DNA of 64,000 bases from NCBI GenBank assembly GCA_965249325.1, contig CBDFLP010000017.1:1001-65000 (forward strand), read 5' to 3'. This stretch comes from Dehalococcoidia bacterium (GTDB lineage: Bacteria; Chloroflexota; Dehalococcoidia; Lucifugimonadales; Australimonadaceae). Position 1 is the stretch's first letter. Every line of letters begins with the position of its first letter. The position numbers were made by a program, and so were the translations under genes. The notes under the pieces are model-generated. The model did not search any database. It was not told the DNA's origin and saw only the letters and a list, made by a program, of their open reading frames with translations. This document shows positions 1 through 64,000 of this stretch, piece after piece.

Positions 1-116
1 CGGGATGGTCGCCGAGGCGTTCCACAACATAGAGGTGAAGGGACACGCTGAGCCAGTCCTTGCCTCGGCGTAGGCCCTGTCGGTGCCGCGGCCAGGAAAG
101 CTCGCACGCCAGGCCT

Positions 117-887
117 ATGATTCCCCGCCTGCTCCTCGTGTTCATACTCGCCGGCTTGGCCGCTTGCGTCGCGCCCGGCCCCGAGAGGCCGACGCTGACA
201 GTCGGATCCGCCGCCAGCCTGCGCCCGGTCGTGGAAGAACTGGCCCAGGCGTTCGAGCCCGACGTGACCATCGTGACCGGGGCTTCCGGGACGCTTGCCA
301 CACAGGTGCGTCAGGGAGCGCCCATCGACGTGTTCATTTCCGCGGACGGGCGTTTCACGACCAACCTCGCGAACGACGGATTCTTGGACCGGGCGAGCCT
401 CGCGGAGCTTGCGAGGGGCGAGCTCGTCGCGATTACAACGCTCGTAAGCGCGTCCGCAGACCCCCTCTCCTTCATTGCCGAGGACAGGGTCAAGCACATC
501 GCGCTGGCGAATCCCGACCTTGCTCCCTACGGGGCCGCGACGCGACGATACTTAGAAGGCGCGGGCGTCTGGGACCGTATAGCGAATAAAGTGGTTTACG
601 GAGAGAACGTCGCTCAGGTGCTCCAGTTCGTAATCAGCGGCAACGCCGAGGTGGGCTTCGTGCCCCTATCATTGACTCTCGCGTCGCAGTCGGAGGGGTT
701 GCGGGGCCTCGACGCCTTGCCTGCCGAGGCCAGCTCCTCCCTGGTGGTGACGGCCGGCGCCGCGACCGCGACGGAGCAGAAGGATTTGGCCGAACGCTTC
801 ATCGGGTTCCTGCAAGATGCGTCTTCAGGACCGGTTTGGAAGCGCTACGGCTACGCGCCTCTTGCCGGCGCAGAGGGACAAGAGTAA
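117..887 (+). CDS. modA: Molybdate ABC transporter substrate-binding protein (ModA family)
   Basis: ORF 60..887. The ATG at 117 gives a lipoprotein-like leader, MIPRLLLVFILAGLAAC. The 'TVGSAASL' and 'DVFISAD' blocks are typical of ModA. modB starts directly after the stop. Confidence 0.85.
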   Translation: MIPRLLLVFILAGLAACVAPGPERPTLTVGSAASLRPVVEELAQAFEPDVTIVTGASGTLATQVRQGAPIDVFISADGRFTTNLANDGFLDRASLAELARGELVAITTLVSASADPLSFIAEDRVKHIALANPDLAPYGAATRRYLEGAGVWDRIANKVVYGENVAQVLQFVISGNAEVGFVPLSLTLASQSEGLRGLDALPAEASSSLVVTAGAATATEQKDLAERFIGFLQDASSGPVWKRYGYAPLAGAEGQE

Positions 888-1556
888 GTGGACTGGGACG
901 CGCTTCGGCTTAGCCTCCAGATCGGCGTCACGAGCACCTTGTTCACGGCGCTGTTGGGCGTGCCGCTTGCCTGGTGGCTCTCGCGCAAGCGAAGCTGGCT
1001 GAGAGACGCGCTATCGACCGCCGTGCTGGTCCCCATGGTGTTGCCCCCAACGGTCCTGGGTTACTACCTTCTCCAGGCTGTCGGAAAGAACTCGGTGGTC
1101 GGCTCAGTCCTCGACTCGGCGTTCGGGTTCAGCTTCGTTTTCGGTTGGAGCGGCGCCGTGCTCGCGGCCTTCTTCGTCTCCACTCCTTTTCTCGTGCGTA
1201 CAGCGCAGGCGGGGTTCGAGGCCGTAGACCCCAACCTCGAAGACGCCGCGCGGACTCTGGGACGGACAGAACTGAGCCTGTTCCTCACGGTGACGCTTCC
1301 CGTCGCGTGGCGAGCCGTGATGGCCGGCGTAGCACTGGCGCTGGCGCGCGCAATCGGCGAGTTCGGCGCGACGCTGATGATTGCCGGCAGCATTCCGGGG
1401 CGCACGCGGACGATGCCCATCGCCATCTATGAGGCGGTCCAGACGGGCCAGACCAACGAGGCGCAGGTGCTCGCGGTCACGCTTACGCTCGCCGCTCTCG
1501 GACTGCTAGCCGCTGTTGGCCTCGGAGCCCGCGGCCGGGGTCTGCTATGGCGTTAG
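888..1556 (+). CDS. modB: Molybdate ABC transporter permease (ModB family)
   Basis: GTG at 888 abuts the modA stop. Multi-TM protein with an EAA-type loop ('EDAARTLG'). Overlaps the modC start. Confidence 0.85.
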   Translation: MDWDALRLSLQIGVTSTLFTALLGVPLAWWLSRKRSWLRDALSTAVLVPMVLPPTVLGYYLLQAVGKNSVVGSVLDSAFGFSFVFGWSGAVLAAFFVSTPFLVRTAQAGFEAVDPNLEDAARTLGRTELSLFLTVTLPVAWRAVMAGVALALARAIGEFGATLMIAGSIPGRTRTMPIAIYEAVQTGQTNEAQVLAVTLTLAALGLLAAVGLGARGRGLLWR

Positions 1557-2608
1557 AAGCCAGCGCCAACACTCAAGCGGGGGCGTTCCGCGTGGCAATC
1601 GACCTGCGGGTAGAGCCTGGGACGACGACTGCAATTCTTGGGCCTTCAGGCTCCGGAAAGACCCTAACTTTACGCACTATAGCCGGACTCACAAGACCGG
1701 CAGCGGGCAGGATATCGAGCGACGGCGAGCCGCTGTTTGACAGCGCGGCCAATGTCGATCTGCCGCCCCGCAAGCGGCGTGCAGGGTTCGTTTTTCAAGA
1801 CTACGCGCTGTTCCCGCACCTCACGGTGGCCGGAAATTTGGTGTACGGGTTCCAGGGCCCCAAGCAGTCCGCTCAGTCGCGAGTGGCGGAGCTCGTCGAT
1901 CTCCTCGGGCTGGGGGGGCTCGAATCGAGGCGGCCGTCACAGCTGTCCGGCGGTCAGCGACAGCGGGTCGCGCTGGGGCGCGCGCTCGCCTCCGACCCCG
2001 CCTTCCTGCTGCTCGACGAACCGTTTTCGGCCCTCGACGCCCCGACACGGACCGCGCTGACCGAGCAGCTCTTGGAGTTGGAATCGCGCGTCGGCGCCCC
2101 GACGGTGCTGGTGACCCACGACCTCGCGGAGGCGCACGTGCTTGCACAACAGCTCGTGGTGCTGGACGACGGCGTAATCCTGCAGTCGGGGCCGAGAGAC
2201 GAGGTGTTCGGGCGGCCATCGTCGCCTAAAGTCGGCGAGCTGGTGGGCGTGCGGAACATCCTGCACGGGACAGTCAACGCCGTGGAGGACGGCATCGCCA
2301 CCATAGACGCGGCAGGAATCGAAATGCAGGCGTCCGCCCAGAGGCTCTCGGTTGGTGAGCAGGTGACGGCCGGGGCCCGTGCAAGGGACCTGGTCGCCCT
2401 ACCCGGCCCCAATGGTAACGCGAGGCTGGTCAGGGAGATCGATGCGGGGCTACGGCGGACGCTGGTGTTGGAGCTTCGGGGTGGGGCGTTCGCCTACGCG
2501 GAGTTGACGCCGGAGGTGGAGCGCCGGATCGGACGGGACACGCCCGAGGCCTGGCGCCTGTCGGTCGCGCCCGGTGCGGGCCTCGTCTGGCGGACGCCGC
2601 CAGTCTAG
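1547..2608 (+). CDS. modC: Molybdate ABC transporter ATP-binding protein with C-terminal TOBE-like extension
   Basis: Walker A GPSGSGKT, signature LSGGQRQRV and Walker B LLLDEP. About 120 aa C-terminal extension. 10-nt overlap with modB. Confidence 0.85.
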   Translation: MALEASANTQAGAFRVAIDLRVEPGTTTAILGPSGSGKTLTLRTIAGLTRPAAGRISSDGEPLFDSAANVDLPPRKRRAGFVFQDYALFPHLTVAGNLVYGFQGPKQSAQSRVAELVDLLGLGGLESRRPSQLSGGQRQRVALGRALASDPAFLLLDEPFSALDAPTRTALTEQLLELESRVGAPTVLVTHDLAEAHVLAQQLVVLDDGVILQSGPRDEVFGRPSSPKVGELVGVRNILHGTVNAVEDGIATIDAAGIEMQASAQRLSVGEQVTAGARARDLVALPGPNGNARLVREIDAGLRRTLVLELRGGAFAYAELTPEVERRIGRDTPEAWRLSVAPGAGLVWRTPPV

Positions 2609-2727
2609 GCGTCTGCGATGCTCCGTCGGCATCCGGCGCGCCGAAACGCGCATCTTATTGATGACGGCCCGTCGAAGCTCATTGCGATTGAAGGGCGGGT
2701 GCGCGGGCTGCTAGGCTGAGGGAGGAG

Positions 2728-3639
2728 ATGGGCCAGATGCAAGGGGCGATATCCGGAAACCGAATTCTCCGCTGGACGCTGTTCGGGCCGATTGCGGCGC
2801 TCGTCGGCGCGCTGGCTATAGCGGTCGTGGGAGCCATCATTACCGGCGCCGAGCTTGGCTTGGTCACCGAGAACGTCGAGTCCGCGTCGGCAAGCTCCGG
2901 AAACTTCCTCAGCCGGGTCGGCGACATCTTCCCGCTGGGGTTCGCCTTCAGCGCGGGCATGGTCTCATCGGTCAATCCCTGCGGCTTCGCGATGCTCCCC
3001 GCCTATCTGGGGCTGTACCTGGGCGATCAGGAGGCCCAGAACCAGAACGTGGCGGCGAGGCTCCAGCGCGCGTTGCTCGTCGGAGCGACGGTGACAGCGG
3101 GTTTCGTTCTGATGTTCGCGGCCGTGGGAGTCCCGATTGGCCTCGGAGCGCGCGGCCTGGTGGACTTCTTCCCCTGGGTCGGGCTGACGATAGGCGTGCT
3201 TCTGACCGTCGTCGGGGCGTACCTCCTCTCCGGCGGCAAGCTGTACAACAACCTCGCCGTGCGCCTCTCCGCCCGGGTGGGGAACGCGAATAACAACAGC
3301 GTCCGCGGCTACTTCACGTTTGGCCTGGGTTACGGGACCGCGTCGCTCAGCTGCACGCTGCCCATCTTCCTGGCGGTGATCGGCGGCACGTTCACAGCCG
3401 ACACCTTCCTCGACTCGATGCTGCAGTTCCTGCTGTACGGGCTGGGCATGGGATTCGTGATCCTCGCGCTCACGGTGGGAATGGCCGTCTTCAAGACCGC
3501 CATGGTCGGCGGCCTGCGCAAGGTCCTTCCCTACGTGGGGACAATCAGCGCGGTGATGCTCCTCATATCGGGGGCGTTCATAGTCTATTATTGGCTGACG
3601 CTCGGCGAGCTGCTGGAGCGTATCCAGAACGCCTTCTAA
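2728..3639 (+). CDS. Cytochrome c biogenesis / thiol-disulfide transfer membrane protein (CcdA/DsbD family)
   Basis: Polytopic membrane protein with the 'NPCGFAMLPAYLG' Cys-Pro motif and a second 'SLSCTLP' Cys motif. The alternative ATG at 2737 is equally possible. Confidence 0.75.
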   Translation: MGQMQGAISGNRILRWTLFGPIAALVGALAIAVVGAIITGAELGLVTENVESASASSGNFLSRVGDIFPLGFAFSAGMVSSVNPCGFAMLPAYLGLYLGDQEAQNQNVAARLQRALLVGATVTAGFVLMFAAVGVPIGLGARGLVDFFPWVGLTIGVLLTVVGAYLLSGGKLYNNLAVRLSARVGNANNNSVRGYFTFGLGYGTASLSCTLPIFLAVIGGTFTADTFLDSMLQFLLYGLGMGFVILALTVGMAVFKTAMVGGLRKVLPYVGTISAVMLLISGAFIVYYWLTLGELLERIQNAF

Positions 3640-3660
3640 CAACTTCCAGGACTCCGCTAT

Positions 3661-4290
3661 ATGACATCTGATGCGCAGCAACGCCGCAGAGAAGGGTCGC
3701 GGCGCGCCCGAGCGTCGCAAGAGCGCAGGGCCGACGGCCAGAAACGCAAGCAGAAGAGGGGCGCGCTCTACGCCATCGGCGGCGCGGTGGTGATAGCGGT
3801 CGCGATTGCGCTGTTCGTTCTGTTACGGGGCGGAGGAACGGAGCTCGGGGTCAGTGTGCCGTTGCTGCCCGCCGCTCATGAGCCGCCGCACATCTACAAC
3901 CAGGACATCGAGATCGACGGCGCTCTCGCGCGCATCCCGCCGACCTCCGGGCATCATTTCGATCTCCCGCACCAGGGGTGGGGATACTTGGGTGAGCCAT
4001 TGGTCCCCGAGCGCGTGGTTCACAACATGGAGCACGGCGGCGTGGTCATCTGGCACCAGCCGGGCAATCCTCAGCTTGCAGGCGCGGTGAACCAACTCGT
4101 GGGCACGACAGGCAACCAGTGCGTCGTCGCGGGCTCATACTCCGATATGTCCTACCAAGTAGCGGCAACGGTATGGGGCCGAGTGTTGCCCTTAGAGAGC
4201 TTCGACTCGGACCCGATTATCGAGTTCGTGGACACGTACCGCGGGAGTCAGGGACCGGAAGCCGGCCTCTGCTATAGAGAACTCTACTAG
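3661..4290 (+). CDS. DUF3105-like membrane-anchored protein
   Basis: Basic N-terminus plus one TM. The 'HNMEHGGVVIWHQP' block resembles DUF3105. Pairing with CcdA is common in monoderm high-GC genomes. Confidence 0.6.
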   Translation: MTSDAQQRRREGSRRARASQERRADGQKRKQKRGALYAIGGAVVIAVAIALFVLLRGGGTELGVSVPLLPAAHEPPHIYNQDIEIDGALARIPPTSGHHFDLPHQGWGYLGEPLVPERVVHNMEHGGVVIWHQPGNPQLAGAVNQLVGTTGNQCVVAGSYSDMSYQVAATVWGRVLPLESFDSDPIIEFVDTYRGSQGPEAGLCYRELY

Positions 4291-4295
4291 CCCGC

Positions 4296-4425
4296 ACCGA
4301 CTCGGGAGCCTCCCCCTGCCCGCCTTCCTGCTTTAGGGAGGAGGATGCCCTCCTGGCCTCCCTGCTACGGACACAGCCTACGCCGCCCCTTGCAAGGGGA
4401 CTCCCCAGAGTCCCCCTTGTAAGGT
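4296..4425. repeat. GC-rich hairpin cluster (REP-like) between convergent genes; possible bidirectional terminator
   Basis: Overlapping inverted repeats are visible: gggaggagg..cctcct, ccccttGCAAgggg (4386-4399) and ggggactc-ccca-gagtcccc (4396-4415). Confidence 0.5.
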
Positions 4426-4433
4426 GAAAGCCC

Positions 4434-7400
4434 CTACTCGTCCATCCTGAGCGCTTCCGCCGGATAGATGTTGGACGCCTGCCGCGCCGGCAGGTACGTA
4501 GTAAGCAGAGAGGCGCCGTACGCAACAACCACCACGAGGATGATCGTCTCCCATGGGATGGTGTACGACACGCCGTCGATGGTCTCGGCTATCTCCTTGA
4601 TGATGCCCGCCGACAGCCCGAAACCAAGGCCGAGACCCAGCACGATGCCCAACAGCGCGATGAACGAGGACTCGATCAGGAACGTGAGCTGCACCATGCC
4701 GCGACGGAAGCCGATGGCGCGCAGCACGCCGATCTGCACTCGGCGCTCCACGACGGAGCGCGCCGCAATCACGCCGAGGGCGGCGATGCCCACCACGAGG
4801 CCCAAGCCCATGAAGCCCTGGATGATCCGGTTGAACGCGAGGTTCAGGGCGGTGAGCTCCCGCACGGTCTTCTCGAGCGGTTCCGCTTGCACCCCGTGCT
4901 CTAGGAACTCGTCTTCGAGCGCCGTTGCAATCTCCTCCGCACGCGTCGGGTCGCGCAGCACGATCTGGTAGCTCAGGAACGGCAGCTCCACCGGCGCGAG
5001 CCGCTGAAGCGTCCCGATGCCGGTGATGACGGTCGGGGCGAAGAACGCCTGGTCCTCTACAACCCCTATCACGCGCAGCTCCACCATCTGCTCCTCGGCT
5101 GCGTCGTACACCTCCAGGTACACTTCCGGCAGCTCGCCGCCATCCCGCTGGAAACCCTCCAGCTGGAACGTGAGGTCCGGCTCTCCGGTGTCGAAGTCCG
5201 ACGCTGCAGGGACCATCGCCGCATTAGCAACCACAACGTCCTGCTGCTCCACGAGCGCGCGCCAGATATCGCGGTCGGCAGCGTAACGCTCGTCCTTCAG
5301 GCTGAACCCATAGGTGACGATCTCCGCGTAGCTTTCGTCGATGCCTGTAGCGAACCAGTCCTGCAACTCCTGTTCCGTGTCCCGCTGCCGGATGTGAATG
5401 GGCAGCTCGCTCGTGCCTCCGATGGCTGCGAATTCGCTCGCGTCCAGCGCCGGCGACTGCTCAATGCGAGCGCCGAAGTCGTCGATGGGGTTGGTAAAGC
5501 TGACGCCTGCGGCGATGTCGATGCCCCCGGAGAACTTACGGGTGTCGTCCAGCGATGACGCAAACGCTGCATTGATAAAACCGACGACCGCTAGCGTGAA
5601 GATGACCAGCGAGAACATGGCCAGCGTCATGCCGGTGCGGAAGCGGCTCGCCATCGGATACGCCGTCGCGGTGCGTATGATGGGCGAGAGGGAGCGTCCC
5701 CTGCCCGCCAGAGCCGTCACCGCGCCTACGAGGAGCGGCGAGTTGTACATCACCACCCAAACCGCGCCCACCACGACGGTCACTCCGGAGAGAATGAACA
5801 GCTCGATTCCCTCGTCGAACTTCGGCAGACCAAGCGTCTCCAGGTCTAACGGAATCATCCAGAGCGCCACGAGCAGTACTCCGGCGGCCGTGTAAGCAAT
5901 GCGCTCCGGCAGGAGACCGGCGTGTCTGAGCGCGAGGGGCACGCCTACGAAGATGAGGGATACGCCGAGCAGGAAGACGCCCATCTGCTCCTGTCCGATG
6001 CTCGCGTTCGTCACCACCACTCCGAGGACAGCCATGAGGTAACCCGCTAAGAAAAGGGCCCAAGCCAATTTGACGATGGCGCACGGGGCGCTGACGAGCC
6101 ACAACCGCAATGTGCGGTGCGGACGCATGCGCCGCAGCGCCCTCGCTCCGTCTGCGTAGGGGCGGCCCACTGCCTTCCACGACTCGCCCAAGGCGTGGCC
6201 TTCGCCCGGCGGCTCCGGTATGTCGCGCACCGCCCTGACGATATTGAGCGCGCTCACCCTACCCGCCGACAAAACGACCACAAGGTACGTAACCACCATC
6301 CCCAGCGTGTACGCGAGCAGCAGGCTCTGCCAGTGGAACGCAAACTCAATCTCGAAGTCATCGATGACGTTGCCCAGCGCAACCGCCATGATGCGCACCA
6401 TCACCACGCCGACGGCAATGCCTAGCACGCTGCCGACCGCAGCCGCCGCGAGGGAGTAGACCGCGCCCTCGAAGGTGAAGAGGCGGACGATATGCCCGCG
6501 CTGCGCGCCCACTGCCCGCGCGATGCCCAGCTCCTTCTTCCGTTCTGCCGCCAGCATCACGAAGATGAGCGCGATGAGCAGGATGCCCGCCATGATCGAG
6601 AAGGTGCCGAACAGCAGGAAAATGCTGGCGAGCCCTGCGCCGACGGAGTCTGCCTGCTCGATAGCGTCCTCCTTAGGGGTTTCAACTTCCAACACGCGCT
6701 CCTCGCGCAGGTCTGCGAAGGCCTCCAGCACGGCGTCCGTGTGCTCGGCGCCCGCGATGGGGCCTCCCTCGTTCGAAATGTAGATGTAGTTGATGTTCCC
6801 CTGCTCGCCCAAGATCTCCTGCAAGGCGCTGAGGCGCATCACCGCCGAAGGAGAGAAAGACGGATTCGTCCCACCTTCGGTGAACACTCCGGCCACGCGC
6901 GCCGTCACCGGCGTCTCGTCGAAGAAGAGCGCGACCTCGTCGTCCGCCTCGGCGCTCAAGTCGGCGGCGGCCGAGTCGCTCAGGTACATCTCTCCCTCGC
7001 CGAGCGCATCGAGGGACATCTCTCTGCCGTCCGCGTCGCGGTAGCCACCGAGCACGCCCGTCTGAGCGGGGTCGAGACCCAGCAGCTCAAGCCTCGGTAT
7101 GTTCCGCTCCGATTCGAGCGACACCGCCGGGACCCCAATGGCGACGGCGGGCGCGACGACATCCACCGGCGCGTCAGCCAGCGCCTCGCGAATAGCGTCA
7201 GCCGTCTCCTGCGGGACGTATTCCGGCGCCCCGGAAGCTGTCCTGGTCTCCGAGAAGACGTACTCGTCCAGCTCGCCGAGCTGTCCAACCGCCTGCACCC
7301 GAATCGAGTGGGCGAGCGTGTCGCCGGTGGCGAACGAAGCGGAGAAAAGGAGCGTCGCCAGCATCAAGCCGACGACGATGAGAACAGTCTGCGCTCGCCG

Positions 7401-7541
7401 CCGCGGGATGTTCCGCACCGCCATCTTCAACACGACGGGATTACGCAGCGCGAAGAAGGCCGTTACTGCGACGGTGACGAGGAACACAATAGTGAGCGCG
7501 GCAGTGAGCGTGCCGATGGGAATGCCGAAGAGCGTGTTCAT
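4434..7541 (-). CDS. ABC transporter permease, fused double FtsX-domain (MacB-like), 1035 aa
   Basis: Two FtsX-type 4-TM modules are separated by large extracytoplasmic domains. Lies immediately downstream of its ATPase (4-nt gap). Confidence 0.85.
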   Translation of the reverse strand: MNTLFGIPIGTLTAALTIVFLVTVAVTAFFALRNPVVLKMAVRNIPRRRAQTVLIVVGLMLATLLFSASFATGDTLAHSIRVQAVGQLGELDEYVFSETRTASGAPEYVPQETADAIREALADAPVDVVAPAVAIGVPAVSLESERNIPRLELLGLDPAQTGVLGGYRDADGREMSLDALGEGEMYLSDSAAADLSAEADDEVALFFDETPVTARVAGVFTEGGTNPSFSPSAVMRLSALQEILGEQGNINYIYISNEGGPIAGAEHTDAVLEAFADLREERVLEVETPKEDAIEQADSVGAGLASIFLLFGTFSIMAGILLIALIFVMLAAERKKELGIARAVGAQRGHIVRLFTFEGAVYSLAAAAVGSVLGIAVGVVMVRIMAVALGNVIDDFEIEFAFHWQSLLLAYTLGMVVTYLVVVLSAGRVSALNIVRAVRDIPEPPGEGHALGESWKAVGRPYADGARALRRMRPHRTLRLWLVSAPCAIVKLAWALFLAGYLMAVLGVVVTNASIGQEQMGVFLLGVSLIFVGVPLALRHAGLLPERIAYTAAGVLLVALWMIPLDLETLGLPKFDEGIELFILSGVTVVVGAVWVVMYNSPLLVGAVTALAGRGRSLSPIIRTATAYPMASRFRTGMTLAMFSLVIFTLAVVGFINAAFASSLDDTRKFSGGIDIAAGVSFTNPIDDFGARIEQSPALDASEFAAIGGTSELPIHIRQRDTEQELQDWFATGIDESYAEIVTYGFSLKDERYAADRDIWRALVEQQDVVVANAAMVPAASDFDTGEPDLTFQLEGFQRDGGELPEVYLEVYDAAEEQMVELRVIGVVEDQAFFAPTVITGIGTLQRLAPVELPFLSYQIVLRDPTRAEEIATALEDEFLEHGVQAEPLEKTVRELTALNLAFNRIIQGFMGLGLVVGIAALGVIAARSVVERRVQIGVLRAIGFRRGMVQLTFLIESSFIALLGIVLGLGLGFGLSAGIIKEIAETIDGVSYTIPWETIILVVVVAYGASLLTTYLPARQASNIYPAEALRMDE

Positions 7542-7545
7542 CGCC

Positions 7546-8253
7546 CTACTCTCCCTTGCCGTCCGCCGAAATCAATTCGTCGCTTTCGATGTGCCCGTCC
7601 CGCATACGCACCATGCGTCCGGCGCGGGAGCCGACTATGTTGTCGTGCGTAACGAGGACGAACGTCTGTTCCCGCTCCTGGTTGAGGCGGCAGAGCAGGT
7701 CCATGATGTGAGCGCCGGTCTCGCTGTCCAGAGCGCCGGTCGGCTCGTCCGCCCAGACGATGGCCGGTTCGTTCACGAGGGCGCGCGCGATGGTGACGCG
7801 CTGCTGCTGCCCGCCGGACATCTCGGCTGGGCGCTTGCCTGCCTGGTCCGCCAGCTCCACCATCTCGAGCACTTCCATAGCGCGGGCGCGGGCCTTTGAC
7901 TGGCCGTCGCCCGCGAGCAGCAGCGGCAGTTCGACGTTCTCCGCGCCGGTAAGCACGGGCAGAAGGTTGTAGGACTGGAACACGAACCCCATGTTCAGCG
8001 CGCGGTACTGCGTGCGCTCCCTATCGGACATATCGTGGATCGACGCTCCGTCGATGATGACTTGACCACTGGTCACGTCGTCTATGCCGGAGAAGGTGTT
8101 TAGCAGGGTCGTCTTGCCCGAGCCGGACGGGCCCATGATTGCGACCATCTGGCCCTTCCCGATGTTCAGGCCGATGCCTTGCAGGGCGTGCACCTCTATC
8201 TCTCCTGCGTGGTAGGTCTTGTACACATTCTGGGCTTCGATAATGTTCGTCAC
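7546..8253 (-). CDS. ABC transporter ATP-binding protein (MacB/LolD-like)
   Basis: Walker [10 protein letters not shown], signature MSGGQQQRV and Walker [12 protein letters not shown]. Confidence 0.9.
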
Positions 8254-8271
8254 TCAAACCGCCTCGATTTT

Positions 8272-8295
8272 TCGGATAGAGGCGAGTCTATCCGA
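8272..8295. promoter_or_regulatory. Perfect 9-bp palindrome TCGGATAGA-N6-TCTATCCGA, 19-42 nt upstream of the ABC ATPase start
   Basis: Read directly from the sequence. Its position fits an operator or a 5'-UTR hairpin. Confidence 0.4.
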
Positions 8296-8477
8296 CGCAT
8301 GCCTGCCGTCCAATAGCCGAATGTCCCGGACGGGAGCGGGGTTCCCGACACGGCTCTGAGGAACCACGACCCCTCCCATCAACGGGAGCGGTCGTAGGGC
8401 AATTGCAGGCTCCTTCAATTCTTGGAATCTTTGATTTACGTGGCCGTGGCGCGGGCGACGGGCGACGGAGCGGGGGC

Positions 8478-8510
8478 AAGATGCGAAATGTCCGGGAGAT
8501 TTCGCATCTT
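8478..8510. promoter_or_regulatory. Perfect 12-bp inverted repeat AAGATGCGAAAT-N9-ATTTCGCATCTT
   Basis: Read directly. Flanked by the 17-nt direct repeats TACGTGGCCGTGGCGCG (8437-8453) and TACATGGCCGTGGTGCG (8514-8530). Function unknown. Confidence 0.4.
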
Positions 8511-8708
8511 AACTACATGGCCGTGGTGCGATGGAAAGGCTTTTTAGGGGTCAAGAATTAAGATGCGCGGTTTGATAACCGATCCGCGTGGCTTTGGGGT
8601 CTATGGGGGAGGTGCGGAGAGTGCGTCAGGTCTTCGCCTGTCGGAGTCCATGGTAGGCGTTGGTTCGGGATGGAGGAAGGGGCAAATGTCGCGGCCCTTT
8701 CTCGGTCT

Positions 8709-8752
8709 CCCCCGCAAACGGAGGGGTCGCGCGTAGCGCAGGGGGGGACGGG
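8709..8752. repeat. REP-like element (variant 'GGAGGGGTCGCGC-GTAGCG-..GGGGGG')
   Basis: Matches the segment at 45399-45448 (gggaggggtcgcgcaagcgtagcgaagcgcgggggg). Confidence 0.5.
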
Positions 8753-8840
8753 CGGGCTACGCGACTGTGCAACGTCCATGGGACTCATTCAGACCTTCCC
8801 CATGCGGGCGCCGCAGCCCATGGGCTGCCCGGAGTAGGCT

Positions 8841-8858
8841 GTTAACATCCCCTTAAGC
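8841..8858 (+). promoter_or_regulatory. Candidate Pho-box-like direct repeat GTTAAC-N5-CTTAAG (TTAAC/TTAAG starts 11 bp apart)
   Basis: Lies 77-92 nt upstream of the response-regulator start. The same TTAAC-N6-TTAA arrangement occurs upstream of pstS. Confidence 0.3.
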
Positions 8859-8933
8859 GTCGAACAACAGTATGGCCATACAATGACCGCATCGCCCCTC
8901 TAAACGCTGGTCAGGCTTGGGAGCACTGCACAA

Positions 8934-9623
8934 ATGACGAGCCGCTCCGTTCTGGTCGTTGAAGACGAAGAGAACCTCCTCGAAGCGCTGAAGTACAACC
9001 TCGAGCACGAGGGCTATAACGTCCTCACTGCGGAGGATGGCGTCACCGGCCTCGAGACGGCGAGGTCGGCCTCGCCGGACCTCGTGGTGCTGGACGTGAT
9101 GCTCCCCCAGATGGACGGCCTGGAAGTCTGCCGCATCCTCCGACGTGAGAACGACATGCCGATCTTGATGCTGACCGCCAAGGGCGAAGAAATCGACAGG
9201 GTCGTCGGTCTGGAGCTCGGCGCCGACGACTACGTCACCAAACCGTTCAGTATGCGGGAGTTGATGGCGAGGGTCCGGGCGATGCTGCGCCGGCCCCGTC
9301 AGACGGCCCTTGCCCAGCTCAGCGATCCGCTGCGCTCCGGCTCTCTCGAAGTCGATGTCGAGGCCCACAAGGCATCCCTGAACGGACAGGAGCTCCGGCT
9401 CAAGCCGCGGGAGTTCGAGCTGCTCGCTCTCTTCATGAAGAACCGCGGACGCGCCTTCACCCGAGACCAGATTCTGTCGCAGCTGTGGGGGCACGACTAC
9501 ATCGGCGACGTCCGCACCGTCGACGTGCATGTCCGGTGGATCCGCGAGAAGATCGAAGCCGACCCAGCCACCCCCGCCAGAATCATCACGGTCCGGGGTG
9601 TCGGCTACCGCTTCGAAGGCTAA
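8934..9623 (+). CDS. OmpR/PhoB-family response regulator
   Basis: Receiver domain ('VLVVEDEE', 'DLVVLDVMLP', 'LTAKG') plus a winged-helix output ('LRLKPREFELL', 'VRGVGYRF'). Confidence 0.92.
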   Translation: MTSRSVLVVEDEENLLEALKYNLEHEGYNVLTAEDGVTGLETARSASPDLVVLDVMLPQMDGLEVCRILRRENDMPILMLTAKGEEIDRVVGLELGADDYVTKPFSMRELMARVRAMLRRPRQTALAQLSDPLRSGSLEVDVEAHKASLNGQELRLKPREFELLALFMKNRGRAFTRDQILSQLWGHDYIGDVRTVDVHVRWIREKIEADPATPARIITVRGVGYRFEG

Positions 9624-9635
9624 GGCAGCCGGCGG

Positions 9636-10997
9636 ATGAGCGGACGTGGACGGCTCCTGACGGTCGCGGGCCCGCTCGCCGCCCTACTGGCGGCTGGCGC
9701 GCTGGCTTTCGCCGCATCGCAGCCGCTGATCGGCGCGCTCGTGCTCATTGGGGCGTCAGCCGTGATGATGGGGGCCATTGCCGCACACCGCGCCGGCGGG
9801 GTGGCGCGGGCTGAGGCTGCGGCCGTCGGCGAGGCGATGGCGAGCGTCGCCGACGGCGACTTCAACGCCCGGCCCGGTCTTCTATCGTCCGAGCCGCTCA
9901 GCGCGCTCCAAGCCCCGTTCGACGCCATGGCCGGGTCCATCGCAGCCCTCTTCAGCCAGCTATCGGACCAGCGAAGTCAGCTCGAGGCCGTGCTCGACAC
10001 GATGGCCGACGGCGTGGTCGTGGTCGATGGCGAAGACAGACTCTCGTTAGCGAACCCGTCCGCTCTGGACCTCCTTGGGATCGGGAGCGCATTGGGTGAG
10101 CGGCTCAGCACGGCTTTCCGCGACCACGAGTTGCAGGCCCTGGTGACGGTCTGCCGCCAGCAGCACGCGCAGCAGCGCGCAGAGGTGCACCTCCCCAGCG
10201 TGCGGCGGACCGTCAGCGCGACGGCGACGCCGTTGATAACGTCTCCCGCAGCCCCCGAGGCATCGGTCTTGCTCACCCTCCACGACCTCACGACCCTTCG
10301 TCAGCTGGAGACGACCCGCCGCGAGTTCGTCGCCAACGTCTCCCATGAGCTGCGCAGCCCACTGGCCTCTGTGAAAGCGATAGTGGAGACGCTCGAAGGA
10401 GGCGCTGTCAGTGACGTCGCCGTCGCTGCCGACTTCCTCCAACGCGCGCATCGCGAGGTCGACCGCATGAGCGCGATAGTGGAGGACCTATTGGAGCTCT
10501 CGCGCATCGAGAGTGGCCAGTCCGAGCTGCGGAGAGAAACCGTTTCACTAGCTGCAGTAGCCCTCGGGGTGCGCTCAACGTTGGAATCGCTCTCCAGCTC
10601 CTCCGGAATCCAAGTCGAGGTCTCCGCTGATGCGGACCGGCCAGTCCTTGGCGACGAGGGAAAGCTGCGGCAAGTCGTCTCGAACCTCGTCGACAACGCG
10701 CTGAAGTTCACGCCGCAGGGAGGCCGCATCGAAATCTCCATCCGCGAGAACGAGACGGGCGACGCAGTCCGGGTAGAAGTCCGCGACAACGGCGACGGCA
10801 TCTCGCCGGAACACCTCCCTCACCTCTTCGAGCGCTTCTACAAAGCGGACCGCTCCCGACACGGCAAGGGCACAGGCCTCGGGCTGGCCATCGTCAAGCA
10901 CATCGTCGAGTCTCACGGAGGCGAGATTGGGATCGAAAGCGAGCTGGGAGCCGGGAGCACGGTCTGGTTCACGCTCCCCGTCGGACACGCCTCCTAA
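9636..10997 (+). CDS. PhoR-like sensor histidine kinase (TM-HAMP-PAS-HisKA-HATPase)
   Basis: H-box 'FVANVSHELRSPL', N-box 'VDNALKFT' and G-boxes 'DNGDGI' and 'GTGLGLAIVKH'. Adjacent to the response regulator and the pst operon. Confidence 0.9.
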   Translation: MSGRGRLLTVAGPLAALLAAGALAFAASQPLIGALVLIGASAVMMGAIAAHRAGGVARAEAAAVGEAMASVADGDFNARPGLLSSEPLSALQAPFDAMAGSIAALFSQLSDQRSQLEAVLDTMADGVVVVDGEDRLSLANPSALDLLGIGSALGERLSTAFRDHELQALVTVCRQQHAQQRAEVHLPSVRRTVSATATPLITSPAAPEASVLLTLHDLTTLRQLETTRREFVANVSHELRSPLASVKAIVETLEGGAVSDVAVAADFLQRAHREVDRMSAIVEDLLELSRIESGQSELRRETVSLAAVALGVRSTLESLSSSSGIQVEVSADADRPVLGDEGKLRQVVSNLVDNALKFTPQGGRIEISIRENETGDAVRVEVRDNGDGISPEHLPHLFERFYKADRSRHGKGTGLGLAIVKHIVESHGGEIGIESELGAGSTVWFTLPVGHAS

Positions 10998-11363
10998 CCT
11001 CTCGTTAACGCCCGCCTAACCCCAAGCCCCCACGCGCATCGGAGACTGCCTCTTGAGAACGAACTCAAGGAGGTCCCTTTGAAGGCGCCTGATATCAGGA
11101 ACTGTCGGGCCGATGCGCCCCCCTTTGCTGAGTCGAGTAGGAACGATGCTGGCGAAGCGTCTGTTCGGACTCAGCGAGCCCCGGGTATGCGAGGCCTGGG
11201 CTCACAAGCCTGCTTACTCGACGAGGAGGTCTCCCTGTTGAGCTATGGCCTGCTGTTCGCCGAGAGTGCTTGGCTTTGCTCGACCTGCGGATGGATTGGG
11301 GTCGACCAGCGCGTTGTCGGATGGCCCTCGGACTCGTGAACGTATTTTCTCAGGAACACAAGG

Positions 11364-11381
11364 GTTAACCGTCCATTAATA
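11364..11381 (+). promoter_or_regulatory. Candidate Pho-box-like direct repeat GTTAAC-N5-ATTAAT (TTAAC/TTAAT starts 11 bp apart)
   Basis: Lies 45-80 nt upstream of pstS. A further GTTAAC sits at 11398-11403 and a GTAAC at 11413-11417. Confidence 0.3.
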
Positions 11382-11424
11382 AAGGCTCCGGTCGGGCGTT
11401 AACGTCGCGTCCGTAACGTTCGGA

Positions 11425-12399
11425 GTGAGCCAACGAACGGGAGGAATGATAATCGCTAGCAGGTGTCTCCGATTGAACGGCTTGGCCCTCTTTGCAGCGG
11501 CCCTCGTCGCAGTCTTTGCGGCGTGCAACTCTGACCCCAGCAGCCAGCCAGGCCCTAGCGGAGAACTCAGCGGGACGATCCAGATCGACGGCTCTTCCAC
11601 TGTCTTCCCCGTCACCCAAGCCGTCGCCGAGGAGTTCCGAAAGGGTCAGCCCAACGTCCAGGTCAACGTCGCCGTCTCCGGCACCGGCGGAGGCTTCAAA
11701 CGCTTCACTGTCGGCGAAACCGACATCTCCAACGCTTCCAGGCCCATCAAGGAGTCCGAGGCCGAAGCCGCCGCATCCAACGGCATCGAGTTCATCGAGA
11801 TGCGCGTCGGTGCCGACGGACTCTCCATCATGGTCCACCCCGACAACAACTTCGTGGAATGTCTCACCGTCGCCGAACTCAACGAAATCTGGAAGCCCGG
11901 CTCCTCCATCAACAATTGGCAAGACGTCCGCGCAGGCTTCCCCGACCAGCGGCTACGCCTCTACGGACCCGACACCGACTCCGGCACATTCGACTACTTC
12001 ACCGAAGAGGTCAACGGCGAGGCTCAGGTCTCCCGCGCCGACTACACCGCTTCCGCCGACGATAACGTCCTCGTCCGGGGCATCGCCGGCGACCGCGGCT
12101 CTCTCGGCTACTTCGGCTACGCCTACTACCAAGAGAACAAGGACAGCCTCAAGGTCATCAGCGTCGACAACGGCGACGGATGCGTCGTTCCCGAACCCTC
12201 CGCCATCGAGGACGGCTCCTACTCCCCCCTCTCGCGCCCTCTCTTCATCTACGTCAACGTCGAGAGCCTCGAGAAGCCCGAGGTCAAGGCCTTCGTCGAG
12301 TACTACATGGATAACGGCTACCAGCTCACCGGCGAAGAGGGCTATGTCCCCGTCGACCCCAGCGTCTACGCCGCCAACAAGGCCGCCGCTGGTCTCTAA
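11425..12399 (+). CDS. pstS: Phosphate ABC transporter substrate-binding lipoprotein PstS
   Basis: Lipobox 'AVFAAC'. Contains 'GSSTVFP', 'VSGTGGGF' and 'TDISNASR'. Start is ambiguous (GTG 11425 or ATG 11446). Confidence 0.9.
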   Translation: MSQRTGGMIIASRCLRLNGLALFAAALVAVFAACNSDPSSQPGPSGELSGTIQIDGSSTVFPVTQAVAEEFRKGQPNVQVNVAVSGTGGGFKRFTVGETDISNASRPIKESEAEAAASNGIEFIEMRVGADGLSIMVHPDNNFVECLTVAELNEIWKPGSSINNWQDVRAGFPDQRLRLYGPDTDSGTFDYFTEEVNGEAQVSRADYTASADDNVLVRGIAGDRGSLGYFGYAYYQENKDSLKVISVDNGDGCVVPEPSAIEDGSYSPLSRPLFIYVNVESLEKPEVKAFVEYYMDNGYQLTGEEGYVPVDPSVYAANKAAAGL

Positions 12400-12414
12400 G
12401 AGAAACGTTTCCTG

Positions 12415-12467
12415 GGGGGCTGTGGTCTTCCTCCCACCGGGCAAAACCCGGTTTGGCCACAGCCCCC
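12415..12467 (+). other. Intercistronic stem-loop after pstS
   Basis: gggggctgtggtc ... ggccacagccccc, with a nested ccggg/cccgg hairpin. Confidence 0.5.
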
Positions 12468-12515
12468 TGTCACTCCCTTGCAACACTGCAGAGCAGAGGG
12501 CTAGGAGGAGGAGGA

Positions 12516-12544
12516 GCCGACGGGCGGCGCAAGAGGCCGTCGGC
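12516..12544 (+). other. Second intercistronic stem-loop (gccgacgg-N13-ccgtcggc)
   Basis: 8-bp perfect stem read directly from the sequence. Confidence 0.45.
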
Positions 12545-12585
12545 CCCAAATATAGCGAAGACCGCACTAGACGAGCCGGGGATGA

Positions 12586-13572
12586 GTGATGGACACTACC
12601 GCACGAGATGGCTTCGCAGCACCAATCGGACAGCGCCGCAAAGCCGTGCAGCTGAACCGCAACCGCAAGCGCGGGGCGCTGCAGGGCCGCATCGTTCATT
12701 GGCTCTTCTTCGCCTGCGCCGTCATGTCCGTCATCACAACCGGCGGGATCGTGGCGAGCCTGCTGAGTCAATCGCTCGGATTCCTCGGCGAGATCGCCCT
12801 CTGGGACTTCCTGTTCGGCACAACCTGGTCGCCCATCCTGAAAGACGCAGAGGGCAACCGGCACTATGGGGTCCTCCCGCTGGTGAGCGGCACACTCCTC
12901 GTCGCGTCCATTGCGGCGGCAGTGGCGGTTCCCGCGGGGTTGGCCACCGCGATCTACCTCTCGGAGTACGCGCCGGACAAAGTGCGGCGCACCATCAAGC
13001 CGATCTTGGAAGTGCTCGCAGGCATACCCACCGTCGTCTATGGCTACTTCGCCCTCACGTTCGTCACACCGCTCCTGCAGAGCATACCCATACGCATCTT
13101 CCAGGAGGACCTGCTGGTCTTCAACGCGCTAAGCGCCGGGTTGGTGATGGGTCTGATGATTATCCCGATGGTCTCCTCGCTGAGCGAGGACGCCATGGTG
13201 GCGGTGCCGAGATCGCTCCGGAACGCCGCGTACGCCTTGGGCGGGACCCGGTTGGAAGTGTCGCTCCGCGTGGTCGTGCCCGCCGCTCTCTCCGGCATCA
13301 TCGCTTCGTTCATCCTCGCGTTCTCGCGGGCCATCGGCGAGACAATGCTCGTGACGCTTGCCGCCGGCGCTACCCCTCGGCTCACTTTCAACCCGATCGA
13401 GAGTGTCCAGGCGATGACGGCGTTCATCGTGCAGCTGGCGCTCGGAGAAACCCCCCATGGCTCGCTGGAGTACAACACAATCTTCGCGGTCGGCCTGCTC
13501 CTATTCGCCTTCACCCTCGGCATGAACGTGCTCGGCCACTTCCTGGTCCGCCGCTTCCGTGAGGAGTATTGA
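12586..13572 (+). CDS. pstC: Phosphate ABC transporter permease PstC
   Basis: Polytopic permease between pstS and pstA. GTG at 12586 or ATG at 12589. Confidence 0.9.
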
Positions 13573-13573
13573 T

Positions 13574-14461
13574 ATGGCCAAGACTGAAATCACTTCCCAG
13601 CTGAACCCTCGCCTCGCGGTGCGCAAGCGGATTGGCGCGTTCGCCTACGTCATTTTCATCGCCGCCATCTTCCTTGGGCTGGCCGGACTGGCCGCCCTGC
13701 TGATGCGGGTGCTGTGGGAGGGCGTCCCTTGGCTCAGCATCCACTTCATCACGGACTACCCTTCCCGTTTCCCGGAGCAGGCCGGCATGAAATCAGCAAT
13801 CTTCGGAACGATATGGATCATGGGACTGACCGCCCTCTTCACTATCCCGGTAGGCGTCGGCGCGGCCATCTATCTGGAGGAGTACGCGCCCAAGAACTGG
13901 TTCACTCGCATCATCGAAGTCAACATTTCGAATCTGGCAGGGGTGCCGTCCATCGTCTACGGACTGCTCGGCCTCGCAGTCTTCGTACAGATCCTCTCGT
14001 TGGGGCGAACGGTGGTTGCGGGCGCGCTCACGATGTCGCTGCTCGTGATGCCGATCGTCATCATCGCCTCTCGCGAGGCGATACGCGCCGTTCCCTCGAC
14101 CTACCGGGAGGCGTCGTACGGCCTCGGCGCAACGAAGTTCCAGACTGTGAAGGACGTCGTCCTGCCCCAAGCGACTCCCGGCATAATGACCGGCACCATC
14201 CTCGCCATGTCGCGCGCTATTGGAGAGGCCGCCCCAATGGTCGCCATCAGCGCGCTCGTCTTCCTCACGTTCATCCCGACCAACCCGCTCGACGAGTTCT
14301 CCGTGATGCCCATCCAGATATACAACTGGGTCAGCCAGCCCCAGGCGGGCTTCGGGGGCATAGCCGCCGCAGGCATCATTGTCCTCCTAGGAGTTCTGCT
14401 CTCCATGAACGCCGTGGCAATCTACATTCGCAACCGCACACAGAAGAGGTCTGAGGAATGA
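13574..14461 (+). CDS. pstA: Phosphate ABC transporter permease PstA
   Basis: The ATG at 13574 lies 1 nt after the pstC stop ([10 protein letters not shown]...). Polytopic protein. Overlaps the pstB start by 4 nt. Confidence 0.9.
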
Positions 14462-15249
14462 CAACCACAACGGCAGCAACCGCCGCGGACACCACGCTGA
14501 GCGTCACGAACCTTGATATGTACTATGGCTCGTTCCGGGCGCTGCGAGACATCAACCTGGAAGTCCAGCGGAACACGGTGACCGCCCTCATCGGCCCATC
14601 GGGGTCCGGCAAGAGCACCCTGCTGCGCTGCTTCAACCGCATGAACGACCTCGTGCCCGGCGCTCGCGTGGAAGGCCAGGTGCTCTTCAACGGAGAGGAC
14701 ATCTATCACCCTAGCATCGACCCCACGGAGATTCGGCTCCGCGTCGGCATGGTGTTCCAGAAGCCCAACCCCTTCCCGAAGTCCATCTACGACAACGTCG
14801 CCTTTGGACTCCGCATCAACGGTTTCAAGGGCAACATGGATGAGGCCGTGGAGATGTCGCTCCGCAAAGCCGCCCTCTGGGACGAGGTGAAGGACCGCCT
14901 CAAAGCAAGCGGCTTGACGCTCTCAGGCGGCCAGCAGCAGCGCCTGTGCATCGCTCGCGCCGTCGCTGTTCAGCCCGATGTCATTCTCATGGACGAGCCC
15001 GCCTCGGCCCTCGACCCCATTTCAACCCTGGCGATCGAGGACCTCATGCGCGAATTGAAGCGCGACTATACAATCATCGTCGTAACGCACAATATGCAGC
15101 AGGCGGCGCGAGCGTCCGACTGGACCGCGTTCATGACGATGGGCGAGGACCGGGCGGGATACCTCGTCGAAGTCGGCGCCACCCACGACATCTTCACCAA
15201 CCCCAGGGACGAGCGGACCGAGGGCTACATCACGGGAAGGTTTGGCTAG
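14458..15249 (+). CDS. pstB: Phosphate ABC transporter ATP-binding protein PstB
   Basis: Walker [10 protein letters not shown], signature LSGGQQQRL and Walker [13 protein letters not shown]. Confidence 0.95.
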
Positions 15250-15263
15250 AGGGAGTCCCCACC

Positions 15264-15944
15264 ATGTTTCACGCGCGATCATCCCGGTCAGAGTTCGACC
15301 ACTCTCTCCAACAGCTCCAAGACAGCCTCCTTGGTCTTGGAAGCATGGTTGAGAAGGCGATTGCCAAGGCAGTCGATGCGCTCAAGAACCGCGACTTGGA
15401 CCTGTCGCGGCAGGTCATCCGCGAGGACGACGCCATCGACCTGAAGCGGGCCGAGCTGGAGGAGCGAGTCGTCGACTTGATCGCCAGCCAGCAGCCCGTC
15501 GCCTTCGACCTGCGCACGCTCATCACCACGCTGCACATCTCGATGGAGCTGGAGCGCATCGGCGACTACGCCGAGGGCATCGGCAAGATCAGCTTGATGA
15601 TGGGCGATCAGCCCCCGGTCAAGCCCCTCGTGGACATCCCCCGCATGGCGGAGAAGTCCGCGGCAATGCTCCGCATGGCCCTTGACGCCCTGGTCAGACG
15701 CGACACGGACCTGGCCTACCAAGTCCTCTCCGACGACGACGAGGTCGACGCGCTCTATGACCAGGTCTACCACGAGCTGCTGTTGCTCATGCTCAAGGAC
15801 CCCAAGGTGATCGAGCGGGCGACGTACCTCCTGTGGACGGCCCACGACTTGGAGCGTATCGCCGACCGGGCGACGAACATCGGCGAGCAGGTCGTCTACC
15901 TGGTTACCGGAAAGATGGTCCCCAGCCTGACCTCGAAGTACTAG
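15264..15944 (+). CDS. phoU: Phosphate signalling complex protein PhoU
   Basis: ATG at 15264 inside ORF 14946..15944. Duplicated 'ERIGDYA' and 'ERIADRA' PhoU motifs. Confidence 0.92.
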   Translation: MFHARSSRSEFDHSLQQLQDSLLGLGSMVEKAIAKAVDALKNRDLDLSRQVIREDDAIDLKRAELEERVVDLIASQQPVAFDLRTLITTLHISMELERIGDYAEGIGKISLMMGDQPPVKPLVDIPRMAEKSAAMLRMALDALVRRDTDLAYQVLSDDDEVDALYDQVYHELLLLMLKDPKVIERATYLLWTAHDLERIADRATNIGEQVVYLVTGKMVPSLTSKY

Positions 15945-15950
15945 CCCTGG

Positions 15951-17456
15951 TCAGTCCGACACGATGGGCTGCGCGACGATCCACAGGCTCAGCATCGTGT
16001 AGCCCGTCATCAGCGCCATCATCGGGAGCTGTGACCGCAGCGCGAGCGTACGGCTCGCGAACGTCCGTCCGGCAATGACGTGGGCCGCGTACACCGCGGC
16101 GATGTGCCCGATGACGATGGCCGCCACGCCCACGGTCCACGCAAAGCGCGCGTTCACGATTCCGATGTCGATGGCGTAGCCGGCTGTGCCGAACAGGTCC
16201 CACCCCTCGCCCAACGGGTCCGACGCAAGGGGGACGATGCGCTGGCCCTGGATGAGCAGGAAGCTCAGGAAGTGGGCCACGTGGTACGCCAGCGCAATGG
16301 GCGCGAGCGAGACGGCGAACCGGCCTATGAGGTCGCCAACGGACTCCTCGGACTGGCCAAGCCGCCGCATCAGCAGCGCCGTCAGAGCGAACGCGCCAAA
16401 CAACAGCGCCGGCGTCAGCACCAGGCCGAAGGTCCTAATGCCGGTGAACGCGTGCACCCCCAGCCACGAGAAGGCCCTGAAAGAGTCCGCAAGGAACGAC
16501 GCCCACAGCGGCGTCTCTGAAAAGCCGTCGAACGAGACCGTCGACAGCATCAGCGCCAGGAACGCCGCGCCCGAGAACGTCAGCCGCACGCCCGTCAGCA
16601 AGCCGCTTCCCCACGGGCGCAGGTTCCACTCCCGCTGCGCGGGCGGCGCCTTGGAGTAAGCCTCGTAGTCGTCCACGACCTGCCCCTGCCCGACGAGCGC
16701 TGGCGCCCGCACCTCCGTGGGAGCGAGCCGCGCAAAGAAGGCCATCGCCATGGAAAGCGCCTCTCCGTGCTTCAGCCATGTGTCCCTGCCGTAGACGTAC
16801 ATCCCGGCGAAGGTGACGCCCGTGTAGGCCAGTGCGAGCGCTGCGACCCGCGACGGTCTGCCGGAGTCGGGCCACGCGACCTCCGCCCACGCGAAGACGA
16901 GGAACAATGCGAACGCGGGCCAGGATCCCAGCTCCGGCGGATACTCGACGCCCCGGCTCAGGCGTCCGCCGGTGGACCGTCGCCAAAGGGCTTCCGCCCA
17001 TCCGAAGAGTATCTTCCAGGGGTTGATCAGCGCCCACAGGTTCCCAACGAGTCCGCTGAGGTAAGCCAGTCCCACCCAGAAGACAACCCAAGTCATGGTC
17101 GGCACGAGGTTGCGGTTCGGGTCCGAGTTCCCTGCGAATCCGGCAATCAAGTACGTAACGAATACGGCGACAGACGCCAGTTTGACGGCAAAGAGGAAGC
17201 GCCCATCCGCCAGCAAGCGGGCCGCCCGCCAGCGCAGCAGGTTGGCCCGTGGATAGTCCCCGCCTGTCCCGCCCCGCGCGAATAGGACGATGACCACGAA
17301 CGACAGGGCGACCGCCGTCCCCGCCCCGATGACGTAGAGCGACAGCGGGACAGGGAGGTCATAGCGTTCGCCGAAACCGTGGGCGTACGCAGTGCACGGG
17401 GCCGCCGCCAGCAGCAGCGGCGGCCCGACAATCGCGATTGCCTTCCGCAAGCTCAC
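15951..17456 (-). CDS. Uncharacterised polytopic membrane protein (501 aa); predicted mature N-terminus begins His-Gly
   Basis: Leader ...LLLAAAPCTAYA followed by HGFGERYDLPVP, then about 12 hydrophobic segments. Last gene of a 4-gene same-strand cluster. Confidence 0.7.
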   Translation of the reverse strand: MSLRKAIAIVGPPLLLAAAPCTAYAHGFGERYDLPVPLSLYVIGAGTAVALSFVVIVLFARGGTGGDYPRANLLRWRAARLLADGRFLFAVKLASVAVFVTYLIAGFAGNSDPNRNLVPTMTWVVFWVGLAYLSGLVGNLWALINPWKILFGWAEALWRRSTGGRLSRGVEYPPELGSWPAFALFLVFAWAEVAWPDSGRPSRVAALALAYTGVTFAGMYVYGRDTWLKHGEALSMAMAFFARLAPTEVRAPALVGQGQVVDDYEAYSKAPPAQREWNLRPWGSGLLTGVRLTFSGAAFLALMLSTVSFDGFSETPLWASFLADSFRAFSWLGVHAFTGIRTFGLVLTPALLFGAFALTALLMRRLGQSEESVGDLIGRFAVSLAPIALAYHVAHFLSFLLIQGQRIVPLASDPLGEGWDLFGTAGYAIDIGIVNARFAWTVGVAAIVIGHIAAVYAAHVIAGRTFASRTLALRSQLPMMALMTGYTMLSLWIVAQPIVSD

Positions 17457-17465
17457 GGCCCGCCC

Positions 17466-17873
17466 CTACCGGGGGCGGACCTCCAGCGTTGCGATAGTGA
17501 TATCGCCGCCGCCGTCCGAGTGGTCTCCGCCGCTTGCCTGATGGCCGCTGCCGTCGCCGACTTCCGACGGGTGCAGGGCGATCACGAAGCTGCCGGTGGC
17601 GTCGGCCTCGAAGCTGATCGTCCCGCTGCCGTTGGCGTCGACCCTGGCCCGTAGATCGTATCCGTGGAGGTGGAACACGCCCGCTATGTCGGCGGACACG
17701 TTCAGCGTGACATCGTCGCCCTGCTTCGCTACGAACGTGCCGCTCTCGCCGCTCAACTCTCCGCCCACGACCGACAAATCGAAGGTCAGAGACTCCTGGT
17801 TTCCGCCATTGCATGCCGCGAGCCCCAGCGCAATCACGAGGACCGCGCAAAGGGCTGTTAGTTGTTTGTTCAT
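17466..17873 (-). CDS. Small lipoprotein with FHLHGYD motif and His/Asp/Gly-rich tail
   Basis: ATG at 17873 with a GGAG upstream. Lipobox 'GLAAC'. Contains 'GVFHLHGYD' and 'GSGHQASGGDHSDGGGD'. Confidence 0.65.
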   Translation of the reverse strand: MNKQLTALCAVLVIALGLAACNGGNQESLTFDLSVVGGELSGESGTFVAKQGDDVTLNVSADIAGVFHLHGYDLRARVDANGSGTISFEADATGSFVIALHPSEVGDGSGHQASGGDHSDGGGDITIATLEVRPR

Positions 17874-17887
17874 CGGATGCTCCGCTT

Positions 17888-18445
17888 TCATGTCTTTCGC
17901 CGCTTGGCGCGGCCCTTGCGCCGGACGGCCTCCCACGCCAGCCAGACGATGGGCAGTACCAGTCCCAGCCCGGCGATCAGCGCCGTCCAGGGAAAGCCCC
18001 TTCCCGGAATGACTGTCACCGGCAGCGTGAGCGTCTCGGGGCCGCGCTCGGAATCGATGTTGATCACGATCTCCCATTGCCCCTCGGTGCCGGGGTCGAA
18101 GGTGGCCGAGTAATCGTTGGCCGTGACGAGAAAGGCGCGGGTTGCGGTCTTGGGGCCGAGCCGTACGCCGTCCCTCGCAGCCGACACCACGACGCGCGGG
18201 CTGTAGCCAAGCTCGGCGTCTGGAGCGTCCGGCTCGAACGTCACCGCGACTTCGAGGAAGCCGACCAGCGGCACGGCGGTGACCCACAGCTCATAGGGCC
18301 CCTTTGCGCCCCGGAAGAGCTCGACCTCGAGCTCGTGTTGTCCGTGGGCGTGCGCCGGAGCAGCGCCCGCTACGAGTATGAGCGCCGTCAGCAACGCGGC
18401 TCGAACTAGGGTTGACCGCCGGGCTTGCCGCCCGCTCTTCTTCAC
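17888..18445 (-). CDS. Secreted, C-terminally membrane-anchored protein; predicted mature N-terminus HGQHE
   Basis: Leader ...AGAAPAHA followed by HGQHELEV. Beta-rich body, then C-terminal TM 'WTALIAGLGLVLPIVWLAW' plus a basic tail. Confidence 0.65.
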   Translation of the reverse strand: MKKSGRQARRSTLVRAALLTALILVAGAAPAHAHGQHELEVELFRGAKGPYELWVTAVPLVGFLEVAVTFEPDAPDAELGYSPRVVVSAARDGVRLGPKTATRAFLVTANDYSATFDPGTEGQWEIVINIDSERGPETLTLPVTVIPGRGFPWTALIAGLGLVLPIVWLAWEAVRRKGRAKRRKT

Positions 18446-18463
18446 ACCGTCACCTCGGAGATG

Positions 18464-18508
18464 CCTTTCCTCCCCCCATTGGCGGGGGAGGACTGAGGAG
18501 GGGTTTAG
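18464..18508. repeat. REP-like hairpin (cctccccc-N7-gggggagg + actgaggagggg)
   Basis: Same architecture as the CCGTCTGCGGG family. Sits in the 59-nt gap between two genes of the cluster. Confidence 0.5.
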
Positions 18509-18903
18509 CCGAGAAGAAGCGCGGTTCTGGGCGGTGGAGTGTCGTCGACGGGCAAGAAGCCCACCAGCCGCGTCGGACGATAGCCGGCGACTCGCATCAG
18601 CACCGGCGCGGACGCCAGCAGCAAGAGCGCGGCGAAAGCCGCGGGCGCGGCCATACCGGGCGCGAACGAGCTGTCGTTGGCCGGCGGGACCGCGAACACG
18701 TCGCCGCCTCCCTCACCGTCCACCTCGTAGGAGTGCAGGTGGAAGGGGCCATGCCCGCTCAGTTGGACGTGGGCATGGTTGGGGAGAAGCTCTATGAACA
18801 CTGGGGAGAGCAGCGGCCCGTAGATGGGCAGCAGCAGCGCGTAGACGAGGACCACCGCCGCAATGAGGCGGCCGCGGAGCGTATGTCTGATTATCGGGGC
18901 CAT
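18505..18903 (-). CDS. Small membrane protein with HAHVQLSGHGPFHLHSYE motif
   Basis: ATG at 18903 (MAPIIRHTL...). N- and C-terminal TM segments. The 'FHLHSYE' motif echoes the lipoprotein's 'FHLHGYD'. Confidence 0.55.
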   Translation of the reverse strand: MAPIIRHTLRGRLIAAVVLVYALLLPIYGPLLSPVFIELLPNHAHVQLSGHGPFHLHSYEVDGEGGGDVFAVPPANDSSFAPGMAAPAAFAALLLLASAPVLMRVAGYRPTRLVGFLPVDDTPPPRTALLLG

Positions 18904-19032
18904 GAGTAGAGCTACGGCTGCGGGTGGTCTCAAGTTCTCATTACCGGCGATGGGCGTTCGGATGTCAAGCGTCCGGGCCTGTCGTCTATACTCCGGAGGC
19001 TCCCACGAATCGGGGCTGATTCTGCGAATCGC

Positions 19033-19056
19033 TTCGTGGTGAGCCTGTCGAACCAC
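19033..19056. repeat. REP family C core TTCGTGGTGAGCCTGTCGAACCAC
   Basis: A second copy with one mismatch lies at 47233-47256. Confidence 0.55.
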
Positions 19057-19070
19057 CCCAGAGGTCTGCG

Positions 19071-19535
19071 ATGACGAGCTATTGGCTGTTCAAGTCCGAG
19101 CCCACCACCTACTCCTTCGACGATCTGGTTGCCGACGGCATCTCCGAGTGGGACGGCGTGCGCAACTTCCAAGTCCGCAACTGGCTGCGGGACGCAATCA
19201 AGCCGGGCGACCGGGTCCTCTTCTGGCATTCGAGCGCGAACCCCATCGGCGTGGTCGGGACGGCGACCGTCGTCCGCGAGGGCTACCCCGACCACACGGC
19301 GTGGGACCCGGACTCGGACCACCCCGACCCTAAGAGCACGCCCGACAACCCCATCTGGTGGATGGTCGACATCCAAGCCGACGAAAAGTTCAACGACATC
19401 GTCTCCGCCGACGACCTCAGGGAAGAGCCGGCCTTGGCCGACATGGTGGTGCTCAAGCGCGGCAACCGGCTCTCCATCACGCCGGTGACGGAAGCGGAGT
19501 TCGCGATCGTGGTGCGCATCGGGCAGAGCAAGTAG
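19071..19535 (+). CDS. EVE (PUA-like) domain protein
   Basis: 'YWLFKSEP..YSFDDL...WDGVRNFQVRNWLRD.IKPGDRVLFWHS' is the typical EVE signature. Confidence 0.85.
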   Translation: MTSYWLFKSEPTTYSFDDLVADGISEWDGVRNFQVRNWLRDAIKPGDRVLFWHSSANPIGVVGTATVVREGYPDHTAWDPDSDHPDPKSTPDNPIWWMVDIQADEKFNDIVSADDLREEPALADMVVLKRGNRLSITPVTEAEFAIVVRIGQSK

Positions 19536-19545
19536 TCCGAGCACC

Positions 19546-20505
19546 CTACCCTGCGAACTGAGACGCAACCTCTTGGGCGAAGCGCTCCATCATCCCCCGG
19601 TCGAACGGGCGCGGCGTCATCAGGATGAAGTGGTCCATCCCTGCGTCGACCCACCGCCCGACCTGCTCGGCGACCTCCGATGACGACCCCAGGAACATGC
19701 TGTCGCGCACTTGGTCCTCGGGGCTCGCGTAGTAGTCGGTGCGCTGGGTGGCGAGGCTCGCGCCCCGCGCGACGGTTGCCTCTATCGCCGCCTTATCGTC
19801 GGTCAGCTTGATCTGGATCTGGACCGAGTGGCGCATGGCTGAGAAGTCGCGGTCGGTCTCATCGCACACGGCCTGCATGCGGGCGAGGTTGACCTTCGCC
19901 TCCTCCAGCGGCGCAATCTGGTTGTAATCGTCGGCGTGCTTGGCGGCGATTCGGAGGGTCCGGTCTCCGCGTCCGCCGACGATGATAGGCGGGTGCGGCT
20001 GCTGGACCGGCTTGGGCATCTGCGGCGCCTCGTCCAGGCTGTAGTACTTGCCCTGGAAGCTGGCGGGCTCGTCATGCCAGATGGCCTTGATGACGGAGAG
20101 CGCCTCGTCCAGCCGTTCGGCGCGCTCGGGGAAGGGCGGGAACGGTATCCCGTGGACGTCAAACTCGTGCTTGACGTTGCCTGAGCCGATGCCCATCTCG
20201 GCGCGGCCGCCCGAGGCGTGGTCGATGGTGTTGACGATTTTGGCGGTCATAACGGGGTGGCGGAGATTGTTGTTGAGGACGAGCATGCCCAGACGGAGGC
20301 GCTTGGTGTGGCCGGCCATCGCCGCCATGACTGTGAGCCCTTCGAGCCGCGTAGGCGTCGCGCCCCGGCCCGGATTGATCTGCATGAGATGGTCCGACGG
20401 ATAGAAGCCGTGGAAGCCGAGCTCATCGCAGGTCTGGCATATCTCCAGAAAGTCGTCCCAGCCGAGCCCCGAACTCCCGCCTACGCTGAATAGCACCTTG
20501 CCCAC
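19546..20505 (-). CDS. Luciferase-like (LLM class) flavin/F420-dependent oxidoreductase
   Basis: 'FHGFYPSDHL', 'LRLGMLVLNNNLRHP' and 'GRAEMGIGSG' blocks. Paralog of the next gene. Confidence 0.85.
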   Translation of the reverse strand: MGKVLFSVGGSSGLGWDDFLEICQTCDELGFHGFYPSDHLMQINPGRGATPTRLEGLTVMAAMAGHTKRLRLGMLVLNNNLRHPVMTAKIVNTIDHASGGRAEMGIGSGNVKHEFDVHGIPFPPFPERAERLDEALSVIKAIWHDEPASFQGKYYSLDEAPQMPKPVQQPHPPIIVGGRGDRTLRIAAKHADDYNQIAPLEEAKVNLARMQAVCDETDRDFSAMRHSVQIQIKLTDDKAAIEATVARGASLATQRTDYYASPEDQVRDSMFLGSSSEVAEQVGRWVDAGMDHFILMTPRPFDRGMMERFAQEVASQFAG

Positions 20506-20625
20506 GGGTCGCCTCCTGATGTCTACGGGTCTCTTCCTGAATGTGCGGCCCAGCAGGGCCTGAGTGTGCGGCGCCGCAGGGATGATAGCGCGTCGCCCGT
20601 CCCAGGGCGATTGCGATGGCGCGGA

Positions 20626-21603
20626 TTAGCCGCCCTTGGCGAACGCAGGGGCCACCTTGGACATGAACGTCTCCAACGGCTCGCGGTTGAAGGGACGCGG
20701 AGTAGTCAGGATGAAGTGGTTCACGCCGGCTTCCATCCAGCGGCCCACCTGATCGGTCACCTCGTCCGGCGAGCCGATGAGACGCGAGTCGGCCACGTGC
20801 TCTCGGAGGTCGGCGTAGCCGGGGGCAACGTTGTGAGCGCCATAGTTGAAGTTTGCCACGGCATTGTCTATGACGGCGTCGGCCTCCGCCCTGCTCGATA
20901 CGAACGCAAAGGGGACCTGGACGGAGAAGCGCATGTTCGTGAGGTCGCGGCCCCTCTCTGCGGCGACGGCGCGGAAGCGCTCGATGTTGCGGGCGACTTG
21001 GCGAACGGGCGCTATCTGGTCCCAATCGTCCGCGTGCTTGACGGCGACGCGCATCGTCCGGCTGCTGATACCGCCGACGATGATGGGCGGGTATGGCTGC
21101 TGGGCGGGCTTTGGCATCTGCGGGGCGTCATGCAGGTTGTAGTGCTCGCCGTGGAAGGTGGCGGGCTCGTCGGTCCAGATGGCGCGGATGACGGAGAGCG
21201 CCTCGTCCATCATGGCGATGCGCTCGGCCGGCGGCGGGAACGGGAAGCCGTGTACGCGGTGCTCAGGCTCCGACCAACCGGCGCCCAGACCGAACTCGGC
21301 GCGTCCGTTCGAGGCGTGGTCGATGGTGTTGAATATCTTGGCGGTCATCACCGGATGGCGAAAGAGATTGTTGGCGACGAGGACGCCGAGGCGGAGGGTC
21401 TTGGTATAGCCGGAGACCGCGGCCATCGCCGTGAGGGCGTCGAGACGGTCGGGCGAGGGCCCCTTCCCGCCTTGAACGGTCATGAGGTGGTCGGAAGGGT
21501 AGAAGGCGAAATAGCCGGTCTCCTCGCAGGCCGTGCAAACGTCGAGAAACGCTTGCCAGCCGAGTCCTGAGCTTCCGCCGATAGAGAAGAGTGGAGTGTT
21601 CAT
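20626..21603 (-). CDS. Luciferase-like (LLM class) oxidoreductase, tandem paralog
   Basis: Collinear similarity to 19546..20505 ('FAFYPSDHL', 'LRLGVLVANNLFRHP', 'GRAEFGLGAG'). Confidence 0.85.
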   Translation of the reverse strand: MNTPLFSIGGSSGLGWQAFLDVCTACEETGYFAFYPSDHLMTVQGGKGPSPDRLDALTAMAAVSGYTKTLRLGVLVANNLFRHPVMTAKIFNTIDHASNGRAEFGLGAGWSEPEHRVHGFPFPPPAERIAMMDEALSVIRAIWTDEPATFHGEHYNLHDAPQMPKPAQQPYPPIIVGGISSRTMRVAVKHADDWDQIAPVRQVARNIERFRAVAAERGRDLTNMRFSVQVPFAFVSSRAEADAVIDNAVANFNYGAHNVAPGYADLREHVADSRLIGSPDEVTDQVGRWMEAGVNHFILTTPRPFNREPLETFMSKVAPAFAKGG

Positions 21604-21787
21604 GGACAGGGATGATAGCGGCTGGCGGGCCGGATGGGGGACCGGGAATCGTTAGCTCGCTCGCCGCGGGCGGAGCCTAGCGCCGCGGTTGAGGGGCCAT
21701 GCTCGTTGATGTAGGGTTCCGAGAGTTGCGCGGCGGCGCTTACGGCTCGATTCGGCCAGCGAGCGGGCTTTCTTGCGTCACGGAGGA

Positions 21788-23035
21788 ATGATGACGAGTA
21801 AGAGGCGGCTGGGGCTGGCGATGGTCGGCATCGGCGTCGGCGGGACAGAGATGCTTCCGGCGATGGAGGCGATGCCCGAGCTGAAGCTGGTCGCGGGGTG
21901 CGACGTCAACGAGGAGACCCTCAACCAGTTCAGCGCCCGCTATAACGCCAAGGGCTACGGCGACTACGACCAGATGCTCGCGGACCCGGAGGTGGAAGCT
22001 GTCTGGGTGTCCACGCCCAACCGGTTCCACGCGGAGCACTCGATACGGGCGATGGAGGCAGGGAAGCACGTCGTCGTCGAGAAGCCCATGGCGCTGGACC
22101 TCGAAGACGCGGAGAAGATGGTGGAAACAGCGAACCGGACAGGCGTGAAGTTCCTGGCCGGGCATACGCGTTCCTTCACCCCGCCCGTCCGAACGATGTG
22201 GAAGATCGTCCAGTCTGGAGAGATTGGCCGGGCGCGGGCAATCAACGCCTTCGCCTACACGGACTGGATGCTCCGGCCTCGCACCTGGGAGGAGCTCGAC
22301 ATGGCCCAGGGCGGGGGGCTGCCGATGCGCCAGCTGCCCCACCAGATCGACAGCGTCAGGCTGCTAGGCGGCGGTATGGTGAAGAGCGTGCGCGGCGCCA
22401 CGGGCCAGTGGATGCCGGAGCGTTCCATCCCCGGCTACTACGCGGCATTCTTGGAGTTCGAGGACGGCGCGACATCGCTGGTGTGCCACAACGGCTATGG
22501 CTACGTGATGGGCGCGGAGTTCGTCACGTGGGGCCACGACCGCCAGCGCTACACCGCCGAGGAGCGAGTCGAGGTGCGGCGGCAGATGCGGGAGGGCATC
22601 CGCGACGAGTCGGCCGACAAGCAGGCGCTGCGCATCGGCGGAATGCAGGAGCGCGAGATCTTCAAGGCGGAGAACGAGGAATTGTGGGTGCCAGAGGACC
22701 TCGGCTTGCTCATCGTAAGCTGCGAGCGCGGCGACATCCGCCACGGCCCGACGGGCCTGATCCTGTACGACGACCGCGGCACGCACAAGATCGACCTCCA
22801 GATCGACCGCGATATGGGCCCCGGCTACCGGAGGGCGGAACTCGAAGAGCTGTACGACGCGGTCGTCGACGACCGGCCCATCTTCCACACAGGCGAATGG
22901 GGGCTGGCGACGCTGGAAGTCGTGCTGGGCATTGTCCAGTCGGGAGCGGAGGGCCGCGAGATTCAGATGCGGCGTCAGGTCCCGGTGCATGAGCGCTACG
23001 GAGAGGCGAGGAACTTCTCGCCTATCTCGGTCTAG
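21788..23035 (+). CDS. Gfo/Idh/MocA-family oxidoreductase
   Basis: Rossmann N-terminus 'LGLAMVGIGVGG' and 'HVVVEKPMAL'. Start is uncertain (TTG 21773, ATG 21788 or ATG 21791). Confidence 0.85.
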   Translation: MMTSKRRLGLAMVGIGVGGTEMLPAMEAMPELKLVAGCDVNEETLNQFSARYNAKGYGDYDQMLADPEVEAVWVSTPNRFHAEHSIRAMEAGKHVVVEKPMALDLEDAEKMVETANRTGVKFLAGHTRSFTPPVRTMWKIVQSGEIGRARAINAFAYTDWMLRPRTWEELDMAQGGGLPMRQLPHQIDSVRLLGGGMVKSVRGATGQWMPERSIPGYYAAFLEFEDGATSLVCHNGYGYVMGAEFVTWGHDRQRYTAEERVEVRRQMREGIRDESADKQALRIGGMQEREIFKAENEELWVPEDLGLLIVSCERGDIRHGPTGLILYDDRGTHKIDLQIDRDMGPGYRRAELEELYDAVVDDRPIFHTGEWGLATLEVVLGIVQSGAEGREIQMRRQVPVHERYGEARNFSPISV

Positions 23036-23093
23036 CCGGTCTCGGTCTGGTCCGAGAGCATAAATATAAAAGCACGAATAAGGGGAGCGAGTC

Positions 23094-24353
23094 ATGACCA
23101 CCACTGAAGCAAAGCCACTGAAACTCGGAGTGATCGGCATTGGAGTCGGCGCGGCGGAGATGCTGCCGCCCATGGAGCGCGCCTCCTACATCGACCTGTT
23201 CGCCGGCGCGGACGTCAACCCGGATGTCCGCGAGCGGTTCAAGGCGCGCTACGAGGAGGCCCGCGTCTACGAGAGCGCCGAAGACCTGGTGCGCGACCCG
23301 GAGGTCGAAGCCGTATGGATTTCGACGCCCAATCGCTTCCACGCCCCGATGACCGTTCTCGCCGCCAACCACGGCAAGCACGTTGTCGTCGAGAAGCCGA
23401 TGGCCCTCGACATGCGCCAGGCCGAGGAGATGGTCGAGGCCTGTGAGAAGAACGGCGTGAAGCTGGTTGCGGGCCACACCCAGAGCTTCCAGCCCCACGT
23501 CCGCCTCATGCGCCAAATCGTCGCCTCCGGTGAGCTGGGCCAGCTCGGCGCCGTCAACGCCATCGCCTACACCGACTGGGTGATCCGCCCTCGCACCGCC
23601 GACGAGCTCGACCCGAACCAAGGCGGCGGCCTCGTCTACCGCCAGACGCCGCACCAGATCGACAGCATCCGCCTCATCGCGGGCGGAAAGGTGCGCAACG
23701 TGCGGGGGGCCTACGGGCAGTGGATGAAGTACCGCTCCATCCCCGGCTACTACGCCGTCTTCCTCGAGTTCGAGAACGGGGTCACCGGCGTCGCAATCCA
23801 CAACGGCTACGGCTACTTCGTGGCTTCGGAGCTCGTGTCGTGGGGGGACGCGAACACGCGCTACACGCCTAGCGAGCGGAACAACATCCGCAAGGCGATG
23901 GCGGCGGGCACGCGCCCCGAGGACGCCGAGAAGCTGTCGCTTCGCATCGGCGGCGAAGCGGAGTCTGCGATCTTCCGCAGGGAGCGCGGCCCCGAGAAGT
24001 GGAAGCCCAACGACCTCGGCATAGTCATCGTGAGCTGCGAGTTCGGCGAGCTGCGGCAGGGCCCCGAAGGCCTGTACAAGTACACCGACGATGGCCTGAG
24101 CGAGCTCATCGTCGACTCCGACCCGCTGCACCGCGACCAAGAGCTGGAGGAGCTCTTCAACGCCGTCAGGCTCGACCGCCCGGTGTTCCACAGCGGCGCG
24201 TGGGGCATGGCGACGCTGGAGGTCGGCCTGGCCATCAACGAGTCGACCAAGACCCACGAGCAGATCGAGCTGACGCACCAGATCGAGATGCCCGCGGCAT
24301 ACGACACCGAGTACAAGGTCGAGGTCCTCGAAGAGCGGAAGATCGACCACTAA
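23094..24353 (+). CDS. Gfo/Idh/MocA-family oxidoreductase, tandem paralog
   Basis: Collinear with the previous gene ('LKLGVIGIGVGA', 'HVVVEKPMAL', 'IPGYYAVFLEFENG'). Confidence 0.85.
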   Translation: MTTTEAKPLKLGVIGIGVGAAEMLPPMERASYIDLFAGADVNPDVRERFKARYEEARVYESAEDLVRDPEVEAVWISTPNRFHAPMTVLAANHGKHVVVEKPMALDMRQAEEMVEACEKNGVKLVAGHTQSFQPHVRLMRQIVASGELGQLGAVNAIAYTDWVIRPRTADELDPNQGGGLVYRQTPHQIDSIRLIAGGKVRNVRGAYGQWMKYRSIPGYYAVFLEFENGVTGVAIHNGYGYFVASELVSWGDANTRYTPSERNNIRKAMAAGTRPEDAEKLSLRIGGEAESAIFRRERGPEKWKPNDLGIVIVSCEFGELRQGPEGLYKYTDDGLSELIVDSDPLHRDQELEELFNAVRLDRPVFHSGAWGMATLEVGLAINESTKTHEQIELTHQIEMPAAYDTEYKVEVLEERKIDH

Positions 24354-24417
24354 GCGGGGGGCCGGCGCAAGCAATACTCAGACCACAGAAGTTCGAACAC
24401 GTGTAGAGGAGCAAACG

Positions 24418-25500
24418 ATGACTATCTCGGTTTCACACGGCGGCGGGTCCACGGTGCTATCAGCGGACGCGCCCAGCGACGAGGCGCTCATCGGCACGAT
24501 CGACGGAATCGTGCGGATCGTGCGCGGGAGCGCGGGATGGACGGCCACGGAGCGGACGCTGGAAGGGCTGCACATCCACGCGCTCGCCCAAGACCCTCGG
24601 AGCGGCGTCTGGTTCTGCGGCGTTGAGCACGGCGGCGTCTACGCCAGCGAGGACGACGGCCACACCTGGACGAAGCGCGACGACGGCATCACGGAGCAGG
24701 ACATCTACAGCCTCTCCGTCGCAGAGGTCGACGGCAAGACACGTGTGTTCGTGGGCACGGAGCCGGCTCACCTATACGTGAGCGACGACCTAGGACAGAC
24801 TTGGACGGAGAAGCCCGCCCTCCACGCCCAGGAAACCGGCGAGTGGCGGTTCCCCGGCCCGCCCCATATCGCGCACCTGAAGCACATCAGCTTCCGCCCC
24901 GGCGACACCAGCACGGTGTACGCCAGCATCGAGCAGGGCGGCCTCTACCGTTCGACCGACGGCGGCGACACGTTCGCCGAGATTCCCGGCATGTACAACG
25001 ACGTCCACCGGCTGGTGTCGAACCCGTCGGAACCCCAGCGGATGTTCGTGACTGGCGGCGAGGGTCTCTGGCTCTCACGGGACGACGGCGCCAGCTGGGA
25101 CAACGTGTTTAGCAGAGGAAGCGAGTTCGGCGGCTACCCGGACCAGCTCGTCTTCAAGCCGAGCGAGCCGTCCTACATGCTGGTTACCGCCGGCCAGAAG
25201 AGCCCCGGCAACTGGCATCGCGACGGTGCCGCCGAGACGCGCGTCTCCCGCAGCCGCGACGCCGGTGAGACCTGGGAAGTCGTGAGCGCGCCCGGTCTCG
25301 ACGACAAGCTCGTCCCAAGCATCGAGGCTATGACGCTGGAGGAGTCCGCCGACGCCGTACAGGTGTTTGCAGCCACGTCCCACGGCGAGGTCCTCTGGTC
25401 CGAGGACGGCGGCGACTCCTGGCAAAAAGCCGTCACCGGCCTAGCCCCCGTCTCAAAGGGCGGCCACTACAAGGCGTTCGTAGGCGATCCTCGGGTGTAA
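24418..25500 (+). CDS. Asp-box (BNR) repeat beta-propeller protein, no signal peptide
   Basis: Six SxDxGxTW-type boxes: SEDDGHTW, SDDLGQTW, STDGGDTF, SRDDGASW, SRDAGETW, SEDGGDSW. Confidence 0.8.
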   Translation: MTISVSHGGGSTVLSADAPSDEALIGTIDGIVRIVRGSAGWTATERTLEGLHIHALAQDPRSGVWFCGVEHGGVYASEDDGHTWTKRDDGITEQDIYSLSVAEVDGKTRVFVGTEPAHLYVSDDLGQTWTEKPALHAQETGEWRFPGPPHIAHLKHISFRPGDTSTVYASIEQGGLYRSTDGGDTFAEIPGMYNDVHRLVSNPSEPQRMFVTGGEGLWLSRDDGASWDNVFSRGSEFGGYPDQLVFKPSEPSYMLVTAGQKSPGNWHRDGAAETRVSRSRDAGETWEVVSAPGLDDKLVPSIEAMTLEESADAVQVFAATSHGEVLWSEDGGDSWQKAVTGLAPVSKGGHYKAFVGDPRV

Positions 25501-25530
25501 GCGAACCGCAGAGCGCTCACAGCTAAGCAA

Positions 25531-25567
25531 GCAAGAGAGGCCCCGGCAGCGCGCCGAGGCCTCTTGC
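25531..25567. terminator. Hairpin between convergent genes (gcaagag(a)ggcc ... ggcctcttgc) flanked by an A/T run
   Basis: Read directly. Followed by ATTAAAAAT on the + strand. Possible bidirectional terminator. Confidence 0.45.
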
Positions 25568-25608
25568 ATTAAAAATGAGCCTGGTTGGGCGTCGAGGGCA
25601 GACTCCCC

Positions 25609-26361
25609 CTACACGTTCAGATGCGCCCCGCCCGTCACCGGCAGAATCGCGCCCGTGATGTGCTTGGCGACATCCGAGGCGAGGAAGGCAATGGCTTCCG
25701 CTACGTCCTCTGGCTCGCCGATCTTGCCCATCGGCACGCGCCTCGCCATCGCCGCTTCGACCTCAGGCGTGATTTCGCCGACCATGGGAGTTGCCGTTGG
25801 GTCGGGAGCGACGCAGTTGACACGGATGCCGTCGCGGGCGTGGTCGATCGCCATCGCCTCGGTGAGGTTATGGACGCCGGCCTTGGCGGCCCCGTAGGCG
25901 GCGCGCCCCGCCGGGCCCCGGAAGCCGGATATCGCGGAGACGTTGATGACGACGCCTCCGCTGCCGCGCCGCTTCATGTCCAACACTGCGGCCCGCGCTA
26001 CGAGGAATGTGCCCGTGAGGTTGGTGTCGAGGGTGTCGCTCCAACGCTGAGGCGTGAGGTCGGCCACGGAGCCGGTGGCGCGGATGCCGGCGGCGTTCAC
26101 AGCGATATCCACGCCTCCGTAGAGCGCGACAGCCTGCGCGAAGGCCCTCTCGACCCCCTCTGAAAACCGGATGTCCGTGCTCACGAACGTCCCCACCCCG
26201 CCCGCCTCGCGTATCGCTGCGAGCGTCGCCTCGCCCGCCTCGACGTTGCGGGAGAGCCCGACAACGTTCGCGCCCTCGGCGGCAAGGAGGACGGCGGCCG
26301 CCTGTCCGATGCCGGAGCCAAAGCCGGTGACGACCGCCGTCTTGCCGTCGAAGCGTCCCAT
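25609..26361 (-). CDS. SDR-family oxidoreductase (FabG-like)
   Basis: 'TGFGSGIG' cofactor motif, 'YGAAKAG' catalytic YxxxK and 'NVSAISG'. The start overlaps the upstream stop (TGATG). Confidence 0.9.
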   Translation of the reverse strand: MGRFDGKTAVVTGFGSGIGQAAAVLLAAEGANVVGLSRNVEAGEATLAAIREAGGVGTFVSTDIRFSEGVERAFAQAVALYGGVDIAVNAAGIRATGSVADLTPQRWSDTLDTNLTGTFLVARAAVLDMKRRGSGGVVINVSAISGFRGPAGRAAYGAAKAGVHNLTEAMAIDHARDGIRVNCVAPDPTATPMVGEITPEVEAAMARRVPMGKIGEPEDVAEAIAFLASDVAKHITGAILPVTGGAHLNV

Positions 26362-27134
26362 CAGAGTGTCGGGAGCGGGTCGATTCTGCCCGCAGCAATC
26401 TCAGCGATGCGCGCCTCGTCCGGCGTCAGCCCGTACATCTCGGAGCGCATGCGGAGCCGTTCCGTGCATATCTCCATCAGCATCCGCAGGAGAGTCTCCA
26501 GCTCCTCGGGATCATCGAGCTCATTCTCGACGCTCTCCGCGCCGTGCTCCCCATGGCCGACCTCGTCGTCGTAGACAATCCGCGACGCCCGCTTGATGCG
26601 GAGCAGGAGCGAATCGTCTGTCTCAAGCGCCGCGCCTGCGTAGAAGATGCCCGCGCCGCCGCCCTCGGCGAAGTTGTAGGCGATATGGGCCATGCGCTCG
26701 TCCTCGGCGATGTGGCGGCTCCGCATCGCCTCGATGCGAGCGTCGCCGGGGAGGCGCAGGCCGTCCAGGTCCTTCATCAGCACCGGCTGCCCGGTGATGT
26801 CCTCCAGGATGTCGGCGAAGAGCCGGAAGTGGGTGAACTCTTGGCGTAGCGCCTCCAGCTGGTACTCCAGAGCGTCCCTGCCCTCCCTGGTCTCGGCCGC
26901 GGGGAGGCGGTCCCGCACGTTGTCGATGATCCACTGCGTCCGGCTGTGGGGCCGGGCGAGCAGACCGGGGCCGCGCAGCTCGCGGTAGCACTGGTGCCGC
27001 ATCCAGTAGACGTGGTCCAGGGGCTCGTGGGGCGCGGTGAGGAAGTTGCGGGCGATCTCGGCCTCGCCGGCCCAGAAGCGCTGCCCCACGGCGCGGATCC
27101 GGCTCTTCAGGTCGGCGGCGGTTGCGGTGGTCAT
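26361..27134 (-). CDS. Ferritin-like diiron-carboxylate-type protein, paralog B (uncharacterised)
   Basis: ATG at 27134 with AGGAGG upstream (MTTATAADL...). Motifs YRE, QEFTH (ExxH), FAEGGG and DEVGHGEH (ExxH). The 484-aa ORF-track N-extension is rejected. Confidence 0.75.
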   Translation of the reverse strand: MTTATAADLKSRIRAVGQRFWAGEAEIARNFLTAPHEPLDHVYWMRHQCYRELRGPGLLARPHSRTQWIIDNVRDRLPAAETREGRDALEYQLEALRQEFTHFRLFADILEDITGQPVLMKDLDGLRLPGDARIEAMRSRHIAEDERMAHIAYNFAEGGGAGIFYAGAALETDDSLLLRIKRASRIVYDDEVGHGEHGAESVENELDDPEELETLLRMLMEICTERLRMRSEMYGLTPDEARIAEIAAGRIDPLPTL

Positions 27135-27163
27135 GGCGCCCTCCTGGGGGGATTTCGGAGCGT

Positions 27164-27943
27164 CTAGCCTGCGGCGTAGACGTTGAGTGGCGCGATGCGC
27201 CCGTCCGTGACCTCGGCGATGCGCGCCTCGTTCACGGGAAGGCCGAACATCTCGTAGCGCATGCGGAGGCGCTGCTGGCAGATGGCCACGACGATCTCCC
27301 GCGCCTCGGCCCACTCCTCCTCCGAGTCCAGGCTGTGGCCGAGCTCCGACGCTCCGTGCTCGCCGTGCTCGGTCTCGTCCTCGAAGACGATGGCGCAGGC
27401 GGCGGCTATTCGGTCGGAGAGCGGGTCGCCACCGATCTTGCGGCCCTCGTAGAAGAACGACGCGCCGCCGCCCTCGGTGAAGCCGATAGCGGCCTCGCCG
27501 ACGCTCCCCATACCCTCGCGGGCGGACTGGCGCACCTGTTGGAGTTTCGCGTCCTCCGGCAGCTGCCAGCCGCGCAGCTTCTCCAGGCGCACGGGCTCGC
27601 CGACGGCGTCCTCCAGGATGTCGGCAAAGAGGCGGTAGTGGGTGAACTCCTCGCGCAGCACGCGGATGTCGCGCTCGAACTCGTCCCGCTGGGCCTTCGT
27701 CTGAGCCTCCGGCAGGGTCTGGGCGAGCCTTTCGATGAGGCCCCTGATGATGCCATCGGGGTGCCCGGCGAGGCCGGAGCCGAACATCTCCTTGTAGACC
27801 TGCAGGCGCAGCCATCGCGCCTGCTCATCGGTGGTGCGGGGCTCGCCCCAGAACTGACGGCATATCTCCGCCTCGCCCGCCCAGAAGCGCTGGGCCAGCT
27901 CGTTCATCTCGCCCGCCAGGTCACGTTCGCGCTGCTCGTCCAT
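27164..27943 (-). CDS. Ferritin-like diiron-carboxylate-type protein, paralog A (uncharacterised)
   Basis: Collinear with paralog B. Motifs YKE, EEFTH (ExxH), FTEGGG and DETEHGEH (ExxH). Confidence 0.75.
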   Translation of the reverse strand: MDEQRERDLAGEMNELAQRFWAGEAEICRQFWGEPRTTDEQARWLRLQVYKEMFGSGLAGHPDGIIRGLIERLAQTLPEAQTKAQRDEFERDIRVLREEFTHYRLFADILEDAVGEPVRLEKLRGWQLPEDAKLQQVRQSAREGMGSVGEAAIGFTEGGGASFFYEGRKIGGDPLSDRIAAACAIVFEDETEHGEHGASELGHSLDSEEEWAEAREIVVAICQQRLRMRYEMFGLPVNEARIAEVTDGRIAPLNVYAAG

Positions 27944-28018
27944 GCGCCCCTCCTACCCGGCCAAGCCTACGACGGGCAACCGCCACGGGCAAGCGCAGGG
28001 GAAGGCTCCCGACCCGCC

Positions 28019-28342
28019 TTAATCTGCGTTGACGTCCATGGGAAGGGGGACTCGTTGCGCGAGGACGTTTCGTTCGAACGCGCCGCCGATGGCCTTGAGG
28101 TCGACGAGGTCGACGGTATAGGGGAGGTCCGAGTCCTCGAAGGCATCCTCCAGGGCGGCAAGGAGCTTCTGGTCGAGCTTTGCGGGCCCTTCGAGCGCTA
28201 GGTCGAGGTCCGATGATCGTTTCGCGGCACCGCAGGCCCGGCTGCCGAAGACCCAGACCCTCACGCCGTGAGGCAGATGCGCCCGCAGAACCCGACGGAC
28301 CATATCGAGATGCCTGGCGGGGATGTCTACGGAGCTAGTCAA
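28019..28342 (-). CDS. MNT-type nucleotidyltransferase (HI0073-like; partner of a HEPN protein)
   Basis: 'VWVFGSRACGAAKRSSDLDLAL' is the GSx10-12DxD motif. Probable TTG start at 28342 overlapping the HEPN stop. An ATG at 28303 is the alternative. Confidence 0.75.
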   Translation of the reverse strand: MTSSVDIPARHLDMVRRVLRAHLPHGVRVWVFGSRACGAAKRSSDLDLALEGPAKLDQKLLAALEDAFEDSDLPYTVDLVDLKAIGGAFERNVLAQRVPLPMDVNAD

Positions 28343-28775
28343 CCGCCTCGTTCCTCTCATGGAGCCGGGCGAGAAGGTAGAGCGCGTCCTGAAGGAAGCC
28401 GGGAACACACTCGACGACCACCTGGGCCTTGTCCTCGTCATAGGTGTGACTGGTTGTGCCGCGATGCCTTCGGTACTCCCGCCAGACCGTGAGCTCGGAG
28501 AGGAGCAGTCCCTCTCCGTAGGCCTGCCTGATCACGCCGTCGAACGTGGCGTGCTGCATCTCGGCGGGATTGGGAGATATGGATTCGAGGCAACGCTTGG
28601 TCATCTTGAACGAGAGTTCGTAGGTAAACTCGAAAGCCTGCACCACCGCGGCCCTGAGATGCTTCTTCAGCTGAGGCGCTTACGGATTGCGGCTCGCCAG
28701 GTCCGAATCGTATAGCTGAAGCGCCTCTTCCAATTGGACGATGGCGTTCTCCAGCGGTGACAGGTCAAGTCTCAT
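28335..28775 (-). pseudogene. HEPN / nucleotidyltransferase substrate-binding protein (HI0074-like) with in-frame TAA at codon 32
   Basis: ATG at 28775 gives MRLDLSPLENAIVQLEEALQLYDSDLASRNP. A TAA at 28680-28682 follows. The same frame then continues APQLKKHLRAAVVQAFEFTYELSFKMTKRCLE... Confidence 0.7.
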
Positions 28776-28974
28776 TGCGCGCCTCCTATGCCATACGATA
28801 GCGCAGTCCGCGCCCGTTGCGTCCGGAAGCGGCTTGAACGCCTATGGCGCGCTCGTGGTCCGACAGACTCGCTAACCACCCTGATTCCGCCGCCACGATG
28901 GCCCCCATACAAAGACCACTACCCGGCCACTCCCACACACCCCTGCCCTCCTTCTCTCACGTATCCTCCCACCC

Positions 28975-29535
28975 ATGACCACCGAGGAGCTGATCATCGC
29001 CGCGGTGCGCGTTGGGGGTGCGCTGCTCGTCCTGCGCTGGGCATTCGCGGGCGCGCTGTTCGCCATCGCCATAGACCTGTCCGACCTCTTCATGATGAAC
29101 CTGCTCGACCTGGGCGGCGTTCGCAACTACCAGGCGTTCGACAAGTGGCTGGACCTCACGTACATGGCGACGTTCCTCTGGGTCGCGACGCGGTGGCAAG
29201 GGCCCGCGCGAACGATTGCGATAACCCTGTTCGCCTACCGCATGGCGGGAGTGCTAGCGTTCGAGATGCTGGGCACCCGCTGGGTGCTACTCGCCTTCCC
29301 CAACGTGTTCGAGTTCTGGTTCGTGTTCGTGGCGGGCGCCCGCCTCTTCGCGCCGCGCTACGAGCTCACGTGGCGGCGGTCGCTGGCATGGCTCGTCCCG
29401 GTAGCCCTGCTGAAAGAGGCCCACGAGTACACCCTGCACGGCGCGCGATGGCTGGACAACTACCGCGCCGTGGATGTCGTGGTGGACTTTTGGCAGTTCC
29501 TGATTAGGTTCCGCTGGCTCGGCAGGCTGCTGTGA
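28975..29535 (+). CDS. Hypothetical polytopic membrane protein (186 aa)
   Basis: Five or six hydrophobic segments. No recognisable family. Confidence 0.5.
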   Translation: MTTEELIIAAVRVGGALLVLRWAFAGALFAIAIDLSDLFMMNLLDLGGVRNYQAFDKWLDLTYMATFLWVATRWQGPARTIAITLFAYRMAGVLAFEMLGTRWVLLAFPNVFEFWFVFVAGARLFAPRYELTWRRSLAWLVPVALLKEAHEYTLHGARWLDNYRAVDVVVDFWQFLIRFRWLGRLL

Positions 29536-29578
29536 GAAGCGCGACTGCTCACCCACTCAACCGCTAGGCGGCGATTCT

Positions 29579-30379
29579 TTACCCCAGCAGAGACAGCACG
29601 GCCTCGTGGAGAAGGCCGTTCGTGGAAAGCGCGTTAGGAGCGTATATCGAGTGCTCGGCGCCGAGGCCCGAGAAGCGGCCGCCGGCCTCCTCGATGATGG
29701 GCAGCAGCGGCGCGTTGTCCCAAACGTGCATCAGTGGATCGATCATGATGTCGACGCGGCCCGTGGCGACGAGGTAGTGCCCGTAGCAGTCGGACCAGCC
29801 CCGCGCCCGGCCCACCGCCCCAAGGAGCCGCGCGAGCCCCTCCGCCTTGCCGATGCGAGCGAAGTCGTTGACGCCGGTCATGCAGAAGGTGGCGTCGCCG
29901 AGTTCCGCCACCGACGAGACCCGCGCCGGGCGGCGCTGCAGGGGCTCGGTGGGCGCGCCAATGCCGTTCGCCCACCATGCGCCCTCCCCTTTCGCGGCGC
30001 AGACGATCTCGCCGAGAGCAGGGAAGCAGATGGCGCCGGCGACCGCCTCGCCGTCGTGTTCGAGCGCCGCCATGCAGCCGAACAGCGGGACGCCCCGTAT
30101 GAACGATTCCGTGCCGTCGATGGGGTCGAGGAGCCAGCGGTAGCCGGACGAGCCCTCCTTCTCCCCGTACTCCTCGCCCAGGATGGCGTCGGCAGGACAT
30201 TCCGCGTCGAGGGCGCGCCTGATGAGCTCCTCGCCTTCCTTATCGGCGCGTGTCACGGGCGAGCGGTCGGGCTTGAAGTCCAGGCCCATGTCCTGGGCCT
30301 GGTAGTAGGTCATCGCGTGAGCCCCCGCCTCGCGGACGAGGCGCACGGCAAGTTCGAGGCGGTCGGCGAGCTCGGTCAT
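29579..30379 (-). CDS. Inositol monophosphatase-family phosphatase (IMPase/HisN-like)
   Basis: 'WLLDPIDGTESF' and 'WDNAP' motifs. Confidence 0.88.
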   Translation of the reverse strand: MTELADRLELAVRLVREAGAHAMTYYQAQDMGLDFKPDRSPVTRADKEGEELIRRALDAECPADAILGEEYGEKEGSSGYRWLLDPIDGTESFIRGVPLFGCMAALEHDGEAVAGAICFPALGEIVCAAKGEGAWWANGIGAPTEPLQRRPARVSSVAELGDATFCMTGVNDFARIGKAEGLARLLGAVGRARGWSDCYGHYLVATGRVDIMIDPLMHVWDNAPLLPIIEEAGGRFSGLGAEHSIYAPNALSTNGLLHEAVLSLLG

Positions 30380-30496
30380 GGCGCGGGCAGGATACAGGTT
30401 GTGGCGGCTGCGTGGTCGGACAGGCTACCATTGCGACAGCCCCGCTCCGGCCAAATCCGACTTCAGGCCAAATCCGACTTCAGGGAGGAAACGACG

Positions 30497-31357
30497 ATGG
30501 CTCTCCTCAGTCCCGAAGCCCTGACCTACGGCCACTATGAATGCCGCTCGCTCGACGAGACGCTGCCCGTGTTCATGGACCTTCTCGCGTCCGAGGTCGT
30601 CGAGCGGAGCGACGGCGTGGCGGTCGTGAGGCACCCCAACACGCCGTGGATGCTCGTGGTGCACGAGAGCGGCCCCGATGCCCCGTCCAAGCCCCGCGCG
30701 AACCACTACGGCTATCGGGTCGCCGACCACACGGAGATTGACGCGGCGGCGGCCTACCTCCGCGAGCGGCAAGCGGAGTACGGGCTCACGTCCATCGACG
30801 GGCCGCGCGGAAGCCATTTCGCCTACTCGGTGTACATAGATGAGCCGGGCGGCAATACGATCGAGATCGAGTACTACAACCAGCGGGCGGCGCTGCATGG
30901 GCGGCAGATCGCGGCGGGACACTGGAGCGAGCCGCTGTCCCCCGAGCGCTTCCCCGGCCGGGGATATGTGCCCCAGGCCCTCTCCCACGGCACGATGCAA
31001 TGCGACGACAAGGAGACGAGCAGCCGCTTCTACACGGATGTCCTGGGCCTGCAGATCGTGGGCGGTGGGAATGTCGCAACCTACATCGGTGCCGCGGACA
31101 CGCCCTGGTACATCGTCGTGCTGCCCGCGACGACTCGGACGCCCCTGCGCCCGGTGAACCGCTACACGCTCAAGCTCGCAAGCCGCGCCGACGTCCTCGC
31201 CGCCCACGACGCTCTGGGGCGTCTCAGCGACGGCGTGACGGAGCTTGGCGAGCCGCGCGACGACGGCGGCGAGACGTGGTTCGTACTGTCCGACTTGGAC
31301 CGCAACTGGTGGGAGATCACGTCGTCGCCCGAGCCGAACCCGCTGGCGCTGGGCTGA
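30497..31357 (+). CDS. Two-domain VOC-family protein (glyoxalase/extradiol dioxygenase-like)
   Basis: ATG at 30497 with GGGAGGA upstream. Two VOC modules. The 583-aa ORF-track N-extension is antisense shadow. Confidence 0.75.
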   Translation: MALLSPEALTYGHYECRSLDETLPVFMDLLASEVVERSDGVAVVRHPNTPWMLVVHESGPDAPSKPRANHYGYRVADHTEIDAAAAYLRERQAEYGLTSIDGPRGSHFAYSVYIDEPGGNTIEIEYYNQRAALHGRQIAAGHWSEPLSPERFPGRGYVPQALSHGTMQCDDKETSSRFYTDVLGLQIVGGGNVATYIGAADTPWYIVVLPATTRTPLRPVNRYTLKLASRADVLAAHDALGRLSDGVTELGEPRDDGGETWFVLSDLDRNWWEITSSPEPNPLALG

Positions 31358-31473
31358 GGGGCCACACCAAGCTCCCAGGGCGCTTTTTGCGTTCGGTTAA
31401 CTCCCGTGCGCCAGGCCGTCTAGTGCGCGTTCATCCTGCCCGCCGATACTTCACCAGGGCGTGAACGATTCCC

Positions 31474-32598
31474 CTACTCGCGCAGGCGCGGGATGAAATC
31501 GGCCATCTTGGACTCGGCGCCCGCCTTGGTGAGCGTCTCGACGAAGGTGTCGTGGACCCAGGGGACCTCGTCCTCGTATTCGATCTGGGCGCCGCCCAGC
31601 TTCTCGCTGAGGTCGGCCTCGCCGGGGTCGAATACGAACTCGTACTTCTGACTACCCCAGCGGAAGGCGAGGTAGCGGGCGGGAGCGGCGCCTCCGTTGA
31701 AGTGCTGGTGGAACCAGTTGCTCGGAGGCACGATGAGGCCGCCGCGCTTCCAGCCGACGCGGATGACGTCGTCCGGCACGCTGCCCTCCGGCGGCCAGAG
31801 GAGGCTGTAGCCGTCGCCGGAGACGATGACGACGTGGGCACCGGGGCCGTGGCGGTGCGCCTTCTTGTAGGTGCCGACCGGAAACTGGGAAACGTGGGCG
31901 GCTTGGGTGTTGCCCGCAAGCTCGAACATCACGCTCGACCCGCCGGCGCCGCGCTCCTTCCAGGTGAACGTGGTGAAGGAGTCGATATCCGGAATGAAGT
32001 TCGTCTCCCAAACATTCACCCGGCCGGAGCCGCCGGTGTACATGAACCCCTCGCCCTGAAACTGCCGCGAGTCGCCCATGCGGTCCTCGAAGACGAAGGG
32101 ATTGCTGAAGATGAAGTCCTGGTTGTGGAAGAAATTGAGGACCAGCGGCAGCGTCGTGACGGCCAGGAACCGGGCAGGCTCGGAGCCGGAGCCGTTCAGG
32201 TGCTGATGCCAAACGTTGAGGGGAATCGAGAAAACGCTCCCCTCTTTCCACTCAAACGAGGTCCGGCTGTTGGGGTCGTCGCCCACGAGCGTCGCTCCCC
32301 TGCCCCGCAGCACGTAGATGTTCTCCTCGAACAAGTGCTTCTCCGGCGCCATCTTCCCGCCCGCGGGAATCTCTGCCACGTAGCAGTCGTTCGTCCCGGC
32401 GTTCCCGTCGAGGTTGATGTACGCGCCCAAGCAATCGAGCCGCGCCCAAGGCTCGACCCCAACCGCTCGCACGTCGTCGACCGCGAAGCCGGTGATGTTG
32501 GGAATGCCCTCGCTGTCGACGAACGTCTGATAGGCGCTGACCTTGGAGACGCGTTCCTGGTCCGGCCGGACCTCGGGCTTGGGCGTGAGCTGGGCCAT
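31474..32598 (-). CDS. Bicupin protein (dioxygenase-like)
   Basis: Two cupin barrels ('HLFEENIYVLRGRG', 'HRHGPGAHVVIVSGDG'). Confidence 0.7.
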   Translation of the reverse strand: MAQLTPKPEVRPDQERVSKVSAYQTFVDSEGIPNITGFAVDDVRAVGVEPWARLDCLGAYINLDGNAGTNDCYVAEIPAGGKMAPEKHLFEENIYVLRGRGATLVGDDPNSRTSFEWKEGSVFSIPLNVWHQHLNGSGSEPARFLAVTTLPLVLNFFHNQDFIFSNPFVFEDRMGDSRQFQGEGFMYTGGSGRVNVWETNFIPDIDSFTTFTWKERGAGGSSVMFELAGNTQAAHVSQFPVGTYKKAHRHGPGAHVVIVSGDGYSLLWPPEGSVPDDVIRVGWKRGGLIVPPSNWFHQHFNGGAAPARYLAFRWGSQKYEFVFDPGEADLSEKLGGAQIEYEDEVPWVHDTFVETLTKAGAESKMADFIPRLRE

Positions 32599-32686
32599 GG
32601 CGAATCCTCCCTCTCGATGAAAGCGCCTGCCGTCCTCTCGGCAGGCGCTGGCTGCGACCGTTTTCTACTACCAATGACCTAGAGCG

Positions 32687-33202
32687 TCAAGGAACGCCTG
32701 CGCTCCTCTCCCCTCGCTCGGTGCAGCCCCATGGCCGATTACGCCGCGAGCGCGGGTATGTAGTCGTCCAAGCTATCGAAGTTCGAGTCCAACCCATGAC
32801 GACGCCCACCTCCTCGTGCTGGCGGCGGATTTCGGCCGATGGATGCGCGATACGCATGGTGAGCTTCGTCTTCTCCCCAAGGTCCTCGAACCGCCAGGTC
32901 AAGACCACCTCATGAGTGAGACCGGGGTCCACCCCGAACTCGGCCGAGGTCACGATAGTTTCCGGCGCGACGATCTCGCGGAAGACGCCCATCTGCGGCA
33001 TCTCGGAACCGTCAGGGGTCAGCATCACGTAACGCCATGCTCCTCCTGGGCGGAAGTCGAACTCCTCGACGCGTGTCGTGCATCCTCGCGGCCCCCACCA
33101 CTGCGCGATGTGCTCAGGCTCCGTCCACGCCTTCCACACCATCTCCCGCGGCGCATCGAACACGCGCTCTATAACGATCTCCACGCTATCCTCTTGAGTC
33201 AT
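32687..33202 (-). CDS. SRPBCC/AHSA1-family protein; C-terminus probably frameshifted
   Basis: 'FDAPREMVWKAWTEPEHIAQWWGP' is typical. After '...VVMGW' the -1 frame reads DSNFDSLDDYIPALAA* (stop 32739-32741), which matches the family's usual C-terminus. Confidence 0.8.
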   Translation of the reverse strand: MTQEDSVEIVIERVFDAPREMVWKAWTEPEHIAQWWGPRGCTTRVEEFDFRPGGAWRYVMLTPDGSEMPQMGVFREIVAPETIVTSAEFGVDPGLTHEVVLTWRFEDLGEKTKLTMRIAHPSAEIRRQHEEVGVVMGWTRTSIAWTTTYPRSRRNRPWGCTERGERSAGVP

Positions 33203-33223
33203 CTGTCCCTCCTTCTTTCTTCT

Positions 33224-33541
33224 TCAGTTCCTGTACTCATCCAAGCGGCCGAATCCCTCCTCCCAAAAGCTGCGGTACCGCTCGATGTAGTCGGCGGCCT
33301 CCGCGAGGGGCTTGGCCTCGATGCGGCTCGGCCGCCGCTGTCCATCCCGTCCACGCGAGACCAAGCCCGCGCGCTCCAGCACTTTGAGGTGCTTGGAGAT
33401 AGCCGGCTGGGTCATCTCGAATGACTCCCCTAGCTCTTTGACCGACGCCTCGCCTGAAGCAAGGCGCGCGAGAATCGCCCGTCTGGTGGGGTCGGCAAGG
33501 GCTGCGAACGTTGAGTCGAGAGGGTCTGCGCGCACAATCAA
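33224..33541 (-). CDS. ArsR/SmtB-family transcriptional regulator
   Basis: 'LADPTRRAILARLASGEASVKEL...TQPAISKHLKVLERAGLV' winged helix-turn-helix. Confidence 0.92.
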   Translation of the reverse strand: MIVRADPLDSTFAALADPTRRAILARLASGEASVKELGESFEMTQPAISKHLKVLERAGLVSRGRDGQRRPSRIEAKPLAEAADYIERYRSFWEEGFGRLDEYRN

Positions 33542-33742
33542 TAACCATTAGGTTTTATAACTATTCAGTTATATACCAGGCCCTCGATGCTCCGGTCAAC
33601 CCCTGTGCGCCGCCACGCCTTGCCGCTGCTCGCGTCGGGGCATAAGATTGCTCGGATTCCCGGTCGCGCGGCGTTTAGGCGAGCCGAGGTCCCATATATT
33701 CCCGGCTCTGTCCACGCGCGTCCGTATTTGAAAGGCGGCCCC

Positions 33743-35260
33743 ATGCACGACGATCCTTGGGAGCACGGACATTTCGGAGCGGAAGACGAGGCGGTCTTCG
33801 GCTCCATCGCAGACGACGGTTTCCCCATCAACCCGGACTGGCTGCGGCTGACGAGCGTCGGCATCGACATCGGCTCGTCAACCTCGCACCTCATGTTCTC
33901 CAAGCTCATCATGCGGCGCCGCAGCACCGAAATGTCGAGCGAGTTCGAGGTGGTGTTCCGCCAGGTGCTCCACCGTTCCCCCATCCTCCTCACCCCCTAC
34001 TCCGACCCCGACACCATCGACACCGACGCCCTCGGCGAGTTCGTTACGTCCAGCTACGCGGAAGCGGAGCTGGAGCCCGACGACATCGACACGGGCGCCG
34101 TTATCTGCACTGGCGAAGCCGTCCGAAAGCACAACTCTGAGGCGATCATCCGCATGCTCGCGGCAGCTGGCGGACGCTTCGTCTGCGCGACCGCAGGGCC
34201 GAACCTCGAGGGCATCCTGGGCGCGCACGGCTCCGGCGCCGTCGCCCGCTCACTCAAAGTCAACGCAGGCATGAACGTCGACATGGGCGGCGGCACGACC
34301 AAGGTCGCCATCGTCCAGAACGGCAAGGTCGTCGAGACCATGACCATCAACGTCGGCGCGCGCCTCATCGCCTGGGATCCGGACAGCATCGTCGAGCGCG
34401 TCGAGGAAGCGGGACGAGTCATCGCCCGCAGCGTCGGCGTGAACGTCGAGGTCGGCAAGCGGATGGAGGAGGAGGAAAAGGAGAAAGTCGCTGAGAAGCT
34501 CGCTGACCTCCTCTTTGAAGTCCTCGAACGCAAGGACTACTCCCCCCTCGCCTCCGAGCTGATTATCTCCGGCCCGCTGCAGTTCAAGGAGCCGATCGAC
34601 GACCTCGGGTTCTCCGGCGGCGTGGCGGAGTACGTGTACGACTACGACAAGCAGGACTACGGCGACTTGGGTCCCCTGCTCGGCGCGGCCGTCCGCAGAC
34701 GTCTCCCGTCCTTGGGCGTGCCCCTGTCGGGCAGCGCGGAGCGCATCCGCGCAACGGTCATCGGCGCATCGCAGTACACCGTCCAGGTGTCGTCCAGCAC
34801 CGTGTTCGTGTCGAAGCCGGAGCTGCTGCCCCACCTCGACCTCCAGGTGGTGCCGGCCTACCTGCCGGCCGACCCGAACGACATCACCAAAGAGTCGGTG
34901 GAGCACGCCATCTCCCAGGGATTCCAGCGGCTCGACATCGCGCACCACGACATCGGCAAGCCCATAGCCCTCGCCCTGCTGGGCCCCGTGATTCCGACCT
35001 ACGATTCGATCAAGGCGATGTGCGATGCGATATACGACGCGCTCGCGCCCCTCACTGAGCACACCTGGACGATTGTCCTGAGCGCGGATGTCGCGGGGCT
35101 GGTCGGCTCGATGCTCAAGAACGAGCGCAAGGTCGAGCAGGACGTCATCGTCGTCGACGGCATCACCGTAGGCGAGTTCAACTTCATCGACCTCGGCGAA
35201 CAGCTGGAATCGGTGGAGGCGATCCCCGTAGTCGTCAAGTCGCTGGTCTTCGAGGGCTGA
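33743..35260 (+). CDS. EutA-like ASKHA ATPase (ethanolamine ammonia-lyase reactivase family)
   Basis: Collinear with E. coli EutA from memory: 'SVGIDIGSSTSH', 'ICTGEA', 'NVDMGGGTTK', 'RATVIGASQYT', C-terminal 'VVVKSLVF'. ATG at 33743. Confidence 0.8.
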   Translation: MHDDPWEHGHFGAEDEAVFGSIADDGFPINPDWLRLTSVGIDIGSSTSHLMFSKLIMRRRSTEMSSEFEVVFRQVLHRSPILLTPYSDPDTIDTDALGEFVTSSYAEAELEPDDIDTGAVICTGEAVRKHNSEAIIRMLAAAGGRFVCATAGPNLEGILGAHGSGAVARSLKVNAGMNVDMGGGTTKVAIVQNGKVVETMTINVGARLIAWDPDSIVERVEEAGRVIARSVGVNVEVGKRMEEEEKEKVAEKLADLLFEVLERKDYSPLASELIISGPLQFKEPIDDLGFSGGVAEYVYDYDKQDYGDLGPLLGAAVRRRLPSLGVPLSGSAERIRATVIGASQYTVQVSSSTVFVSKPELLPHLDLQVVPAYLPADPNDITKESVEHAISQGFQRLDIAHHDIGKPIALALLGPVIPTYDSIKAMCDAIYDALAPLTEHTWTIVLSADVAGLVGSMLKNERKVEQDVIVVDGITVGEFNFIDLGEQLESVEAIPVVVKSLVFEG

Positions 35261-35286
35261 CCCCGCCCGTCATCCCCTCAAAGTCC

Positions 35287-35358
35287 TATCTCCCCCGTCT
35301 ACGAGAAGAGTGCCTGGTCCTCTCCCCCGTCTGCGGGGGAGAGTTATAGAGGGGGCCG
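35287..35358. repeat. REP family B, two units (CTCCCCCGTCT[A/G]CG...; second is cctctcccccgtctgcgggggagagttatagagggggccg)
   Basis: Hairpin ctctcccccg-tctg-cgggggagag plus a TTAGAGAGGGGGCC-type tail. Confidence 0.7.
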
Positions 35359-35444
35359 TGCGCCAAGGGGCCGGGTGGAGCATGTAGCGGCGCGCGTCCG
35401 TTTCCGGTACGCTCACGCCGATACGCTTGGGAGGAGGCTCCGGC

Positions 35445-36482
35445 ATGGGAACAGTCCTTTACCTGGGAACGCGTAGCGGAGTGTTGACGGTCGTCGAGGA
35501 CGGCGGGGAATGGGCCATCGCCCACCACGACCTCAAAGGCTGGGAAGTCACCGAGGTCGAGGCCGTGCCCGGCAAGCCAGGCCACGTCCTGGCCGGCACG
35601 CGCGGAGACGGCGTGTGGCGCAGCGAGGACGGCGGCGGACACTGGTCCAAGCCCTCCTACGGAAGGGTTGCGCCGGGCAAAGTCCGCTGCGTAACAGTGG
35701 ACCCCCACGACCCGCAGACCGTCTACGCCGGCGGCGAGCCCATCAGCATGTGGAAGAGTGCCGACGGCGGAGCGACTTGGGCCGAGATCGAATCGGTCCG
35801 CAACTTCCCAAGCGTCGCGGGCATCGGCTATCCCGTCCCCATCGTCGAGCCCCATGTACGCGACATCACCGTCGACCCGAACGATTCGAGCACGATCTAC
35901 GCGGCCCTTCAGGTGGGCTACATGCTGAAGACGACCGACGGCGGCGCGACGTGGCGCCTGCTCGATAACGGCCTCGACGAGGACGTCCACGCCATCATCG
36001 CCGACCCCCGCGACACCAGCCATCTCTACATATCGAGCGGCGGCGAAGGCATGCGGTCCGGCAAGGCTCCCGGGCGCAGTCTGTACCGGAGCCTCGACGG
36101 CGGAGAGAGTTGGCACCCGATTGCGCTGGAGTTCCGCAACGAGTACTCGGTCCCCTTCGCGTACGACCCGGCGGACCCGTCCGTCATGTACTCGGCGGTG
36201 GCTAACGGCAACCCCGGCCAGTGGCGCGCCCGCGAGTCCGGCGCCGAGGCCGCCCTCATCCGCTCACGCGACGCGGGCGCAACCTGGCACGAGCTCGACG
36301 CAGGCGACGAGGTCGTCCGCGGTTTCCCCGAGGCGATAGCCGTGGACCCCGAGGCTGCCGGTCGCGTGTTCGTAGCCACGCGCTCAGGCCGCCTGTTCGC
36401 AAGCGAGGACGGCGGCGACAGCTGGAGCGACCTGGGAGTCGCAACGCCCGATGTCGCGAACATGAAAATCGCCCACCGCTAA
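35445..36482 (+). CDS. Asp-box (BNR) repeat beta-propeller protein, no signal peptide (paralog 2)
   Basis: ATG at 35445 after GGGAGGAGG. Boxes SEDGGGHW, SADGGATW, TTDGGATW, SLDGGESW, SRDAGATW, SEDGGDSW. Confidence 0.8.
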   Translation: MGTVLYLGTRSGVLTVVEDGGEWAIAHHDLKGWEVTEVEAVPGKPGHVLAGTRGDGVWRSEDGGGHWSKPSYGRVAPGKVRCVTVDPHDPQTVYAGGEPISMWKSADGGATWAEIESVRNFPSVAGIGYPVPIVEPHVRDITVDPNDSSTIYAALQVGYMLKTTDGGATWRLLDNGLDEDVHAIIADPRDTSHLYISSGGEGMRSGKAPGRSLYRSLDGGESWHPIALEFRNEYSVPFAYDPADPSVMYSAVANGNPGQWRARESGAEAALIRSRDAGATWHELDAGDEVVRGFPEAIAVDPEAAGRVFVATRSGRLFASEDGGDSWSDLGVATPDVANMKIAHR

Positions 36483-36486
36483 CCAC

Positions 36487-36586
36487 GCGCCCGTCTGCCG
36501 GAACCGCACCCATGACGGGCGGGTGAGAAGAGTTACGCAAGGACCTCGTCTGCGGGGGAGGCCGCGAGGGGGCCGTCTGCGAAGAG
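36487..36586. repeat. Composite REP (CATGACGGGCGGG..GAGTTACGCAA..CGTCTGCGGGGGAGG..)
   Basis: Near-collinear with 42503-42569. Confidence 0.65.
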
Positions 36587-36655
36587 CGCGGCAACCCATG
36601 ACTGGCGCCTGGCCGAAGAGGGGCGTGTTACGATGGACGTTACCCCCTCGAGGTT

Positions 36656-37948
36656 GTGGAATTGCAGACGACGACTCCCCCTACCTGGTCGCGACGGCCT
36701 TTCTATGGCTGGTGGATTGTCGTCTCCAGCGTGGCGTTCCACGGCGTGACCGGCGCTGCGTTCGGCTTCACGTTCGGACAGTACCTGCTGCGGTTCGAGG
36801 AGCATTTCGGCTGGAGCAAGTTCGCCATATCGAGCGCATTCTCCGCGTCGCAGCTTGCGGCAGGCGTTCTGAGCCCGGCCCACGGCTGGCTGATCGACCG
36901 GTTCAGCCCCCGCTCGGTGGCGCGCGCGGGCGTCTTCGTCATGGGCGGCGGCTTCATGCTGTTGCCCGTCGCAAACTCGTTCCCGCTGTTCCTGGCGATC
37001 ATCTTGATGATGTCGATCGGCATGAACCTGGCCGGCTGGCTCACGCTCACCACGGTCATCACGCGATGGTTCAGGCGGAAGCGGGCCCTTGCCCTCGGCT
37101 TGAGCTCGACGGGCATCGGCATCGCGGGCGTTCTGTCGCCCATCGTCGCCTGGTCGCTCACGACCCACGGCTGGCAGCCGACGGCGTTCGGCACAGGCGT
37201 AGCAATCATCATCATCGGCATACCGCTCGCTCAGCTGCTGCGAGGCTACCCGGAGCAGCACGGCCTGCTCCCGGACGGCGCCCGCGCCTGGACGCCCTCG
37301 TCCACCGAGGCAGCGCCCAGAGAGCCGGACGGCGACGACTTCACCGTGGGCGAGGCGATGCGGGACCGCTCCTTCTGGTACGTCTCCTTCGGCCACGGCG
37401 TTGCGCTGATTGCCGTGTTCACGGTGCTGGTCCACCTCGTGCCGCACCTGGTCGAAGGACTCGGCTGGAGCGAGACCTCCGCCCAAGCGATGCTCACCCT
37501 CGTCACCGTCACGAGCATCGTCGGGCAGGTCGGCGGCGGGTTCATCGGCGACCGCTACAACAAGACGCGCATCGCCGCGTTCTGCATGTTGGGTCACGCG
37601 ATCGGAATGGGTGTACTAGTTGTCGCGCCTAACGGCTTCGTCATCGCCCTCGCGGCGCTGATTCACGGCCTAGCGTGGGGAACGCGTGGCCCGCTGATGA
37701 TGGCGATTCGCGCCGATTTCTACGGGCGGCGGCACTTTGGGAAGATTGCAGGATATTCGAACGTTATGGTCATGCTCGGCCCCCTCATCGGCCCCACCTT
37801 CGCCGGCGCCATGAGCGACCGCTTCGGCGACTACAGCGGAGCGTTCTTGGCGGTCGCGGTCGTGGTCGCCATGGGCTCCGTGTTCTTCTTCTTCGCCCGC
37901 AAGCCCCCGGTCCCCGCGCGGCTCCGGCCAAGGACGGCAAGCGCATGA
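36656..37948 (+). CDS. MFS transporter (OFA-like)
   Basis: GTG start. 12 TM segments. Confidence 0.85.
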   Translation: MELQTTTPPTWSRRPFYGWWIVVSSVAFHGVTGAAFGFTFGQYLLRFEEHFGWSKFAISSAFSASQLAAGVLSPAHGWLIDRFSPRSVARAGVFVMGGGFMLLPVANSFPLFLAIILMMSIGMNLAGWLTLTTVITRWFRRKRALALGLSSTGIGIAGVLSPIVAWSLTTHGWQPTAFGTGVAIIIIGIPLAQLLRGYPEQHGLLPDGARAWTPSSTEAAPREPDGDDFTVGEAMRDRSFWYVSFGHGVALIAVFTVLVHLVPHLVEGLGWSETSAQAMLTLVTVTSIVGQVGGGFIGDRYNKTRIAAFCMLGHAIGMGVLVVAPNGFVIALAALIHGLAWGTRGPLMMAIRADFYGRRHFGKIAGYSNVMVMLGPLIGPTFAGAMSDRFGDYSGAFLAVAVVVAMGSVFFFFARKPPVPARLRPRTASA

Positions 37949-38448
37949 CCCTGTCTCGCGTATGGGCAAGAGTGCGATGGGCGGCCCAGATTCAGGTCTG
38001 GACAACCGGCGTCGCCCTCGCGATGGCCGCCCTCCTCGTCATCCAGCTGGTGAGCATTCCCTTCGGTGGCGCGTCGATCCCCCTATCTCCCCGGGGAACG
38101 ATCGAGGCGCTCTATCAGGCGTCCCAGGACGGCGACTACGACAGGGCCTTCAACCTGCTCGACACCGCCGGACGCGCCGAGGTCGCCATCATCGGCGACT
38201 CCGCCTGGCGGGCGATGGTCGACGACCTATCGCGGGGCCAGAGGATCACCGAGATGACCTACGGCAGCCAGCGGAACTACGGCAAGCACGCCGTCATCGG
38301 CATGCTCGTTACCTTCGACGACGACCAGCTCCGTGCGGCGACCGCCGAGCTCGTCCGTCAGGGGACCGTATGGCGGGTCATGTGGCCCCCCGGCAATCGC
38401 AACTTCACCGAGACGGTCCGCAAGTACGATCCCTGGTTCGGGTACTAG
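37945..38448 (+). CDS. Hypothetical N-terminally anchored protein (167 aa)
   Basis: The ATG at 37945 overlaps the MFS stop (ATGA). One TM followed by a soluble domain. Confidence 0.55.
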   Translation: MTLSRVWARVRWAAQIQVWTTGVALAMAALLVIQLVSIPFGGASIPLSPRGTIEALYQASQDGDYDRAFNLLDTAGRAEVAIIGDSAWRAMVDDLSRGQRITEMTYGSQRNYGKHAVIGMLVTFDDDQLRAATAELVRQGTVWRVMWPPGNRNFTETVRKYDPWFGY

Positions 38449-38469
38449 CTTCCGACGCTCCCGCGAAGC

Positions 38470-38780
38470 CTCCTCCCCCGTCTGCGCGACCTTTGCATAA
38501 CCCTTTTCGTCATTGCTTCGAAAGTCCTCTCCACCGTCTGCGGGGGAGAGTTAGAGAGGGGGCCGCCCCGCCCGCTACTTCGTCGGTTGTGGTGTGGGGC
38601 GTCAGCCCAACATGAGGGATTCCTGCGAAGGCGGGAATCCAGGGCGCCTGGAAGTGCAGACGGGGCGGATTGGCAAGAAAAATGCCCTCGAGGAGCAGTT
38701 AAGCAGGGTCGCGCAGACGGGGGACGTCGGAAGGGGCCGTCATTCCCGCGATATCCCTCTCCCGTATGCGAAACCTTGCG
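38470..38780. repeat. REP cluster (families A and B, both orientations)
   Basis: cctctccaccgtctgcgggggagagttagagagggggccgcccc (38526-38569), gggattcctgcgaaggcgggaatccagg (38616-38644) and gtcattcccgcg (38739-38750). Confidence 0.7.
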
Positions 38781-38858
38781 CGAAACCTCAACTATTGCGA
38801 GCCTCAAGTGTATGACCTCGTCGCCGTGATGGCGCTTTACCAGTCTCGATGAGAGGGA

Positions 38859-39077
38859 ATGGTTATGTCTCGCACACTGCCGACTGTCCTCCTGCTTGCT
38901 GGGTCGTTGCTCCTCGCCGCCTGCGGCCCATCCCAGTCCACTCCAGTAGAAGGCAGGACTCCCACGCCAGCTCCTCCTAATTCCCTTACTCCCACGCCTA
39001 TTCAGAGTTCTACCCTCCCTCTACGCCTGCTCTCCCGCACCGAACGGAAGAGATACCCCCCTGCACGCCTGCACTAG
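38859..39077 (+). pseudogene. Lipoprotein signal peptide plus P/T linker fragment; probable detached N-terminus of the downstream surface-protein gene
   Basis: MVMSRTLPTVLLLAGSLLLAAC followed by a PT-rich stretch. ORFs 39086..39361 and 39331..40557 follow in the two other frames. Confidence 0.35.
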
Positions 39078-39330
39078 GCTCCTCCGTGGATCCGTGTGAA
39101 CCTGACGTAACGCCGGTCGGAGCGGGAGGCGTAGCGGGGGGCCTTGTCGATCTGGGTGATGAACCTCAGACTATGCGCGTCATGCTTGAGGATTCGGAAG
39201 GATCGGCCTATGTTGCGCACCTCGTGCTGCGGGGCACGTACCTACCCGGCACGGTGCCGTTCATCCCGCAAGGGACCTGTGGAAGAAACTCAGGCCTGAT
39301 GATTACCAGACACACCTCTCCGCACTCGAG

Positions 39331-40557
39331 ATGGAATTGCCCGCCTTCACGCAGGCGGTGAAGATGGCCAACCAGGCCCGCGTGGCTGCAAACGGCGGAC
39401 GCACCGGTAGCGCCCCCAGCTTTCCCATGCTGGCCACCAACGTGGGCCAGCTGCGCCAGTTTGTCACTGACGTCGACGGCTACAATCACCCCGATGGCCC
39501 GCCTGCGCAACCGCCTCCCGTGCCGACATGCGCCAATGGGACCGCGGTGTCGAGCCCAGCGATGAACCGCGGACTGGTCCACGACTGCGAGGCGCTGCTG
39601 GCCGCCAAGGACACGTTGCGGGGCACGGGGTCGCTAGACTGGAGCGCGGAGACCGCCATCACGAGCTGGGAGGGGGTCACGACGACTGCCATACCTAGCC
39701 GGGTGACGCCCACCACGGTGGACCGGGTGACGGAGCTGAAGCTGTCGGACGAAGACCTGATGGGGAGCATCCAGGCTGAGCTGGGGACACTGTTCGAATT
39801 GGCGGTCTTGGACCTGAGTTCGAATGCGTTGACGGGAGACCTCCCGGCTGAGTTGGGCTGGCTGTCCAATCTGACGGAGGTCCGGCTGTCGGGGAACCAG
39901 CTGACAGGCTGCATACCGGTGGGGCTGCAGGACGTCGCCACCAACGACCTGAGCTCCCTCAACCTGCTGTACTGCGCACCGCCCGCACCGGAGGGCCTGA
40001 GCGCCGGAACGCCGGGGGACACCAGCGTGGCTCTGAGCTGGACAGCAGTTTCCAACACCAGCAAGTATCGGGTGGAATACCGGAGCTGGGACGGCGATTG
40101 GCTCAGCGACGACACAATCACGGGGACGTCGCATACGATGGACGAGCTGGCCTGCGGGAGGGATTCCTTCTTCCGGGCGAGCGCGTACGGGAGCGGGACG
40201 CTCTATGCGGCGGAGTGGAGCGAGCCATCGGCCGTGGTGTCGGCGACCACCACCGCGTGTGTATCGCCGGTGTTCGAGGCCTCCTCCTACGCCTTCAGCA
40301 TCGCTGACGACGCGGAGGATGTCGCCCTGGGAACCGTGTCGGCGACAGACCCGAACGGGGACACGGTGACATACGCGATCACCGCGGGGAACGACGACGG
40401 GATGTTTGCGATAGGCGCGAGCACGGGAACCCTCACGGTGGTGGGGGAATTGGACTACGAGGCCACCGCCTCGTACACCCTGACGGTCGAGGCGCGGGAT
40501 GGCGATGGCAATGCGGACGCCGCCACCGTGATCGTCAGCGTTGTAAGTGTTAGGTAA
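39331..40557 (+). CDS. LRR-FN3-cadherin-like surface protein, truncated copy (no leader, no anchor)
   Basis: Contains '[12 protein letters not shown]', LRRs ('[13 protein letters not shown]', '[11 protein letters not shown]'), an FN3 ('SWTAVSNTSKYRVEY') and a cadherin-like domain ('[15 protein letters not shown]'). The frame is open upstream to 39190. Ends abruptly next to an IS stub. Confidence 0.7.
   Translation: MELPAFTQAVKMANQARVAANGGRTGSAPSFPMLATNVGQLRQFVTDVDGYNHPDGPPAQPPPVPTCANGTAVSSPAMNRGLVHDCEALLAAKDTLRGTGSLDWSAETAITSWEGVTTTAIPSRVTPTTVDRVTELKLSDEDLMGSIQAELGTLFELAVLDLSSNALTGDLPAELGWLSNLTEVRLSGNQLTGCIPVGLQDVATNDLSSLNLLYCAPPAPEGLSAGTPGDTSVALSWTAVSNTSKYRVEYRSWDGDWLSDDTITGTSHTMDELACGRDSFFRASAYGSGTLYAAEWSEPSAVVSATTTACVSPVFEASSYAFSIADDAEDVALGTVSATDPNGDTVTYAITAGNDDGMFAIGASTGTLTVVGELDYEATASYTLTVEARDGDGNADAATVIVSVVSVR
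39505..40470 (+). repeat. Arm 1 of a roughly 0.95-kb inverted gene-segment repeat (partner about 59095-60030); boundaries approximate
   Basis: 33/33 aa identical ([33 protein letters not shown]) and 67/68 identical ([22 protein letters not shown]...GELDY). The DNA differs only at scattered third positions where I compared it. Confidence 0.8.
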
Positions 40558-40578
40558 TTCGCTGACAGAATTGGGCTG

Positions 40579-40821
40579 GTGAAGCAGCCCCGTCTGGAGG
40601 CGAAGATGCGCGACAACCGAAAAGACCACACCCTCGAACGGAACTACCAGCACAAGTGGCGCCACCTGATCGGCGAGTACGAGCAGGTCAAGGCCGGTAA
40701 GCATCCCCGGTTCCGCTTCGTCCAGGACTTCTACCACGCCCACGGGACCAACCGGCAGACCTTCGACAAGTACTACAATCGCTACCGGCTCTCCGGTGAC
40801 GACGAGGCGCTCCTGAACTAG
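40579..40821 (+). mobile_element. Truncated transposase N-terminal (HTH) stub, IS481/rve-type by resemblance
   Basis: 'HPRFRFVQDFYHAHGTNRQTFDKYYNRYRLSGDDEALL' resembles the HTH leader of rve-type transposases. No catalytic domain follows. GC content drops here. Confidence 0.45.
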
Positions 40822-40888
40822 GGTAACGTACTAAGTGAGACAATGCGGAAGCGCCTTCCAACCTGGACGCGGTTCACGGGGAGCGACC

Positions 40889-42151
40889 ATGAGCATTGGA
40901 GCCTTTGCAAATTACAAGAGACCTTTGACCTTAGTCTTAGGAGGAATAGCTCTTGTCTTGGTTTTCACTGCATCTTCTCCTAGCTGTGACGGCGGTGATC
41001 CAGCGTACAGATGGTTAAAGATTGAGGAGGCTGCGTATCCTCGTCCTCCTTTGTGGAGCCCGGACGGACAGCAGATAGTGTTCAACGCGGATCTACGGAT
41101 GTACTCCGCCTCAGTTGACGGGTCCAGTCTCTACTCATTCCCTCACGGCGGTGAGTTTTCGCTCGAGCATGCATGGAGCATCTCGCCCGATGGCCTCATT
41201 GCGTTTACTAGCTACCAGGGTAGTGGCTTTTTTGAGATTGAGACGGCGTTACTCGACGGGTCCGAACGCCGTCTACTCGCAGAGGAGTATCCGCTTGGTG
41301 CTTATTACCCCGCCTGGTCCCCCGACGGAACGCGTCTGGCTTTTGTTGGAATAGCGAATTTGGAAAGGCCGGACGGGCAAAAGCAATCAATCCGGACTAT
41401 ATACACAGTGAATAGAGAAGGTTCAGATGTACGCCATTACGAGCGTGCTATCCCGGCTATGATGTTGTACAACGAGCCGGCAACATGGTCTCCAGATGGG
41501 CGGCACATCGCGTTGTTGCTATGGGACTGCCGACGTGATGGTGAGGAATTCTGTCCAGTCTATATCGAGGTCATCAACGTCGACACTTCTGAAGCGATGC
41601 GCGTTTCCGAGACGGTGAGTCGCCCGGCGTGGTCTCCCGACAGCAGCCGCATAGCCTTCATTCAATCCAAGAACGGGGTGGAGACGATTGCTACGATACG
41701 CCCGGACGGGTCTGATTTGCGTGAGGTGGCATCTCTCCCTGAAGCAGTGTCCCAAGCTGCAGTGCCAAAAAACGGCTGGCCTCTGCCAGGAAGCTGGGGA
41801 GGACCGTGGAGACGGTGGATGTCATGGTCACCCGACGGATCGGAGATACGATTGCACTGGAGCCCCTTCGTAACCATCGATGTCGATGGTTCGAACTTGC
41901 GCATCATGTGGGCGCATCCCACCAGCCAGGCCGAGTGGTCTCCTGACGGCTCAAGAATTGCAGTCTTGCTTCCTTACGACCCTCTCGGCGTCAGGCTTCT
42001 TTCGATGGCCTCTGACGGCTCGGATAAGCGCGTCCTGGTGAGATGGGATGAAGTTGCTAACAATAGGTGGGAAGCGGCGCACGGGAGCCCGCCGCCCGAC
42101 GTATTCGACTGGATGTGGACGTCCCCTGATGATGCAGAGGCGCGCCCATAA
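40889..42151 (+). CDS. Membrane-anchored PD40/TolB-like beta-propeller protein
   Basis: ATG at 40889 (MSIGAFANYKRPLTLVLGGIALVLVF). Repeats 'WSPDGQQIVF', 'AWSPDGTRLAFV', 'WSPDGRHIALL', 'AWSPDSSRIAFI', 'WSPDGSEIRL', 'WSPDGSRIAVL'. Visibly lower GC than the flanks. Confidence 0.8.
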   Translation: MSIGAFANYKRPLTLVLGGIALVLVFTASSPSCDGGDPAYRWLKIEEAAYPRPPLWSPDGQQIVFNADLRMYSASVDGSSLYSFPHGGEFSLEHAWSISPDGLIAFTSYQGSGFFEIETALLDGSERRLLAEEYPLGAYYPAWSPDGTRLAFVGIANLERPDGQKQSIRTIYTVNREGSDVRHYERAIPAMMLYNEPATWSPDGRHIALLLWDCRRDGEEFCPVYIEVINVDTSEAMRVSETVSRPAWSPDSSRIAFIQSKNGVETIATIRPDGSDLREVASLPEAVSQAAVPKNGWPLPGSWGGPWRRWMSWSPDGSEIRLHWSPFVTIDVDGSNLRIMWAHPTSQAEWSPDGSRIAVLLPYDPLGVRLLSMASDGSDKRVLVRWDEVANNRWEAAHGSPPPDVFDWMWTSPDDAEARP

Positions 42152-42192
42152 CACCGCTATCGAAACTCTCACCGTAAAAGAAGTGCTGGACA

Positions 42193-42440
42193 TCCGGGGG
42201 AACTGGGGACGCTGTTCGAGTTGCCACCGTGATCACCCATACGCCGGATACGGGTTTCAACGGCACTGACGGGTTCGCCTACGCCGTCTCATTCGTCCCG
42301 TCTGAGACGTTGGCGTAGGTGGAAGGTGGGGGTCAGCACCTGCGCGAACGCCGCTGCCGGCTCCGGGCCAAGGGAACCTGGCCTGGTGATGGACTGCGGC
42401 ATCCTGCTGGGGGCCAAGCACACGCTGGAACCAACCTGGA
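42193..42440 (+). pseudogene. Short out-of-frame remnants of LRR / Ig-like surface-protein genes
   Basis: Translations 'GELGTLFEL' (compare AELGTLFELAVLDL), 'TVITHTPDTGFNGTDGFAYAV' and 'MDCGILLGAKHTLE' (compare [14 protein letters not shown]) lie in different frames. Confidence 0.4.
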
Positions 42441-42502
42441 ATACCAGGGAGCACAGAGGAGCGACGCCCCTCTGCCAGGGGACGTAGGGGTATCCCCCAC
42501 AA

Positions 42503-42569
42503 CATGACGGGCGGGAGGGCGGGAGAGTTACGCAAAGATCCCGTCTGCAGGAGAGGATTGAGGAGAGAG
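42503..42569. repeat. Composite REP (collinear with 36511-36586)
   Basis: catgacgggcgggagggcgggagagttacgcaaagatcccgtctgcaggagagg... Confidence 0.65.
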
Positions 42570-42584
42570 CGCAAGCGCCCCGCG

Positions 42585-43016
42585 CTAGTCCTTCGTCCCC
42601 ACCCAGCCGTGGACTGACAGGTCGAACGTCACGCCGTCGGGGCCCGTGAACTTGACCTCCACGTTGCCCCCGCCCGTCTCGCCCGGCCTGCGTCGGTTGT
42701 ACTCTTCCCGGATCTTCGGCTCCGTGTGCTCGACGGCCCCCGCGTCCAGCACCTGGGTCTGCGCGGCGTCCATGTCGTCGACCCCGAACCCGATGTGGTG
42801 GACGCCCGTGAGCTTGGTGGCGCCCTCCGTCACCGCGGCCCACTCCTCCCGCCACTTCAGGATGGCCAGGTTCACGTGGCCGTCGCTCAGGTAATAGCCC
42901 TCCGCCGTCGGCGAGTCGACTCTGCCGACCTGCTTCAGGCCCAGACCTTCCATATAGAACTTGGCCGTGGCCTCCGGGTCGTTCGTTCCGAGAGCGATAT
43001 GACGAATGCGCGCCAT
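42585..43016 (-). CDS. VOC-family protein (glyoxalase I-like)
   Basis: 'IRHIALGTNDPEATAKFY' and 'HHIGFGVDD' motifs. Confidence 0.85.
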   Translation of the reverse strand: MARIRHIALGTNDPEATAKFYMEGLGLKQVGRVDSPTAEGYYLSDGHVNLAILKWREEWAAVTEGATKLTGVHHIGFGVDDMDAAQTQVLDAGAVEHTEPKIREEYNRRRPGETGGGNVEVKFTGPDGVTFDLSVHGWVGTKD

Positions 43017-43100
43017 CGTGCTTCCTCCACTGGATTACGTGGGCCGCAGGATATACCAGCCGCCGCGGAGCGGGGAAATCAGGATGCGACCGCCCCCCTC

Positions 43101-43165
43101 CGTCATTCCCGCGCAGGCGGGGACCTCGTAGCGGCGCAACAGCGGCGCGATCCCTCCCCCACCCA
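43101..43165. repeat. REP family A with tail (cgtcattcccgcgcaggcggggacctcgtagcggcgcaacagcggcgcgatccctccccc)
   Basis: Collinear with 48690-48755. Confidence 0.7.
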
Positions 43166-43237
43166 CGGACATAAACACCAACCAACCGCCATTTCGCGTA
43201 TAGTCCCACCGAAATATACGCAACCCGGAGGCAGCAC

Positions 43238-44230
43238 ATGGACCTGAGACTCAGCATCGCGCTCGCGAACAACCCCCGCACCTGGCCGATCATGACCGGC
43301 GAGGTCAAGCCCGACGGCATCGAATTCATCCCCACGTCCGTCCACGGCTCCGAAATCTTCTGGCGTCAGCTGAAGTTCGCCGAGTTCGATGTGTCGGAGA
43401 TGTCCTTCTCCTCCCTGATGATGGCCATGGCCCACGGCGACACTAACTGGATAGGCCTGCCCATCTTCACCACGCGCAGCTTCTTCCACACCGGCATCCT
43501 GGTGAGAAAGGACGCGGGCATCGAGAGTCCCGCCGACCTGAAGGGCAAGCGCGTGGGCGTCCCCGAGTATCAGCAGACCGCTGCCCTCTGGACGCGCGGC
43601 GTCCTCCAGCACGAGTTCGGCGTCGAACCCAAGGACATGGAGTTCTTCATGGAGCGCGTCCCCGAAGTGAGCCACGGCGGCTCAACCGGGTTCCAAGCTC
43701 CCCCCGGCGTAATCATCAACCAGATTCCCATCGAGAAGAACATCGGCTCCATGATGCTCTCCGGCGAGCTGCAGGCGACCCTCCTCTACTTGCGCGACCC
43801 CAACCTCGTCGACCGCAGCACCGCGGACCTCCACAACCACCCGGACGTCAAGCCCCTCTTCCCTGACACAGACGCCGAGGGCATCCGTTACTTCAACAAG
43901 ACGGGCCTCTACCCCATCAACCACGGCATGGTCATACGCCGCTCGGTCGCAGAGGAGCACCCGTGGGCCGCGCTCAACATCCTCAAGGCCTATGCCGCCG
44001 CGAACGAGCTCACGAACCGCCGCCGCATCGAGCATGTCGAGTACTACGTGCGGGCCGGCCTCGTCACCAAGGAGTCCGGCGCGGCCCTGCGCGAGTCGCT
44101 GATCAAGCACGGCATCCGGGCGAACCGCACGGTCCTCGAAACGGCCGCCCAATACTCCAACGAGCAAGGACTCACCCCCCGGCTGATGAAGTTGGAAGAG
44201 ATCTTCGCAAAGACGACCATGGACCAATAA
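43238..44230 (+). CDS. Periplasmic-binding-protein-fold enzyme, 4,5-dihydroxyphthalate decarboxylase-like (no leader)
   Basis: 'LKGKRVGVPEYQQTAALWTRGVLQHEFGV' and 'PINHGMVIRR' resemble the Pht5/NMT1-like family. Assigned from memory. Confidence 0.6.
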   Translation: MDLRLSIALANNPRTWPIMTGEVKPDGIEFIPTSVHGSEIFWRQLKFAEFDVSEMSFSSLMMAMAHGDTNWIGLPIFTTRSFFHTGILVRKDAGIESPADLKGKRVGVPEYQQTAALWTRGVLQHEFGVEPKDMEFFMERVPEVSHGGSTGFQAPPGVIINQIPIEKNIGSMMLSGELQATLLYLRDPNLVDRSTADLHNHPDVKPLFPDTDAEGIRYFNKTGLYPINHGMVIRRSVAEEHPWAALNILKAYAAANELTNRRRIEHVEYYVRAGLVTKESGAALRESLIKHGIRANRTVLETAAQYSNEQGLTPRLMKLEEIFAKTTMDQ

Positions 44231-44280
44231 CCCCCTCTCCCAGCGGGAGGCCTTTGCATCCCTCAACACTCCCGCCCATG
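44231..44280. repeat. REP variant (ccccctctcccagcgggaggcctttgcatccct...)
   Basis: The 'cctttgcat' core recurs at 38488-38497 and at 48923-48933. Confidence 0.45.
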
Positions 44281-44449
44281 CCGCTTCAGATTCGCATGGC
44301 TCTTTCAGTCTGGCCCGGTCGCCCGCGACTGCTGCCTCGCCTTGACTAATCTCCCCCTCCGCGCCTGCCCACGGCCGGGCGACAGTGTGACAAGGAGCGG
44401 TTGAATGCGCGTGGTTGTCCGCCTATCCTGCGAAGAGGAGCCCCGCAGC

Positions 44450-44632
44450 ATGACCACCCCAGACCACCCCATCACGAAGGAAGAGCTCAGGGAAGAACTC
44501 AAGCACTACGCGACCAAGGCCGACTTGGCCAACGCCAAGGTGGATATCATCAAGTGGTTCGCCGGCTCGATGCTTGCAGGCATGGCCGTGATGACCGGCG
44601 TAGCGGCCGTCCTGCTAAGGCTGTGGGCATAG
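44450..44632 (+). CDS. Small coiled-coil plus C-terminal TM protein (DUF1640/XhlA-like architecture)
   Basis: ATG at 44450 with GAGGAG 10 nt upstream. 'TKADLANAKVDIIKWFAGSMLAGMAVMTGVAAVLL'. Confidence 0.5.
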   Translation: MTTPDHPITKEELREELKHYATKADLANAKVDIIKWFAGSMLAGMAVMTGVAAVLLRLWA

Positions 44633-44644
44633 GAGCTACCAGCC

Positions 44645-44812
44645 ATGCTAAATGTAGTCCTGGGCGTGATAGTGCTCCTCTCGTTCGTGGGTCTAGCCGT
44701 CATCCTGGCCGGAGAAAACTGGGGATTGGCGATCCAGGCCGTCGCCATGGCTGTGCTGATTGGCGCCGTAGCCTGGATCACCAAGTCGGCAGGTTCCGGT
44801 AGCAGGAAGTAG
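44645..44812 (+). CDS. Possible 55-aa two-TM protein (below the ORF-track cut-off)
   Basis: MLNVVLGVIVLLSFVGLAVILAGENWGLAIQAVAMAVLIGAVAWITKSAGSGSRK. Starts 12 nt after the previous stop. Confidence 0.35.
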   Translation: MLNVVLGVIVLLSFVGLAVILAGENWGLAIQAVAMAVLIGAVAWITKSAGSGSRK

Positions 44813-44898
44813 CAGAGGCGCCGTCTCCGTAATCTTCCCGAACGAGATAGGAACGCGCAGCGGTGGTCCGTCTAAGGGCCGCAACCAGGAGGCCAGAC

Positions 44899-45300
44899 AT
44901 GGGCGGAATCAGCGGAGTGAACCACGTGGCGGCGATGGCCAGGGACATGGACGAGACGGTCCGCTTCTACGGCGAGCTGCTCGACATCCCCATCCGCGCC
45001 GTCGTGAACGACGAGCCGGGCCACAAGCACTACTCGTTCAACCTCGGCGGCGAGGGGACGCTCGACTTCTTCGAAGCGCCCGCCGGGACCGCCGGAACGG
45101 CCCGCGACACCGTAGGCGCGCTGAATCATCTCGCAGTGACGGCGACTCCCGAGTTCATCGACACCGTCGAGCGCCGCCTGACCGAGCGCGGCATCGCATC
45201 CCAACCGACGGATCGCGCTGGACAGAAGACCATCTACTTCAGCGACCCGAACGGCATCAACCTGCAGCTCTACCCATCGACCGGCGGCAGCCGCGCTTAA
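44899..45300 (+). CDS. VOC-family protein
   Basis: ATG at 44899 after AGGAGG. 'VNHVAAMARDMDETVRFY' and 'LNHLAV' motifs. Confidence 0.8.
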   Translation: MGGISGVNHVAAMARDMDETVRFYGELLDIPIRAVVNDEPGHKHYSFNLGGEGTLDFFEAPAGTAGTARDTVGALNHLAVTATPEFIDTVERRLTERGIASQPTDRAGQKTIYFSDPNGINLQLYPSTGGSRA

Positions 45301-45510
45301 ACCCCCTCTCCCGTCTGCGAGGAGTGTCTAGTCCGTCTGCGTGGGAGACTGAGAAGGGGTCGTCACTCCCGCGAAGGCGGGAATCCAGGAATCCCCCTCC
45401 CGTCTGCGGGAGGGGTCGCGCAAGCGTAGCGAAGCGCGGGGGGAGGAGAACGCCCCGCCAGCCCAATCGGCGCCCCCGTCCGTCATTCCCGCGCAGGCGG
45501 GAACCTCGCC
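45301..45510. repeat. REP cluster: family B, B, A, B with GTCGCGC tail, A
   Basis: ctctcccgtctgcgagg; gtccgtctgcgtgggag; cgtcactcccgcgaaggcgggaatccagg (45361-45389); ccctcccgtctgcgggagggg; cgtcattcccgcgcaggcgggaacctcg (45481-45508). Confidence 0.75.
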
Positions 45511-45535
45511 CCCGAATGCCGGGCGTTGGGCCCGC

Positions 45536-46483
45536 CTACAGCTCCGCGATGCAGTTGACGGACGGGAGCCCCTCGGCTGCGACGCTCCACTCATCCCCGT
45601 TTGAAGCCCGCATGAGCACTTGCCCGCCGTGCGTGCCTGCGAAGACCTTGCCCTCCTCATCCACGGCGAGAGCGTCGATGGCCTCGACGAGACCCTCGCT
45701 CATCAACGGCGCCCAATCGCCGCCGCCGTTGTCGCTCCGGTAGACCTTGGCGATGGCCCCCTCCGGACGGGTGCGCCAGTTGCGGGGCCTGCCCGCGGTG
45801 GCCGACGCGAAGAGCCGCTCAGGCTCGGTCGGGTCGTTCGCGATGGCGATCGTGTAGAGGTGGTCGAATCCGTCGCAGCGGGACTGCCACGACTGCGCCC
45901 CGTCGCTCGTGCGGAAGAAGCCGACGCCGGTCACCGCGAAGATGTGGTCCTGCTCGCCGGGGGCCGCGGCCAGGCCGTGGACGTCCGGGTGCATGTTCTC
46001 GCGGGCCTCGCTCCAAGTCTCCCCGCCATCCTCGCTCACCATTACGCCCCCCACCTCGACGCCCACGTAAACGCGCTTCGCGTCCGTCCGCGAAACGGTG
46101 ATGGCGCGCACGTTTGGCAGATGGGGCGAAACAGGGAACGTCCATGACCAGTAAGTGGGCAGGTCCTTGAAGCTCAGCACCTCGGTGAACTGCTCGTCCG
46201 CGGGACGGCGGCGATAGAGGACCGCGTTGTCCGCGCCGGCGAACACCGTCCCGTCGATGGCGACCGCCAGCGAGCGGACGTCGACGCCGTCGAGCGTCGC
46301 CTTCCACGTCGCGCCGTCGTCGCTGCTTTCGTAGACGCCCTGCTCGGTGGCGGCGAGAATACCGCCGCCGGCGCGACCCACGGCCTCGACGCGGGACCCG
46401 TCGAGTGCGCGCCTGACAACCTCCCAGGAGTCCGCAGTCTTCTCCAGCGCGGCGAAACCATTGCTCGTTCCTACGGCAAGCAT
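45536..46483 (-). CDS. Asp-box (BNR) repeat beta-propeller protein, no signal peptide (paralog 3)
   Basis: Boxes SSDDGATW, SEDGGETW, TSDGAQSW and SDNGGGDW. Confidence 0.75.
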   Translation of the reverse strand: MLAVGTSNGFAALEKTADSWEVVRRALDGSRVEAVGRAGGGILAATEQGVYESSDDGATWKATLDGVDVRSLAVAIDGTVFAGADNAVLYRRRPADEQFTEVLSFKDLPTYWSWTFPVSPHLPNVRAITVSRTDAKRVYVGVEVGGVMVSEDGGETWSEARENMHPDVHGLAAAPGEQDHIFAVTGVGFFRTSDGAQSWQSRCDGFDHLYTIAIANDPTEPERLFASATAGRPRNWRTRPEGAIAKVYRSDNGGGDWAPLMSEGLVEAIDALAVDEEGKVFAGTHGGQVLMRASNGDEWSVAAEGLPSVNCIAEL

Positions 46484-46522
46484 GAGTCTCCTCCCGTCCC
46501 CAAGGTGCGCCGACTATAGCAC

Positions 46523-46617
46523 CCCTCCGCCATCCCCGCCCCCTCCGCCATCCCCGCCCTCTCCGCGATTCCCGCGAAACCTCTCCCCGTCTGCGGGAGA
46601 CTAAGAAGGGGCCGCCC
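46523..46617. repeat. Perfect 18-bp tandem duplication (CCCTCCGCCATCCCCGCC x2) followed by REP A/B units
   Basis: 46523-46540 equals 46541-46558. Then gattcccgcgaaacctctccccgtctgcgggagactaagaaggggcc. Confidence 0.7.
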
Positions 46618-46667
46618 TTGACGCGGCCGACCGGGACGCCAAGAATGCGCGGCGAGCGAGGTGAGCC

Positions 46668-47129
46668 ATGTCAGAAGCGAACAAGGCCGCCATCCGGCGG
46701 CTGTACAACCGGGTCTACAACGAGGGCGACATCGGCCTTATAGACGAGATGTACTCTCCGGAGGTCGAACTGCACATCGCGGGCATCCCCGAGGACCCCT
46801 TCGGCCCCCAGCCCATCAAAGAGCTGGCGACGATGACGCGCACCGCCTTCCCTGCCATCCACGTCACCATCGACGACCTCGTCGCGGCGGACGACAAGGT
46901 GGTGGCCAGCGTCTCGTTCAACGGAGGGTTCCAGGGCGCGTTCAACGGCCACTCGCCGCGCGCGAACCTCTCGTGGTGGCGGCGTATCGACATCTACAGG
47001 CTGGCGAACGGCGTCATCGTCGAGCAATGGGGCGACCGCGACGACTACACCACCCTCCAGCGCCTAGGCGTAGCCGTCCCCCACTTCGAGGACAAACGCC
47101 CGAACGCCCGCTCCGCCGGCCGCCTCTAA
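46668..47129 (+). CDS. SnoaL-like ester cyclase family protein
   Basis: 'NKAAIRRLYNRVYNEGDIGLIDEMYSPEV' and 'RLANGVIVEQWG' motifs. Confidence 0.8.
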   Translation: MSEANKAAIRRLYNRVYNEGDIGLIDEMYSPEVELHIAGIPEDPFGPQPIKELATMTRTAFPAIHVTIDDLVAADDKVVASVSFNGGFQGAFNGHSPRANLSWWRRIDIYRLANGVIVEQWGDRDDYTTLQRLGVAVPHFEDKRPNARSAGRL

Positions 47130-47132
47130 CGT

Positions 47133-47361
47133 CTTCTCTCCCGTCTGGGGGAGACCGAGAGGCCCCCGTCATTCCCGCGAAAGCGGGAACCCCGGTATCG
47201 GAGCCCTCTCGATAGTCTCATAACCTAATAGGTTCGTGGTGAGCCCGTCGAACCACGAGGCCCGCCAATCAACGCTCCCACCCCGTCATTCTCGCGCAGG
47301 TGGGAACCTCTGTCTGCCCTACCCTCCTCCCCCGTCTGCGGGGGAGGATTGAGGTGGGGGC
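47133..47361. repeat. REP cluster: B, A, C, A, B
   Basis: tctcccgtctgggggaga; cgtcattcccgcgaaagcgggaacc (47167-47195); ttcgtggtgagcccgtcgaaccac (47233-47256); cgtcattctcgcgcaggtgggaacc (47284-47310); cctcccccgtctgcgggggagg. Confidence 0.75.
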
Positions 47362-47390
47362 TGCGGCGGGGGATCGAGGAGGGCGCCGCC

Positions 47391-48449
47391 CTACTCGACT
47401 ATCCCGTAAAGCCGCCCCGGGTTGTCCGCGAGAATCTTGTCCACCACTCGCGACTCCAGCAGGCCGCTGCCCTTCAGCGACTTCAGCGCCTCCAGCTCGC
47501 TCGACGTGTCCGAGTGGCCGTAGTCGGAGCCAATCATGAGGTTGTTCTCCGAGGCGTGCTCGAGAATGTACGGCAAGTCGTCGTTGGTCTGGCAGGCCAC
47601 GTACATGCGGTTCTCGCCGAGCACGTCGTCGCCAAGGCTCCAACCTTCCCGCTTCACACGGCGGTAGAGGTCGTTGAGGATGTAGGGGACCCAGTTCGCG
47701 GCGACCTCGACGAAGCCGAAGCGCAGACCGGGGAAGCGCTGCGGAACGCGCTTGAAAAGGAGGGAGTGGAACGAGCTGATGACCGGGAGCTTGTTGCGCG
47801 CGAACGCGTCGCCATCCGTCAGTTCGACGAACGCGGGATTGCCGCATCCGGCGTGGACGGTGATCGGCAGGTCGTTCTCGACGCAGGCCTCGTACAGCGG
47901 GTCGAAGTACTCGTCCGTGAGACGACGGTTGTTCTCGTAGCCGCGCGTGAAGACGCCGACGGCGCCGTTGTCCTTACCGAAACGCAGCTGCTCGGCGACC
48001 GCATCCATGGTGTCCAGGGGCGGCACGACGACCCAGCGGAGACGTCCGCCGCTCTGCGCCCAAACGTCCGCCATCCAGCGGTTGTAGCTCTTCGCCAGCG
48101 CCACCTCCACGTCCGGCCGCTCCGTTATCCGCGTAAGGTAGATCGTGGGATAGAGCACCTGCACGTCGACCCCCAGCTCGTCCATGTGAGCGAGCCGTGC
48201 GTCGATGTCGGCGAGGGACCGCGTCTGGAACGTGGTCTCCGAAAAGCCGGACATCTTCTCGGACGGCGCGCCGGTCGCGCTGGTGCCGAAGGGGCGCTGG
48301 CGGGCCCGGCCGTCGATGACCCACATGGGGCGGTCCGGACGGTCCGGGTTCTCGACCGCCTTGGGCTTGAACTCGATGTCCTGGGGGTCCAGGTACTCCC
48401 AGGTCTGTTCGCTTTCGATCACATGGCAGTCGGCATCGATTACGGGCAT
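47391..48449 (-). CDS. Amidohydrolase-2 family protein (ACMSD/decarboxylase-like)
   Basis: ATG at 48449 after AGGAGG (MPVIDADCHV...). C-terminal 'ILADNPGRLYGI'. The ORF-track N-extension runs through REP sequence and is rejected. Confidence 0.85.
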   Translation of the reverse strand: MPVIDADCHVIESEQTWEYLDPQDIEFKPKAVENPDRPDRPMWVIDGRARQRPFGTSATGAPSEKMSGFSETTFQTRSLADIDARLAHMDELGVDVQVLYPTIYLTRITERPDVEVALAKSYNRWMADVWAQSGGRLRWVVVPPLDTMDAVAEQLRFGKDNGAVGVFTRGYENNRRLTDEYFDPLYEACVENDLPITVHAGCGNPAFVELTDGDAFARNKLPVISSFHSLLFKRVPQRFPGLRFGFVEVAANWVPYILNDLYRRVKREGWSLGDDVLGENRMYVACQTNDDLPYILEHASENNLMIGSDYGHSDTSSELEALKSLKGSGLLESRVVDKILADNPGRLYGIVE

Positions 48450-48515
48450 CGCTATCGCCTCCTGAGCTGATGGCGCAAAGGTTACACCTTTCCAGCGCGC
48501 ATCCCCACCCCCAAC

Positions 48516-48830
48516 CCTCCCCGTCTGCTCAGGTCCCCTCTCCCGTCTGCGGGAGAGGGCTAGGGAGAGGGTCTGCGGGGGAGAGCTAGAGAGGGGGCCG
48601 CCCCACCCCCCAATCAACGCCACCGCCCCCGTCATCGCCACGCCCACCCGTCATTCCCGCGAAAGCGGGAATCCAGGACGCCCACTTTCCGTCATTCCCG
48701 CGCAGGCGGGAACCTCGCAGCGGCGCGACAAGCGGCGCGGTCCATCCCCCTCCCCCGTCTGCGGGGGAGAGTTAGAGAGGGGGCCGCCCCACCCGCCAAT
48801 CAACGCCCACCCACCCGTCATTCCCACCCC
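48516..48830. repeat. Densest REP cluster in the window (at least 4 family-B and 3 family-A units plus CCAATCAACGCC tails)
   Basis: For example cccgtctgcgggagagggctagggagagggtctgcgggggagagctagagagggggccgcccc; cgtcattcccgcgaaagcgggaatccagg (48649-48677); cgtcattcccgcgcaggcgggaacctcg (48690-48717). Confidence 0.8.
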
Positions 48831-48954
48831 CCCAACCACCGACACTTGCCCCTTACCCCAACCACCCTCACCCACGTAAAAATTAACGACAGACAGGCCC
48901 TGGGAAGCACGGCGACCCAGGGCCTTTTGCATCCCTGAAACAGAGGCTCCAACC

Positions 48955-50334
48955 ATGCCCTCACCCCAAGACGAGAACTACCTCCACGCCGTCTCCCGCG
49001 CCCTCCGATGCGGCAACCCTGATTGCCCGTGCGCCTCCGAGCCCCCGCGCCTCCATTGCCCCATCCACACGACCCCCGACGCCCCCACCCTCAGCGTCGA
49101 CTTCGACGACTACCTCGGCTTCACCTTCCAGTGCTCCTCCGACTCTTGCGACGACGCCCGCATCGCCTCCGCCCTCGCCAAACGCGGACTCGCCCCCGAC
49201 TCATGGCTCTTCACCCCTGCCGGAGCCCAAGAGAGCGGACTCCAGCCCGCGTCCCTCGTCACTCCCCACCCCCAAGACTGGCTCTGGCCCAACCGCATCC
49301 CCATGGGACGCCTCTCCCTCATCGCCGGATTCCCCTCCTCAGGCAAGACCGCCATCGCCCGCGACATCGCCGCCCGCGTCTCCCTCGGAGCACCCGCCCC
49401 CGACGACCCCAACGCATCTTTCGTCCGCGCCCCCGTCCTCATCGCGTCCCTCAACGGCGACCACGCCGCCCTCGACGTTCCCCTCCTCCGGGCCGCAGGC
49501 GCCGACCTCTCCCTCGTCTACTTCGCCGACACCCTCTCCCCCGAGCACCTCGCCGATCTCCCCGAAGGCCAGTTCCTCCCCGACTACGACGCCTTGGAGC
49601 GCCAAGCCAAGCTCCACGACAAGGTCCGCTCTTTAGAAGACCTCTGGCAGTCGCCCATGCCCGACGAGATGAAGCAACCCCTCAAGGTCCCCGACCGTCC
49701 GCCCTGGCCCGGAGTCGACCTCCTCTTGCGCCGCCTCTACAACCTCATCGTCCGCGGCGGCGTAGCCCTCCTCATCGTCGACCAGGTCGAAGACCTCGCC
49801 GCCCGCCACGCCGCCCAACCCTCCACTGTCCTCGGCAATCTCAACGGCCTCGCCGCGCGCACCGGCGCCGCCGTCCTCGCCATCGCCCACAACCCCGAGC
49901 CGGCGCTCCCCAAGGCCGCCCGCTCCATGGACGACGCCCCTCCCCCCATCCCCTACGCCCTCACCTCCACGACCGTCACCTGGCGCAAACCCATCCCGCC
50001 CTCACGCCTCCGCGCCCTCGTGGCTTCGGCGTCAGCCCCGCGCGCGACGGCTCCCTCACCACGTCTTCCCAAGCAGGCCGCCGCGCGCCGCTACCTCCGC
50101 CGTGCCCTCGCCAAAGGCCCGCAACCCGCCTCCCGCATCAAGCAGGACGCCAAAGCTCGCGGCATCTCCAAACGCCAGCTGGAACGAGCCCGCGCCTTCC
50201 ACAACGTCGTCACCACCCGCGCCCGGTCCAACGGCTCCGACAAGAAGCTGTGGTGCTGGACCTTGCCCCTCCCCCTCCGTCATTCCCGCGCAGGCGGGAA
50301 TCCAGAGTTGGATTACACGGGACCCGCCAGATGA
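48955..50334 (+). CDS. CHC2-like Zn-finger plus RepA/AAA_25-like ATPase (mobile-element replication/primase-helicase-type protein)
   Basis: 'CGNPDCPC...LHCPIHTTPDAPTLSV' resembles the primase CHC2 finger. Walker A 'GFPSSGKT' and Walker B-like 'ALLIVDQVEDL'. C-terminal basic HTH-like region. The last 15 codons run into a REP-A unit. Confidence 0.7.
   Translation: MPSPQDENYLHAVSRALRCGNPDCPCASEPPRLHCPIHTTPDAPTLSVDFDDYLGFTFQCSSDSCDDARIASALAKRGLAPDSWLFTPAGAQESGLQPASLVTPHPQDWLWPNRIPMGRLSLIAGFPSSGKTAIARDIAARVSLGAPAPDDPNASFVRAPVLIASLNGDHAALDVPLLRAAGADLSLVYFADTLSPEHLADLPEGQFLPDYDALERQAKLHDKVRSLEDLWQSPMPDEMKQPLKVPDRPPWPGVDLLLRRLYNLIVRGGVALLIVDQVEDLAARHAAQPSTVLGNLNGLAARTGAAVLAIAHNPEPALPKAARSMDDAPPPIPYALTSTTVTWRKPIPPSRLRALVASASAPRATAPSPRLPKQAAARRYLRRALAKGPQPASRIKQDAKARGISKRQLERARAFHNVVTTRARSNGSDKKLWCWTLPLPLRHSRAGGNPELDYTGPAR
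50277..50305. repeat. REP family A unit inside the 3' end of the ATPase ORF
   Basis: ccgtcattcccgcgcaggcgggaatccag, translated as 'RHSRAGGNPE'. Confidence 0.75.
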
Positions 50335-50342
50335 AACAAGAA

Positions 50343-50562
50343 AGTCTCGAATGGGGAACTTTCGAGACTCGGGAAGCAGGCCACGGCCATGAAAACCCCC
50401 TCCAGAACCCCTGTCTTACCCCTCGATTTCGGGGAACTTTCACGCCTGATCAACATGCAAACGGGGAACTTTTCACTCGTAGCCAAAATGCGGTGGGGAA
50501 CTTTTTCACTCCTAACGAAAGTAAGCTGGGGAACTTTTTTCACCCAAACGGGGAACTTCCCC
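50343..50562 (+). repeat. Iteron-like array: six direct GGGGAACTT(T)n copies, four at 32-33 bp spacing
   Basis: Copy starts are 50353, 50431, 50463, 50495, 50528 and 50550. Copies 2-5 read GGGGAAC-T3/T4/T5/T6-CAC. Copy 1 straddles the loop and 3' arm of a 9-bp perfect inverted repeat (agtctcgaa / ttcgagact). Confidence 0.8.
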
Positions 50563-50578
50563 TACCCAGCCCTCCGCC

Positions 50579-50645
50579 GCCGCCCGTCTGCGGGCAGGCC
50601 AGCCTGATTCCCTCCCCCGTCTGCGGGAGAGGGCCGAGGGGTGGC
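50579..50645. repeat. REP family B, two units
   Basis: ccgcccgtctgcgggcagg and ccctcccccgtctgcgggagagggccgagggg. Confidence 0.65.
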
Positions 50646-50713
50646 GTGACGAGAGAGGCGCTGATATGACAATGGAGCGCACAGCAGGCCCTCAACCCCC
50701 TAGGAGGATTTCA

Positions 50714-52306
50714 ATGGCAAAGCCACGCATCGCGGTGTTCTCGGGCCCACGTTCGACAATTGCGAACACGCCCACCCTGGTAACGAGCAACAAGGGGCGC
50801 AGCGCGGACGAGCCCCAATTGGAAGGGCGGTTCGACCATCTGGCGCCGCAGCGCCTGCACGAACCCGTACGGGTGCGCATCGAGAAGTTCAGCGCGCATC
50901 CCTTGGAGTCCGACGCCGCCGAGGTCTACCACGACGACGGCAAGCCGTACTACGAGGTGGAGCTGCGCCCGGAGGATGGCGCGTATCTCCTGCCCTACGT
51001 GGCGCGCCGCGCCGACGGCTCAGACGACGGCGCGCCGTTCGAGGACGCCGATGTGCGCGATGCCAGTATCGGCTACGGGGGGCGGCAGTCGTTCTTCCCC
51101 GATGCGTCGCGGCTGTTCGAGGAGATCGACCGCGGGCTGAGCGGCCGCGGCCACGATGGGGCGGCGAGCGAACTGGACCGGCTCGGAGACTACGACTTCG
51201 TACGGGTATTGCCTCCGGCGGGCTACACGAAGCAGGGCGAAACGGCGGGCCGGGACTTCTTCCCGTACAGCCCGCGCCCCATCGGCAAGTTCCTGCCGAA
51301 CGCCGCGATGGCCCGCGCCGTCAACATCGTGCAGCAGACCATCGACTCCGGGCGCTACGACGGCTTCATCTGGCTGGAGGGCAGCCCCCACGTGGAGGAG
51401 ACCCTCTACTGGCTCAGCCTCGTGCTCGACACTTCCCTCCCCTTCGTCGGCATATCGTCGCAGCGTGCCCACGGGACGCTCGCCAACGACGGCGACCGGA
51501 ACATTGTGGACGCGGCGCGCTACATCGCGTCCGGACTCGGCGAGGGGCTGGGGGCCGTCGGCATCGTGGACGAGCAGATATTCGCGGCGCGCACGTTCAA
51601 GAAGGGCGACGCGCGTCCGGGCGGCTATCGAGCGACGGGCGGGCACGGCGGGGTGCTCGGCAGCGCGGGCGAGGAGGTGCGCGTCTGGTTCCGTCCCGCG
51701 TACCGGACGACTGGCTCGTCCGAAGTCGCTCTCAAGAGCCTGCCCGCCGAGGTCGTCTTCCAGGAGTACGGCGACAGCCCGGAAACGACGAGCGTGCGCA
51801 TCAAGGACGAGGACGGCTCGCTGCGCGGCGACGCCATCGCGCCGGTGCATATGGTGAAGTACGCCCACTACATGGCGGAGGAGGACACGGCGGACCCGGA
51901 CGTGGAGGTCGACATCATGGCCCGCATCCAGCGCGGCATCGAGCAGCAAGCGTCGGATGAGCCGGGCGCTCCTCGGCTCCACGGGTTCGTGCTCGAAGGC
52001 GCAGCGGGCACCGGCTCATCGCTGCCAAGCCAGCTGGCGGCGCTCGCCATCGCGGTCTACCACGGCATGCCCGTAGCCCGCGTGGGCCGGGGCGACCCGG
52101 AGGGCGCGATGCCCTCCAACCCGAACGATCTGACGATAGAGGGAAGCAACCTGGACGCGATCAAGGCGCGGGTGCTGCTACGGGCGGCGATGCTGAAGCT
52201 GGGGCCCTTGCCCAAGGCGCGCGACCCCCGCAACCCAACGCCCCAGGAACGCAAGGCGTCGCTCACGGCAATCGCCCGCTATCAGGAGATATTCGACACG
52301 CACTAA
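50714..52306 (+). CDS. Atypical asparaginase/glutaminase-fold protein (about 530 aa)
   Basis: ATG at 50714 after TAGGAGGA. 'PRIAVFSGPRSTIANTP' and 'GFIWLEGSPHVEETLYWLSLVLDTSLPFVGISSQR' parallel the asparaginase N-domain motifs. Large insertions are present. Confidence 0.6.
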   Translation: MAKPRIAVFSGPRSTIANTPTLVTSNKGRSADEPQLEGRFDHLAPQRLHEPVRVRIEKFSAHPLESDAAEVYHDDGKPYYEVELRPEDGAYLLPYVARRADGSDDGAPFEDADVRDASIGYGGRQSFFPDASRLFEEIDRGLSGRGHDGAASELDRLGDYDFVRVLPPAGYTKQGETAGRDFFPYSPRPIGKFLPNAAMARAVNIVQQTIDSGRYDGFIWLEGSPHVEETLYWLSLVLDTSLPFVGISSQRAHGTLANDGDRNIVDAARYIASGLGEGLGAVGIVDEQIFAARTFKKGDARPGGYRATGGHGGVLGSAGEEVRVWFRPAYRTTGSSEVALKSLPAEVVFQEYGDSPETTSVRIKDEDGSLRGDAIAPVHMVKYAHYMAEEDTADPDVEVDIMARIQRGIEQQASDEPGAPRLHGFVLEGAAGTGSSLPSQLAALAIAVYHGMPVARVGRGDPEGAMPSNPNDLTIEGSNLDAIKARVLLRAAMLKLGPLPKARDPRNPTPQERKASLTAIARYQEIFDTH

Positions 52307-52442
52307 GGGGTGAAGGAGCACGCTAGGAGTTGAACCAGCCCCACAACCGGGCGAGGCGTGACTTGGGGGGAGGCTTCGGTTGGGCCGCGCGGCGCTGACC
52401 TTCCGCGCGCAATTCGTGCGATAGCATCTCGTCGGCCTGCGG

Positions 52443-52547
52443 CTACTGTTTCTTGATTCCGTAGAGCGCCCTGGCGCTGTCGCCGAGGCCCATCCGGTGC
52501 AGCCGCTCAGCGGCAGCAGATTTCCAGTCTCGCGGGCCGTGGTGCAT
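52443..52547 (-). pseudogene. Possible amidohydrolase C-terminal remnant (34 codons)
   Basis: '...MGLGDSARALYGIKKQ*' resembles the family C-terminus (compare ILADNPGRLYGI). A GGAGG precedes the ATG. Confidence 0.25.
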
Positions 52548-52613
52548 ACGGAGCCTCCATGTACCGCCACCCATTGTACGCCGGGGAATGTTCTGCCCCG
52601 GGAGAGGAGCCAG

Positions 52614-52661
52614 CCCCCTCCCCCCACCCTCCCCCGCGAATGGGAGAGGGTGAAAGGCGGG
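52614..52661. repeat. REP variant (ccctcccccgcgaatgggagagggtgaaaggcgggg)
   Basis: Hairpin ccctc.../...gagggt with a GCGAATGG loop. Confidence 0.5.
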
Positions 52662-52701
52662 GTTGTGGTCTGCAAGAGAGTTGTGGCAGGAGATGCGTCG
52701 G

Positions 52702-53694
52702 CTACGAGGCGCCGAAGCGCGGGAAGCACTCGCGGGCAACGGTCTCGAAGACGTTGGCCCGGTCTTCGTCAGTCAGCCAGTCGATGTCCTCGATGACGGG
52801 CTTGAGGTCGTCGAGCCAGAGGCCGGTGTTGGGGTCCTTCGAAGAGCCGGTGCCGGGCCGCTCGGTGCCGAACATGCAGCGGTCGGTCCCCACGATCTTG
52901 AAGAGCAGCTCGAGGCCCTCCTTGTTGTAGAGGACGGAGTCGAAGTAGAGCTTCTTGAGGCTCTCGTCGAACGGGACCACGTTCGGACGGCGCCAGCGGA
53001 GCGCGCGCCAGCGTCCGATCTGGTAAGGGATCGAGCCGCCGCCGTGACACATGATGATCTTCAGGCTGGGGAAGTCGTCGTAGACGGTGGAGTCGCACAG
53101 GGAGACCGTCTGGATGCTCTCCTCGGTGATGAAGTGGCCGGTGTAGGACTCGCGGACATTCTTGCAGGAGGCGGAGTGAACGAAGGCCGGGACGTCGTAC
53201 TTCACCATGCGCTCGTAGAGGGGGTACCAGTACTGGTCGCCCATCGGCGGGGTGTCGTTGTCCATGCCCTCGGAAGGGTCAGGGTTGATCATGATGCCGA
53301 TGAACCCGAGATCGTTGACGCAGCGGTCGACCTCTTCGAGAACGACGTCAACCGGCTCGCCATGCAGCTGGGGCAGGCCCGCGACGCCCTGGTAGCGGTT
53401 GGGGTACATCTCGACGGTCTTGGCGATGAGGTCGTTGTTCGCCATGCAGAAGGCCTCGACGAGGCTGCCGGGCTTCTCGGAGTGCATGAGTTGGAACGGT
53501 CGGGGTGACAGGAATTGCATGTCCGTGCCGACGGCGTCCAACACCGTGGAGATGTGGTTCTCCACGACGGCCCTTAGCTTCTCGTCCGGTAGGCCGCCCC
53601 AATGGCTGTATGCGCCGCGGCTGGAGAGTAGTCCAGCCTTGTAGGCGTAGAGCTCAGGCGGGGCGTTCAGGTGTCCATGGATGTCGATAATCAT
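52702..53694 (-). CDS. Amidohydrolase-2 family protein (non-oxidative decarboxylase/hydratase-like)
   Basis: 'MIIDIHGHL' HxH motif, 'FVHSAS' and 'IIMCHGGGSIPYQIGR'. Confidence 0.88.
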   Translation of the reverse strand: MIIDIHGHLNAPPELYAYKAGLLSSRGAYSHWGGLPDEKLRAVVENHISTVLDAVGTDMQFLSPRPFQLMHSEKPGSLVEAFCMANNDLIAKTVEMYPNRYQGVAGLPQLHGEPVDVVLEEVDRCVNDLGFIGIMINPDPSEGMDNDTPPMGDQYWYPLYERMVKYDVPAFVHSASCKNVRESYTGHFITEESIQTVSLCDSTVYDDFPSLKIIMCHGGGSIPYQIGRWRALRWRRPNVVPFDESLKKLYFDSVLYNKEGLELLFKIVGTDRCMFGTERPGTGSSKDPNTGLWLDDLKPVIEDIDWLTDEDRANVFETVARECFPRFGAS

Positions 53695-53796
53695 AAGCGT
53701 CTCCTCGCTTCTCGGTGTGGTCGAGCCATGCGAATGCTAGCACGTTGGAGACTTGGTAGGATTCCGGCCATCCCGGAAGGACGAGGAGAGGCGCAG

Positions 53797-54578
53797 ATGC
53801 TGCTTGAAGGCAAGGTTGCGGTGGTGACCGGGAGCGGGCCGAATATCGGGGGCGAGATCGCCAGGACCCTCGCAGGCGCAGGCGCAAAGTGGTATGCGTC
53901 GATTTCCTCGACGACCGAGCGGACGTGGCCGCGTCATCGGTCCGTGAATTGGGCGGGGACGCAATAGGCGTCAGCGCGGACATCTCCTCGCCCGCGGGCG
54001 TTGAAGAGGTCTTCCGGGCGACGGACGACGCCTATGGGCGCGTCGACATCCTCGTGAACAACGCCGCCGTCAACAACGAGGCGGGGATCCTCGACATCGA
54101 CTACGAGAAGTGGAAGTGGGTGCAGTCCGACATCATGGATGGAACGATGCTGTGCAGTCAGCAGGCCGCCCGCCGCATGGTGGCGCAGGGCGAGGGCGGG
54201 GCCATCGTCAACCCCGCCTCGACCACCGGCCACCGGGGCAAGGCGGGGTTCATCGCGTACTCAGCGTCGAAAGGGGCGGTGCTGCAGATGACGCGGACGA
54301 TGGCGATCCAGCTGGGGCCGCACGGCATCCGCGTGAACTCGATCACGCCGACGCAGACGGGGTCGAGCCGCGGCACGACGCCCGGCGGCAGCACCGCGCC
54401 GCGCGCCGCAAAGCCGAAGAACATTCCGCTAGGCAGGTGGGGCGAGCCCTCCGACCAGGCGCAGGCCGTGCTCTTCCTGGCGTCGCCCATGTCAGCCTAC
54501 GTCACCGGAGAGAACATCAACGTCGACGGGGGCCTGTTGGCGCTGTTCCCATCGGAGCGCGGCCCGCTGGAGACGTAG
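53797..54578 (+). pseudogene. SDR-family oxidoreductase interrupted by a 1-nt frameshift near 53886-53891
   Basis: Frame 1 reads MLLEGKVAVVTGSGPNIGGEIARTLAGAGAK. Frame 0 then reads VVCVDFLDDR...NNAAV...YSASKGAV...GENINVDGG. The junction is at gcAAAGtgg. Confidence 0.8.
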
Positions 54579-54582
54579 GGGG

Positions 54583-54924
54583 CTAGGCGTCCGGAACTAG
54601 CGGCTCCAGCTGGATGATGAGCATGGGGAGGTCATCCTGGATGGTCTGCCATACGAGCGCCCAGTTCACGTCGAAGTAATCGTGAACGACGCGGTTTCTC
54701 ATGCCAACCATCCTGCGCCACTCGATGTCGGGGCTGGCTTCCCGAGTGCTGTCGTCCAACTGGGAGGCCGCCTCTCCGATGGTGGTAATCGCATTGAGGA
54801 CTGCGTTCTGATGCAGCCTGCTCTGGATGAGGGCGACGAACGTCATGCCATTCACGAATGAAACGGCTTCACGGGCGGCCAACAGCATATCGGCAAGATA
54901 GGCCCTGTCGTCATGCTGCGTCAT
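54583..54924 (-). CDS. hepT: HepT-type HEPN (DUF86) toxin
   Basis: 'RNRVVHDY' R-x4-H motif. 113 aa. Overlaps the upstream mntA by 14 nt. Confidence 0.85.
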   Translation of the reverse strand: MTQHDDRAYLADMLLAAREAVSFVNGMTFVALIQSRLHQNAVLNAITTIGEAASQLDDSTREASPDIEWRRMVGMRNRVVHDYFDVNWALVWQTIQDDLPMLIIQLEPLVPDA

Positions 54925-55228
54925 AGACCACCTGAGCCGATTCCAGGATGGGCCTGCGCCGGTAAGGGTTCCGGCTGTTCTCAACAGCCACCCAATCGAC
55001 CAGGTCTGCCTTGCGGCCGAATATCTCGGTGAGCTCGTCCTCCATCTCGTCGAGGTGATGGAGCTTATGCCGGGCATCGGGGCTGAAGCGGACGAGCACA
55101 TCCACGTCGCTCTCCGACCTGAAGTCGTCGCGCAGAACGGAGCCGAAGAGAGCGAGCTGCGTAATCCGCCAGCGCTCGCAGAACGCCGCGATGTCATTGT
55201 GGGGTATGGGGATTCTAGGCTCCGCCAT
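54911..55228 (-). CDS. mntA: MntA-type nucleotidyltransferase antitoxin
   Basis: 'LALFGSVLRDDFRSESDVDVLV' GSx10DxD motif. ATG at 55228 after GGAGG. Confidence 0.85.
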   Translation of the reverse strand: MAEPRIPIPHNDIAAFCERWRITQLALFGSVLRDDFRSESDVDVLVRFSPDARHKLHHLDEMEDELTEIFGRKADLVDWVAVENSRNPYRRRPILESAQVVYDAA

Positions 55229-55281
55229 CGTCACGCCTCCGTTGCTCGCCACCTGAACCGCCGCCTCCCGTCCTCCTCGCC

Positions 55282-55704
55282 CTACTCCGGCTCGGCCCAG
55301 GGATTGTAGCTGCCCATGTGCCAGAGCTGGCCCTCGGGGTCGCGGACGGAGAACAGGCTCCCGCCGTAAAACTGCTCCTCGAGTTCCATGACGATGTTCG
55401 CGCCGGCGGCTTTCACTCGCTCGTAATGCGCCTCGATGTCGCTGACGACGACGAGGGCGCACTGGGTGAGGAGAGCGTCGGGGGCGGGGGCGACGACGAT
55501 GTCGCCTGCGTCGTCCCGGTAGGAGCCGAGCATGACCATGCCGTTACCGAGTTTCAGCTGGGCATGGGCGACGCCGCCTGCGCCGTCCGGGACGACGAGG
55601 TGACGCTCGAACCCCAAGACGTCGCAGAGCCAGTCGATAGCGGCGAAGGCGTCGCGGTACCGCATGCCGGGGATGATGTTGCCCTTCAGGTCTGCCTGGT
55701 TCAT
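55282..55704 (-). CDS. VOC-family protein (PhnB/glyoxalase-like)
   Basis: 'GMRYRDAFAAIDWLCDVLGFE' and 'HAQLKLGNGMVMLGS' motifs. Confidence 0.8.
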   Translation of the reverse strand: MNQADLKGNIIPGMRYRDAFAAIDWLCDVLGFERHLVVPDGAGGVAHAQLKLGNGMVMLGSYRDDAGDIVVAPAPDALLTQCALVVVSDIEAHYERVKAAGANIVMELEEQFYGGSLFSVRDPEGQLWHMGSYNPWAEPE

Positions 55705-55862
55705 CGAGGCCTCCTACGGAGTCTTGTGATTGAGCGGTCGGCCCCGCTTCTTGGGTTCCCGAGGGGGAACGACGAGAGTGAGGTCCGTCAGCCGCGTAAG
55801 TTTCCAACGGGGCGGGCGCAGGGGCAAGACGCCCCTGCCACAACGTCTCCCGATCGGTGAAG

Positions 55863-57131
55863 CTAGCCGCGCTCCGGGCTGCGGTGGGTCTCGGGCACGA
55901 ACGCGCTGAGGATGAACGAGGAGAGCATCCCGGCGATGCCGACGATTCCGAGGGCCAGAGTGAAGCCGGAGAGCGCCGTGCAGATGGAGAAGAGCGCGGG
56001 GTTGGTCGCGAACCCCGCCTGCGTGACGGTGCGTCCGACGGCGAAGAACCGCCCTCTTGCGCCGGCAGGCGCGAGGTCGGAGCCGATGACCTGCCAGGAG
56101 CCGGTTAGCAGGCTGTTCATCGTCTGCAGTACCACGAAGCCGGCCACGAAGTAGGCGAACCCCAGCCCGACAAAGGACGTCACGCCCAAGAAGGTCATCG
56201 CGGCGCCCAGTATGGCGAGGCCGGGGACGATGGTGACCTTCCGGCCAAAGCGGTCCATCAGGTACCCGGCGGACAACGTCAGGGGTATCCCCGCCCCTGC
56301 CATCAAGCTGCTGAGAATGCCGAGCGTCCTGGGGTCGGCGTCGTACGCGTAGGAAGCGTAGACGAACACCGTGCTCCCCGCCACGACGCCGCCGCGCGCC
56401 GTCATGCCCAGCCACTGGGCAAGGAACATGATCGGTATCGGCCGGGCGAGGAGAGACTTCCACGAGAAGTCGCCGGGGGCTGGGGTCCCCTGTCCCCCGG
56501 CTCGGCGCGGCCGGGCCTCCGGCATGGTCTCTTTGACGAAGAATCCGGGCATCATCGCCACGAGCGCGAACACGCCTTGCAGGACAAACGCGACCTGCAG
56601 GCCATAGGACACGGCCACAACGCCGCCGACCAACGGCCCAGCGAGCGTACCGACGTGCTGCACGCCGAGGAGGCTCGTGATCATGCGGCCCCGGGAGGCG
56701 GACGCGTTGGTGTCGGCAATCATGGTGAGACGGCTGAGGGTCCACATCTGGGTGCCCCATCCGCCGATGAAGCGATAGATGAGCAGCTCTTCAAAAGAGC
56801 CGGCGGAAGCGGTGAGGAAGGCGGCCAGCGCGGTGATTGCCGGTCCTAGGATGAGGATGCGCCGCCGCCCGATCTTGTCCAGCAGGTAGCCGATGGGCAC
56901 GCTGGCTACGAGCCCGCCAAGCATGTTGGCCACGAACACGAGAGACGCTTGCCCCGGCCCCACCCCGAACGACTTGGCGAACTCGGGCACGACGGGGACG
57001 GTCGCCCCCATGCCGAAACCGAGGGCGATCGCGGGCAGGTGCAGCTGGAGTATGAGCCGTAGGAGCGATCGCCTAGGGGCGCCCGTACTAGCGGCGGGCG
57101 CCGGAGGCTGGTTGGGTGGGGGTTGCGTCAC
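55863..57131 (-). CDS. MFS transporter
   Basis: 12 TM segments. 'LLDKIGRRRILILG' motif A. Confidence 0.88.
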   Translation of the reverse strand: MTQPPPNQPPAPAASTGAPRRSLLRLILQLHLPAIALGFGMGATVPVVPEFAKSFGVGPGQASLVFVANMLGGLVASVPIGYLLDKIGRRRILILGPAITALAAFLTASAGSFEELLIYRFIGGWGTQMWTLSRLTMIADTNASASRGRMITSLLGVQHVGTLAGPLVGGVVAVSYGLQVAFVLQGVFALVAMMPGFFVKETMPEARPRRAGGQGTPAPGDFSWKSLLARPIPIMFLAQWLGMTARGGVVAGSTVFVYASYAYDADPRTLGILSSLMAGAGIPLTLSAGYLMDRFGRKVTIVPGLAILGAAMTFLGVTSFVGLGFAYFVAGFVVLQTMNSLLTGSWQVIGSDLAPAGARGRFFAVGRTVTQAGFATNPALFSICTALSGFTLALGIVGIAGMLSSFILSAFVPETHRSPERG

Positions 57132-57691
57132 CCCCGGAGCTTACACGCCAATCGAGGCTTCCGCCCCCGCTTGCCTAAGTCAAGCGTCAGCGACGCCCGT
57201 CACCACTGCACGAACATGGGTATGACTGGAACACAATCATTGGCTTGGGTGTTCGCACAACCCCTGTGATGAGTGAGTAGGCTGCTGGCTCGTCGCGCGA
57301 GGACTTTGCGGGTCCGCGGGCCAAGGCGCCGGCCGCTGATGCGAGGTGACGGATGGCGGCGTCGGACCAGTGCCCCACCGCGGAGCTCCGCAGCTGGCGG
57401 CGCGAGATTGCCTGCTCGCGGCTTTGTGGCAGTTTCGCGGGCGCGGCAGGCTGGCGGGCAGGAACGAGGGCTTGGGACTCGGTCATGGTTCTCAGGCTGA
57501 GACTACCACTTGGTCGGTCTTTGTGGCAGCGCCCTTGACCAGGCCCGTGCACCCCACGGATGGAAGATGCCCAAGCCCAAGGAGACTGTACTGCGAACTT
57601 TCGAGTTGGCCGTGGCGCTATGAGCCTCGGCTGCGGGATGTTCCTCAAGTGTCAGTCTTGGCCGGGTGGCTCCTAAGACTTCTTCCCAGTC

Positions 57692-60600
57692 CTATATCCG
57701 GCTGCGTCGCACCCCAACGATGAGAGCAGCTCCCGCGACTACCCCGATTACTATCACCGTGACCCACCAAGGGAATCCTCCGTCTCCGCTACCCGCCTCG
57801 GGCGACACTGGCCCCACCGTCGGCTCTGGCGTCGGGGTGACCGCAGGCTCTGGCGTCGGGGTGACCGCAGGCTCCGGCGTCGGGGGCACCGTCGGCTCCG
57901 GCGTCGGGGGCACCGTCGGCTCCGGCGTCGGGGTAGGCGTCGGCGCAGGGGTGGGAGTGGCCGTCGGCTCTGGCGTCGGGGTGACCGCAGGCTCTGGCGT
58001 CGGGGTGACCGCAGGCTCCGGCGTCGGGGGCACCGTCGGCTCCGGCGTCGGGGGCACCGTCGGCTCCGGCGTCGGGGTAGGCGTCGGCGCAGGGGTGGGA
58101 GTGGCCGTCGGCTCTGGCGTCGGGGTGACCGCAGGCTCTGGCGTCGGGGTGACCGCAGGCTCCGGCGTCGGGGGCACCGTCGGCTCCGGCGTCGGGGGCA
58201 CCGTCGGCTCCGGCGTCGGGGTAGGCGTCGGCGCAGGGGTGGGAGTGGCCGTCGGCTCCGGCGTCGGGGTTGGCGTCGGGGTTGGCGTCGGCTCCGGCGT
58301 GGGGGTTGGCGTCGGCTCCGGCGTGGGGGTTGGCGTCGGCGCAGGGGTGGGAGTGGCCGTCGGCTCCGGCGTCGGGGTTGGCTCCGGCGTCGGGGTTGGC
58401 TCCGGCTCTTCGGTCTCGTCTCCGCCCGGTTCCGACCAAGGGCTCGCTCCCTCGGCGCTGATCGCCCGCACCTGTACCTCGTAACGGGCGCCCGGTGTCA
58501 TGTTGTCCAGCGTCATGGATGTGCCAGTGCCGTCGTACCCAGCGTCTTTGAACTCCCCGTCAGCTTCCCGGTAGCGCACGCCGTAACCCGTGATCTCCGG
58601 CCCCTGGTTATCGGGCGCTGTCCAACTGACCGTTAGGCCCGTTGGGCCGCTGCTGCTCACTACTGGAGCTCCCGGCTGCAAAGGCGGCTCATCCACATCC
58701 GATACGGCAATCGTGACGTCGATCACATCACGACCACCGTAGCCATCATCCACCCTCATCCGCACCGAGTATTCGCTCCGGGTCTCATGGTCCAGCAAGA
58801 CCGTCGTAACCAGCTGTCCCGTACCAGCATCCACGTCGAAAGGCCCTCGCCCGTCACCTAACAACGAATATTGCAATGGGTCTCGATCCCTATCGATGGC
58901 TATCAGAGGCTCACCCGCCTCTGTCCCTAGCGCGGCGTCCTCCGGGACGGTCCGGGTGGCGCGGTTGCCTTCGGTGAAAAATGGTCGCCTGTTGACGGGC
59001 ACCCTCTCTCTGACCGTGACCCTGACCGTGCTCGTGTCCGCATGGCCAACGCCGTCCTGGGCCGCCACTGTGAGCGTGTAGCGTGCCGTTGTGTCGTAGT
59101 CCAATTCCCCCACCACCGTGAGGGTTCCCGTGCTCGCGCCTATCGCAAACATCCCGTCGTCGTTCCCCGCGGTGATCGCGTACGTCACCGTGTCACCGTT
59201 CGGGTCTGTCGCCGACACGGTTCCCAGGGCGACATCCTCCGCGTCTTCAGCGATGCTGAAGGCGTAGGAGGATGCCTCGAAGACCGGCGATACACACGCC
59301 GCCGTGGGCTCGCCTATCGCCTCAGATGGCTCGCTCCACGCCGCCGCATAGATCGTCCCGCTTCCGTATGCGCTCACCCGGAACCGGTAGGGACTCGCAC
59401 AGTCCAACCCGTCCACCGTGTGCGACGTGGTCGTCAGCGTCTCATCGTCGGTCGTCCAGTCCGAGTCGGTCGCACCCCGGTGCTCCACCCGGTACGCGCT
59501 CGTGTTGGACACCGCATCCCAGCTCAGATCGATGCTGAACTCGTCCGGTGTGGCGCTCAGGTCCTCCGGCGCGGGCGGCGCGCAGTAGAGTAGATTGAGG
59601 GAGCTCAGGTCGTTGGTGGCGACGTCTTCCAGCGCCACCGGTATGCAGCCCGTGAGCTGGTTCCCCGAAAGCCGGACTTCCGTCAGGTTGAACAGCAAGC
59701 CCAGCTCAGACGGAATATCTCCCGTCAGCGCGTTCGAGCTCAGGTCCAAGACCGTCAACTCGAACAGCCTCCCCAGCTCCGCCGGGATGCTCCCCGTCAG
59801 GCCCTCGCTCGATAGCTCTAAGCTCGTCACCCGACTCGGGGTTCCACTGGTCGTCACACCCTCCCAGCCCGTAATGGCGGTCTCCGCGCTCCAGTCCAGC
59901 GACCCTGTGCCCCGCAACGTGTCCTTGGCGGCCAGCAGCGCCTCGCAGTCGTGGACCAGTCCGCGGTTCACGCCCGGGTCCGCCACTGCGGTCCCGTTAT
60001 CGCAGGTCAACACGGGCGGCACCTGCGCGGGCGTGAACGTCGCCGTCTCGCCGTCGTCCGGCGTGATGTCCCCGTATGCGCCGATCTCCTCGTAGTAGTC
60101 TTGCAGATCATCTACGTGCTCGATCCGCTCGTCCGCGGACGCGTCCGACTCCGCGGCTGTCTCTATCCTGTTCTCCAGGTTGCTCAATGCCTGCGTATGG
60201 TCCGGGTCCCTTTCAGAGGTCCCGTAGCGGACGGCCTGCACCACGTCATCCTCATCTGTCTGCAGGTCCCACTGCTCCACCGCCTGCCACGCCTCCACGG
60301 CGATCGCGCTGTGCGCGCCTAACGGCGCCAGGAACACCACGCTCTCGCGGCCGTCGAGAGCGCTGTGCAGATCAGACTCCACGGCATAAACCGTAGCTGC
60401 GTTTGCAGCCGCGTAGGCAGCCTCGCTCAGCAGTTCTTCAGTGCCGTACCTGCCCGCCGTGTGCGAATCTCGGTAGAGGTCGTAGGACCGGCTCTTCGCC
60501 ATCCGGTCGTACACGACGGTCAAGGTGATCGGACCGTCGCCGACCAGATATTCTTGGACATCGTAATCTGCGTAACAGGCTAGGACCGGCCCATCCAGCA

Positions 60601-61108
60601 GGACTCCGCCGTGAGCGAGATGGTCGAAGTTGGCGCGCATGGCGTCGCGGTACTGTGGAGCCAGTTCCGCAACGTAAGTATCGAAAGTGGTTTCTATGGT
60701 CGACGGGGCGGGCAGCGATTCATCGCTGCTGAGACCCAGCCAAAACCTCAACGCCGCTTCCCTCTGATCGGGCGCCAGAGCAACGCCGCGCCAAGCACAC
60801 CGCACTGTGCCGCTGCGGGCAATGCCGCGGATAGCAATATGCGTGGGCGATGCGCCAGCCGCGTGCAGCCCGCTCTCTAGGACCTCCTCCAGGCCCGGTA
60901 TTTCGTATTCGAACGCTGCGCCGCCTATAGCAGGGTGAAAGATATGCACCCTCGACACATCTCTCGGTTGACACGATGGTCCGCTCCCCGACTTGGATTG
61001 GCAAGCGTCTCCCTGAGATGGTTGCCTTTCCTGTGCGAGATTTACGTAGGTGAACAGCCCGAGGACGAAAAGCACCACAGCGGCGGCGTATGCATGACCC
61101 TTCAACAC
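57692..61108 (-). CDS. Giant cell-surface protein: signal anchor - unknown N-domain - LRR - FN3 - cadherin-like x3 - FN3 - P/T/E tandem-repeat stalk - C-terminal TM
   Basis: GTG start. '[14 protein letters not shown]' anchor. LRR, FN3 and cadherin motifs as in 39331..40557. About 190 aa of PTPEP repeats. C-terminal '[25 protein letters not shown]'. Confidence 0.85.
57821..58252. repeat. Three apparently identical 144-bp tandem repeats (48 aa each), continuing as degenerate 18-24-bp units to about 58400
   Basis: Unit starts at 57821, 57965 and 58109. Internal 24-bp sub-repeats (ggctctggcgtcggggtgaccgca x2, ggctccggcgtcgggggcaccgtc x2). Confidence 0.9.
59095..60030 (-). repeat. Arm 2 of the inverted gene-segment repeat (partner about 39505-40470); boundaries approximate
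   Basis: See arm 1. In a roughly 210-bp stretch I compared base by base, only 5 substitutions were seen. Confidence 0.8.
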
Positions 61109-61147
61109 TGTTTGCTCATCCTTGTCGATTCCGCGGCCAGCACGACA

Positions 61148-62389
61148 TCATGGGTTACGAGTCGCTACCGGCTCGCGATATCCCAATTCGAGCGAGCCGT
61201 CTTCGCTGCGCCTAAGCAACGCACGAACATCGGAGCCGTCCGGCGCCATCGTGTACAGAGGAACTGCCTCACGCGGGTTGTACACCGCAATCCTGCTCCC
61301 GTCAGGCGACCAGGACGCATAGCCCCCAGGTACGCCGTAGTCCTCCATGAAGCGAGTGATGCCTGTCCCATCGACGTTGATTAGATAGGTGATTAGATGC
61401 CATCCGTCGATCAACAATCTGCTCCCATTGGGAGACAATTTGAGATAGCGCACCTTGACACCATCGAGCTTGGCAATCAGGCGTTCGTCGAGGCCGCCGC
61501 GGTCGGCCGAGTACAGCCAGGACGACCGCCATCTTCCGCCTACACGGTGTGCCTGCGCAAAGTAGAGGCGGTCTCCTTCTCGGGACCACGCCGGCAATGA
61601 CGGATTCCCAACAGGCGTGGAGATCACCTCGCTCTCGCTCCCGTCCCATCGAGCCGTGTAGTACCGTGCATTACGGTCGGCCTGCGTCGTTAGATAAGTG
61701 ATGCGCTGACTGTCGTCAGACCATACGATCCGGTTCAGAAAATCCACACCTAATGAACCAAGACTCCCGATGGAAAAGTGCGTCATCTCCGACCCATCAA
61801 CGCTTATCGTCACTACCTCACGTGGGTGGCCGGTCGGGTCATTTGACACAGTCACAAAAGCGAGTCGGCGACCGTCTGGAGACCAAACCGGGTAGATGGG
61901 GCCGAAACTGTTCACTAATACCGGCTCGGCAAGGAGTCGTGCTCTATCAATTGCTCGGGCTTCCATTGTTTCATCGACACTGTAGACTTCGACGTGACGT
62001 TCAATGAGCGGTTGCCCACCGCTGTAGTAGGAGCTCTGATAGGCCAGCAGGCCGTCTGGAGACAACGAAGGAGAATAGTGGGCTCTGCCTTGTTGTCCAG
62101 CGCCAAGCTCCTCCATATTGTCGCCCGCCACGCTGACGCGAAACATCCGGTCCCCATCATTCACGACGATGGCCTGACCATCCGGATACCACTGCGGCGT
62201 TCGGTCGGCATCTTCGGACTCTTTTGCTGTCGAACCAGCTTCATAGTCTGGCAGGGGTGGGCCTCCTATGGATTGAAGAGCTAAGGCGATCCAGCCAACC
62301 AAGAGCACCACTACGAAACATACTATCGTAATAGTTATCAATAGGCATTTTCCTGACCTGGCAAGCCTTGTCAGCTCTGTGTCGTCCAT
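61148..62389 (-). CDS. Membrane-anchored PD40/TolB-like beta-propeller protein (paralog of 40889..42151)
   Basis: TM 'LLITITIVCFVVVLLVGWIALAL'. Repeats 'WYPDGQAIVV', 'VWSPDGRRLAFV', 'AWSREGDRLYF', 'LSPNGSRLLI', 'SWSPDGSRIAVY'. 3-nt gap to the upstream gene. Confidence 0.8.
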   Translation of the reverse strand: MDDTELTRLARSGKCLLITITIVCFVVVLLVGWIALALQSIGGPPLPDYEAGSTAKESEDADRTPQWYPDGQAIVVNDGDRMFRVSVAGDNMEELGAGQQGRAHYSPSLSPDGLLAYQSSYYSGGQPLIERHVEVYSVDETMEARAIDRARLLAEPVLVNSFGPIYPVWSPDGRRLAFVTVSNDPTGHPREVVTISVDGSEMTHFSIGSLGSLGVDFLNRIVWSDDSQRITYLTTQADRNARYYTARWDGSESEVISTPVGNPSLPAWSREGDRLYFAQAHRVGGRWRSSWLYSADRGGLDERLIAKLDGVKVRYLKLSPNGSRLLIDGWHLITYLINVDGTGITRFMEDYGVPGGYASWSPDGSRIAVYNPREAVPLYTMAPDGSDVRALLRRSEDGSLELGYREPVATRNP

Positions 62390-62392
62390 AAT

Positions 62393-64000
62393 CTATTCCA
62401 ACTGATACAGCGCGTACACAGCAAGTATGTCAAACGGATGTGGTGAACAGTCGTGTTCATCGTCATAATTCATCACTGTGTAAGCGATACTCGGATGAGC
62501 ACGGTTATAGACAGATGAAAACGGGTTAATGATGTCTGAGTACGAGAAATTGGATGTCCCTAGGGCGTGGCCCGCTTCGTGCACTGCAGTCCGAAAGGCG
62601 TGGGTACCAAAGTCACTAGGATCCAAAACGTTATCGCCTTTATCAAGACATTGATTAAAACTAATCGCTGCAGGCCCTATTAAAGAAGCGGATAGGAATC
62701 GACTTTTCCTGAACAAGATATCTACTCCGATTCTTGATTCACCTCCTACGGTCAATTCTGTACCTCCATGTGCGTCTTCTCCGTAGGCGTGCGAGATTGT
62801 GCAGGCGGACGCGGAATAGAGTATGCATAGGCCACGTTGGTCTTCGATGAATTCCACGAACAAAGACCTGTATGCTTTTAGTAACTCATTGTCATCGACC
62901 ATGTAGATATCGTTGGTGTTGAGATTGACCTGCATTGGCTCCAGCAGCGGGACTAGTTCGGGGGGATATAAGGTTGCGTCTCTCGTGGTTGAACACTGTT
63001 CCTCGCTGTTCACCGTGGTTACGCCGGTGGCGATGGCCCATTGTTCAAATGCTCGGTCAATGACGCCAGGTTGATCAATGCCGCCGGCCGCATCAAGTGT
63101 TCCAGCCCATGCATCCCTATCAATGGCCGGAAATGTCTCACGGCATATCCGGTACTCGTATTCCTTGTTGGCCCAATGCCCGAAGAATGGGTATGTAGCA
63201 ATGCGTTCATCTTTCTGAGGGTACACTTCAGATGGCCATGCGTAAGCTTCTCTCACCGAAAAGCCCGTACCGCCAGAATACTCGTAGTTGACCTGGAACG
63301 CATAGATGTCCCCCGTATCCTTGACGCCCCCCGTTTCAAAGGTTGTCGCCAGACTAAGCCCAGCAACTCTTCGTGTGCGTATTGCTTGCCGCGGCTCCTC
63401 TGTCCAATCGCTATCTGCCGCCGGGGTTGGCCGCCAGTCAGGATCGGAATGAGGTACTCCTGAGTAATCAGGCAATTTTCGCCATCTGACCGTGTAGGCA
63501 GTCGCGTCGTCCACTTCTCCCCACTTGAGTTGCACTTGTCCTTTGCCGTCCGTCCTAGCAGTGCTGTTGCCGTTAGCGCTGCCACCGGTAAGGATCGGAT
63601 TGTCGATGATCCTCACCCACTCACTGTATGCACTATCTATGTACGGATCGGAGGCATCGGAATGGTCTGTATCGTAGATCGATCGGATTCGGTATTCATA
63701 GGACCCTCCTGGCTGCAAGTGTCCCATGCCTTCATCGGGTGAATTTCGTATCAGGTCCAATATGATGACCGCACTTGTCGCCGTCTCATTTTCGAGGTGT
63801 GGGGGTCCCCAGCCGCTCGGCCCCGACCCCGTCTTGCGCACGTCTATGTAGTGTGCCGAAGCCATCGAGTCCCCGTTCCAACTCAGCCGCGCTTTCCGCT
63901 GAAGCAAGGGCGTGATGGTGAGATTGGTGGGCGCGGTGAGTTTGCCCTGCGGCGTAGCGGAGACCTCGTCAGACCACGGGCCACATGGAAGCGACCCCAG
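62393..64000 (-). CDS. FN3-repeat metzincin-like zinc metalloprotease (5' end outside window)
   Basis: 'HEAGHALG...AHPS...TVMNY...FDILAVYALY' gives HExxH, a third His, a Met-turn and a matrixin-like tail. The frame stays open from 63907 to 64000 ('PWSDEVSATPQGKLTAPTNLTITP...'), so the ORF-track TTG start is not the true start. Confidence 0.75.
   Translation of the reverse strand: MGSLPCGPWSDEVSATPQGKLTAPTNLTITPLLQRKARLSWNGDSMASAHYIDVRKTGSGPSGWGPPHLENETATSAVIILDLIRNSPDEGMGHLQPGGSYEYRIRSIYDTDHSDASDPYIDSAYSEWVRIIDNPILTGGSANGNSTARTDGKGQVQLKWGEVDDATAYTVRWRKLPDYSGVPHSDPDWRPTPAADSDWTEEPRQAIRTRRVAGLSLATTFETGGVKDTGDIYAFQVNYEYSGGTGFSVREAYAWPSEVYPQKDERIATYPFFGHWANKEYEYRICRETFPAIDRDAWAGTLDAAGGIDQPGVIDRAFEQWAIATGVTTVNSEEQCSTTRDATLYPPELVPLLEPMQVNLNTNDIYMVDDNELLKAYRSLFVEFIEDQRGLCILYSASACTISHAYGEDAHGGTELTVGGESRIGVDILFRKSRFLSASLIGPAAISFNQCLDKGDNVLDPSDFGTHAFRTAVHEAGHALGTSNFSYSDIINPFSSVYNRAHPSIAYTVMNYDDEHDCSPHPFDILAVYALYQLE

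Follow-up and report, generated by a model that had tools for sequence, protein, structure and literature searches.

The window analysed here is a 64,000-nt stretch of Dehalococcoidia DNA. The segment 48841–50562 is best explained as one copy of a one-gene module of ~1.7–2 kb, found in Dehalococcoidia/SAR202 only. The module would combine a helicase-initiator devoid of a primase, descended from CHC2-Toprim-AAA_25 primase-helicases, with its own origin-like iteron array. The repeats of the array would be the cognate sites of the C-terminal winged helix of the protein, and C-terminal domain and sites would behave together as a specificity cassette, differing between copies residing in one genome. 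The probability of this explanation, taken as a whole, is put at about 65%; origin activity of the array is inferred. The window carries a slightly decayed copy of a self-contained and undescribed module: literature searches retrieved no description of the family, which counts 94 loci, 2–7 per genome.

The gene and its product

The 459-aa ORF indicated in the first-pass annotation, made by reading the sequence, was found at 48955–50334 of the + strand (stop codon included), and codes for an initiator-helicase-like protein. The dN/dS ratio is 0.25 when the gene is compared with its ortholog at locus L005, in a range of 0.23–0.41. The modules are therefore viewed as long-term chromosomal residents under purifying selection. 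The 5' boundary is marked by the box GACACTTGCCCC (48841–48852, + strand), the window version of a (TG)TGACAC(G/T)(C/T)GCCC box found family-wide. In upstream alignments of >70 loci, similarity ends just 5' of this box, which is adjoined by unrelated DNA, REPs or an IS end. A putative promoter is located at 48853–48882 (+ strand), with a -35-like TTACCC (48853–48858), an 18-nt spacer and a -10-like TAAAAA (48877–48882). It aligns by position with TTGCGC-18 nt-TACCAT/TACGAT in distant members; a simple consensus promoter scan made no call at this site. The leader hairpin GGCCCTGGG / CCCAGGGCC (48896–48928, + strand; 9 bp, 11-nt loop, followed by TTTT) is kept in the close subfamily (L002, L003, L005, L007, L009–L012), and looks like a terminator or attenuator. 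It was not called by the terminator scan because the loop exceeds 8 nt.

The N-terminal region (residues 1–80; 48955–49194, + strand) is a Cys/His zinc domain, in which C19, C24, C26, H34, C35, H38, C60 and C65 are invariant in both 25- and 75-sequence alignments. Residues C35, H38, C60 and C65 make the CHC2 ligand set, and the family features C-x2-H ... C-x(2-4)-C ligands around a P(S/T)(L/F)xV strand. T45 is invariant and P44 nearly so; L46 is fully conserved among 25 sequences and almost so among 75. The likeness to the CHC2 finger of primases, pointed out in the first-pass annotation, failed in direct tests. PF01807 (Zn_ribbon_DnaG) is not among the Pfam matches of the window protein, and is absent (0/75) from the 25 Pfam families matched most often by the 75 family members (E≤1). 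The AF2 model of the domain (pLDDT 80.5) gave a best E of 2.5 and no primase match in a Foldseek search of the PDB. Alignment of the family N-terminus to residues 1–100 of E. coli DnaG by hhalign was in the expected register, yet at 3.5% probability, and the comparison with T7 gp4 yielded nothing. The likeness stood by transitivity: the family N-terminus matches the N-termini of Toprim-AAA_25 relatives (96.7%, E 4e-10), which in turn match the DnaG zinc domain (94.5%, E 7e-8), and one intermediate sequence, P0319, passes PF01807 with 48 bits. Homology to CHC2 primase zinc ribbons is probable, and visible through intermediate sequences alone. No Toprim or Prim-Pol domain was found in the window protein, nor among the 25 most frequently matched of the 32 Pfam families hit by the 75 members. 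Between the end of the zinc domain (~80) and the start of AAA_25 (~102) there is a linker of only ~20 residues. Judging from domain content, the primase catalytic domain is lost in the family.

The RecA-fold ATPase core (49258–49990, + strand) was assigned to AAA_25 (PF13481; E 8.7e-15, 55.3 bits vs a gathering cut-off of 27) by Pfam, in agreement with Foldseek, and AAA_25 is matched in 75/75 family members. The Walker A GFPSSGKT (49327–49350, + strand) and the Walker B LLIVDQ (49768–49785, + strand), both noticed in the first reading, are present; G125, S129, G130, K131, T132, D276 and Q277 are invariant in the family alignments. Foldseek matches of the core include RecA, RAD51, KaiC, DnaB and phage primase-helicases, the best being phage primase/helicase proteins (E 1e-15 to 1e-8); by sequence, the PDB yielded weak RecA and RepA matches at most. 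In profile searches, the nearest full-length relatives are CHC2+Toprim+AAA_25 primase-helicases, at E-values of only ~1e-35 to 1e-40. Proteins of Prim-Pol+PriCT+AAA_25 composition are also reached, and the similarity of the relatives extends to the C-terminal part of the profile. Primase or helicase homology of the protein, on which its initial description depended, is thereby upheld.

The motor of the window copy is damaged by a 93-bp in-frame deletion, a real mark of decay missed in the first reading. Its junction was mapped by alignment of 25 proteins within a repeated CTCCATG (49923–49929, + strand). The 31 residues removed, MRRLIPAAAAVFTTALAGPNRRRVLVPLRPS in relatives, are missing, among these proteins, from the window copy only, and are present in the ortholog L005. 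In the AF2 model of protein P0002 they correspond to the end of helix 318–331 and to strands 334–341 and 346–351, and they include a conserved RRR; the family as a whole keeps a complete RecA core. Because conserved residues of the ATPase core are gone, the window copy is probably helicase-dead; the protein may still bind its well-preserved array. A REP unit at 50279–50300 (+ strand) encodes the ...RHSRAGGNPE... tail of the ORF, and is common to the ortholog L005 and the paralog L009. The earlier description of the module as possibly decayed holds in view of the deletion, not of the REP, which is real but old rather than a recent invasion, since the paralog has it too.

The C-rich, G-poor character of the coding strand, also recorded earlier, is pronounced. 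GC skew is -0.35 to -0.45 over 48600–50200 and ~0 in the flanks, and four-fold codons are NNC:NNG 236:26 (90% NNC), against 34–75% NNC in eight neighbouring genes. G avoidance on the coding strand is family-wide, whereas full-length CHC2+Toprim+AAA_25 relatives do not feature it (skew +0.03, +0.17). Cumulative GC skew over the 64 kb has no origin-like V at the element; an origin-like skew switch was discarded, as the local sign change fails to persist over this distance. G-quadruplex motifs were likewise dismissed, the element having just 3 of the C-type, too few for a case. Synonymous-site G avoidance is a separate puzzle, and may report on replication or transcription of the module.

Repeats, core and recognition helix

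The motif GGGGAACTT occurs in six copies, all on the + strand, at 50353, 50431, 50463, 50495, 50528 and 50550, spaced by 78, 32, 32, 33 and 22 bp, and nowhere else in the 64-kb window. The number expected by chance is 0.36, and six copies were reached in 0/100 shuffles. Runs of 3, 4, 5 and 6 T residues precede CAC in copies 2 to 5. Six direct copies, the 32/32/33-bp spacing and the T-runs, all described in the first-pass annotation, are thus read off at 50353–50550. The growth of the T-tract, singled out there as not seen described before, is real; its order is by itself weak evidence, a 1-in-24 event for four distinct values, and gains weight because the ortholog keeps it and two paralogs do so loosely. 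The array (50431–50562, + strand) is made by GGGGAAC-T(3,4,5,6)-CAC units at 50431, 50463, 50495 and 50528, and by the terminal GGGGAACTT at 50550. Unit 2 retains the family box CACTCGTA(G), and on its 3' side the module stops where the array does (50562). As first noted, copy 1 (50353–50361) overlaps a perfect inverted repeat with 9-bp arms (50343–50369, + strand; arms 50343–50351 and 50361–50369), lying in its loop and 3' arm. The first site begins 19 nt past the stop codon, and the array finishes 228 nt past it; sites lie just downstream of the stop codon family-wide too.

A core conserved in the family, GGGAAGCAGGCCACGGCC (50371–50388, + strand), includes the palindrome GGCCRYGGCC at 50379–50388. 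The sequence GGCCNNGGCC was found ≤130 nt from the stop codon in 49/66 family loci vs 0/132 control segments, and a 10-mer repeated four or more times in 24/66 loci vs 3/132 controls. At least 3 site copies, in both orientations around GGCCRYGGCC, were counted in 45/66 loci. Inverted site pairs flanking the core are the usual family layout; the window features six direct copies. The array is the most conserved segment of the locus when compared with the ortholog L005: it differs by 2 mismatches/138 nt (1.4%), third codon positions by 12.8%. The binomial probability, calculated for ≤1 mismatch, is 1.3e-7, the observed count being 2. An array of the 10-mer GGGGAACTTT was seen in L005 alone out of 89 related loci; within the window and these loci, the motif, whose uniqueness had been left to be checked, is peculiar to this locus and its ortholog. 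A dispersed repeat of the REP/BIME type was rejected, as GGGGAACTT is confined to 50353–50558, and the true REPs of the genome behave otherwise. Besides the T-runs, no AT-rich unwinding element was found at the array, local GC being 0.59.

The C-terminal region (residues ~376–440; 50080–50274, + strand) is a predicted DNA-binding winged-helix domain. The AF2 model of P0002 features helices at 380–403, 411–420 and 425–434, and a β-hairpin at 438–443 and 452–457; mean confidence is 89% over residues 400–439, 57% and 62% in the flanking blocks. The recognition helix of the window protein bears ISKRQLERARAF. Helix-motif classes and site classes correspond one-to-one in 38 loci of six named classes, plus a hybrid. 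Helix RRTLFRAR is associated with site AAGAGTGCCA (9 loci), (K/R)RTLRRARLxCN.KATR with AAGGGGGCCA (8 loci), STLVRARALCNV.AFR with AAGAATGTCA (9 loci), and SALHRAR with AAGATTTCA (5 loci). A hybrid helix is paired to a hybrid site, AAGGTGGCCA, at L079, and the L020 array reads CCAAGGGGGCCA. At one helix position (xTLxRAR), F, R, V, H, K and A are each paired with a different site. Because repeat sequences covary with recognition-helix motifs across the family, the repeats are read as probable cognate sites of the protein, and the iteron reading is directly supported. Part of the covariation could be simple co-inheritance, because no more than ~300 bp separate the sites from the C-terminal domain. 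Paralogs of the same genome are 92–98% identical over their 5' 1.23–1.28 kb, and differ in their 3' cassettes.

According to the model proposed, the ancestor would be a CHC2-Toprim-AAA_25 primase-helicase of int-AlpA-type integrated elements. It would then have lost the primase catalytic domain, and kept the zinc-binding domain, a RecA-fold (RepA/DnaB/gp4-like) hexameric helicase motor and the C-terminal winged helix. Repeats, GGCCRYGGCC core and a TTAC(TC/GA)GTAA box would make the origin-like cis element. Winged-helix domains would dock onto the sites, protomers thus concentrated would self-assemble as helicase rings encircling DNA that has melted in the core and T-tract region, and host enzymes would supply priming and synthesis. 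Inverted site pairs on both sides of the core, as in most members, would suit the loading of two rings. In the window subfamily, tandem multiplication of the unit made by site, T-run and box would have produced a direct array with 32–33-bp phasing. Weighing against the model are the lack of an AT-rich unwinding element beyond the T-runs, the all-direct orientation of the window sites, the damaged motor of the window copy, the missing direct match of the zinc domain, the absence of an origin-like V in cumulative skew, and the negative searches for junctions and for viral, plasmid or phage relatives beyond the Walker A region.

Genomic context and alternative readings

Copies of the family sit at unrelated positions within genomes, and several positions are orthologous across genomes, as for L002/L003/L007. 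The window locus is not conserved in relatives, a point that the first reading had left to comparison: in two having the same flanking synteny, a DUF1801 gene is found in place of the module. No target-site duplication was seen at the interval in comparison with L086; any such duplication is unreadable because the interval has been replaced in relatives, not simply filled. Within ±4 kb of 84 loci, neither an integrase nor any other mobile-element gene recurred. Annotated recurring neighbour clusters correspond to SAR202 metabolic paralogs, and modules often adjoin REPs and IS elements. The module is solitary, with neither a recurring recombinase nor a partner gene. The idea of an integrated, putative replication module is supported; the segment is no remnant of a larger island, but a member of a family of solitary one-gene modules. 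Scans for tRNAs and Rfam families in the window gave nothing, so a tRNA-type att site and known RNAs are absent from it. No relatives were found on IMG/VR viral contigs, and tblastn matches in PLSDB plasmids and INPHARED phages were confined to the Walker A region. An episomal form was considered for three ~2-kb contigs with family genes and rejected, as these are plain pieces of chromosome whose ends do not overlap. JGI metagenome contigs were scanned by pattern twice, with exact matching and narrow gap ranges, and no junction of 3' end to 5' end was found.

The repeats might be tandem-duplication or REP-like noise beside an unrelated ATPase gene, or a structured RNA or terminator. The window array does resemble a 32–33-bp tandem duplication with homopolymer slippage, and REPs are dense around the locus. 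This reading is largely refuted, and its residual probability is very small: the motif is restricted to this locus and the ortholog, most family loci have a homologous architecture, the repeats covary with the protein, the array is far better conserved than synonymous sites, single-strand folding is no better than that of shuffles (z = -0.71), and Rfam matches are absent. A self-mobile one-gene transposable element of a new kind, moved by its zinc-finger helicase and having the repeats as its end, would account for 2–7 copies per genome at unrelated positions, presence/absence polymorphism at the window locus, defined 5' and 3' boundaries, and frequent proximity to REPs and IS elements. Yet Pfam detects no nuclease, recombinase or HUH domain, sites are confined to one end, the two ends share no terminal inverted repeats, and a target-site duplication is not visible. 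Near-identical full-length copies are missing within single genomes, the best pairs being mosaic, and the orthologous positions also speak against movement of this kind, which is held to be quite improbable. An insertion sequence or transposon was discarded on similar grounds (no transposase/recombinase domain, sites at the 3' end only, no duplication vs L086).

Long-term residence in the chromosome under purifying selection, loss of the primase domain, and the absence of recurring recombinase or packaging genes beside the modules would also suit a domesticated DNA-binding ATPase. Its array would be an operator or decoy set, serving regulation, exclusion of or incompatibility with satellites and plasmids of the same specificity, or defence, with no firing of replication. 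Co-resident copies do hold distinct specificities, as incompatibility would demand, and the window array has been kept despite the damaged motor. A defence system was searched by PADLOC and rejected: the one match, to mad8, is weak (E 5e-6), and covers the generic ATPase core only. The conservation of the motor family-wide, Walker motifs and RRR segment included, and a geometry of inverted pairs around a core that is that of helicase-loading origins, make this alternative unlikely overall. Simple autoregulation is itself unlikely because sites lie 3' of the gene, and none was seen in the promoter region in upstream alignments. The helicase-initiator with its own iteron array is the preferred explanation.

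A bolder extension of the preferred explanation, rather doubtful at present, is that the modules form a class, not recognised before, of minimal replicon-like units free of a recombinase, 2–7 per SAR202 chromosome, with mutually distinct specificity cassettes and a homogenised motor, which fire as auxiliary origins or amplify adjacent metabolic paralogs. Should modules fire, the G depletion of the gene strand, specific to the family, would find its explanation in repeated leftward forks starting at the array. SAR202/Dehalococcoidia are abundant, uncultured microorganisms of the deep ocean and sponges. If the preferred reading is true, their chromosomes hold several independent initiator-origin pairs, in which a helicase reads its own sites, and pose the testable question of extra element-derived origins in bacterial chromosomes, like archaeal ones. 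The F, R, V, H, K and A variants would then offer a compact natural series of helix-residue/DNA-base pairings, directly testable, and the family a clean case of motor homogenisation and specificity-cassette diversification, as predicted by incompatibility theory.

Comparison with known replication systems

CHC2+Toprim+AAA_25 primase-helicases, which follow a gp4/P4-alpha-like logic, share with the window family a homologous zinc domain, the AAA_25 core and the C-terminal profile part; P0267, found in an int / HTH_17 island, is an example. An extra CGxPGCxC knuckle and an ALxxRGLxP helix are common to P0267, P0316, P0330 and the window family. Unlike the latter, these relatives have a Toprim primase domain of ~200 residues. 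In both contexts read, their gene comes after an HTH_17 (AlpA-type) gene: L093 is part of an island with int, HTH_17 and primase-helicase genes; at L094 the latter two are found, with no integrase nearby. RSF1010 RepA (PDB 1g8y), an AAA_25 hexameric helicase, belongs to the same Pfam family and to the same RecA-fold ring helicase type; the profile match is weak (E 0.11). RepA is not known to have a zinc domain or an origin-binding winged helix; in RSF1010 the origin is recognised by a separate protein, RepC, and priming is carried out by RepB'.

Plasmid and phage initiators commonly act on phased iterons located beside their own gene. In iteron plasmids (Rep_3/RepA-type), phased direct repeats adjoin the initiator gene, as in the window subfamily, and diversification of specificity is consistent with incompatibility, similarly to the window family. 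In contrast, iteron-plasmid initiators are not known to be helicases and recruit DnaA and DnaB, and these plasmids have DnaA boxes and an AT-rich DUE, neither of which was seen in the window module. In the minimal replicon of pRN1, the multifunctional replication gene ORF904 is directly followed by an essential origin segment (PMC4234260). This archaeal plasmid differs in combining Prim-Pol with an SF3 helicase and in being autonomous, whereas the window module sits in the chromosome.

SaPI/PICI islands, with the self-loading helicase-initiators of staphylococcal pathogenicity islands, provide a further comparison. According to the SaPI Rep-ori rule, Rep has a winged-helix C-terminus, and immediately downstream of rep there are 6–12 iterons, with two or more per side, oppositely oriented (PMC9371898). 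The motor of the window family is AAA_25/RecA-fold, whereas SaPI Reps do not belong to the RecA-fold SF4-type motors (PMC9371898). A SaPI spans ~15 kb and includes an integrase, regulators and packaging genes; the window module is solitary and, unlike SaPI/PICI, without a clear AT-rich centre. At least two opposite-facing sites are present per side of the SaPI/PICI centre; most relatives of the window module are similar, the window subfamily having a direct array. SaPI/PICI Reps are helicase and initiator in one protein (PMC9371898), as proposed for the window family. Their iterons come directly after the rep stop codon and are read by the C-terminal winged helix (PMC9371898), a layout shared by the window module, where binding is predicted. 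Rep-ori specificity varies between SaPI/PICI elements, as it appears to do among copies of the window family.

Protein domains, descent and base composition

The 459-aa ORF described in the first-pass annotation, including its GFPSSGKT and LLIVDQ motifs, resides at 48955-50334. The protein matches the Pfam family AAA_25 above threshold, and the same match was found in 75 of 75 aligned relatives. In the AlphaFold model of an intact relative, P0002 (pLDDT 72), a small N-terminal domain precedes a RecA-fold core, and three helices and a β-hairpin at the C-terminus form a predicted winged-helix domain. PDB fold matches of this model (Foldseek) are RecA, RAD51, KaiC and DnaB (~1e-8); matches in the viral library are phage primase, Prim-Pol and replicative helicase proteins (1e-15 to 1e-8). 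A profile search covering 1.8 billion representative proteins assigns the family to a very large group, with 22,733 clusters at E<=1e-3. The nearest outsiders measure 600-800 aa and combine a CHC2 zinc finger with Toprim (or Prim-Pol plus PriCT) and AAA_25; their similarity extends into the C-terminal portion of the family profile.

The CHC2 finger proposed for the N-terminus was not detected directly, but was recovered via intermediates. PF01807 is not among the Pfam families listed for 75 members, the N-terminal domain model (pLDDT 80) has no fold match in PDB, and hhalign places the family N-terminus on E. coli DnaG in the right register at only 3.5% probability. The family N-terminus aligns with the N-termini of Toprim-AAA_25 relatives (96.7%, E 4e-10), and the latter with the DnaG zinc domain (94.5%, E 7e-8). 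An extra CGxPGCxC knuckle and an ALxxRGLxP helix are common to the family and three outsiders (P0267, P0316, P0330). Alignments and common elements suggest that the protein is a primase-helicase which kept zinc domain, motor and DNA-binding tail, and lost the ~200-residue primase catalytic domain. One of two full-length relatives looked up belongs to an island with the order integrase / unknown / HTH_17 (AlpA-like) / primase-helicase; the second comes after an HTH_17 gene and has no integrase in its vicinity.

The coding strand is indeed C-rich and G-poor, with a GC skew of ~-0.4 versus ~0 in the flanks. The bias holds at synonymous sites (NNC:NNG 236:26 in four-fold codons of the window gene); the NNC share is 34-75% in eight neighbouring genes. 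Every family gene is G-poor on the coding strand (skew -0.14 to -0.38; -0.2 or below in all but six loci), with a median NNC share of 0.82. Since G avoidance is not seen in the two full-length relatives, whose GC is equal (skew +0.03 and +0.17; NNC share 0.55 and 0.38), this trait arose together with the solitary family.

Repeat array, family layout and covariation

The repeat GGGGAACTT occurs six times next to the ORF, always on the + strand (50353-50558), and nowhere else in the 64-kb window; 0.36 copies are expected by chance, and 0 of 100 shuffles reach six. Copies 2-5 are spaced 32, 32 and 33 bp, their T-runs before CAC measure 3, 4, 5 and 6 residues, and copy 1 lies within a perfect 9-bp inverted repeat, all as first described. 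The ancestral subfamily unit is made by the site, a T-run and a CACTCGTAA box, tandemly multiplied; units read CCAACAAC-T4/T5-ACTCGTAAC at locus L001 and GGATAC-T6-ACTCGTAAC at locus L010. The T-run series is the same in the ortholog L005 and is approximated in the paralogs L009 (3, 5, TTTCTT, 6) and L011 (4, 6, 6), so that the gradient is inherited and was roughly kept by three lineages, rather than due to fresh slippage. T-tracts that recur at intervals of three helical turns produce in-phase DNA bending. Those of the array are the only AT-rich DNA in 68-70% GC surroundings, and a role in bending or melting DNA is plausible.

Relatives are restricted to Dehalococcoidia/SAR202 MAGs, and the family includes 94 loci among GTDB species representatives, with 2-7 copies per genome among the 80 best loci tabulated. 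Upstream of the gene, a 5' boundary box, (TG)TGACAC(G/T)(C/T)GCCC, and a promoter-like hexamer pair are common to all loci. In most loci the stop codon is followed by two tandem inverted site copies, the core gggaagcaGGCCRYGGCCttgnaaacacccc, two direct copies in tandem (9-nt period), a TTAC(TC/GA)GTAA box, one more direct copy and, ~15 nt later, one inverted copy, beyond which family similarity stops. The sequence GGCCNNGGCC was found within 130 nt of the stop codon in 49 of 66 non-redundant loci versus 0 of 132 control segments, and a 10-mer repeated four times or more in 24 of 66 loci versus 3 of 132 controls.

In distant members (L018-L084), 6-7 nt lie between the -10-like hexamer (TACCAT/TACGAT, ~10 nt ahead of the start codon) and the ATG, suggesting that their mRNAs are leaderless; the window subfamily features instead a ~70-nt leader with a terminator-like hairpin (48896-48928). 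At six or more independent loci (L023, L028, L029, L055, L059, L068) a REP (dispersed repeat) ending in GG(G/T)GA(G/A)GGTTG adjoins the 5' box within ~10 nt; either REPs favour this point for insertion, or they help place the module.

The site (about nnAAGnnnnnCA) varies between family members, and site classes coincide with motif classes of the predicted recognition helix. RRTLFRAR helices accompany the site AAGAGTGCCA (9 loci), (K/R)RTLRRARLxCN.KATR helices AAGGGGGCCA (8 loci), (K/R)STLVRARALCNV.AFR helices AAGAATGTCA (9 loci), KGTLRRAR.ACNVICTR helices AAGGTG..CA (4 loci), SALHRAR helices AAGATTTCA (5 loci), and GTLKRAR helices CCAAGGAG (3 loci). Locus L079 combines two helix/wing types and carries a hybrid site, AAGGTGGCCA. 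Part of this covariation could stem from physical linkage; in favour of site recognition by the protein are the residue/base pattern, which is one-to-one, and the reuse of an identical sequence in all copies of an array.

Same-genome paralogs are 92-98% identical over the 5' 1.23-1.28 kb, and have unrelated 3' ends beyond a break at ~codon 370-385, where the winged-helix domain begins. This pattern indicates that gene conversion homogenises the motor and spares a specificity cassette, which consists of the C-terminal domain and its sites. The first ~1.25 kb match at 92-98% identity in the pairs L008/L009, L005/L007, L043/L066 and L036/L038, and three of the four diverge completely at the C-terminal domain and array, the exception being L036/L038, with an identical block of ~1.6 kb.

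The window copy and its genomic setting

The ortholog L005, from another Dehalococcoidia MAG, has the same flanks. Divergence between the genes is 7.2% overall and 12.8% at third positions (dN/dS = 0.25). The 138-nt array, with 2 differences (1.4%), is conserved better than any other stretch of the locus; the binomial probability at the third-position rate, 1.3e-7, refers to at most one mismatch, the observed count being two. Between two CTCCATG repeats (junction 49923-49929), the window copy has lost 93 bp in frame, and with them 31 residues present in every other aligned member. In the P0002 model these form a helix end and two core strands with a conserved RRR, and because of their loss the motor of the window copy is presumably dead or crippled.

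The 3' end of the ORF had been viewed as invaded by a REP; the unit is there (50279-50300), but is old and tolerated, being common to L005 and to L009, a paralog in another genome. This hairpin REP, GTCATTCCCGCGCAGGCGGGAATCCAG, makes up the C-terminal tail of the window protein, and is translated in frame in several family proteins as V(I/V)PA(E/Q)AG.. inserts (alignment columns ~447-470; e.g. VIPAEAGIQ) in P0036, P0066, P0094 and P0101; coding sequence apparently tolerates the insertion of REPs. Two REP families mark the window, GTCATTCCCGCGNNNGCGGGAA (8 copies) and CCCGTCTGCGGGNGAGNG (11 copies), with strict orientation and regional bias, all on the + strand within 35.3-50.7 kb (35326-50633).

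The module is solitary. No integrase, relaxase or capsid gene recurs within ±4 kb of 84 loci; annotated recurring neighbour clusters are CoA-transferase, Rieske, SDR families and amidohydrolases. Comparison with relatives, as had been proposed, revealed two with the same flanks, where DUF1801 takes the place of the module, accompanied by a DUF559 fragment or an IS30-like gene. Their flanking asparaginase-domain genes are 90-94% identical to that of the window, and neighbouring gene order is largely kept (nearly all in L086). Homology ends near 48497 and resumes near 50690, with no target duplication visible at this interval. Other module positions are orthologous across genomes, as L002/L003/L007. 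Three short contigs and two JGI metagenome pattern scans yielded neither circular nor head-to-tail forms, and viral contigs, plasmids and phages yielded no relatives.

The mechanical ORFs 47391-48647 (-) and 50666-52306 (+) over-extend both module neighbours by REP-derived sequence; comparison with L086 places the start ATG of the amidohydrolase at 48449 (minus strand) and that of the asparaginase-domain gene at 50714. Two overlapping minus-strand ORFs (~54583-55462) are candidate counterparts of the HepT-like / nucleotidyltransferase (MNT) toxin-antitoxin pair found in that position, downstream of an adh_short gene, in the syntenic locus L085. Local GC drops to 0.53 at 62001-64000 and 0.59 at 40001-42000, versus ~0.65 in the whole window.

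Interpretation and comparison with known systems

The module displays homology, ordered architecture, covariation, conservation and presence/absence polymorphism. The best-supported reading is a Rep-ori type module encoding a self-loading helicase-initiator: the protein would bind the array sites, helicase rings would load and DNA melt at the array, and replication would start from the module. The main rival is a domesticated binder serving exclusion or regulation. As a speculation, the sign of the skew fits repeated leftward forks from the downstream array, the minus strand being leading and G-rich; equally speculatively, Rho would find an ideal substrate in a long mRNA rich in C and poor in G. 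The 64-kb skew profile carries no chromosome-scale origin signature.

For the Rep-ori reading, the closest comparison is the rule of SaPI Rep-ori systems, a C-terminal winged-helix domain and 6-12 iterons directly after rep, at least two per side in opposite orientation (PMC9371898), which is nearly the same as the family layout. In contrast to SaPIs, the family has a RecA-fold AAA_25 motor, keeps a primase zinc domain without the primase, lacks a surrounding island, is multi-copy with diversified cassettes, and features a composition bias.
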